64,000 nt of DNA from Haliotis cracherodii (GCF_022045235.1 NW_027266343.1:29264001-29328000), one strand, 5' to 3'; counted from the first letter of the stretch, positions 1 to 64,000 are shown. The notes: generated from the letters alone by a model not told the origin. Numbers and translations are program-made.

Positions 1-168
1 CAGCACCATATCTCTGTTTATTTGTATGTTTGTTTTACCAAAGTGGTAAAGATCTAGGCCTGCATCACTTTGAGCTTGCTTCCACAATAAGTTGACATGA
101 CGTGAGATCAAGAAAACTGTTCACAATTCACTAGCTGACCGATCTAGAGATTGATGTTTGTGTTCCAG

Positions 169-275
169 CTCTGTCGAGTGTGAAGGAGGTGGAGGAGGAG
201 GAAGAGGAAGAAGTGACAGTGACAGAGGAGATAATGCTGTATCCAAACACACGCAAGCAGTACACAGCTAAAGAG
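169..275 (+). CDS. Penultimate coding exon of an unidentified gene that begins upstream of the window (acidic: LSSVKEVEEEEEEEVTVTEEIMLYPNTRKQYTAKE)
   Basis: Acceptor tttgtgttccag ends at 168, with a ctgac branch-like site at 135. The frame is open and purine-rich. Donor GAG|gtaggt at 275/276 is phase 0, matching the next exon. Confidence 0.7.
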
Positions 276-849
276 GTAGGTTTCAGGGGGAGGCAGTGTG
301 CTTCTACTCCCACCTTTGCAGATAACACTGCATGGGGGCACACCTTACTGATATTTTTATTCATTTAATATTTTGTATCTGCTTACCAATATAATTATTT
401 GCTCAGATTAATAAAGAATGTTCCTTATATTCATACAGCTTGGACCTAGTAGCATTAGCGTGTATATATAACAGCTTTATGATGAATTAAAAAAAACTCT
501 GAGGTTAAGCCATATTTACCTTCAAGTATTCAATATGAAGTATTTTGTAGTTATAAGTGACATATATCGAATTAGGATATTATAATTTCAAGATAACATG
601 AAAATGATAATAGTCCTTGTTACTTGTTGGTTTGTATCTGGGTCTTCTGTTGTGTTTCTCGGGGTGCGTCCAGCTTCTCTACCCTGATGTAATGTGTTGA
701 CAGTCAACTCCATGTGTCACTTTGTACACACATGCTTCTGGTGTATCGCTGTGTCTGTAATTAGTGGAGCACAAGGGGCCTCGTCACCTGAAGTGCTGAC
801 ATTCACTGTGCAGAGTTGCGTCCCTTAGGTGTGTCAGGAACCTTTGATC

Positions 850-1030
850 AGGGGTTTGAATCCCAGTTTTGTCCTGGTAATGGTTTTGGTTTTGTCAGCA
901 CCATACCCAGGCTGTTGGATTTTCATCAAAACGTTGTAAACGTTTAAGACCTGCATCACTTAGGGCTTACCTCCACAATGAAGTAACACGCCGTGATATA
1001 ACTGAATACTGTTCTAAGTAGCGTTAAACA
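850..1030 (+). mobile_element. Old SINE-like family D fragment (related pieces at ~1-125, ~28635-28810, ~30270-30400 and in the array units)
   Basis: Shared core tttgtcagcaccataccc...gtaaa...aagacctgcatcactt. The copy at 28636 has a tRNA-like head with GGTTCGAATCC. Confidence 0.55.
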
Positions 1031-1529
1031 TGCACTATGTCTGTAGCATTTATCTGTAGACATTATTCAGAGGATTTCTTCAAAGTGTTACGAACAGGAT
1101 TGTCCAAGTATTGACAATCATTTATTAAGATTACCATGTTTGTCAAAGTTAACTGAATGATCACTGGATGCCAAAGGTTAAAGCTCTTATATATTGCAGT
1201 CATATTGAATGCAATTTGTTTTTGAATTGACATCTCTTTTATCATACCATTTCAAAATGTGAACATTAAACGGCATGTTCTTACAATCTTTTCCATTCTT
1301 TTACAATATTCTAACACATTAGCATGTTTTCATGTCTTACAATGGTAATGCTCAATTTGCTAATCATCTAATCATTAACCATCAAAGACCAATAATCACT
1401 GAGCATGTCACACTCTATCTCCAGGCTTCTTATAGCTTTGAGATGTAATCACTTGCAGAAAACATCCCAAAACAGTCATAGCACTCTCGTGGTAAGTTCT
1501 GGTTTAAGTCTACCATTTACCTATAACAG

Positions 1530-1970
1530 GACTCTAACTTTGGAAGCAGCATGGTCAGCTCTGGTAGTCGCTATAGCAACTATAGCTACAGCAGCGGTGG
1601 CAGCGGTTATGGAAGTAACTCTAGCTTACCTGACAAACTCACATCCAGCTACGGCATCTCGGCTAACCTGTATGACAAGAATTCACCAAGTTATGGCAGC
1701 ACCTCGAGTCTTCCGGAGAGAAATCCTTATGATTCCTTCCTCTATGATAACCCTTCCAACATGTACCGGTCGACCTCTAGTCTGTACGAGCGGACTCGGA
1801 GCTATGGTGGTAGTGCTGGGTTGTATGATAAGAAGGATAGACTATACGGAAGTGGGACTGTGTTGTATGATCGGACCAAGGGGACCACTGGAACCATTCC
1901 TCGGTATCGAGCTCGGTCCAATTCTTGGACTCCAAGTGTGGGATACCCAAATTATTCCTGGAAATGCTGA
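1530..1970 (+). CDS. Terminal coding exon of the same gene; Ser/Gly/Tyr-rich low-complexity C-terminus (DSNFGSSMVSSGSRYSNYSY...RYRARSNSWTPSVGYPNYSWKC*)
   Basis: Acceptor ctataacag at 1529 is phase 0 and in frame with ORF 1551-1970. GC content is higher than the flanks. Repeated YGSxSSL/LYD motifs; TGA stop. I do not recognise the family. Confidence 0.75.
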   Translation, partial: DSNFGSSMVSSGSRYSNYSYSSGGSGYGSNSSLPDKLTSSYGISANLYDKNSPSYGSTSSLPERNPYDSFLYDNPSNMYRSTSSLYERTRSYGGSAGLYDKKDRLYGSGTVLYDRTKGTTGTIPRYRARSNSWTPSVGYPNYSWKC

Positions 1971-4900
1971 TTGCATTTTCTGATCCATCGTGTTGTGGAG
2001 ACAGGAAGGAGAGGTCAATATAATTCGCATTGAGGAAGGACTTGTCGAAAATGCTTTGAAGCTTGTCATCTAGGATCAATATTTTCAAGGTTTTCTGTTG
2101 TAACACAGAGACAAATTAAATTTCAATGAACCTTTGGAGGGTCCAGTGTTATTGTGTTGAATTTCAGACACACTCATTATCAGTTAAAACTTCCCTACAT
2201 CAGAATATTTTTTCTGTTTTTTTTAGACACAGTACATTTGCAAAAAGGCCCCCTCAAATCTTCGTCTGAAAAATGCTTGTTACATTCTTTAATCTTACAA
2301 AACATGTGCATTCAGATAAATATCAGACAAGCCTTGCATTAATAAGATTTTTAATTGTTTGTTCAAGGATCTGAGTGTCATATGCTTCTCACTAACTAAG
2401 TAGTTTTGCTCCCAAGCATTTTCTTTAAGTCTTTCCATTGTATTGGCTATTGTGGAGCTCTGTGCCTACTATCGCCCTGGTCTTGTAGCCTGTCCGTCCA
2501 TGCTGCGTGTCCGTCGTCCATGTGCATGTTGAGTGAGATGACAGGCAGTGGTGCATCACGACTTTCAGTTTCATCCCACACTGTAGACGTTACCTCCGAC
2601 TGTTTTACTAATGTTGTAGTTACTAGTCTCTGTGCTAACCAGGGATGGCAAACAGGACACTGGAAACATGTTCTTGAACAAGGGTTCTGTATTGTGCCTG
2701 CTACCTTTATATGCCGTTGATAAGTTTGCAACAAGGACAGGATACAGTGATAGAAACTAACTGTTTTACTCTACTAGACCTTATGATGATAAACCCTTAA
2801 AAATGGCAAATTTCTACTGGTCCTTATGATACCTTAACTATTGGGCAGTTTGGCAGGGACTATAGGACAAGTGCCAATTTCTAACGCTGGTATACAAATT
2901 AATGATACATGCTTTGAGAGGAAAATATCAAAATACTTCCTCATCGGATGCTTAGTAAGAGTTTTGGAAAACTCATTCAAACACTAAAAGAAATAATTGC
3001 TCCAAGCCATATTTCTTTTTCACACTTGTCTCACATTGAAATCCTTTACCATTGGGTATATTTTTTGTTGGATTGGTGGGCGGTAAACCATAAAAATAAT
3101 ATTTCTGCTGTTTTGGGGAGTTTTGTCATCTCTGATTTGTGTTTCACTTTCAATAATATTAATATGCCTTGATGAAAACACCCTTAGACTAGTCCCTTTG
3201 TGTATAGGTAGCTGTGTATTCAGTTATAATTAGTTACTGAAGCTAGCAATTAGTAGACAGCAACGGTAGTGTGATAGTCATGTGACTCACTGAATGGCAG
3301 CCATACGTCCATGTTCATCTCATTCTGTATCACTTCAGTCTTCCTGTTTTATTTCCTCTTCAGTTTGGCCAAATGCTGCTCTGTGTTGTGATATCTTTTT
3401 CAAACTTTCCCTGTTTTTCTGATTTACAGAAATCATTTTTTGAAAGGGTTTCAAATTCGCTCTCTTGTATTTGTTTTGGTGGGGCGCTATATGAGGGTTG
3501 GGTCATTGTATGACAAGGACATCAGTAGATTGCCCGTTGATTGCAATGACGACACATACATGGCACATGTCTATCAGTACGTCTTCATATATTTACCAAC
3601 ATATATGGTATTCGCGTTTCTTGTGGCGGTGAGTATATAAACAAAACATCATTATATCATTTTGTGTGTGATAAGTTTCATTTATTGAATGGCTAGACCA
3701 GTGTAACATGGGATATTTTGAGGTGTGGAGACATACTCACAAAGGGTTCCGCCCCATGTAGCTGTATCGGCAGTTGTAGACATCTGAAATTAAACGGAAA
3801 GTGACACGCCCATGATACAAGTAACATCGATCACGCCATCGATCATGCCTCTAATTATTGAATAAGCCAATTTCAAATACAGTATAGTCCAAAGACAGTA
3901 ATGGCAAATGACATATATTTCCTAGCTTCATTCTGACATTGTGTTTGATGAGAGTTGGTTTGACAAGCACACTGCATGTGTAGTGGAGTTGATAAGCATC
4001 TGCTTGGTGGGGTTCTCAACATTAAACATTTACTTCATAACAAACAATCACTTCTTTCGTTTCTCTTTTGTCTTTTCACCTTTGTAACAGTTTATCTAAT
4101 TTTCAAATTTCAAATAGCACTTTTTGTTGATATTAACAATTCATGCCTCATAAAAGTTTTCAAAAACAAATTGATGTTCGAAGAATATATTTACGATCAG
4201 TATTTTCTCATAGATTATATTTTTGTCTATTTCTATGTGTGTGTGTTAATTGTTTGTGTTTTATTTTCAGCAAAGTAAGATATCTGCATATGGTACTCTT
4301 CCCCGGAACCGCGGTCGTCCGAAGGGCAGCACACGGAAGAGTGTCACCCAACCAGGAATCTTCAAATAGAGCCAGGACAGTGTCCAATAATATCTCAGGA
4401 AGTTTCCACTTTCGTAACCATAGCAACGCATACCTACTGCTGAGATGGAATCCTTGTTGGAACGATGACGATATTATCGCCATTTCTGTTGTCTTTCATG
4501 TTTCTGCACAACAGCGGATGCACTGACCTTCACTTTGACCCAGGGTCAGGGTGAGGCAGTGGATGGTCCATGGACTCAAAATGATGACTCAAACTTTTGG
4601 AATACCCTTTGCTTTCATTCAAGATCTCCATTGAGAATTTACATCATCTTTTAAGGTTGTAAATATATCTTTCATCATATATGCATCAATATTGTTGTAA
4701 CTTATCTCAATTTTAACATAATAGCTTGTGTAACTTACTGCCTTTGAAAGAACTACCAAAACCTTTCCTAACACTCCTACCTAGAAATATTTGTGGTGTG
4801 TCTCTGTTTACAAGACATTTTTCTTGAAGTGTGTAACGTGTGGTATTTGTCACAGCTCTGTGAACTGACCTTTTGACTGATAGTTGAAACCCCACCAGAT

Positions 4901-7900
4901 GACTTTTGACGATTGTGGCATCAGCCATGATTATTTTTGTGATGTTTGCCGATCAGATGTCTTGTTTAGCTTTTGTGAATTATCTACCCTACCTCCCCCC
5001 ACCCCACCCCCCACCCACACACACACACTTGCATTCACAATACAAGGGTGTGGAAATATACAAGAAATTATCCATTTGTCCTAGGTTATGTTATTTGTAA
5101 AGACATACATAAGTTGGTCGTGAGTGTTCAATTGGCTTTCGTTTCACAAATTGGACCTCAAACTTACCAGATTACAAAAATTTGATACCATGGCACACAA
5201 TAACTGAATTCAAAGTAGGTTTCCGTGTTGTATGTTTCCCACAACCCTGTGAAACTTTGAGGATTTACCCTTACCCAGATTTGAATATTCTAATCCTTTG
5301 AAACTTTCATTGAATGTCCTTATTTGATTTTGGAAATTTAAGAAGCAATGTGATAAATTTCTCGCTACACTAATTTGTGGCTGTGTTTTTATCTACATGG
5401 TTGGTAGGAAGTGTTTGTCAATAAGGATATGACAGTTTCTTTCAAAAGATCCAGATGGTTGTTTGTAAGTTGCACAAGTTCACATTGGTATTTTCCCAAG
5501 GTTCTCTTGATAAAAAGACATCTGCAAGATATGGGGCTGTTTGTGTTGTACATCACATATTTTCACAATAATGACACTTTTGACACAAACATCTAAAGTT
5601 CGTTGTAGAAAATGAGATACAAACAGCCTCACTTTTGGTGAAATATTTAATAATGTTGGAGGGAATTTGTAGATATTGACTGAGATTTTTCAGAACCGCG
5701 ACTTTTAACAAATTTCACATTTTCTAGTCTCAGAGTTAGCATGGAAGAAGCAACAAAATTCCGCTTTTCATTTCCTCATCCCAGAAAACATGACCTTTAT
5801 GTCACAGCAGCCTCGGCATCTGCAGGGTACCCCTTCTATACATGCACTAACAAATGTTTAGTTGCATCTCAGTATGTATAACCAGGTTGATCGGGTGAAG
5901 GGTACGCTTTTAACTCTGTCTCACATTGCTGGGCACTAGTCTTGCCTCCCCTCAGAATGGAAGGATGCAAGCTGCAACACAGCACAAGGTTGAGATCGAC
6001 ACTTCACTGATGCAATAGGGGAGACGAGCATCCTCATCAGTCCTCATCAATACTACTTATATCATACCAGCATTTTTTTGATGATCCTAATTAATAGGGA
6101 CTGGGTTATGCAAAATTTTAATTTCCAAAGGATTTCGGCATTAGTGTTTGTGAAGTGTTGATCAGTTGACTAACAATTCAGTCTGCACGACTTTGATAAC
6201 TGAGAGGTTCTCGTATCTATTTGAAATGTGTGATGTGTGTATGTTTAGACTACCTCTGCCAGTAGATAGATTTTCTCCACTAATGGTATGGTACTAGTGT
6301 GGTGTAACAATGTAGACATGAACGAGTGAAGTTTTTGATTTTCTGTAGTGATTTCTGTAGTAATTGGAAACATGGGTCCCACAATCAAACTTATCTGATT
6401 CCTGTCATACAAAATCAATCAAATCTATCACTTGATTTGTTTATCAACCCAAACACACATCTTACTATGGTAACTGTTTTGATTTTGTACCAGCATTAAT
6501 GACTCCATGGCATGTCAATCTGTAAGTGTTGTTATTCAGTCTGTAAATCTTCAAAGTGGTGCCAATATTTTCATTTATTTATTTTCTAGGTCTCAGGCAT
6601 TATCTGTATTTTGTTATCCAAACATTCCACTGAAACTTCCTTGGTTTCATTCACGTACACTTTATTCCGCCGGATTCTGTACATCTCAAGAAAAGTTCAC
6701 ATTTTTGTGTAATTTAAGGAAAATAATTACCTTTGGGTCCATTCAGTCAAATCATGATTTTTATAACATTTCTGTTTGTTTTGTCCCAACCTTGGGGGAA
6801 TTTTGGAGTTTCAATGATCCCCTTAGGTTTTTAATGACTCACACTTTGTCTCGTTTTATGTTGTGTTTTGACAAAAATAGTACTTAAGATAGAGGTAACT
6901 TGCCAAATTCGTTGACAGGCGTTTGATTTGTCAGTTTCATTCTGTAATCTTCAAATTAAATCAAACCACAAGTAGTAAGTAGGATGGACCTGGTCCAGGC
7001 CCTGAAAATAACTACCGGTACTCAACGAATGTTTTTTCTGTGAACAAATTAGATTTAGTTTGTCTTCACATTTTGCCTCTGTCCTATTTTCATTATTTAC
7101 ATTTTTATATAAAACTAACATTTATGAAAAGTATTTGTATCCACTGAGTCTGTGAATCTAAACTTTGTCTGAACCCTTGAATATAAACAATGATCCTGAT
7201 AACCAACCACACAGCTGATATATATATAGAGAGAGAACAGAACATATCATAGAATTTAATCAATGCAATGTGATTTTTAAGTTTTGGTTGGGATGATTTA
7301 ATCAAGAAAGTATGTATTGTTTCCTAAACTTTCGTCTTGCATAGTGTTAGATGCTCAAGCTTTGCATAATAATGAGATACTCAATCAGATCTGAATGAAC
7401 TGTACTGCTGTAAACAGTATCTTACGTTTTATGGAGCAAGGAGGTTGAGGTTGTTGATAATGTTTATATTGTGTACATAGTAGATGCAGCAGGTTGTGAC
7501 GAAGCAGTGTAGTGATTGCGACTACAGGTAGTGCTAGTTACTTGGGAATATATTTGATTTATGAATAATAGTATACTCAAAAAGCATTATCTTGTTTGGA
7601 GGGAGTTATAAGTTTCATTAAGAATGTATGGTATATTAAAGGAAATTTTGAATTTATATTGTATTTCATAATCAGCAATATTGAACTTGAATATTTTACA
7701 GTCCCTGTGACTGCCATAATTAAAGATGGACCATTTATAGATGTAGCATTATTATCACTTTGCTTTTTATTCATGGGAAGGAAAATCTTGATACTGGAAA
7801 ATGGGTATGCATTGTTTTGAATTAAGGATGAAAGTCAAAAGGTCCATCCCTAATATAAAAGTGATTTAGTGTTGTTAGACTCAAACTAGGAGGAAAGAGC

Positions 7901-8675
7901 TAGGGTACATATGTTGTGACAAGAGATGAAGTGATTGTGTGAACAGAATCCAGTAAGTGTGCATGCTTATGGGAAGGGCAATGAGCCATGGTATGTCCTT
8001 GGTGATACATGTATGTGTAGATGAGCTATTTACATTGGTGATATAGTGCTGGTGATACAGATCTTCACAATGTTTCAATTCGCAGTGAAAGGATATGACT
8101 GTTCAAATGGTTTTACATCCATTGTCCATTTGTGAAATCTGCTTGTTATGCACTAATGAATTTGCCTGTTTTAGACTGATATACACAGGTAGATTAACAC
8201 GGCACTTCTGTGGTACAGATTCAGTCTTTTAGAAAACCAAATGTTCAAACAAATGGCAACTTTGAGGACATAGTTGTGGACCAAAACAATTTACTGAATG
8301 TTCAGTCTTGAATTTTTCATAAGCACAATCCAACATTGTGTTTGTGTACCCTGCTACAGAAATATGCTGGAGTAAGATGGAGGATCTTGTCTGGAGTGCC
8401 GTGTTACGCTACGTGGTAGTTTACCGAGCCACTAAACCACGTTACGCTGAGCCCCGATGGGCCAGGTGTGTTGTTCTGACTTGTGCCTCCCTCCCCCCAC
8501 TTCCAGCCCCTCGGCGGTGCTGCTGTTATACATTGGTTAGCTGTTCAGTTATCATGTGATATTGAGGGTGTTCAGGTGTACATAATGTGGTGGAGAGCTA
8601 TATTTTCCCATGACCATGTTTTATAAGGTGCTTGAACAGCCAAAAGTTCAATAAAAAATATGACTTTTTATGCAT
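1971..8675 (+). other. Probable long 3' UTR of the left-hand gene, poly(A) signal AATAAA at 8650-8655
   Basis: A T/GT-rich 6.7-kb stretch in which I recognise no copies of the SINE families that are dense elsewhere. It ends at AATAAA followed by T-rich sequence. Confidence 0.4.
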
Positions 8676-9865
8676 ATTCTTCATTATATTTTTTGCCTGG
8701 AAAGAGACAAACAGCTGATGTGGTGTTCAATCTGCTGCTTGGATCACACTGTCGATCTTTGGCCTGACTGACCCTTGACATCAGCAGACCATATGCAGAA
8801 TCACTTCAGGCTTTCCTCAAGCTGTGATATAACTGGAATACTGTTAAAAGCTGTGTTAAACCCGACTAATGCTGTCAATATAAATATACAAAGACAAGCC
8901 CATCAGTGAACAAGATTGAACATGGAGATTATTGATTTTACAAAACTCGTGAGAATTTGTGTACAACCCTCGGAAAATACAGTAATTCTGACACTTGTTT
9001 GGTAAAATCAGTATGCCACACATGCGAGTGTAATAAATTCTGTATTACCCACTATTTCTTAATCCCTTTCATCTCCCGTTTTAAAAAAAATTGCACTGGT
9101 CAGGGTCGGCATGTTAGAAAACAACACTTGTTGAATGATGTCAACAATCTTCAGCTAGGATGTCGTTTCTTGTGTGACATTTTCCAACCTTACATCACAA
9201 TAAGATCCAAATGACGTCAACAATGCTGTCCAGATTTTTTAAAATTATTTCTTATCCTGTAGGTAATAAAATATCTGGCCCATCAGTAAACATGATCATA
9301 CAATGTCTAACACACCAGTCAGTGTGAACATACAGCAATTGGTCAATATGAACATATAGGTATCAGTCAATAGGAAAAAACAAGAATTCCTGAACATACA
9401 AGCATAAGTCAATATGAACATACAAGCTTAGGTCAAGTGAACATCAATGACTTGACACCAGTTAATATTGTGACCAGGGTTGTGAGAGATTAATTCTGGT
9501 CAAGATTTATAATTTTAAAAAATATTCCCAGAAAATTGTTGAAAAATATAATTATGCTTCAGAATTGAAAAAAAGATTGTCTGCCACAATAATACCTGTT
9601 TTGCAAGGTATTTTTGTTTAAAAAAATATACTGTCTCATAGCTTGTAATTACAAACAGATCTGCTTTAGCAGCTGTAGATGAAATATATGTCATCTCCAG
9701 ACAAAACCCCACCCCCTTCCCCAACATAGCAAATAGTGGGTCCTGAGTACAAATACAAATAGACATGTACTCACTCAGGAGAAACTGGCTAGGGTGCAGA
9801 CAAGAATAATCTAATACTCTTAACATACATACTGCAGTAAGTTTGCTTCACATTATACATAAGAC

Positions 9866-10465
9866 CTGAGAAGTTTAGAATAGATCTTCAGCAACCCATG
9901 CTGGCCGTAAAACTGCTTGTCGTAAGGGACGACTAACGGGATCAGGTGGTCAGGCTCATTGACTTGGTTGATGCATGTCATCGTATCCCAATTGCGTAGA
10001 CCGATGTTTATGTCATGACAGTATTGTCTGGTCCTAGTTAAAACATTTAAATGGCCACAATTATATGACCATATGTATTGACTATTTAGATGAATATTGA
10101 AACTGAAAGACCCTATTACTGATTACACAAATACATACAAATACATACCAACACATACCAACAATGGGTATAATAAATATATTTCTGACCTGTCAGGAGG
10201 ATCTCAGTATTAAACTTCTACACCACACAAAGTAATGACATTGGGAAGACACTGTGGTCAGTCAATTGGTTGTGGAGGCGACTAACGGGATCGGGTGGTC
10301 AGGCTCGCTGACTTGGTTGATGCATGTCATCGAATCCAATTGTGTGGATTGATGCTCATGATATTAATCACTGGATTGTCTGGTCCAGACTTGATTATTT
10401 ACAGACCGCCGTCATATAGCTCGAATACTGCTGAGTGCGGCGTTAAACAACAAACCAACCAACAA
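9866..10465 (+). mobile_element. Two partial copies of SINE-like family B (9866-10015, 10270-10465)
   Basis: Match the family consensus gtcttcagcaacccatgc...ggcgactaacgggatcgggtggtcaggctcgctgacttggttg...gagtgcggcgttaaacaacaaacc. Confidence 0.85.
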
Positions 10466-10699
10466 TCAACCAATGGGTTGTGGCTGCTGTGCTGCTGAAA
10501 TCCTGAATTGATGATAACTCCACACAGAGGTTAGGTTATTATTCTGCTAAAAGCAGCGCTGTAGACAAGGCAGCTAGACAGGTTTATTGAACTTAAAAGT
10601 AACTCTGTGAAAGGGTAATACATGATTTCCATACAATATTTACAAATATGTAAGATCCAGAAAGTTCATACATATATATACAGCGCTACCAGTCATAAT

Positions 10700-11033
10700 G
10701 AGGTGAGGTGAAATGGGGTGTAACGCTGTGTCCAAGATTATTGCACTTATATAGCGACGTGCGTGCATGCGTGCGTGTGGCTGCCTGCACTAGTCCGGAC
10801 TGATGCCAATTAATAGTGCTAGCACACTGAGATACCATGCCGTAGTTTAACATGAATACCCCACTCAGACACAGTCGACTGACTCCGAGCCTACCAATCC
10901 TTGTTTTAGCCCCTTAATGCCGAGCGCCAGACAGGGTAACAACAAGTACCATCTTTTGGTATGACACGGCCGGGGATCGAACTGCGGAACGCTCTCCGGG
11001 CGGACGCTCTACCACTAGACCACAGAGGCGGTC
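10700..11033 (-). mobile_element. tRNA-derived SINE with a Meta-type central domain (family A)
   Basis: Reverse complement of the intact copy at 59227-59578. 11-bp TSD ccagtcataat at 10689-10699 and 11034-11044. (CACCT)n tail. Confidence 0.9.
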
Positions 11034-11072
11034 CCAGTCATAATTGACATACATAGCCTGCCTCCTCTCACT

Positions 11073-11223
11073 ATGATCATACAATATCGGACACAAGTCA
11101 ATATGATCATACACTATCTGTCAGCAGCCAATATGATCGTACAATATGTGTCAGCAGTCAATATGGACATACAAGAGCTGGTACAAGTCAATATGATCAT
11201 ACACTATCGGTCAGCAGCCAATA
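11073..11223. repeat. Degenerate 30-bp tandem repeat (~5 copies, atatgatcatacactatctgtcagcagcca)
   Basis: Direct periodicity. A related degenerate run (gtcaatatgaacatacaag) lies at ~9280-9445. Confidence 0.8.
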
Positions 11224-12419
11224 ATTGGAGGGCCAACACAGCAGTCATATCATCGTCACATATAGAAGGATTGGAGGGCCAACACAGCTGTCATATCATC
11301 GTCACATATAGAAGGATTGCAGGGCCAACACAGCTGTCATATCATCGTCACATATAGAAGGATTGGAGGGCCAACACAGCTGTCATGTCATCGTCATGTA
11401 TAGGAGGATTGGAGGGCCAACAGAGCAGTCATGTCATCGTCATGTATAGGAGGATTGGAGGGCCAACACAGCTGTCATGTCATCGTCATGTATAGAAGGA
11501 TTGGAGGGCCAACACAGCTGTCATGTCATCGTCATGAATAGGAGGATTGGAGGGCCAACACAGCTGTCATGTCATCGTCATGTATAGAAGGATTGGAGGG
11601 CCAACACAGCTGTCATGTCATCGTCATGTATAGAAGGATTGGAGGGCCAACACAGCTGTCATGTCATCGTCACATATAGAAGGATTGCAGGGCCAACACA
11701 GCTGTCATGTCATCATCATGTATAGAAGGATTGGAGGGCCAACACAGCTGTCATGTCATCGTCATGTATAGAAGGATTGGAGGGCCAACACAGCAGTCAT
11801 GTCATCGTCATGTATAGAAGGATTGGAGGGCCAACACAGCTGTCATGTCATCGTCATGTATAGAAGGATTGGAGGGCCAACACAGCTGCCATGTCATCGT
11901 CATGTATAGAAGGATTGGAGGGCCAACACAGCTGTCATGTCATCGTCATGTATAGAAGGATTGCAGGGCCAACACAGCTGTCATGTCATCGTCATGTATA
12001 GAAGGATTGCAGGGCCAACACAGCTGTCATGTCATCGTCATGTATAGAAGGATTGGAGGGCCAACACAGCAGTCATGTCATCGTCATGTATAGAAGGATT
12101 GGAGGGCCAACACAGCAGTCATGTCATCGTCATGTATAGAAGGATTGGAGGGCCAACAGAGCAGTCATGTCATCGTCATGTATAGAAGGATTGCAGGGCC
12201 AACACAGCAGTCATGTCATCGTCATGTATAGAAGGATTGGAGGGCCAACACAGCTGTCATGTCATCGTCATGTATAGAAGGATTGGAGGGCCAACAGAGC
12301 AGTCATGTCATCGTCATGTATAGAAGGATTGGAGGGCCAACACAGCAGTCATGTCATCGTCATGTATAGAAGGATTGGAGGGCCAACACAGCAGTCATAT
12401 CATCGTTGCGTATAGAAGG
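11224..12419. repeat. 46-bp minisatellite, ~26 highly similar copies (gattggagggccaacacagctgtcatgtcatcgtcatgtatagaag)
   Basis: Exact 46-bp period (e.g. gattgg at 11591 and 11637). No unique spacers. Confidence 0.97.
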
Positions 12420-13034
12420 ACAGTGAAGAAGCATAGTGGGTAAAGTGTGTGTTCGTAATGCTGACTTCAGTTCAGATCTCTTGATAGGTACAATGTGAGA
12501 AGCCCATTCTTTGTGTCCTCTTTCATAATACTGCTGAAATATTACTATAAGCAACCTAAAACTATACTCTCTAACTTGTCCGATAGACCCTGGAGCAATC
12601 GTTTTGATTTGATCCAGCCATTAACCTCGAACCTATCCGAGGGTGCATCAAAATATGTTGGTCACCCATGTCTGAAAAAGCATTGAATTGTCTCGCTTTG
12701 CAGCCATAGCTTGATTTACCGCAGTTTAGATCCTTGGTCTGTCAATGCCAAGTCTATGCTCCTGGTCCAGCAGTAGATGGCATTACAAGTCACTGGAGAA
12801 GTGTGACAATCAGGCTTGCCAGGATCCTGTGAACGTGGGTTTAAACCCAAGAGTTGCCCTGCTTATGATCCCTGCTTGTCATCACCATACCAAATAAGGA
12901 CATTGTTTTATAAGAGACTGTCTCCACACAATATGCTGCCATGCAGTGGTATAACCAGGAGACGGAAGAAAGCGAGTTAAACTCAACCTACTCCTTTACC
13001 AGAGAAGTGAAAATATACATACATGCTATTCATG

Positions 13035-13220
13035 AACTAACAGGATCGGGTGGTCAGGCTCGCTGACTTGGTTGATGCATTTCATCGTAACCCAATTGCA
13101 TAGATTGACGCTCATGATGTCAATCACAGGATTGTCTGGTCCAGAATTGATTATTTACAGACCCCGTATAAGCTGTGTCGCGTTACACAACAAACTAACC
13201 AAACCAACAAACAAGCAAAC
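13035..13220 (+). mobile_element. Family B SINE-like fragment
   Basis: aggatcgggtggtcaggctcgctgacttggttgatgc...ggattgtctggtccaga core. Confidence 0.8.
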
Positions 13221-13767
13221 ATATATCATACATATTTCACTGCCAATTGACTACATGTGAATATGTGTGTATAGATAGTATTCCACACATAAATGTACAT
13301 GTTATTTAATTCAGTCTTGACCAGACAAACCAGTGATTGAAAGCATGAGCAAGAGTCCACAGCATGAAGACACACAATCAACCAAGTCACCTGGCATCCC
13401 GTTCATTTAACAACTAGATTGCCCATGAGGTAGTTTCATAACCCTTCTCATCTAACAACTTTAACATGACTTGCCAAAAGATATCCAGAAGGAGAATACA
13501 GGGTGGAAGAATATTTTCAAATTATAGGCAATTGCTATCAATGTTGTTTGTACATATGGGGCAGAGGTTGCCTTGAGGTTAAAGAGTTCGTTCATCATGT
13601 CAAAGGCACATGTTTGATTCCCCACATGGGTACAAAGTATGAAGCCCACTTCTGGTCTCCGTGGAATATTTGCTAAAAATGGCTTAACCAAACTCACTCA
13701 CTTTTTCACCACGGAGGTCGGCACTCATCAAGTGATAGTTATCAAGTATTAAACACAAGTAAGCCAG

Positions 13768-13920
13768 AGTGAGCGACTTTGGTTTTACGCCGCTTTTCGC
13801 AATATTACGGTGGGGGACACCGGAAATGGGCTTCACACATTGTACCAATGTCAGGAATTGAACCGGGGTCCTCGGCGTGACCAGCGAATGCTTTAACCAC
13901 TAGGCTACCCGACCACCCCC
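13768..13920 (-). mobile_element. Short tRNA-derived SINE (family C), minus-strand copy; a more diverged + copy lies at ~13560-13700
   Basis: Reverse complement of 14199-14362. Confidence 0.85.
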
Positions 13921-14198
13921 AAGATACTTTGGGTCAATAATGCCAACAGACAGAAAGCAAAAAACACCATATCTGGGAAAATTCATACAAAGTTTCAGAC
14001 GGGCCTTGTGTAGGAAATATCGAAAATTTGTGGACAAAAATGATGGACAAAGCATCACGACATAATATCATTGAGGATAATTTCAATTTTTCAAATACAA
14101 ACAATAGAGCATATTTGAAATTAAAATGACACCTTTGTAATAATTCACTGAAAAGTTGTCTCCTCCGTAAACTTTATGTATTGCTTTCATGTTTTAAA

Positions 14199-14362
14199 GG
14201 GGCGGTCGGGTAGCCTAGTGGTTAAAGCGTTCGCTCGTCACGCCGAAGACCCGAGTTCGATTCCCGACATGGGTACAATGTGTGAAGCGCATTTCTGGTG
14301 TCCCCCGTCACGATATTGCTGGAATATTACTTAAAGCGGCGTAAAACCATACTCACTTACTT
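14199..14362 (+). mobile_element. Short tRNA-derived SINE (family C; head resembles tRNA-Asp GTC)
   Basis: A box TAGCCTAGTGG and B box GAGTTCGATTCC. 10-bp TSD atgttttaaa at 14189-14198 and 14363-14372. Confidence 0.9.
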
Positions 14363-14819
14363 ATGTTTTAAAAGCAAGATGCCACATGAATTAACACAAC
14401 ACAGACAGCAATATATGAATGTTTAAGCAATATTAATCAAAGCATGTATCTCAAGAGTACTGGACCACATGAGAATTAGGTTCATCTGCCCATCTGGTTA
14501 CGTTAGCCAGATGATCGCGGTCAGACCAAGCACCACAGATCTATGTTCACTCCTCTCCCACAAGCACCTAGCCAACTTGAAGTTTGCCGTCTCCCTCATC
14601 CTGCTGGTCACTGTCGTCGCTATTACACATCTTGGATGCTGCTGTACAAACTGTGTCAAAGAGGAACAACACTCCGCGATCTGTTGTCCATTGAGATCCA
14701 GGCTCTTTAATTTAACATGTGTGAAAATGTAACTAGGTTACATGTTTGAACTAATCCTTTGTCTCTTTAGGGCTCACATCGAATTTGATAACAGAAGAAG
14801 ATTCGGATTAGACACTGTT

Positions 14820-15560
14820 AGAATAGGTCTTCAGCAACCCATGCTTGCCGTGAAAGGCAGCTCTGCTCGTCATAAGAGGCGACTAACAGGATCGGGTGGT
14901 GGGTCTCGCTGACTTGGTTGATGCATGTCATCGTATACACGTTGCGTGGATGATCATGATATCGTCTGGTCCAAACTTGATTATTTACAGATCACAATCA
15001 TATAGCTGGAATATTGCGGAGTGCGGTGTTAAACAACAGACAAACCAACAAAGCATTTCGATAACCCCACATGAAATATGTAGGTTCACCAAAATGCGAG
15101 CTCTTGAGATATGGAGAATGGTTTCTGAATGACTACAATCAAATTTGCTGGTACTGTCAATTGATCTGATTGATATCAAGAACCAATCTTAAGTTGTCAG
15201 GCTGCAATGAAGAGCAATCAACAAATACACCAAGCCTGACCAATTAAACCTTTAAGTCACATCGTATGACAAGCATGGGTTGCTGGTAGCAAGTTCCAAA
15301 CTGGAATCACAGGACTTGACACCTGTGAAGATCTGGGGTAGACTAGGTCTTCAACAATCCATGCTTGCCGTAAAAGGCGACTATGAGGATCGTGTGGTCA
15401 GGCTCGCTGACTTGGTTAATGCATGTCATCGTATCCGAATTGCGTGGATAGATGCTCTTGATGTCAGTCACTGGATTGTCTGGTCCAAACTCAATTATTT
15501 ACAGACCTCCGTCATATAGCTGGAATATTGCTGAGTGCAGTGATAAAAAACAAACAAACA
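14820..15560 (+). mobile_element. Two family B SINE-like copies (~14820-15050, ~15320-15560)
   Basis: Match the family B consensus, including the 3' gctggaatattgctgagtgc tail. Confidence 0.85.
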
Positions 15561-16438
15561 TACAGAAGGGTTATGTGTCCCGATCTGCTGCTGTTGACTG
15601 CATTCTTTGTACATGAATTCCAGGCAAAACATGGAAATATATGGAGTTTAAGAGGCCTATCTTTAATTTATAAATTCTTGGTGCAAGAGAGCAAAGCATT
15701 TAGACAAGCATACATGATTCTGCATCTCTAAACAAACATAACTGGGGAATCTGAGTGCAGAAACATAAAGCCACACTATTTTACTGTTGAGGGTATTTTA
15801 TACATCCATGGAATCTACATCCATAGAGGTATATGTGTGTTCTATTTTCTTTTGCTAAGATTGAAATTTGCAAATCAAGGTGGTAAAGAAATTAAGCAGA
15901 ATTGTTTCAGAAGCTAACATTTGATTGTATAATTAGACTGGGCATTCAAACCCTCGCTCACCTGACACCACCTGCTATGGAGCACACATATCAACCTACA
16001 AATTATCAGCAGTCATACGGAGCAAGGCTTTCCAAAGCCCCTAAATACTGGGCACAAATTATTAATATATAATATTCCTTTTCTTCTGTATTAAGATTGA
16101 AAAACAACCAAGATCCAGTCCAGTTTCATTTCATCCATTTACTAAGAAATATACAAACATTGTCGACATTGTAAAAGAATCTACAAGCACACATCACAGG
16201 ACCTTCATTTTTTACTCATTAATTGTAAACCATTCAAGACTTTAAAGAATAGCCTTACAAGTTACATCCATACACATTCATTTCAAATTATGTCTTGTAT
16301 AACATGACTATGTACATCATGTAGAAAGTTGGCTGACTGCTAGTTACAAAATGCATCCACAGCAACATGACTGAAACAAAAAATATGTTCCATCACTGTT
16401 CATTATTGTTTTGCCGTTATAACAAGCAACAGAAACCA

Positions 16439-18497
16439 TCAATCCCATCTGGACGTCCGCTTTCTTGTTGACAATGTTCCATCTGGATTCATAGCAGCAT
16501 AGGTGTTGTTTTTCTCATCAGCTTGCTTCATGTAAAACATGTAGCCCACACAGGTAAGAAATGTTGCCAAGCCCGTAAACATCACAAACTTGTTCTAAGA
16601 CAAAACAAAAACATGATATTATGAAGTATCCATCTACAAACATGACAAATAGCTTATCATGTACATTGACCTTGAAGTTGGAATTAAAAATGGCATGTAT
16701 AAATCTGATGGCCTACCTTTAGAATACAGTACCACAAACTTTTCAAACACGTGATCATACCCTATGACGTAATTTGTTGCCAGTCACACCGGCGAAACAA
16801 TGCCCTGTGACGTCAGGGGTCATCGAGTGTGCATAAGCTCCTCCCAGTGATCTATCTTCTCTACACGAAGCTGTGGAGAGTTTTGAATATTTGTTTACTG
16901 AATATAGCCTGCGGCAGCGCATTTTATAGCAAGCGCTAGTTTACAAAAGCACTTTTATTTTTTATTTATTTTTTATTTCGTTTTTCTCGTAATTCAAGTG
17001 TCTAAAAGGGTTATAAATGGGATCTAATATACACATATTATTTTTTCGGTGCATTAATTTTCATTATTATGCAAAAGAATGTAGTTTGTTAGGGATATTT
17101 AGTGGTGCTGAACACATCCAAATGTCGCCAGTGTTAGGGTAGGTTACTCCAAACTCTATCCTTAGCCCTTGGATCCCCTTTACGATAATTCACCCCTTTA
17201 CGATCATTAGGGTTAGGAACCCGTTTAGTGGCTATTAGATTACCCTAGGTCTATCCTTAACCCTTGGATCCCCTTTACGATCAATCACCCCTTTACGATC
17301 ATTAGGGTTAGGGGCTAGGTACTCGTTTAGTGGCTATTATAGATTATATAGGGGCTCCTTATATTCTTCCCACAAAAACGTCGAGTAAAAAGGATGAAAT
17401 GGTTTTGTGTCGAATATTTTGGCAACTGGAAACTGTCCCGGAACATTCACAAAAGCCACTTTCACCGGCTACATTTTTCAGTACTGATTCAAAAGCGAAC
17501 TCACCGTTGTGTCGTCACTAGTCATGCTTATTCCTCCATCGTTCCTTACTTTTATCCACATCATCCTTACAGTGTTCCCTACCACACTTTTCTGTCACAA
17601 AAATCACCCGACGAATTTTTAAATACCATATCATTCATGCGCACTCGCGAGATCGACGTCTGACGTCTGACGCCTGGAGCCGTTTTCAGTTCGCAGCATA
17701 TCGGCTCATTCCTCACCACCCGGTTTCTTGTAGATTACGGAATGTGACGAGTGTGCCAAATGGCATCGGGATCATTCGTAAGTGTCCGTAGACTAAAGTC
17801 ACGAGACACCATGCCCACCTGTAACCTTCGTAAGTGTCCGTCACCTATTCGACCCTTTTCGTTCAGTTCCGTAACATCATAGGCTTGACTAGATAGATTT
17901 GCACTAAGTTTAACAGTGTGGACGTAGCTCAGTCGGTTAGCTGTCAGGCTAATAATCCGAAGGTCGCGGGTTCGCGTCCGACGGATTCTCACTAAAACTG
18001 GTTGCTTGTCTTGTGACATGTGACCTTCGGCAGAGATCGTCCTCACGAGAAGTTGTGGTACTGTATTCTAAAGGTGCTCCAATCTGATAGCTGTCAAAAA
18101 ATGCTTTATTTTTATGTAGCGATTGATATGTGATGTGGTATATAGGAGTCAAACAGTTATATAGAATCAGCTTGACATAACTATGAGAGATATTTATTTT
18201 GTTCATCCATATTGATCAGTTTGGTGTCAAATAAATCATAAACATGGCCAGGACGATCAGCTGATGATAGACTTGTAGTCCGTGTGATGAAATATGGAAT
18301 GGATTTGAAATTTCCATCAAAATACTGCTTTTACTTACAGGACGTGCATAAAGCTCAAAGTTTACAGTTCGAAATAGTGATGTTGAATCCAGTTTGCGAG
18401 CACCAGGATCGCGTATCTTGAACAATTCTTTAACTTTTGAATCTGACTCAGGTGGCACATTTTCTTTCGACATTTTGTCTGCTATGGGAGTACTCAT
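16439..18497 (-). CDS. SMIM8: Small integral membrane protein 8 (SMIM8/C6orf162 family), 104 aa; exons 18497-18339 and 16594-16439
   Basis: Exon 1 MSTPIADK...PGARKLDSTSLFRTVNFELYARP ends at a gtaagt donor. Exon 2 follows tcttag: NKFVMFTGLATFLTCVGYMFYMKQADEKNNTYAAMNPDGTLSTRKRTSRWD*. This matches recalled SMIM8 hallmarks (LFRAVNPELFIKPNKPVM, one TM segment, C-terminal RKTSKWD). Confidence 0.93.
17155..17345. repeat. Two ~95-bp direct repeats inside the TIR element, each containing TTAGGGTTAG
   Basis: tctatcctta(g/a)cccttggatcccc...cgatcattagggttagg...cgtttagtggctatta occurs twice. Confidence 0.85.
17918..17993 (+). pseudogene. tRNA-Ile(AAT)-like sequence (degenerate tRNA or SINE head) inside the TIR element
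   Basis: TAGCTCAGTCGGTTAG A box/D arm, CT-AAT-AA anticodon loop, AAGGTCGCGGGTTCG variable/T arm. The acceptor and T stems pair poorly. Confidence 0.65.
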
Positions 18498-18985
18498 TGT
18501 AAAAGGACAAAAAGATAAAGAGAAGTGATTTAATGTTTTAATAATACGTTAAAGAAGATACGAAACCTTTCACTTAGTTCATATCTTTTAATTATAATAT
18601 ATTTAGATGACAATTACAAAACCAAATAAAATATTTTTATTGAACAAGATACCAGCAATGACACGTCCCTAGTTCAGTGCTCTTTAGAATCGGAGTTAGA
18701 AAACGGTGTTAACTTCCGGGGTACAATTTATGAGGCGTATTTTCTTGTACAATCTATCTTTGTAGGATTAAGTGATACAAAAATGATCATATGTGAAAAA
18801 ACAAAGTCGCGTATTTAAATAGTATCGTAACAGGAGAATTTCAAAGATAATTTATAATCATTAAGTCTGGCGGTCATCAGTTATCAACGGTGAATAGGTG
18901 AACGTGGGTTCTCATTCGGATTATTTAGCGGTGCTTGTTTGTCAGGATCTATTTTGAGACATTTGTATGAATAAGATAATTTGCT
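18498..18985. promoter_or_regulatory. Putative bidirectional promoter between SMIM8 and C10orf88
   Basis: The divergent ATGs are separated by only 488 bp. ETS/GABP motif ACTTCCGG at 18712-18719. Confidence 0.65.
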
Positions 18986-21900
18986 ATGGCAGAATACTGC
19001 GATATCCAGTTTGATTGGGATTGTGATAGGGATCCTAACTCCATCATTGATTACTTTCAAGAAAATGACGAGAAAGACAAGAAGTATGGGTAAGTGAATA
19101 TTTTCAAAAGGCTGTGGCGAAGTGTTGATTGCAAGATACTGGGAAGGCCTATATTATAATTTGCCTGGATTGTGAGTATATAGACAATATAACTGCCTAA
19201 TTGTCATGTTCTTGCCTATGAACCCATAGAAATCCTGACCGCCGCAGTAAGGACTAACTACATGTTAGGTCAACACAGTTAAAATTCTTTAAATGTGTCC
19301 TATCCTCATGGTGGTGTTTGCCATCTGCAGAGTAGGCAGACTACATACAACATACATATAAAATGATGTAATGACTGACTGTGGGTACTAGCATGAGCTA
19401 GGGAAAACCCCTTACTATTAATAGTGTACACAACACTACCTTTCCCCCTTGTAAAACAGGTAGCCCCTAATGACCAGCAATGAGTCTACATTGTCTAGCC
19501 CTTGTAATATCTGATGCATCACTTGCTGAAACATAACAGGTGCTGTCAAAATTCCAAAAGACAATCCCAGGTACTCATACATGCCCTTGTGAGTGTTGAT
19601 GACTAGTAGAGTAGAATAGGAGTTTACTTCCTTCTGTCAACTCTAACTGTAGACCTACCTGTACGCATTTGTCAAATCTAACTTTGTAAAGCATTTGGCC
19701 CCCGACATCATGCTCAGCAAGTTTTTCTACAACAGGTATATGTTCTCTTCTAGTACTGGGTTTACAGTGACTTTGTTGTTGTCCCCACAGACCCTAATAT
19801 CTTTGTTTGCTTTTGGTACAATAACAATAGGCGTAGCCCAATCTGACCTTTCAATTTTCTTTAGGATCCCTTCTTTAATCATGTTAATTCTTTCTCAAAG
19901 GCATTTTTCAGAACATATGGCACCGGCCGTGCTCTCATGCATTTAGGTGAACTCTCTGGTTTCACTCAAATGTCAGCTTTAAATTCTTTCATAATTCCCT
20001 CCCTTTGGAAGTCTGACGTGTACGAATTTGTCTCTCTGTCATCCAAAGCAGCCCACAAATTACAATGTCTTGTTATTAATAGTGTACACAACACTACACT
20101 TATCATGCTAATGTCCGAATGGAGGAGGGCCTCACAATTTAATCATTTTCTCATCCTCCGGACATGAGTATTTTTCTTAGACTACCCAGGTGGCAGTCAA
20201 GACTTGTTTGATCAATCATATCAATCTAGCAGTTGATGATAACCTTAAGTACACAGAGACGTTTATGTGTATTTTTACAGTTACACATACCCTGACACGT
20301 TCCTATGTATACATGAAACCTAAGACAAGAATGCATGTAAATCTTCAGACATCAGCATTATGAAAAAGATACATTGTCATTCAGTATGTTTTTCTGCATT
20401 TTCAGTGAAAGCAAGCATGACATGATACATTTCCTTTGTTTCAGCCTTGAATCCTTTTCTTTCCCTAGTAAGCTGGAAGTGTTCAAAGGAGCTGATGATG
20501 AGAGCAGTAACTGTCACTTGACAATCCGATGCAAGTCTGTGTACCATGTTGGAATAACAGGTGTCCAGATTGTCAGTGAATCTCGGAACATGGAAGTCTA
20601 TGGACAAACTGAAGGATACATGCATACAATCCGAGGAAAGTCAGTTCCCAATTCTGAAGATGATACCCACTATTTTATCTCAAATTTGCCTACACAAGAA
20701 CCAACAAACTGCCTTACCTTTAAGGTAAACTTCAAGTATTTTATCATCCCTTTTGTCAAAATAGCTGGGCTGAGTGAAAGCAAGTAACATAGGACTCCAG
20801 TCGCCACAATGGCTTCTGTCTATGACAGCACAGTTAATCCTACCGATCAAGTAATTAATTAAAAATAACCTAAAAGAAATAGTTCCGGAAGTAATTGCAT
20901 TTGCTGTGAAAGAAAATATGAAAAATACCTGGCTTCCCTATTGAAATCTTTACATTCTTTTATAATGATCTTTAATTTTTTATATGAAGAAATGTCAGAT
21001 ATGTTAACAGTCTGTGACTGTAGACGCTAGTCTGAAGTCGGTGTCTAGTAAAATATCTTCTGGTGTTATAAGATCAGCTGGTGCTAGTTGATATGCTAAG
21101 ACTTATGTTTGCCAAAATGCCAAAATACAAGTTCAGACTAGTAGACTGAAGGCCCGTGAAGATCCGGGGTAGAATAGGTCTTCAGCAACCCATGCTTGCC
21201 GTAAAAGGCGACTAACAGGATCGGTTGGTCAGGCTCGCTGACTTTGTTGATGCCGTATCCCAATTGCATGGATTGATGCTCATGATGTCAATCACTGGAT
21301 TGTCTGGCCCAGACTCGATTATTTACAGACTGCCGTCATAGCTGGAATATTGCTGAGTGCATGTTAAGCAACAAACAAACAAATAAAGAATAGACTGAAA
21401 TGTTATCATTGGTTATTGGAACAGACTGTGTTAAGAATGTTCAAAACAAAAATGGAATGAGACGTACATAGAAATGAGGTGTTATTACATGTATTCCAAG
21501 AACTACTATGAATAGAAACCTCCTAAACAAACTAGACACCAGTTACCCCCTTATATGCACTATATAAAAGTATTAATGCATGTATATCTTGTATATCAAA
21601 CTATATTACATCAACATTGAAAGGTATTGTACATGAAATGACAAGCAAACTGGATGTATTACTGGCAGATTTGACAGTGATAATACAAGTCTACTACTTT
21701 GCAGTGTTTGAAACTAGGAAAAAACAAACCAGGATTACACTTATTAATAAATCTTGAGAAAAAAACATTGATACTGTCTTAAAGCAGTTTACCATCAAGT
21801 TATTTTCAGAAATGATGTATTGGATAGAAATGGTAAAATTGATAAAAATATCAACCTATATCATTGTATATCAGTTCATGATGTGTCTCAGCCGTGTCAT

Positions 21901-24830
21901 ACTAAGAGAGTTAAAAGATGGTACTTGTAGTGTACTGTGTCTGATTGGGGTATTCATGTTAAACTGCAGCATGGTATCTATGTAGGCTAGCACAAAAAAA
22001 ATCAGTATTAGCACGCACGCACGCACGCACGCACACTTTTCACATTTCTTTACAAATGAAAGAGGCTGTGGACATGGTGATTTGCACCATATCTATTACT
22101 CCCAGTAGATAAAATTCTGGTATGTATGATAAAATATGATAATGTAAAAGGAATTGTAATGCAAAACAGAGAACATAGACTAGGACAGTATGCTGATGAC
22201 TAGGGCTCTGACGGGTACTCAGGTACCTGTATTTGATAACGGATCAGGATTTGTCATGTACCCAAACAAAAGGGGATATTATAACTGTAATTTTATGAAG
22301 GTTCTGATGGGTTGTAATCACATTTCTAAAAATGTAAGGAGGAAGTCTATATGCAGTCAGTGCCTGGAGGTGCTAATGTGTATGACCTTTATAATGTTAG
22401 TTTGAATTAATTTGATCAATACTGTTGCAAATATTCGGAAAGCCTCCTGACTTATTCTTCCAAATGTATTCATGTAATATTGCACTGGAAGAACATGAGA
22501 TACACTAAAGTAACGAAAGACATTTGATTTGTTATTGCAGTTCCTGTCACTGAAAGACAGAGCCTCATTCCTGATCAAGCGCCTGCAGATAACTCTTACC
22601 CAGATGGCGCCGCCTGACAGTTCCACTCAGATGGACATCGGTAAACTGAGGAATCATGTGAAAGAACTAGGAGATAAAGTCTCAGACAAAGCAAAGTCTC
22701 TCCTGGACACCATGGAACAGTATCAAAATGTAATCTAAATAACTGTAGTTAACAAGATTTTCTAGAACTCTATGCTGAACTGTGAGAACACTGTCACCCA
22801 TGCGTGATGCACATGAAATTTGTTTCCCTGTGCATTTCACACGTGCACCATGCACTCTTTGTCTTGATGATAGTGAACATGTCATTGTTGATCATTGATA
22901 ATTCCACATAATTTCTTCCATGTTGTTGTGATAGAAGACTATATTTATTAGTCTTTACTGCAGAATCCTGTTTGCGCATCTTTTTTTCTAACATTGTCTT
23001 TTCATCAAGGTACATGATGCGAAATAAAAGAAATGTTCTGTCATTGCCAAGTTGTGTTTACTAACCGCTAACAATTCAATTATTCAATGCACAGTCATAG
23101 ACAAAGGACCTATGATTTATATATATACTCACCACCAAAAGAAACAAGACCATAGAAACATTTAGAGAAGAATGTACATTAAGAAGAGATGTTTCCAATG
23201 TGTGCCAACTACTGACAAAACTAACAATCAGTCAAGTGTTACCATACAGTGACTTTATTCTTATCACGATATACTGCACATGATTTCCAAGCCATACATG
23301 CTAATCCTGCACGAGAAAAATGGTGCATCTCGAGTCACGGATGTATGACATCATTTTTATGAGCGTCGGTTCACACAACATACTAGTATGTTCGTTTGAG
23401 TATTGTCTCTTGAATATGAGTAATTCTTTACATATTAACCAACATGTATGGCATTCACATTTCTTTTGGTAGTGTTGTTTATAAGTACTTGTATATTAAT
23501 AAGCACTGTTGATTTCAGAATCAGCGGGGTGCGCTAGACAATGTTCGAAGCATGATCTCTGAGAGCTCATTGCCGCCTGACAAAGAATCCTCATTATCTG
23601 GCATGGCTGGTCTGTTGTCCATGTTTTCCAAGATGAACACCAGCATGCCGAGGAATCCGTCCAGTGTTCCGATGGGGGACAACGGTACAAACAACCCCAG
23701 TGACTTGGCTGGGAATCTGTTGACTCATATGTCCATGAGTCAGAACGGAGACAGTTTACACAGCGATGACATGTACAAGTTTCTACAGTCAGTCTGCGGG
23801 AGAGTGTCCAAACTGCGGCACACTGAAAATACAAACCCAGGGATAATTCCAACCAACAGGTTTGTATGTTGTTTTATAACGTGAAATGATCATGTTGAAA
23901 GATCGGTGTCTGGAATGATTTGTTGAGCATGAATGTCAAGTGATTATCTTTGTAGACTACCATTCTTTACATACTTTTTATGTAGATGGCAATTTAACAA
24001 ACCATTTTTGTGGATTAGTCAAAATGAAAAATAATGTCTTACCCTGTTATTACTCTTATGTACAACTAAAACTTTAATTGTTCACACAACAGGGCTTTAA
24101 TTAGCTATATAAAACATGCACAAGTGCAACCCATTATTGAAGAATGCATCCGAATATTTATGTCATCATACAGCAAGTGCATGTCAAAAAAGAAAAAAAA
24201 TGTACTTGTTGTTACCCTGCCTGGTGCTCAGCTTTAACAGGAGTTCAGTATAATGTATCTGAGTGGGACATCAATGTTAAACTGCAGCATGGTATCTCAG
24301 TGGGTTAGTTAGACACAATTTTATGGATAACAACTTCTTCCACAAAATTGTGTCTACCTTGTCATCCGTCAACTTCTAAGTAATGCCTATCAAACAATTT
24401 CTCAGTGGGTTTGCGATATAAATCTGGCATTAGTCTGGACTAGTTCAAGTTGCCCCACACACAACATGTGCATGCACATTGCTATATAAGTGCAATAATC
24501 TTGGACACACCATTCAACCCCACTCCACCTCACCTCTCACTTTATCAATATCAGGACAGTTTATTATTCTATTACAGTGACGTCCCAGCAACACAGAACC
24601 ACGTGGACCCAGCTGTTCTGGAGGAAGTGTCAAAACAAATCCATTCAGCTGAAGAACGGATCCTGACTCAGGTACAGCAACAGATGTCGGACATGGAAGC
24701 TAGGTTGAACAACAAGATGGACAGAATACTGCAGCTGTTGTCTCCTGCTGAAGAATCTATATCCGAATCGGAGGAAGAACCAGATTCCCCAGACAAAAAC
24801 CCATCACCACAAGCTATAGACTTGGACTAA
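18986..24830 (+). CDS. C10orf88: C10orf88/PAAT (DUF4506) homolog; exons 18986-19089, 20469-20724, 22541-22729, 23519-23859, 24578-24830
   Basis: All introns are GT-AG with consistent phases (2,0,0,2). Motifs [54 protein letters not shown] and [12 protein letters not shown], plus a C-terminal coiled coil, correspond to recalled human C10orf88 motifs (ILSSARNMEVY...SRGKNV; IDLDKVQTIMESMGSKLSPGAQQLMDM; FLQNLCSQVNHL). Confidence 0.9.
19202..20098 (-). mobile_element. Internally deleted Gypsy LTR retrotransposon remnant (RT fragment, PPT, LTR pieces) in C10orf88 intron 1
   Basis: The minus strand encodes broken RT: [79 protein letters not shown] 24-bp direct repeat lies at ~19416-19439 and ~20074-20097. 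PPT AAGGGGGAAA at 19441-19450. Flanks ctaat/cttat. Confidence 0.85.
21152..21385 (+). mobile_element. Near full-length family B SINE-like copy
   Basis: Runs from cccgtgaagatccggggtagaataggtcttcagc to the caacaaacaaac tail. tagactgaa occurs on both sides (possible TSD). Confidence 0.85.
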
Positions 24831-25330
24831 TCCTCATTTGTTACCTGAAAGACCAAATGGTTCTGAGAACAAATTACTTAAGGAATGGTGTTGCATCGTT
24901 CAAATTGTCCAGATGGAGAAAGAGCTTTGTTCCTACTCATCATCCCATCAGTGTCTAGAAACAGAGCATTGTAAGTTGTAATTATGGAAGGTGGTGAGAT
25001 TATCAGGTCTCTGTACATAGTTTCAAGTGTGTCGTTGATCCTAGCAGATGTACAAACTACTATCAGAACAAACTGAATGTTGGACTGGACACTGCATTAT
25101 TACATGACATGGTCACTTGGCTGCAGATATCATCAGTGATAATGGCATAACACATTTTTAGCATTTTGTATATTTTGTATATTTTGCATATTTTGCACCC
25201 ATACCATGGGGAATATTAGGAATGGTATCAGGCCTACTACATCGTCAATACATCACGGTTTTGTATGCTCTTTCATCCTCCATCACCCTTGAATACATAT
25301 GGCCTCTTTGTAGTGTAGTCTAATGCATTG

Positions 25331-25756
25331 CAGGGCTCGATTTAGCTATATGAACATGACCAGTGCAACCTGTTAGTGAAAAATGAGACCTAATATTTGT
25401 CAACATGCACCATTACAAACTGATAGTTCTCACAACATTGAAATTGAACACATTACTGCTAAGCTTCATGTACCATAATATACCACTTAGCCTTGTGTTG
25501 TGCGTCATTTGCCATGCTTTGTTGGGCTTGACATCATCAAACTGTTGACACTTAAAGATTGTGTGCACATGCTTCAGTAAAGTTTTACAGCAATACGTCC
25601 TTAATTTACTGACTGGCTGAAAACCGGCTTTTGTTGCAACTTTGATAAATTTATGGGATCAGGGTCCAATCTGTTTTTTTCTGGTGCAAGTCGGCTTTCA
25701 TGTCAGCATGTATCTGCTACAAGTTAAATCCTGTTCCTTAGTTAAACCAAGCCCTG
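25331..25756. mobile_element. MITE-like element with CAGGG termini (partial relative at ~24090-24180)
   Basis: Imperfect TIRs cagggctcgatttagcta / tagttaaaccaagccctg. No clear 8-bp TSD. Confidence 0.55.
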
Positions 25757-26304
25757 CGTTGCCTATAGAGTGTATATGCAATGTTCCATCCTCACTCATG
25801 GATACACAGGACCAGTCTGTAGTTGCTATGTTTAAACAAAGGCCTAGATCAGCCAACAGGAAGCCAGCTAGTCCTCAGACAAATCAACACTCAACTTCCT
25901 CCCATGGAAACGTGTCATCAAGTGCCACACCCTTGCAACCTCTACTCCACACATTGCCTCAGTGGTAGGCATCATGAATGTCAATGTGTGGAGTAGGGAT
26001 TATAAATGGCCTCATTTAGGTGACATGCTTACACCACCCAGCCACCATGTTTTCAAAGGTGTGTACAAGCATGTGAAGTTTTGACAATGGATCTTATGAG
26101 ATCAGACATATTATTTATGAGCTGCTGTGGTTAATGAAACCAATATTGTGTACTTTGAACATGTGAAGAAGCTGTTTACGTTTCAAATACATGTAAATTC
26201 TTTTCATTTGAGTGAAAGATAGGTGTTATAGTACTTTGACAATGGCTCTTAAAACTGTTCAAAACTGTTTTGAGTTGATAGTTTAGCAATTTAAGTGTTT
26301 ACTT

Positions 26305-26540
26305 TGTTGGTTGTTTAACGCCGCACTCCGCAATATTCCAGCTATATGACGGCAGTCTGTAAATAACCGAGTGTGAACCAGACAATTCTGGGATTGACAT
26401 CATGATCATCGAACCACGCAATTGGGATACGATGACATGCATCAACCAAGTCTGCGAGCCTGACCAGCTGATCCCATTAGTCGCCTCTTACTGCAAGCAT
26501 GGGTTGCTAAAGACCTATTCTCAACTTGGATCTTCACGGA
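26305..26540 (-). mobile_element. Family B SINE-like copy, minus strand
   Basis: Reverse complement of the family B consensus. Confidence 0.85.
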
Positions 26541-27744
26541 TCTAACTGTTTACTAATGACTGAGGGAATGAAAGACATTTGGATGAAGTTATAATTCTAA
26601 CAGCACAGACATAATTGTATTTGCAGTTATACTTAAATGGCTTTTTCATGTTGTGATGTGTGTACAGATATTTTTAGATTTTAAAAATTATTAGACATCA
26701 CTTTCTCCATGATGTTTGTGTTTCAGAATATGTTTTAAGGTTTGCACAAACAGTATTGACGGGGCCAAAGAGTCGTTATGCTACTGACTCAGACTTAGGT
26801 AAATGTTTTCTTTGTGTATCATCATCGTGTCTCCACACAGAAATAAGCCATGGGGTGAAACCTGGCAACAATCTCTGTCTTTAGTCAAGATAGTGCTGTC
26901 TGTGTTTTGTTCAATCTTGTTAATCTATCCCTAAGACCGTGGTGCTGACATGATACCACTTTGTGTGAAGGTCTGACCTCCCTACAGAATGTGGAATCAG
27001 TGAACATCATGTTTGACCGCCAATTCTAAATGAAGGATGTATGGAATCTTGAACCAATCAGATGTTGGCTTTCCTAAATGATTAGATTTCATTCATTTAC
27101 CACCTTGATTGGGAAATTTCTATTTTAGCAAAAGTTTTATTTAGCCTGCATGATGATCTGAGGCCACCTCCATGGGATCAGGATGTTGGTACCAGCGAGT
27201 GAAACATCCAGATAAGCAGACTGATTTTGTATATCGAAAATGAATATAATCGACTTCCAAATGCAATAATGAGCCATGTTAATATATTGTTGCTGATTCT
27301 TGGGGCCATCTTCACTCAATAGGGTGTACTATCAAGAGTATATTAATGCTTGGTGGCATTTGTCTTCTGCCATTATCCAAATTTAGGAGTTTTGACAGTC
27401 AGTGTTTGCTCAAGGTTTACCTGTCCTGACATAGAGATGTCCTCAGGGAAAACTCTGACTGCCCAAGTTAAAGGAAGGATGCGTTGGTTCACCAATCAGG
27501 TGTTGGACATTTTCACTTGTACAAACGAAAACCCGCACAGAACACAAATGGTCAACTTATTTGGAGGTAAATGCCATGGCTGTCATTAACGGCAGGGTGT
27601 ATAAGATATCATCAGTTTAACATCACAGTTTATATATTTTAGACATTAAAGTTCATTCATGAGATACAGAAATCCGAAATACAGGTCGGAGTCCTTCACT
27701 TATTCATACCAAGAATTCTGATGCCTCAAGTGTAAGTGGCTGAT

Positions 27745-27890
27745 AAAAAAGTTCACCTGACAGTCGTCAGATCTTCATTTAGAGGGGTATTATAACAGAG
27801 TAAAAGATCTTAAGGAAAAAAGTTCACCTGACAGTCGTCAGATCTTCATTTAGAGGGGTATTATAACAGAGTAAAAGATCTTAAGGAAAA
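27745..27890. repeat. Perfect 71-bp local tandem duplication
   Basis: aaaaaagttcacctgacagtcgtcagatc...gatcttaagg at 27745 and 27816. Confidence 0.95.
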
Positions 27891-30782
27891 TAACAATAAT
27901 GGAGTAAAAGTTTTTATGTTGATTATGCAGGAAAGTAACAATAAAGCACAGACAAAGCACAATAACAGTTGTCCTACCTGTGTTTTTTTATACAGTAAAA
28001 CCACATTGTTCAGGACCGTATCATGAACAAATGACACAGTTCTATTTGAACATTAGTTGATATAACTTTTATTGAATTATCAAAACAAAAAATGGAAAAA
28101 ATCCTGAGACCATTTTCACCGGCCCCTCCTCCTATAACAAATGACCAGTCCATTAGGGTGCATTTTACTGTACCAGGGAAGTATATGTTTGACTGACCTA
28201 TGTGTGAGGGTCGTCAGTTTTAACTGACCTATGTGAGGTGATGACGACTTTTGGATTACTTGTGAGTAGGCCATTTTATGCTGCAAACTTTTGAGTGAAC
28301 CATGCTTCATTATTACATATTTAAAATATCTAAATAATTTACTTTGTGATAGTATTTAAATGTTTTGTGTTTGTGAAATTGTTTTTCAAGTAAGAATTTG
28401 TGGACTTTTACTTGTGAATTAATCATGTTGTGAAAGAGTTCTATGCAAGGTACAAGCTATTATTTCATAATCAGTTGTTTTGAAATGTGAAGTGTTTTCA
28501 TTGTCTTCATACAAGCAAAAGGATGTCACTTAATGTTCATCTTCAACAGTCATTGGTATGTGTGTATGAAATATTTGTATGATAAATCTAGGAAAGATTG
28601 TCATTGTTAATACTGGACCCTTCAGAACTCAATGAGGGGGCACAGGTGGCCCAGTTATCTAAGGCACCGCAATTCACTGTCACAAAGCTAGGATTATGGG
28701 TTCGAATCCTGATTCACTCCCATTATGTTTCTAGGCTTGTCAGCACCATACCCGTGCTCGTGGGGTTCCACAAATTGTAAATGTCTTAAGATGTGCATCA
28801 CTTTGGGCTTTCAGATGTCTTGAGTTGGACCTAATTTGGAATCATCAGGCGTCATGACTTCTCAGTCGAATGCCCTCTTTTGGTGGCCATGTGGTGTAAG
28901 CTAGGGCAAATTGCTCTGCAGAAGATCCTGGGTTTAAATCCATGATTATGAACCTTGGGTTGTCCATCCTGTACCATGCTTGTGGGTTTCACCAATGTTT
29001 GTGTGTTATTATTTAATGCTGCACTCAGCAAAAATTCAAGTTATATGGTGGCATTCTGTAAATGTTCAAAACAATCCAGGATTGGTATTATGAGCAACAA
29101 TCAGGGCATGTTTTCCATGCTATCAACCAAGTCACAGTTTCTGACCCCCAAATCCTCATGCTGCAATCTGTGTGACTCTGGGCTTTCCTCTCATATGCTG
29201 ATGAGTCATGAAATCACAGGTAGTCGTGCTTTGTGATGTAATGACTATTTCCAGTATAAGTCCATGTATTGCAACCAGTATGTTTAGGGTTGAATTTATG
29301 TGTATTTAGGCTTTACATGTTTTTTCAGTTGGCTTAGGAGACCGACTGTCATGAATAACCTGAAATCATTTTTTAAGGTTTCATCATTAAAATATACCTT
29401 TGTTTGTGAATCAATCAACTATCAGTGACTATTGCCAGTTGTCATTTCTAACTTCTCTGTCCATCAGTGACTGATATACATGTGTTTATGTCTGTTCTAA
29501 TATAGTAGAACTATTTAGATCATTGTTATTCCCATCAATCTCTGTAGAATCCATGAATCTTTGTTATTTCTGTGAGGTATGAAGCTATGTTGAGTGATGT
29601 AAATAATTAATCATTATTTATTTGTCAATTGTTGTTTTCCATAATAAAATATTTCAAAATAATCAATGAAGTGAGTGTGTAATTTAATTAACTGAACATG
29701 GTGTATGTTACAAACAATGCAATGATGTAAATGGATGGTACTTGTTGTTAACCTGCCTGGCGTTCAGCATAAGTAGCTAAAACAAGGCCTGTTCAGCTCA
29801 GAGTCAGTATACGGTGTCTGAGTGGGGTATTCATGTTAAACTGCGGCATTGTTTCTCAATGGGCTAGCACTATTAAAAGTCCGGACTAGTACAAGCAGCC
29901 ACACACGCATATTGCTATATGAGCACACTTATCTTGAACGTGATGTTAAACACAATTTTACCTCACCTTTTAATTAATACGTGCGACCATTTTGGGGACC
30001 ATCGTTTTATCATCACTTCTCCAGTCTGTGCCATTGTCTGTCTCCTCACTGGCTTTTCAAGTGACAATTCTTACTACTACAAATTGAAAAACAAACAAAA
30101 TTACAATTAATAATGTCAAACAGGAGACAAGGTTCTATGTAACTATTGTATCAACTAACTAATTTTATTGGAGGTCATTTTCTTCAAATTGTCTTGGGGC
30201 ATTATCTCTATAACCCACACAGATTGCTGTCCAGAGTTATGCCTCTTAGACATACCAGAAACCTTTAATCATGGGTTTGAATTCCTGTTATCCAGGTAAT
30301 ATTTCTAGGTTTGTCAGCCCCATACCCATGGGTTTCGCCAAAGTGGTAAATATGTAAGACCTGAATCCCTTTACGCTTTCACCTCACATCTCCCACATTG
30401 ACTGATTCTCATCCAAAGGCCCTTACACCACTGGGCCCTCCTCGCCCTCCTTGACTGAACAAACCTGTGTTGTATATATAGAGTTTCGTAGTATAATAGA
30501 AGAAAGAGTTGATACAATCATGGACATGCTGTTGTCTTCAGAAAATCAGTGCATAATTACAAGTTGCCATCAGATACATATCTTTTACAGCTGCTGCTTC
30601 TCGCCATGTAACGGTGTTCTGGGCTAGATTGTGTCTGATGGACAGGCGGACAGGGTCGATTGGTGTGGATTGTTGTTCATGCAATCACTCACTGGACCAT
30701 GTAACTTGTGATATAAAAAAAACCTCAGAGGCAGACAAGGCCTCGTCTACGATTTCTTTTGCGAGTTTTTCCATTATTATTA

Positions 30783-30837
30783 TTAGGGCTCCAAGCCGAA
30801 AGGCTGTAGAGCCCTATTGTAATCGTTCGATTTATTA

Positions 30838-30873
<36 letters not shown>

Positions 30874-33800
30874 TATTATTCCGCCGTTTTTTGTTCCAGA
30901 GATAGCAGTTTAACCACTGGCTCGATTTTGTTCAAATTTTGTGTGTGTGTGCAAGTTGTTAGGTACCAGATACCACAAAAAAACCAAGGCCGTAGGCCCT
31001 ATGGCCAAGGGCAGATAACTGAAAAACAAGTTTTTTTTGAAGATATATTTCGCCTTATTGCTCCGCAACCGCTCGTCCGATTACTTTCAAACTTTACACA
31101 TGTCTGCTGCTTCGGGTGCTTAACATTTTCTGTTCTTTGATCTTGGTCATTGGTCACGTGCTTTGGCAGCCATATTGGATTCAAAGTTTTTACAGGGTTT
31201 TGGGGGTACCCGTCTTCAAATCCTATCTCCTCTGAATCCAATGCATGAAATGCATCCAAACTTTCTGAGTACTGTCTCCATACATATCACATCAAACTCT
31301 GTGAGCCGATTTTGGATATCTTTTTTAGTTGCTGCCATATTGGATTCAAGGTTTTCACAGGGTTTTTTGGGTACCTGTCTTCAAATACTATCTCCTCTGA
31401 ATCCACTGCATGAAATGCTTTCAAACTTTCTGAGAATTGTCTCCACACATAACACACCAAACTCTGTTAGCCGTTTTTGGATATCTGTCTTAGTGACGGC
31501 TCTGTTTGATTTTGATTTTGATGATTTCTTTCACCGAATTTTTCCTTTAAATAAAGATCACATCTTGTAAGGTTCTCTACAGAAACTATTGAAAGTTTAC
31601 ATGAAGTTAGTCGGGCACATGTATCTCATCTTTTGTTCTTGGCTGCATGCTAAAAGTAAAACCGCTTGGTGGTAATATTGACAAAATACCGAATATATCG
31701 CTCAGAAAACCTAGGGTTATTTCCCTTTGACCGTCAAGTGTCTTTTGCAGTATGTATGCTGCCCTTGAAGATCGGGGTTAGAATTGGTCTTCAGCAACCC
31801 ACGCTTGTCTTTAGAGGCTATTGGGATTCGAACATTGTCTGGGTGGTAAATGGGTTTAGAACACACTGGTTGACTCTGGCACACGCCAATTTCGTAGTGG
31901 TGATGTCCTGCAAACGGTGACTATCATTTGCATGAGTTGGTACAAGCAAACCATATGCGGATTCGAACATGGTCGATGTCAAACATGGGTTAAGAACACA
32001 CTGGGACACATGTGGGGATGTCTGACAAGCGGTTCATTACATTTGACGGCGTTGGTACAGGCAAACCATTTGAGGATTCGAACATGGTCGAAGTCGAACA
32101 TGGGTTAAGAGCACACATGGACACATGCGGGGATGTCTGACAAGCGGTTCAATACATTTGACGGTGTTGGTACAGGCAAACCATTTGAGGATTCGAACAT
32201 GGTCGAAGTCGAACATGGGTTAAGAGCACACATGGACACATGCGGGGATGTCTGACAAGCGGTTCAATACATTTGACAGCGATGGTACAGGCAAACCATT
32301 TGAGGATTCGAACATGGTCGAAGTCAAACATGGGTCAAGAACACACTGGGACACATGTGGTGATGTCTCACAAGCGGTTCCTTACATTTGATGGCGTTGG
32401 TACAAACAAACCATATGCGGATTCGAACATGGTCGAAGTCAAACATGGGTTAAGAACACACTCGGACAAATGTGGTGATGTCTCGCAAGCGGTTCCTAAC
32501 ATTTGATGGCTTTGGTACAAATAAACCATTTGAGGATTCGAACATGGTCGAAGTTGGAAATTGGTAAAATCATCCTGGGACACCCAGGCACATGTCAATT
32601 TAGTAGTGGGGATGTCTCACCAGAGGTTCTTTACATTTGACGGCGTTGGTACAGGTAAACCCTTTGAGGATTCGAATATATGAAAGAGGTGGGAAACAGG
32701 TTTAGCACTTTATCTCAGCAATGCGACAGGAACCCAGGACCCGGACGAACGCAGAACGCTAATCCGTTTGACTGGAGCCCAACTGACAAAGAAGTTACAG
32801 CCTGTTAAAGAGTCACCAAGCCGAAAGGCTGAAGAGTCCCAGTGTTAGCGTTTGATTTAATATTATTATCATTCCGCTGATTTTTGTACCAGAGCTAGAA
32901 AAATAACCACTGGCTCGATTTTGTTCAAATTTTGTGTGTGTATGAGGACCGATGGGTACTGGTGCCCGCCAAAAACCGAAGGCCGTAGGCGGAAAGGCCA
33001 AGGGCAGATAACTAAAAGAACAGAATATTTTGAAGATGTATTTCGCTTTATTGCTCCACAACCGCTTATCTTATTACTTTGAAACCTAGCATGTATCTGC
33101 TGCTTGAGCTGCTTGACATTTTATGTTCTTTGACTTTGGTCATTGGTCACATGGTTTGGCAGCCATATTGGATTCAAGGTTTTCACAGTGTTTTTAGGGT
33201 ACCTGTCTTCAAATGCAAACAACTTTGAGTCCACTGAATGAAATGCTTTCAAACTTTCTGATAATTGTCTCCATACACAACACATCAAACATTAATAGCC
33301 GATTTTGGATATCTTTTTTAGTTGCGGCCATATTGGATTTTGATTTTGATCATTTTTTTCACCGAAATTTTACTTTAAAGATCATATCTTGTAAGGTTGT
33401 TGACAGAAACTATTGCAAGTTTACATGAAGTTAGTGTGCCATATGCATCTCATTTTTTGTTCATGGTTGTATGCTAAAAGTAACACTGCTTGGTGGTAAT
33501 ATTTGATTAATATTTGGGACACCCCTGGAACACGCCAATTTCGTAGCGACGATTTCCGGTGACTATCTTTTGACAGAGTTGGTACAAGCAAACCCTTTAT
33601 GGATTCGAACATGTTCGAGATCGTAAATGGGTTTAGAACAGACCTGTACACCCTGGCACACGCCGATTTTGTAGCGGCGATGCCCTGCAAGTGATGCCTA
33701 CATTTGACGGATTTGGTTCAAGGAAACCCTTTGAGGATTCGAACAAGGATGTTTGTGCACAGTGTTACTTGGAGCCCGCCATTGCTGCTTGCAGCTTTAA
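30783..33800 (+). mobile_element. Non-autonomous Helentron (HINE/DINE-1-like) insertion, apparently a tandem dimer, present only in unit 1
   Basis: Sub-TIR gggctccaag (30786-30795) pairs with cttggagccc (33768-33777). 5' hairpin AGGGCTC/GAGCCCT, then (TTA)n. 3' hairpin GCTGC-TT-GCAGC at 33784-33795. A second head begins at ~32815. The other units have an empty (TTA)n site. Confidence 0.7.
31824..32680. repeat. 115-bp tandem repeat (~6 copies, plus 134/135-bp variants) inside the HINE-like element; a 165-bp repeat also lies at ~31165-31520
   Basis: ggattcgaac at 31959, 32074, 32189, 32304, 32419 and 32534. Confidence 0.92.
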
Positions 33801-34254
33801 TTATTATTATTATTATTATTATTATTAGTTGGTCCGATGGTCCGGTGAATGACTGTGTTGTCTGGCCCAAGGTCGAGTATTTACAGGCCAAATGTATATA
33901 TTGTGTGCAATTTTTATATTCGCACATTAATCACATGTTCGATTTAGAACAGTTAAGGTCCTGTGTGGGGAACAAGCTTCAGGCTTTGAAACTATTTGGT
34001 CTCAATAAGAGTTTATGATGAGGAAGGATGCATTGCCCATAATTCTAGCGATAACAAACCATTTTAGATATTCGTGGTCACTCCTTCAGATAAGCACTTC
34101 TTGTACAGTACCACGCTGTTAAAATCGTTTGATATGCAAATCACTTAGAATCTATATTTGAACGAGGCGCCAACTCAACATTAGGCTTGAAACATGACTG
34201 GGATCCTGATTTGACATACGACATCCGAGTAGAGCAGGGAGAGAACCAGTCAAG

Positions 34255-34325
34255 CTGTTAACGTCACGTGATGCTATGACCGTCTCGCGAGATTTATGAC
34301 GTCGCCTTGACGACACTTTCACTAC
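34255..34325 (+). promoter_or_regulatory. Putative promoter of the array gene (also at ~42200, ~49970, ~57950)
   Basis: CpG-rich patch with E-box GTCACGTGA (34263-34271), palindrome TCTCGCGAGA (34283-34292) and CRE-like TGACGTC (34297-34303). An Inr-like TTCACT lies ~100 bp before the ATG. Confidence 0.65.
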
Positions 34326-34419
34326 TGGCATCGCCATTGTTGTGGTTATACTGCTGTCATATTACAACTTATCTGCTGCCTTTTACCTTGTATTGTTCTC
34401 ATCTGCGCTTGTGAAAACC

Positions 34420-37400
34420 ATGAACGCATACACCCAAGGTATTTCTTTGTTTCTGAATAAGCCATGTTGGCCCATTTCCTTGTTTTCTGCTTAAATTTCT
34501 CAATTAAATTTGAAGTAAGCCGAGATCTAAATCTATCGAAAAATTATTCTAGTAGGCCTAGATTTCTACCACCAACCATTCACCATTTATATAAGATTGT
34601 ATTTTTGTAGCCTTTGATAACATGTCCACATCTGAGACTGAAATATGTCCGATATATCTATATACTTTCCTTATTCTTATTCTGAAAAGAGACCATTTCT
34701 TTACACTCAATGTCAAGTATCGAAAGAAGAAACTTCAAATATGACAATTTGTCGTTTATAAAGATTTTTTTCCAGGTTACACTTAGGCCATTTCATCCTT
34801 TTCAGCCTGTTGATAAAACAAATCATCTATTTTAAACGTTTCATTTGAATTATCTTTCCCACAAATACTTGTCGGTTGTATCAGATTTAAATTCTACGGC
34901 TGATAGATCTAGGCATAGTTGTTTCTCTTCAAATACATAGTAAAAAACCACTGGTGTGTTAATTTTGCCTTTTTATAACATAGATATTTGTAGCCCTTCT
35001 GTAACAACAGTAAAACTAGCTCAGGGTAATATTTAACATCCCACTTTGTCAATGAGGTTGTGGTAGTTTTGTTTCCACAATGTTATAGTTTTATAGTTAA
35101 ACCGTTCCAAATGAATATACTGAAGATTAGTATTAGACTCAATCCTCAATATTTTGAAGCTTTCAAGATGCTAATGTGAAAGTGACTTCAATGAGGGGAT
35201 AGACACGACCGCTAGTCCGTTAGTTCGAGACTAGTGAAAATGGAAAGGGACTAGTTGTTTGTTTTATTCCAAAATCTTGTTGCTTTAATCAAACCACTAT
35301 TCTGAAGTACGGAATCCTTGGATATGACCAATCTGTGGTGTCTATACCTGCAAAGTCTTCCATCCCTATAGATAACACAAACATCAACATAGCTTCTGTC
35401 CATCATATGCATGAGATTCACTTGCGAAGAAAGTAAATACACATGTAATGTACAAATAGCAGAATTCTAAAACATAGTATAACAGCGGCACAACCACTGG
35501 TTTCATTTTGAAATGATAAAAATAAGCTGCGTATTTAGATCTACGTAAAGTACATAAAATGAGTTGCTTCCGAACAAATGGGCATGACAACAGTCAAAAC
35601 CCCAAGGTTCTTCACGGTGCTGTGCGTAAATACCAAACGTAACCTTTCCACCTATTTTCCCCATAGATATTTATTTACTGATCCAATTCAGGCATCAAGT
35701 AAAAGTGAATTCTACTGCCGTGAATAATTCCCAACAGGTGCATCTGGTTTATTGTCGTTTAGACAGGTATATACAGTTGTAAACATTTACGACATGTGAC
35801 ATTGGGGCTGCACATGAATGTTATTGGTTAAAAAAATACTTAAGGGAATGTAAACAAATTGAATACCTAAAGAGAATTATCAATACTCAGTATCAATGGT
35901 AACATGTGAGTAAATACACCATGGCTAAAACAGTATCTGGAACCCTGTGCTCTTATGAATCTTTCATAACGTTGTGACAATGACCAATCAATATCATAAT
36001 CTAGAACAAAATCATTAATAGTGTTAATATGTTCTATCAAGTATTATTCTGTGAATGTACACCCTACGACCACTTAATACCGGAAAACAAATCAATTTCG
36101 CAATCATTATCAACACGTTCACTGACAATATTTAGGCTCATTAAACTTTTCATGTAACATATGAAATGCATGCCAATTGTACGTCAATACTTAACAAACT
36201 TGTATAATGTTCCTACCAGGGTACCGACGAATTGGCTTTAAGTATAAACGATGAGTATACGCCACACACAGTGTAGTTTACAACTATAACAGTTATTAAC
36301 TATATTTCCGCATACAGGTACTGACCGTTGAGAAAACCTTTCCTTCATATACAATATATAGGTTGATGTAATGACTCCAGGTAAGAAAGGTCTTCAGCAA
36401 ACCATGCTTGTCGTAAGAGGCGACTAACGGGATCGGGTGGCATGTCATCGTATCCCAATTGCGTGGATCGATGCTCATGATGTCAATCACTGGATTGTCT
36501 GGTCCAGACTCGTTTATTTGCAAACCGCCGTCATATAGCTGGAATATTGCTGAGTGTGGCATTGAAACAACAAACAAAGACACCATTAGGACATTTTCAT
36601 GATTTGAGCATATTTGGATTGAATGTACTTCCATACTTCCATAGCATCATCAAACTACAGACACACCCTTACAACGTTTTGGATGGCAATCAGTCAATGT
36701 CCTAGAAAATGTACCCATCGGAAACCCTGGCTACCGCTTATATACTTGCCTTTTCTGAACTGACTGGATGACAGTGATCGAATGGATCATCAGGACCAAT
36801 TTAAATTTGTCTTAAAGTAGTTTATATACTGTCCAAGTTGATCCTGTTGCATTTATTCATTTATTTATGCATTTATTAACGCTCTCATTCTTTCTTTCCT
36901 GACAGCTCTTGACCTCGTGATCAGGTTCCCTTTGAACTTTGACATCTGGGCCCCTCCTCGCCAAGTGGGTGTCTTAGGGAATTAGTAATTTACTGTTATT
37001 CTAATCAATTAGTGAATTACTAACACGTGATACCAAAACGTATACTGTGGATTTGGAAAGTTTTATTCATGAGCATTATTAACCACGTATCATTATCACT
37101 AACGTTCTTATAACATCCTAATTATCCCCTTATTGATCCATATCCAACAACTACCCTCTTCTTCCTGTACTCCTATCTTCTGTCTCTCTCTACATGTCCT
37201 TCTCTCCCTCCCTGTCAGCGTCCTACTGGGAGGTACATGACCATCCTTGAACCCCTGTCAGAACTTCCCGTCCCTTCCACCTCTATCCCCGACCCTGCCC
37301 CTCTCTCTGCCTCCGTCCTCCGCGATGCCCCTCACTTCGTCGATATCAGCCTGGAAGATGACGAAACCCCGACCCAGTCCCCAGTTCGAGTCTTCCTGTC

Positions 37401-37452
37401 ACGTGTGTCTGGATTCTTGAGGAGAGTGTTCCGTGTCAAGATGGACGCTTAG
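34420..37452 (+). CDS. Unrecognised 103-aa protein, array copy 1; exons 34420-34438, 36906-36964, 37219-37452
   Basis: aaaaccATG AAC GCA TAC ACC CAA G|gtattt (phase 1); tttcctgacag|59-nt exon|gtgggt (phase 0); long polypyrimidine acceptor ...ccctgtcag. Spliced product: MNAYTQALDLVIRFPLNFDIWAPPRQRPTGRYMTILEPLSELPVPSTSIPDPAPLSASVLRDAPHFVDISLEDDETPTQSPVRVFLSRVSGFLRRVFRVKMDA*. AATAAA at 37486. Confidence 0.7.
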
Positions 37453-37921
37453 AGTGACATCTTGCTACCTCTTAGAACTTGTGTTAATAAATACCTTAAG
37501 AATACTTTAAAAAAATAAATGATATAGTGTTCTCTACATTTTGGACCTTTCGGACTTTTTTAATGTTTTGGATATTTTGATCATTTAGGACCATTTTGCT
37601 ATTTTTGGACCCCGGAATAAATACTTTTTTAAATGCTAAACCTTCAGTGTTTTTGGACTTTTTAGATACTTGGGCCATTTTGGATTACCTATAGAAATAC
37701 GTTATGTGCTTTTGGCTCTTTCGGACACTTTTGGCTTTACACTTTCAAGATTGGACTTTATTAAATCATTATGATTCAATATTTATTGTTGTTTTGTTTT
37801 TTTCCATTTAGCCGTTTCTCCTTTAGTCACGTTGTTGCAAACCATCTCCTTGGTTTGTCAGCCCCTTATACCTGTGTGCTTGTGGGTTTCACCAACTGTT
37901 GGCAGTATTTGAGGGCTTTTA

Positions 37922-38367
37922 GGTTACACACAACCAAATGTTTTCCCATAGACTTCTATAGTAACGTTATATCTTTTTTAAAAATAACTAGGCATTCAAC
38001 AGCCATTACATTTACATATATGCACAGTCTGGCCTTAAAGCTGCAATAAAAACACAAATTTTGGCTAGGTTAGTCAGCTCCTTTTCCGAGTTCAGGAAGC
38101 TGAACACACCAACCCAAGTTCCGCACCAAATGTCGCCTACTTGAAAATATCTGTGCTCACATAAAGCACAAGTCATCTTGTTAAAAAAGTCAGCACCAAA
38201 TATTGAAAAATATGGGCAGTTTTAATTGCTGGATGGATGTACATTTAAGAGACATAAAAATCTTACATAATATCATCCAATCACAGCCTGCAGATGTCTC
38301 TTGATCTGCACTGAAGGCGACGAAAACCGCACTGTCACAACCAGTTCTGATTTGGTGTAGTAGAACC
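37922..38367. mobile_element. 446-bp unit-1-specific element with GG...CC ends and a TTTA target duplication (Kolobok-like)
   Basis: Other units read gagggcttttatgtatg. Here ttta is duplicated at 37918-37921 and 38368-38371. Imperfect TIR ggttacacacaaccaaat / ggttctactacaccaaat. Confidence 0.65.
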
Positions 38368-53263: not shown

Positions 53264-56200
53264 AGTGACATCTTGCTACCTCTTAGAACTTGTGTTAATA
53301 AATACCTTGGACCTTAAGAATACTTTTAAAAAAATAAATGATATAGTGTTCTCTACATTTTGGACCTTTCGGACTTTTTTAATGTTTTGAATATTTTGAT
53401 CATTTAGGACCATTTTGCTATTTTTGGACCCCGGAATAAATACTTTTTTAAATGCTAAACCTTCAGTGTTTTTGGACTTTTTAGATACTTGGGCCATTTT
53501 GGATTACCTATAGATGTATGTTATGTACTTTTGGCTCTTTCGGACACTTTTGGCTATACACTTTCAAGATTGGACTTTAATTATTAAATCATTATGATTC
53601 AATATTTATTGTTGTTTTGTTTTTTCCATTTAGCCGTTTCTCCTTTAGTCACGTTGTTGCATACAATCTCCTTGGTTTGTCAGCCCCTTATACCCGTGTG
53701 CTTGTGGGTTTCACCATCTGTTGGCAGTATTTGAGGGCTTTTATGTATGTCAACCGCATTCAGCAGTATTTCAGCTACAGAGAGTCTATTGACTGCAATC
53801 GGGGTACAATGACACGCGGTCATCCGAGACACTTACCACCTGATCCATGGACTAAGTCGCCTCGTACATTCTCGTACCAAGGAAATGGTTTGACGTTGTT
53901 ATTTCATGAAAACAGACATTAGCAAGGACAAAGACAATATATTTTAATGACAATCATTTAGAATAGAATATTTTGGGTGCTTACTCGTAATATTTACTCT
54001 TTACTTCTACTTTATTACACTTCGTTTTAGAATTCTCAATTTTACCTTTTCCCCCCACCCTGCGCGACTCATTAAAGCTGTCGCCAAGAGAATGGATATA
54101 TGTTGGACACGCACTCTAAAACTTCAACCAAACACAAATAGATGCTTACGCGTTTGTTTTCAATACTATAACACTTAAGTCACTACTACTAGTACTTTAC
54201 TCCATTCAGTTTTTCTTTTCTTTGCGACTTCTTTGAAGTTGTTTCCAAGTGCATGTACGTTGTACATGTCACGCATTCTAGCTTCAACGAAACACAAATA
54301 AACGCTTACACGTTAGTTTTCAGTAAGAAACAAAAACACTAGAGTTAATGGTGAACACGATTTAAACAAATAATATTTTTGATTGATTACAGTTCAACAT
54401 GTCGGAGTGTATCTGCACGGTATCGTATTGTCACGTAATTTAAGGGACGCAACTCGTGTTCTCTTGGCAGAATCGTATGTAAATAAAGGGACGCAACTGC
54501 ATGCGTCTCATAGTAAGGGAAGCACCTCCCTTGAGTGTGAGTATGGGTTTTGCGCCGGCTTTAGTAATATCACGGCAGGGAGCACCAAAAACGGGCTCCA
54601 CACATTGTTCTCATGTCAGGAATAGAACCCGGGTCTTTGGCGTGACCCTGTTGCCACTAGCCTACTCCACTACGCCCTTCCCCTGGGACTGAGGCCGGAA
54701 AACAAAGGCATCTCCAAAGGCAGAAGGAACCTAGATTCGGCATGGTGTGAATGGAAGACGCGCAAACGTTGTTTACAAATAATTCTTCTCCGACAAAGAA
54801 AGAACCAGGCTGGCCCAATTGTCATTGATTTTGCTCCAGAAATATAGCAGGCACAAAACACTACAACGTATATATAATTATATTGGAAGCTTGTTTGGTC
54901 GATATGTGGGTACATAGCTCGAGAAACGTATGACTTTGTGTTTCCTTTATCGTTCTTATCTACACACACTGGTGCTATGATGATCCGGGATAGAATAGGT
55001 CTTCAGCAACCCATGGTTGCCGTAAAAGGCGACTATGCTTGTCAGAAGAGGTGACTAACGTGAAGCAATCATCGATCCCATTTGCGTGGATCGATGCTCA
55101 TGATATCAATCACTGGATTGTCTGGTCCAGACTCGAGTATTTACAGACCGCCGTTATAGCTGGAATATTGCTGAGTGCGGCGTAAAACAACAAACTAATC
55201 GTTCATATCTACACAGGTGTTACTCCTATCATAATTTCCTGCGAATGTAGTTGTTGAGAGTCTGTTGTATATCCCTGTGTTCATTCCGGGCGAGACGACG
55301 CCACCAGCACCTCCTGCTTGGAAGAATTAACAAGGGTCGGGTGCATCATACATGGTTACAAAGCGTCACTCATGCTATCAACCACTCGACATGCTCGATT
55401 TGTATACACGCCGTCGTGAAATGGCTGGAATACTGCTGACAACATTCACTCACACACTCACTCACTCTTTGTACAGCTGTTCCATAGACCCCCATTGGTA
55501 TTCTAGGTCATGGGTCCAAGTACCCCTGCTTGTAGGGCCCGAATAATGAGGATCAGGGGGCTTGTATAATTACATTGTGTGACCCCGCTGATTGTGTGTG
55601 ATGGACAGACAGACGATGTGGATTGTTCATGCTGTCGCTGGATTGTCTGGCCCACGTTCTATGCGAAACACACTCTTACTGTTGGAAGCCGTGGAAACCC
55701 CAATTCACAGATAGTCGTGCTTTGTGATGTAATCACTATTTCCAGTATAAGTCCATGTATTGCAACCAGTCTGTTAGAGTTATGGATAAATCTAGACTGA
55801 ACACGCTGTAAACACTGCCAGAACTATTAAGCAATGTTTAGGGTTGAATTTATATGTATTTAGGCTTTACATGGTTTTTTTTTTAGTTGGTTTACGAGAC
55901 CGACTGTCATAAATAACCTGAAATTATTTATCATTTATTCAGGTTTCATCATAAATATAAATCTCGTTTTGTGAATCAATCAACTATCAATGACTATTGC
56001 TAGTTGTCATTTCTAACTCCTCTGCCCAACAGTGACTGAACTTACAAGAGTTAATCCAAATATGTGTTTATGTATGTTCTAATGTAGTAGACCTATTAAG
56101 AATATTGTTATTCCAATCAATCTCTGTAGAATCCATTAATCATTGTTATTTCTGAGAGGTATGAAACTGTTGAGTGATGTAAATAATTCATCATTATTTA

Positions 56201-58114
56201 TTTGTAAATTGTTGTTTTCCATAATAAAATGTTTCAAAATAATCAATGAAGTGAGTGTGTAATTTAATCAACTGAACATGGTGTTTGTTACAAACAATGC
56301 AATGATATCCGTCACTGTTACTGAACATTCTGAATGATATGGATATATCTGGTTGTTTAGTCAAGGACCGCCTCCGTGGTCTAGTGGTAGAGTGTCTGCC
56401 CGGAGAGAGTAAGATCGGGGCTCGATCCCCGGCCATGTGATACCAAAAGATGTTAAAAGATGGTACTTGTTGTTAACCTGCCTGGCGTTCAGCATAAGTG
56501 GCTAAAACAAGGCCTGTTCAGCTCGGAGTCAGTATACGGTGTCTGAGTGGGGTATTTATGTTAAGCTGCCGCATGTTTTCTCAATGGGCTAGCACTATAA
56601 AAGTCCGGACTAGTACAAACAGCCACACACGCATATTGCTATATGAGCACACTTATCTTGAACGTGATGTTAAACACCATTTCACCTCACCTTTAAATTA
56701 GTACATGCGACCATTTTGGGGACCATCACTTATCCTCACTTCTCCAGTATGTGCCATTGTCTCTCTCCTCACTGGCTTTTTAAGTGACAATTCTTACTAC
56801 TACTAATTGAGAAACAAACAAAATTGCAATTAATAATGTCAAACAGGAGACAAGGTTCTATGTAACAATTGTATCAACTAAATAATTTTATTGGAGGTCA
56901 TTTTCTCCAAATTGTCTTGGGCCATTCTCTCTATGACCAACTCAGATTGCTGTCCAAGATATGCCTCATAGACATACCAGTAACCTTTAATCATTGGTTT
57001 AATCCCTGTTATCCAGGTAATATTTCTAGGTTTGTCAGCCCCATACCCATGGGTTTCGCCAAAGTGGTAAATATGTCAGACCTGCATCCCTTTGCGCTTT
57101 CATCCCACATCTCCCACACTGACTGATTGTGATCCAAAAGCCCTTACACCACTGGGCCATCCCCCTTGACTTAACAAACCAGTGTTGTATATATAGAGTT
57201 TTGTAGTATAATAGAAGAAAGTGTTGATACAATCATTGGCACGCTGTTTGTCTCCAGTAAATCAGTGCATAATTACAAGTTGCCATCAGATACATATCTT
57301 TTTACAGCTGCTGCTTCTCGCCATGTAACGGTGTTCTGGGCTAGATTGTGTCTGATGGACAGGCGGACAGGGTCGATTGGTGTGGATTGTTGTTCATGCA
57401 ATCACTCACTGGACCATGTAACTTGTGATATAAAAAAAGTCAGAGGCAGACAAGGCCTCGTCTACTATTTTTTGCGATTTTATTTCATTGTTATTATTAT
57501 TATTATTAGTTGGTCCGATGGTCCGGTGAACGACTGTGTTGTCTGGCCCAAGGTCGAGTATTTACGGGGCAAATGTATATATTGTGTGCTATTTTTATAT
57601 TCGCACATTAATCACATGTTCGATTTAGAACAGTTAAGGTCCTGTGTGGGGAACAAGCTTCAGGCTTTGAAACTATTTGGTCTCAATAAGAGTATATGAT
57701 GAGGAAGGATGCATTGCCCATAATTCTAGCGATAACAAACCATTTTAGATATTCGTGGTCACTCCTTCAGATAAGCATTTCTTGTACAGTACCACGCTGT
57801 TAAAATCGTTTGATATGCATCCACTGCGAGCAAATCACTTAGAATCTATATTTGAACGAGGCGTCAACTCAACATTTAGGCTTGAAACATGACTGGGATC
57901 CTGATTTGACATACGACGTCCGAGTAGAGCAGGGAGAGAACCAGTCAAGCTGTTAACGTCACGTGATGCTATGACAGTCTCGCGAGATTTATGACGTCGC
58001 CTTGACGACACTTTCACTACTGGCATCGCCATTGTTGTGGTTATACTGCTGTCATATTACAACTTATCTGCTGCCTTTTGCCTTGTATTGTTCTCATCTG
58101 CGCTTGTGAAAACC

Positions 58115-61100
58115 ATGAACGTATACACCCAAGGTATTTCTTTGTTTCTGAATAAGCCATGTTGGCCCATTTCCTTGTTTTCTGCTTAAATTTCTCAATT
58201 AAATTTGAAGTAAGCCGAGATCTAAATCTATCGAAAAATTATTCTAGTAGGCCTAGATTTCTACCACCAACCATTCACCATTTATATAAGATTGTATTTT
58301 TGTAGCCTTTGATAACATGTCCACATCTGAGTCTGAAATATGTCCGATATATCCATATACTTTCCTTATTCTTATTCTGAAAAGAGACCATTTCTTTACA
58401 CTCAATGTCAAGTATCGAAAGAAGAAACTTCAAATATGACAATTTGTCGTTTATAAAGATTTTTTTCCAGGTTACATTGAGGCCATTTCATCCTTTTCAG
58501 TCTGTTGATAAAACAAATCATCTAGTTTAAACGTTTCATTTGATTTATCTTTCCAATATCGAAATACTTGTCGGTTGTATCAGATTTAAATTCTAAGGCT
58601 GATAGATCTAGGCATAGTTGTTTCTCTTCAAATACATAGTAAAAACCACTGGTGTGTTAATTTTGCCTTTTCATAACATAGATATTTGTAGCCCTTCTGT
58701 AACAACAGTAAAATTAGCTCAGGGTAATATTAACATCCCACTTTGTCAATGAGGTTGTGGTAGTTTTGTTTCCACAATATTATAACTTTAAGGTTAAACA
58801 GTTCCAAATAAATATACTGAAGATTAATATTAGACTCAATCCTCAATATTTTGAAGCTTTCAAGATGCTAATGTGAAAGTGACTTCAAAGAGGGGATAGA
58901 CACGACCGCTAGTCCGTTAGTTCGAGACTAGTGAAAATGGAAAGGGACTAGTTGTTTGTTTTATTCCAAAATCTTGTTGCTTTAATCAAACCACTATTCT
59001 GAAGTACGGAATCCTTGGATATGACCAATCTGTGGTGTCTATACCTGCAAAGTCTTCCATCCCTATAGATAACACAAACATCAACATAGAAACTTTCCCT
59101 TCTGTCCATCATATGCATGAGATTCACTTGCGAAGAAAGTAAATAAACATGTAATGTACAAACAGCAGAATTCTAAAACATAGTATAACAGCGGCACAAC
59201 CACTGGTTTCATTTTAAAATGATAAAGACCGCCTCCGTGGTCTAGTGGTAGAGCGTCCGCCCGGAGAGCGGAAGGTCCGGGGTTCGATCCCCGACCGCGT
59301 CATACCAAAAGACGTTAAAAGATGGTACTTGTTGTTACCCTGTCTGGCGCTCGGCATGAAGGGGCTAAAACAAGGACTGGTCGGCTCGGAGTCAGTATAC
59401 TGTTTCTGAGTGGGGTATTCATGTTAAACTGCGGCATGGTATCTCAGTGTGCTAGCACTATAAATCGGCATCAGTCCGGACTAGTACAAGCAGCCACACA
59501 AACACACACACGTAGATGCACGTCGCTATATAAGTGCAATAATCTTGGACGCGACGTTTAACCCCATTTCACCTCACCTTAAAATGATAAAAATAAGCTG
59601 CGTATTTAGATCTACGTAAAGTACATAAAATGAGTTGCTTCCGAACAAATGGGCATCACAACAGTCAAAACCCCAAGGTTCTTCACGGTGCTGTGCGTAA
59701 ATACCAAACGTAACCTTTCCACCTAGCGTACCTATTTTCCCCATAGATATTTATTTACTGATCCAATTCAGGCATCACGTAAAAGTGAATTCTACTGCCG
59801 TGAATAATTCCCAACAGGTGCATCTGGTTTATTGTCGTTTAGACAGGTATATACAGTTGTAAACATTTACGACATGTAACATTGGGGCTGCACATGAATG
59901 TTATTGGTTAAAAAAAATACTTAAGCGAATATAAACATATTGAATACCTAAAGAGAATTATCAATACTCAGTATCAATGGTAACATGTGAGTAAATACAC
60001 CATGGCTAAAACAGTATCTGGAACCCTGTGCTCTTATGAATCTTTCATAACGTTGTGACAATGACCAATCAAAATCATAATCTAGAACAAAATCATTAAT
60101 AGTGTTAATATGTTCTATCAAGTATTATTCTGTGAATGTACACCCTACGACCACTTAATACCGGAAAACAAATCAATTTCGCAATCATTATCAACACGAA
60201 CACTGACAATATTTAGACTCATTAAACTTTTCATGTAACATATGAAATGCATGCCAATTGTACGTCAATTCTTAATAAACTTGTATAACGTTCCTACCAG
60301 GGTACCGAAGAATTGGCTTTAAGTATAAACGATGAGTATACGCCACACACAGTGTAGTTTACATACACTAAGTATATTTCCGCATACAGGTACTGACCTT
60401 TGAGAAAACCTTTCCTTCATATACAATATATAGGTTGATGTAATGACTCACTCTCTCTCTCTCTCACTCACTCTCTCTCTCTCACTCTGTCTCTCACTCT
60501 CTCTCTCACTCTCTCTGTGTCTCTCTCTCTCCTGTATGAAAAGGGCTCTATAATAATGCGTCTGGACAAAAACGCTGTATATCTTAATGATTCTGTTGCT
60601 AACACTTATTTTGCTAACGATAAATGTCTTCAGGACAACCCATGAAGATCCAGGTAAGAAAGGTCTTCAGCAAACCATGCTTGTCGTAAGAGGGTGGCAT
60701 GTCATCGTATCCCAATTGCGTGGATCGATGCTCATGATGTCAGTCACTGGATTGTCTGGTCCAGACTCGTTTATTTGCAAACTGCCGTCATATAGCTGGA
60801 ATATTGCTGAGTGCGGCATTGAAACAACAAACAAAGACACCATTAGGACATTTTCATGATTTGAGTATATTTGGATTGAATGTACTTCCATAGCATCATC
60901 AAACTACAGACACACCCTTACAACGTTTTGGATGGCAATCAGTCAATGTCCTAGAAAATGTACCCATCGGAAACCCTGGCTACCGCTTATATACTTGCCT
61001 TTTCTGAACTGACTGGATGACAGTGATCGAATGGATCATCAGGACCAATTTAAATTTGTCTAAAAGTAGTTTATATACTGTCCAAGTTGATCCTGTTGCA

Positions 61101-61688
61101 TTTATTCCCATTTAACGCTCTCATTCTTTCTTTCCTGACAGCTCTTGACCTCGTGATCAGGTTCCCTTTGAACTTTGACATCTGGGCCCCTCCTCGCCAA
61201 GTGGGTGTCTTAGGGAATCAGTAATTTACTGTTATTCTAATCAATTAGTGAATTACTAACACGTGATACCAAAACGTATACTGTGGATTTGGAAAGTTAT
61301 ATTCATGAGCATTATTAACCACGTATCACTATCACTAACGTTCTTATAACATCCTAATTATCCCCTTATTGATCCATTTCCAACAACTACCCTCGTCTTC
61401 CTGTACTCCTATCTTCTGTCTCTCTCTACATGTCCTTCTCTCCCTCCCTGTCAGCGTCCTACTGGGAGGTACATGACCATCCTTGAACCCCTGTCAGAAC
61501 TTCCCGTCCCTTCCACCTCTATCCCCGACCCTGCCCCTCTCTCTACCTCCGTCCTCCGTGATGCCCCTCACTTCGTCGATATCAACCTGGATGATGACGA
61601 CACCCCGACCCAGTCCCCAGTTCGAGTCTTCCTGTCACGTGTGTCTGGATTCTTGAGGAGAGTGTTCCGTGTCAAGATGGACGCTTAG
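58115..61688 (+). CDS. Unrecognised 103-aa protein, array copy 4; exons 58115-58133, 61142-61200, 61455-61688
   Basis: Same structure; MNVYTQ, LSTSVL and DINLDDDDT variants. Confidence 0.7.
59227..59578 (+). mobile_element. Intact young family A (tRNA head + Meta-type domain) SINE inserted only in copy 4 intron 1
   Basis: A box TGGTCTAGTGG, B box GGTTCGATCCC, core GTCATACCAAAAGACGTTAAAAGATGGTAC. TSD ttaaaatgataaa at 59214-59226 and 59579-59591. Empty site in copies 1-3. Confidence 0.95.
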
Positions 61689-63391
61689 AGTGACATCTTG
61701 CTACCTCTTAGAACTTGTGTTAATAAATACCTTGGACCTTAAGAATACTTTTAAAAAATAAATGATATAGTGTTCTCTACATTTTGGACCTTTCGAACTT
61801 TTTTAATGTTTTGGATATTTTGATCATTTAGGACCATTTTACTATTTTTGGACCCCGGAATAAATACTTTTTTAAATGCTAAACCTTCAGTGTTTTTGGA
61901 CTTTTTAGATACTTGGGCCATTTTGGATTACCTATAGAAATATGTTATGTGCTTTTGGCTCTTTCGGACACTTTTGGCTTTACACTTTCAAGATTGGACT
62001 TTATTAAATCATTATGATTCAATATTTATTGTTGTTTTGTTTTTTCCATTTAGCCGTTTCTCCTTTAGTCACGTTGTTGCATACAATCTCCTTGGTTTGT
62101 CAGCCCCTTATACCCGTGTGCTTGTGGGTTTCACTAACTGTTGGCAGTATTTGAGGGCTTTTATGTATGTCAACCGCATTCAGCAGTATTTCAGCTACAG
62201 AGAGTCTATTGACTGCAATCGGGGTACAATGACACGCGGTCATCCGAGACACTGACCACCTGGTCCATGGACTAAGTCGCCTCGTTCATTCTCGTACCAA
62301 GGAAATGGTTTGACGTTGTTATTTCATGAAAACAGACATTAGCAAGGACAAAGACAATATATTTTAATGACAATCATTTAGAATAGAATATTTTGGGTGC
62401 TTACTCGTAATATTTACTCTTTACTTCTACTTTATTACACTTCGTTTTAGAATTCTCAATTTTACCTTTGCCCCCCACCCTGCGCGACTCATTAAAGCTG
62501 TCGCCAAGAGAATGGATATATGTTGGACACGCACTCTAAAACTTCAACCAAACACAAATAGATGCTTACACGTTTGTTTTCAATTCTATAACACTTAAGT
62601 CACTACTACTAGTACTTTACTCCATTCAGTTTTTCTTTTCTTTGCGACTTCTTTGAAGTTGTTGCCAAGTGCATGTACGTTGTACATGTCACGCATTCTA
62701 GCTTCAACGAAACACAAATAAACGCTTACACGTTAGTTTTCAGTGAGAAACAACACTAGAGTTAATGGTGAACACGATTTAAACAAATAATATTTTTGAT
62801 CGATTACAGTTCAACATGTCGGAGTGTATCTGCACGGCATCGTATTGTCACGTAATTTAAGGGACGCAACTCGTGTTCTCTTGGCAGAATCGTATGTAAA
62901 TAAAGGGACGCAACTGCATGCGTCTCATAGTAAGGGAAGCACCTCCCTTGGGTGTGAGTATGGGTTTTCCGCCGGCTTTAGCAATATCACGGCGGGGAGC
63001 ACCAAAAATGGGCTCCACACATTGTTCTCATGTCAGGAATAGAACCCGGGTCTTTGGCGTGACCCTGTTGCCACTAGCCTACTCCACTACGCCCTTCCCC
63101 TGGGACTGAGGCCGGAAAACAAAGGCATCTCCAAAGGCAGAAGGAACCTAGATTCGGCATGGTGTGAATGGAAGACGCGCAAACGTTGTTTACAAATATT
63201 TCTTCTCCGACAAAGAAAGAACCAGGCTGGCCAAATTGTCATTGATTTTGCTCCAGAAATATAGCAGGCACAAAACACTACTACTATATATAATTATATT
63301 GGAAGCTTGTTTGGTCGATATGTGGGTAAATAGCTGGAGAAACGTATGACTTTGTGTTTCCTTTATCGTTCTTATCTGCATATACTGGTGC

Positions 63392-63612
63392 TGTGAAGAT
63401 CCGGGATAGAATAGGTCTTCAGCAACCCATGGTTGCCGAAAAAGTCGACTATGCTTGTCGGAAGAGGTGACTAACGTGAAGCAATCATCGATCCCATTTG
63501 CGTGGATCGATGCTCATGATATCAATCACTGGATTGTCTGGTCTAGACTTGATTATTTACAGACCGCCGTTATAGCTGGAATATTGCTGAGTGCGGCGTA
63601 AAACAACAAACC
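63392..63612 (+). mobile_element. Family B SINE-like copy in the array unit (also ~54980-55195; 5'-deleted at ~39345 and ~47115). Another family B copy sits in intron 1 of every gene copy.
   Basis: Match to the family B consensus. Confidence 0.85.
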
Positions 63613-64000
63613 AATCGTTCATATCTACACAGGTGCTACTCCTATCATAATTTCCTGAGAATGTAGTTGAGAGTCTGTTGTATATCCCTGTGTTCATTCC
63701 GGGTGAGACGACGCCACCAACACCTCCTGCTTGGAAGAATTAACAAGGATCAGGTGCATCATACATGGATACAAAGTGTCACTCATGTTATCAACCACTC
63801 AACATGCTCGATTTGTGTACATGCCGTCGTGAAATGGCTGGAATACTGCTGACAACATTCACTCACACACTCACTCACTCTTTGTACAGCTGTTCCATAG
63901 ACCCCCATTGGGATTCTAGGTCATGGGTCCAAGTACCCCTGCTTGAAGGGCCCGAATAATGAGGATCAGGTGGTTTGTATAATTACATTGTGTGACCCCG

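What the first reader, a model, noticed from the sequence alone, without database searches (positions are those of the whole stretch)
34255..61730. Hidden, tandemly amplified 3-exon gene encoding an unrecognised 103-aa protein (4 intact copies)
The ORF track shows only a 71-aa fragment. Seen in sequence: a Kozak ATG with a 19-nt coding exon (phase 1), a 59-nt exon (phase 1 to 0) and a terminal exon behind a ~60-nt polypyrimidine tract splice into one frame. A promoter motif cluster lies upstream and AATAAA 33 nt after the stop. All four copies keep the frame and splice sites while the introns and spacers carry many indels and TE insertions. I recognise no family. Inference: a lineage-specific (orphan) small-protein family undergoing copy-number expansion.
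Basis: partly seen in the sequence, partly recalled or inferred. Interest (0 to 1): 0.82.

Follow-up and report, generated by a model that had tools for sequence, protein, structure and literature searches.

The report
Annotated abalone-only small-protein gene array
The three-exon, 103-amino-acid gene is real, spliced and repeated in tandem, but it is already in the public black abalone annotation as an "uncharacterized protein". It belongs to a family of probably over 100 small, mostly disordered proteins per genome, found so far only in abalones and of unknown function.

Summary
The four tandem ~7.9 kb units each carry a GT-AG three-exon model (19 + 59 + 231 nt) that encodes 103 aa.

The gene is not hidden. 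The window is Haliotis cracherodii scaffold C80. The four products match RefSeq models letter for letter: XP_071089739.1, XP_071089738.1, XP_071089551.1 and XP_071089427.1.

The four copies are the start of a 9-copy array. The genome holds about 42 close copies on nine scaffolds, plus divergent subfamilies (139 exon matches in all). Annotated relatives of 95-118 aa occur in H. cracherodii, H. rufescens, H. rubra and H. asinina. No relative was found under any other organism's name; one member comes from an unnamed ENA contig.

Agreement among the four window copies proves little, because the whole units are 95-99% identical. The diverged paralogues do show constraint:
- 30 of 32 keep the frame and the AG/GT/AG sites.
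- Exon length changes only in multiples of 3.
- Exon divergence is 6-9%, against 23-33% in intron 2.
- Omega is about 0.47 (p = 8e-6).
- A ~40-nt promoter block is almost invariant.

The exon 1-exon 2 junction appears in contigs of two RNA-like runs.

AlphaFold2 gives disorder plus a C-terminal basic amphipathic helix. There is no Pfam, PDB or Atlas hit, so function remains inferred only.

The parts
34200..42143 (+). Tandem unit 1 (7,944 bp): gene copy 1 plus a 4.6 kb repeat-rich spacer
   Evidence: Self-comparison. Units 2-4 align end to end at 95-99% identity, apart from a few insertions.
42144..49911 (+). Tandem unit 2 (gene copy 2)
49912..57894 (+). Tandem unit 3 (gene copy 3)
57895..64000 (+). 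Tandem unit 4 (gene copy 4), cut by the window end. Five more units follow on the scaffold.
29280..34199 (+). Partial 'unit 0': spacer sequence only, interrupted by about 3 kb of foreign DNA at 30786-33800. It has no exons and marks the 5' edge of the array.
   Evidence: One search shows matches to 40095-42143. Searches found no exon match upstream of 29301207 on the scaffold.
34262..34340 (+). Conserved promoter block of copy 1: E-box CACGTG at 34265, TCTCGCGAGA at 34283, CRE-like TGACGTCG at 34297 and GCCAT (YY1-like) at 34330. The same block starts about 42206, 49974 and 57957 in copies 2-4.
   Evidence: The core 34276-34315 is almost invariant in 19 paralogues. Reading it as a promoter is an inference from its position and conservation.
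34420..34438 (+). Copy 1 exon 1, coding part (ATG + 16 nt; the 5'UTR lies upstream, start not mapped), followed by a GT donor
   Evidence: The joint 34438^36906 is seen in contigs of runs X1 and X4.
36906..36964 (+). Copy 1 exon 2 (59 nt), flanked by AG and GT. It encodes LDLVIRFPLNFDIWAPPRQ.
   Evidence: It is 93-100% identical across the paralogues that keep it.
37219..37452 (+). Copy 1 exon 3, coding part (77 codons + TAG), behind a polypyrimidine tract
37486..37491 (+). AATAAA polyadenylation signal of copy 1. Copies 2-4 have it at 45524, 53297 and 61722.
   Evidence: Contig depth falls about tenfold after about 37540.
42364..45490 (+). Copy 2 coding span: exons 42364-42382, 44944-45002 and 45257-45490 (with stop). 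The product equals XP_071089738.1.
50132..53263 (+). Copy 3 coding span: exons 50132-50150, 52717-52775 and 53030-53263 (with stop). The product equals XP_071089551.1.
58115..61688 (+). Copy 4 coding span: exons 58115-58133, 61142-61200 and 61455-61688 (with stop). The product equals XP_071089427.1.

Best explanation
These are four members of a 9-copy tandem array of a genuine, transcribed, three-exon protein-coding gene in the black abalone (Haliotis cracherodii). Public RefSeq models already cover all four.

The gene belongs to a superfamily found only under Haliotis names (plus one contig of unknown origin). Its members are 95-118 aa proteins without a signal peptide, and the family grew by repeated tandem duplication on many chromosomes.

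Shown here:
- The gene structure and the splicing of intron 1.
- Purifying selection on the protein and on the promoter.
- The absence of any known domain.
- A prediction of disorder with one C-terminal helix.

Inferred, at low confidence (about 0.15 for the specific mechanism): the product acts inside the cell as a short-linear-motif adaptor. Three parts would contribute:
- The basic amphipathic C-terminal helix (LLSRV..F.RRVF, net charge +5) docks on an acidic membrane or partner.
- The invariant acidic F-[VI]-[DE]-[IV] motif engages a partner. It resembles an ATG8-binding LIR.
- The N-terminal hydrophobic motif (DLVIRFPLNFDIWAPP) engages a partner too.
The proline/serine-rich linker between these parts evolves almost freely.
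For: Structure and identity:
- All four products are letter-for-letter RefSeq proteins of H. cracherodii.
- The assembly size and the 60,096,789-bp scaffold match the published black abalone genome.

Transcription:
- A GT..AG joint 34438^36906 appears in contigs of two runs from different studies, at depths 600 and 106.
- Exon bins are 3-40 times deeper than intron 1.
- Depth drops after the poly(A) signal.
- No intron-less genomic copy was found among 139 matches. Exon 2 and exon 3 always match separately, so the joint is unlikely to come from DNA.

Selection:
- 30 of 32 copies are intact with canonical splice sites. Exon 3 is 225 or 231 nt, while intron 2 ranges from 222 to 468 nt.
- Exon p-distance is 0.06-0.09, against 0.23-0.33 in intron 2.
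- Tree-based omega is 0.47, binomial p = 7.6e-6. The segment RPTGRYMTILEPLSELP has omega 0.10 and the linker 0.80.
- The promoter block is nearly invariant.

Family:
- There are 139 genomic matches in many arrays.
- Annotated relatives occur in four Haliotis species and under no other organism's name, both in a profile search of 1.84 billion representatives and in two word-index searches.
- The intron position before the terminal exon is conserved in all subfamilies.

Protein:
- AlphaFold2 gives mean pLDDT 61 and pTM 0.19, with a single helix at residues 81-101.
- The hydrophobic moment is 0.71 with net charge +5. The longest hydrophobic run at the N-terminus is 3 residues.
- Columns invariant across the superfamily are L39, S40, L42, P43, T47, F66, L71, S80 and S87.
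Against: - The intron 2 junction (36964^37219) was not among the 15 joints printed; 154 others were not shown. The intron 2 bin is about as deep as exon 3, so intron 2 may often be retained, or unspliced RNA or DNA may be abundant in these runs.
- The runs are only guessed to be RNA.
- There is no peptide-level evidence that the protein is made.
- Omega of 0.47 is only moderate constraint.
- Synonymous sites diverge 2-3 times less than intron 2. Part of the exon conservation may therefore reflect exon-limited gene conversion or an RNA-level constraint, not selection on the protein.
- The functional reading rests on motif resemblance recalled from memory and on a low-confidence model. The homodimer job gave no answer.
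Confidence: 0.85

Rival explanations
1. The unit is a transcribed tandem repeat whose open frame is fortuitous. On this view the RefSeq models are annotation artefacts copied across near-identical repeats, and any function is at the RNA or DNA level.
For: - Within the window, exons and introns differ little in substitution rate, and most exon differences change an amino acid.
- Synonymous divergence is well below intron divergence. Exon 2 has low dS as well as low dN, which hints at nucleotide-level constraint.
- There is no protein-level evidence and no known domain.
Against: - Subfamilies only 33-55% identical in protein keep the same length (95-118 aa), the same intron position and the same motif order, although their DNA no longer aligns.
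- All exon indels are multiples of 3.
- Omega is significantly below 1 and varies by segment from 0.10 to 0.80.
Confidence: 0.05
2. The ORF is cargo of a mobile element or satellite-like repeat that spreads arrays round the genome. It would be a selfish gene, not a host gene.
For: - Copies lie on at least 10 scaffolds, mostly in arrays with periods of about 2.6-10 kb.
- The units are full of SINE-like and other repeats, with copy-specific insertions.
Against: - Between arrays on different scaffolds, similarity is confined to the promoter block, exon 1 and exons 2-3. Intron 1 and the spacers are not shared.
- No transposase, integrase or reverse-transcriptase ORF lies in the unit, and spacer ORFs are short and unremarkable.
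- The gene has introns, so it is not a retrocopy.
Confidence: 0.04
3. The protein is the precursor of a cationic amphipathic effector peptide with an antimicrobial or membrane-lytic role. An acidic pro-region (DDDD) would neutralise the basic C-terminal helix until it is released. Tandem expansion would reflect an immune arms race.
For: - The C-terminal 18-mer has hydrophobic moment 0.71 and net charge +5, and an acidic run precedes it.
- Large lineage-restricted tandem families are typical of mollusc immune effectors (general knowledge).
- The linker evolves fast.
Against: - There is no signal peptide. The N-terminal 30 residues contain D9, R13 and D19, and the longest hydrophobic run is 3 residues.
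- There are no cysteines and no dibasic processing site before the helix.
- The helix is among the most conserved parts of the protein and does not diversify.
- The promoter motifs (TCTCGCGAGA, CRE, E-box) are of the housekeeping type; that judgement is from memory.
Confidence: 0.06

Closest known systems
RefSeq 'uncharacterized protein' models of Haliotis (e.g. XP_071089739.1, XP_071089738.1, XP_071089551.1 and XP_071089427.1 of H. cracherodii; XP_048241079.1 of H. rufescens)
   Same: The four window products are identical to these models in sequence. They also share the three-exon structure and the 101-104 aa length.
   Different: Nothing differs: they are the same genes. The database entries carry no family name, domain or function.
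Divergent Haliotis paralogue groups (112-aa XP_071083078.1 type; 111-aa XP_071093198.1 type; 115-aa XP_071119556.1 type)
   Same: They share the size, the phase-0 intron before the terminal exon and the motif order. That order is Y-x-Q...F-P N-terminus, PLSxLP, acidic F-[VI]-[DE]-[IV], then the LLSRV..RRV helix ending K-x-D-A. They also lie in tandem arrays.
   Different: They are only 33-55% identical. The N-terminal motif has diverged (MIWFPLPLSPL, or MFHQAFTPAA). The exact TCTCGCGAGA-plus-CRE promoter pair is found in the core and C27 groups only.
LIR (ATG8-interacting) motifs of autophagy receptors, e.g. the F-V-E-I core of optineurin (recalled from memory, not tested)
   Same: The most conserved short motif of the superfamily is an aromatic-x-x-aliphatic core. 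It reads F-V-D-I, F-V-E-I or F-V-E-V, sits in an acidic context, and lies in a disordered region.
   Different: There is no evidence of ATG8 binding. In the core family the acidic residues lie mainly after the core, not before it. Such four-residue cores are common by chance.
Lineage-restricted families of small disordered proteins with an amphipathic helix, clustered in the genome (e.g. insect Reaper/Grim/Hid; tardigrade CAHS)
   Same: They are similar in size, lack a signal peptide, are predicted to be disordered with one amphipathic helix, are clustered genes and are taxonomically restricted.
   Different: There is no sequence similarity. The N-terminus (M-N/S-x-Y-x-Q) is not an IAP-binding motif, which needs Ala at position 2. 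The copy number here is far higher.

Membership tests
Annotated Haliotis 101-104-aa 'uncharacterized protein' family (XP_071089739.1 group) | Full-length sequence identity or near-identity to annotated members | tested here: met
   The four spliced products equal P0023, P0020, P0015 and P0017 exactly. Their accessions are listed.
Annotated Haliotis 101-104-aa 'uncharacterized protein' family (XP_071089739.1 group) | Three coding exons (19 / 59 / 225-231 nt) with GT-AG introns in phases 1 and 0 | tested here: met
   Of 32 genomic copies, 30 keep exons 2-3 and their splice sites. Exon 1 with its GT donor is conserved in 18 of 19 paralogues aligned.
Any curated protein family or solved structure | Significant match to Pfam-A or to a PDB chain | tested here: not met
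   Pfam gave no family for the core protein even at E <= 10. A PDB profile search gave no hit at E <= 10. The ESM Atlas gave no usable hit.
LIR-containing ATG8 binders | Core [W/F/Y]-x-x-[L/I/V] in a disordered, acidic context | tested here: met
   F66-V-D-I69 is followed by N-L-D-D-D-D. F66 is invariant across the superfamily, and divergent groups read D-D-T-D-F-V-E-V. The region is predicted to be non-helical with low pLDDT.
LIR-containing ATG8 binders | Physical binding to an ATG8/LC3/GABARAP protein | not testable with these tools
No complex job was run for this pair.
Secreted antimicrobial-peptide precursors | N-terminal signal peptide | tested here: not met
   The first 30 residues hold D9, R13 and D19, and the longest hydrophobic run is 3 residues. 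This was judged by inspection; no dedicated predictor was available.
Secreted antimicrobial-peptide precursors | Cationic amphipathic mature peptide | tested here: met
   Residues 82-99 have hydrophobic moment 0.71 and net charge +5. They are helical in the AlphaFold2 model.
Transposable element or retrocopy | Element-encoded enzyme, or homology between dispersed copies that extends through the whole unit; for a retrocopy, absence of introns | tested here: not met
   No such ORF was found. Homology between scaffolds is limited to the promoter and exons. Introns are present in every copy.

The most novel reading that the evidence does not exclude
The superfamily would be a new, abalone-specific class of intracellular short-linear-motif adaptors. 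It probably exceeds 100 genes per genome and occurs in at least four Haliotis species. On this reading a basic amphipathic helix tethers the protein to a membrane and a LIR-like acidic F-V-E-I motif recruits ATG8-family or other trafficking proteins. Massive tandem amplification would then reflect dosage demand or conflict, for example with intracellular pathogens such as the withering-syndrome rickettsia.
Probability: 0.1. Interest if true: 0.6.

Novelty: already known. Interest (0 to 1): 0.3.

Why it matters
For the scan, this is a useful negative. A careful reader can rebuild a correct eukaryotic gene model from raw sequence, but here the model was already public.

For abalone biology, the family is a sizeable and entirely uncharacterised part of the gene set. 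It probably exceeds 100 genes and has a strongly conserved promoter. It has no named relatives outside the genus and was not found in the literature I could search.

Because the arrays are young and variable, they may also confuse read-depth, SNP and copy-number analyses in conservation genomics of this endangered species.

Tried and rejected
Searches that found nothing:
- Pfam on exon 3 and on seven full-length members gave nothing significant.
- A PDB profile search gave nothing.
- Two ESM Atlas look-ups gave no usable hit.
- Rfam and tRNA scans of the window gave nothing.
- Literature searches by LOC identifiers and by topic found nothing on this family.
- Earlier notes of this scan held nothing.

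Structure and complex:
- The AlphaFold2 model is not globular (pTM 0.19), so no fold search was run.
- A homodimer job on residues 58-103 returned 'no answer' with score 0.01. It is not evidence either way.

Readings considered and rejected from sequence alone:
- IAP-binding motif: the N-terminus is wrong for it.
- BH3 motif: no L-x3-G-D.
- PxLxP, RVxF and FFAT motifs: the spacing is wrong.
- CaaX or PTS1 endings: absent.
- A second gene in the spacer: only short ORFs, with no Pfam hit for the one spacer ORF scanned (41581-41946).
- A bidirectional promoter: contig depth upstream of 34194 is near zero.

Tools and limits:
- A fuzzy-regex script timed out.

Searches used exon 3 by reference and protein ids returned by the searches. 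The join was computed only inside scripts, to check frame and identity.
Full report
**What is in the window**

An ATG in a good context (ACCATGA) opens a 19-nt coding exon at 34420-34438. A 59-nt exon follows at 36906-36964. A terminal exon at 37219-37452 lies behind a pyrimidine-rich tract of about 65 nt.

Both introns are GT..AG, and the joined frame gives 103 codons plus TAG. AATAAA lies 33 nt after the stop.

Upstream lie CACGTG (34265), TCTCGCGAGA (34283), TGACGTCG (34297) and ATCGCCATTG (34330). Each motif recurs once per unit.

Three further copies have the same exon lengths and splice sites. Their exon 1 starts at 42364, 50132 and 58115, and they have no exon indels.

**Why four intact copies prove little**

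The gene sits in a unit of about 7.9 kb that is repeated head to tail. The units align over their whole length, introns and spacers included, at 95-99% identity, apart from a few copy-specific insertions.

Within the window, exon differences (0.3-1.9%) are only slightly rarer than intron differences (1.3-3.1%). Most exon differences change an amino acid. The duplicates are simply young. Intact frames in four such copies are expected whether or not the ORF is functional.

**Whose genome, and is the gene hidden?**

A word-index protein search with exon 3, given by reference, returned nine clusters. All were 101-104-aa 'uncharacterized proteins' of Haliotis cracherodii, H. rufescens and H. asinina. 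Their N-termini match exons 1 and 2.

The four spliced products of the window are letter-for-letter identical to four RefSeq proteins of H. cracherodii:
- Copy 1 equals P0023 (XP_071089739.1).
- Copy 2 equals P0020 (XP_071089738.1).
- Copy 3 equals P0015 (XP_071089551.1).
- Copy 4 equals P0017 (XP_071089427.1).

The assembly size (1.18 Gb) and the scaffold length of 60,096,789 bp match the published black abalone assembly (PMC9709981). So the gene was hidden only from a bacterial-style ORF track. NCBI's pipeline had already produced the same three-exon model.

**Scale of the family**

On the same scaffold the array continues beyond the window to nine copies, with exon 3 at 29,301,207 to 29,380,890. 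One inverted copy lies 290 kb upstream.

A six-frame profile search of the whole genome gave 139 matches:
- About 42 are close exon-3 copies on nine scaffolds (C80, C3, C56, C9, C7, C23, C5, C11, plus one degraded copy on C16). These include an 11-copy array on C3.
- Several divergent groups also lie in arrays, on C27, C34, C12, C3 (19.4-21.2 and 23.4 Mb), C56 and C45.

Translating the terminal exons of these groups shows the same architecture. Each has a pyrimidine tract and an AG at the homologous phase-0 position.

Two further searches found annotated full-length members of 95-118 aa in H. cracherodii, H. rufescens, H. rubra and H. asinina. They also found one unnamed 503-nt ENA contig.

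A profile search of 1.84 billion representative proteins found only two clusters, both from Haliotis. That search misses relatives scoring below about 45 bits, so absence outside the genus is likely but not proven.

**Evidence that it is a functional gene**

I examined 32 genomic copies of the core family:
- Thirty keep exon 2 (59 nt) and exon 3 (225 or 231 nt) open with AG/GT/AG sites. One has a stop in exon 2 and one has lost exon 2.
- Intron 2 varies from 222 to 468 nt, while exon length changes only by 6 nt.
- Between the C80 array and other scaffolds, exons differ by 6-9% and intron 2 by 23-33%.
- Counting changes on a tree gives 86 non-synonymous and 63 synonymous changes. Omega is about 0.47, and the binomial p against neutrality is 7.6e-6.
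- Constraint is uneven. Omega is 0.10 over RPTGRYMTILEPLSELP and 0.80 over the proline/serine linker. Both dN and dS are low in exon 2.
- The promoter core at 34276-34315 is almost invariant in 19 paralogues, and the ATG, exon 1 and its GT donor are conserved in 18 of the 19.

One oddity remains. Synonymous divergence (about 0.13) is two to three times lower than intron divergence. This suggests exon-limited gene conversion or some nucleotide-level constraint.

**Transcription**

No run is on record as RNA. The holders are small contig sets that the tool only guesses to be RNA. I laid four of them, from four studies and four coded organisms, on 33800-39700:
- Exon bins are much deeper than intron 1. 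In X1 they reach 200-1,680, against 24-150 for intron 1.
- Depth falls about tenfold after about 37540.
- A joint that skips 2,467 nt with GT..AG ends, exactly 34438^36906, stands in contigs of X1 (depth 600) and X4 (depth 106).

None of the 139 genomic matches joins exon 2 to exon 3 without an intron. The exon 1-exon 2 join itself could not be searched, so a retrocopy source is unlikely but not excluded.

The intron 2 joint was not among the 15 joints printed; 154 others were not shown. The intron 2 bin is about as deep as exon 3. Intron 2 splicing is therefore supported only by the RefSeq models and by conservation of its splice sites. Retention of intron 2 may be common, and it would stop the frame after seven codons.

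**What the protein looks like**

- There is no match in Pfam, PDB or the ESM Atlas.
- AlphaFold2, run on a 19-sequence family alignment, gives mean pLDDT 61 and pTM 0.19. The only regular element is a helix at residues 81-101.
- That helix is strongly amphipathic and basic, with hydrophobic moment 0.71 and net charge +5.
- The N-terminus has no signal-peptide-like hydrophobic run.

Four short blocks are conserved across all subfamilies:
- An N-terminal Y-x-Q...F-P-L motif. In the core family it reads DLVIRFPLNFDIWAPP.
- L-S-x-L-P.
- An acidic F-[VI]-[DE]-[IV]-x-L motif.
- The C-terminal LLSRV..F.RRV...K-x-D-A helix.

**Most likely mechanism**

My best reading is an intracellular, intrinsically disordered adaptor. 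Its helix would bind an acidic membrane or partner, and its linear motifs would recruit other proteins.

The F-V-E-I / F-V-D-I core in an acidic, disordered context resembles ATG8-interacting (LIR) motifs such as optineurin's. That comparison is from memory and was not tested. I give this specific mechanism about 0.15.

Three rivals are each unlikely, for the reasons given under the rival explanations:
- A cationic effector-peptide precursor. There is no signal peptide and the helix is conserved, not diversifying.
- A chance ORF in a transcribed repeat.
- Cargo of a mobile element.

A homodimer prediction for residues 58-103 gave no answer.

**Comparison with what is known, and novelty**

The genes are already in RefSeq as uncharacterised proteins, so the finding as stated is already known. 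I found no literature on the family.

- The family probably exceeds 100 genes per genome and sits in many tandem arrays.
- It appears to be restricted to the genus.
- It shares an intron position and a motif order.
- The core and C27 groups share a highly conserved TCTCGCGAGA-plus-CRE promoter.

That is a typical taxonomically restricted, tandemly expanding gene family. It is worth a note for abalone genomics but is not a new kind of system.

**Limits**

Exon 3 went by reference, and full-length searches used protein ids returned by the tools.

Noticed in passing
window 36376-36578 and 39361-39453; also 9914-10034, 10322-10458, 13077-13175, 14864-15044, 15345-15558, 21163-21379 and 26302-26521: A short interspersed repeat of about 200 bp with an (A/C)-rich tail occurs at least 9 times in the window. 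It is enormously abundant in the RNA-like contig sets, with summed depth of 2-4.6e5. ARAGORN and Rfam do not recognise it. It is probably a SINE.
   Followed up: partly
window 38922-39118: A second spacer segment has very high summed contig depth (about 1e4 in all four runs). It is another abundant repeat or a small transcribed element, and it was not identified.
   Followed up: no
window 20374-20784 (+): This ORF matches Pfam PF14958 (ATPase PAAT-like) at E = 5.5e-14. It is probably an exon of an unrelated gene upstream of the array.
   Followed up: no
window 37925-38367 (copy 1 only) and 59224-59580 (copy 4 intron 1; similar to 40624-40954 and 10701-11034): These are copy-specific insertions that distinguish otherwise near-identical units. 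Contigs in three runs carry the form without the 443-bp insert (joint 37917>38368). One insertion belongs to a repeat family present elsewhere in the window.
   Followed up: partly
window 34276-34315, and L027-L046 at the homologous place: The promoter core ATGAC-N-GTCTCGCGAGATTTATGACGTCGCC-N-TGACGACA is more conserved among paralogues than the coding sequence. The TCTCGCGAGA-plus-CRE pair also precedes the C27 subfamily genes (L019).
   Followed up: partly
L041 (G000:C3:24827226-24833062) and L034 (G000:C56:61742803-61748639): These are two decayed family members. L041 has a TGG>TGA-type stop in exon 2, and L034 has lost a recognisable exon 2. L044 has an insertion of about 540 bp in the 5' region.
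   Followed up: partly
protein P0039 (unnamed ENA contig of 503 nt): This is a divergent 102-aa family member from a contig of unknown origin. If it is not from Haliotis, the genus restriction would fall.
   Followed up: partly
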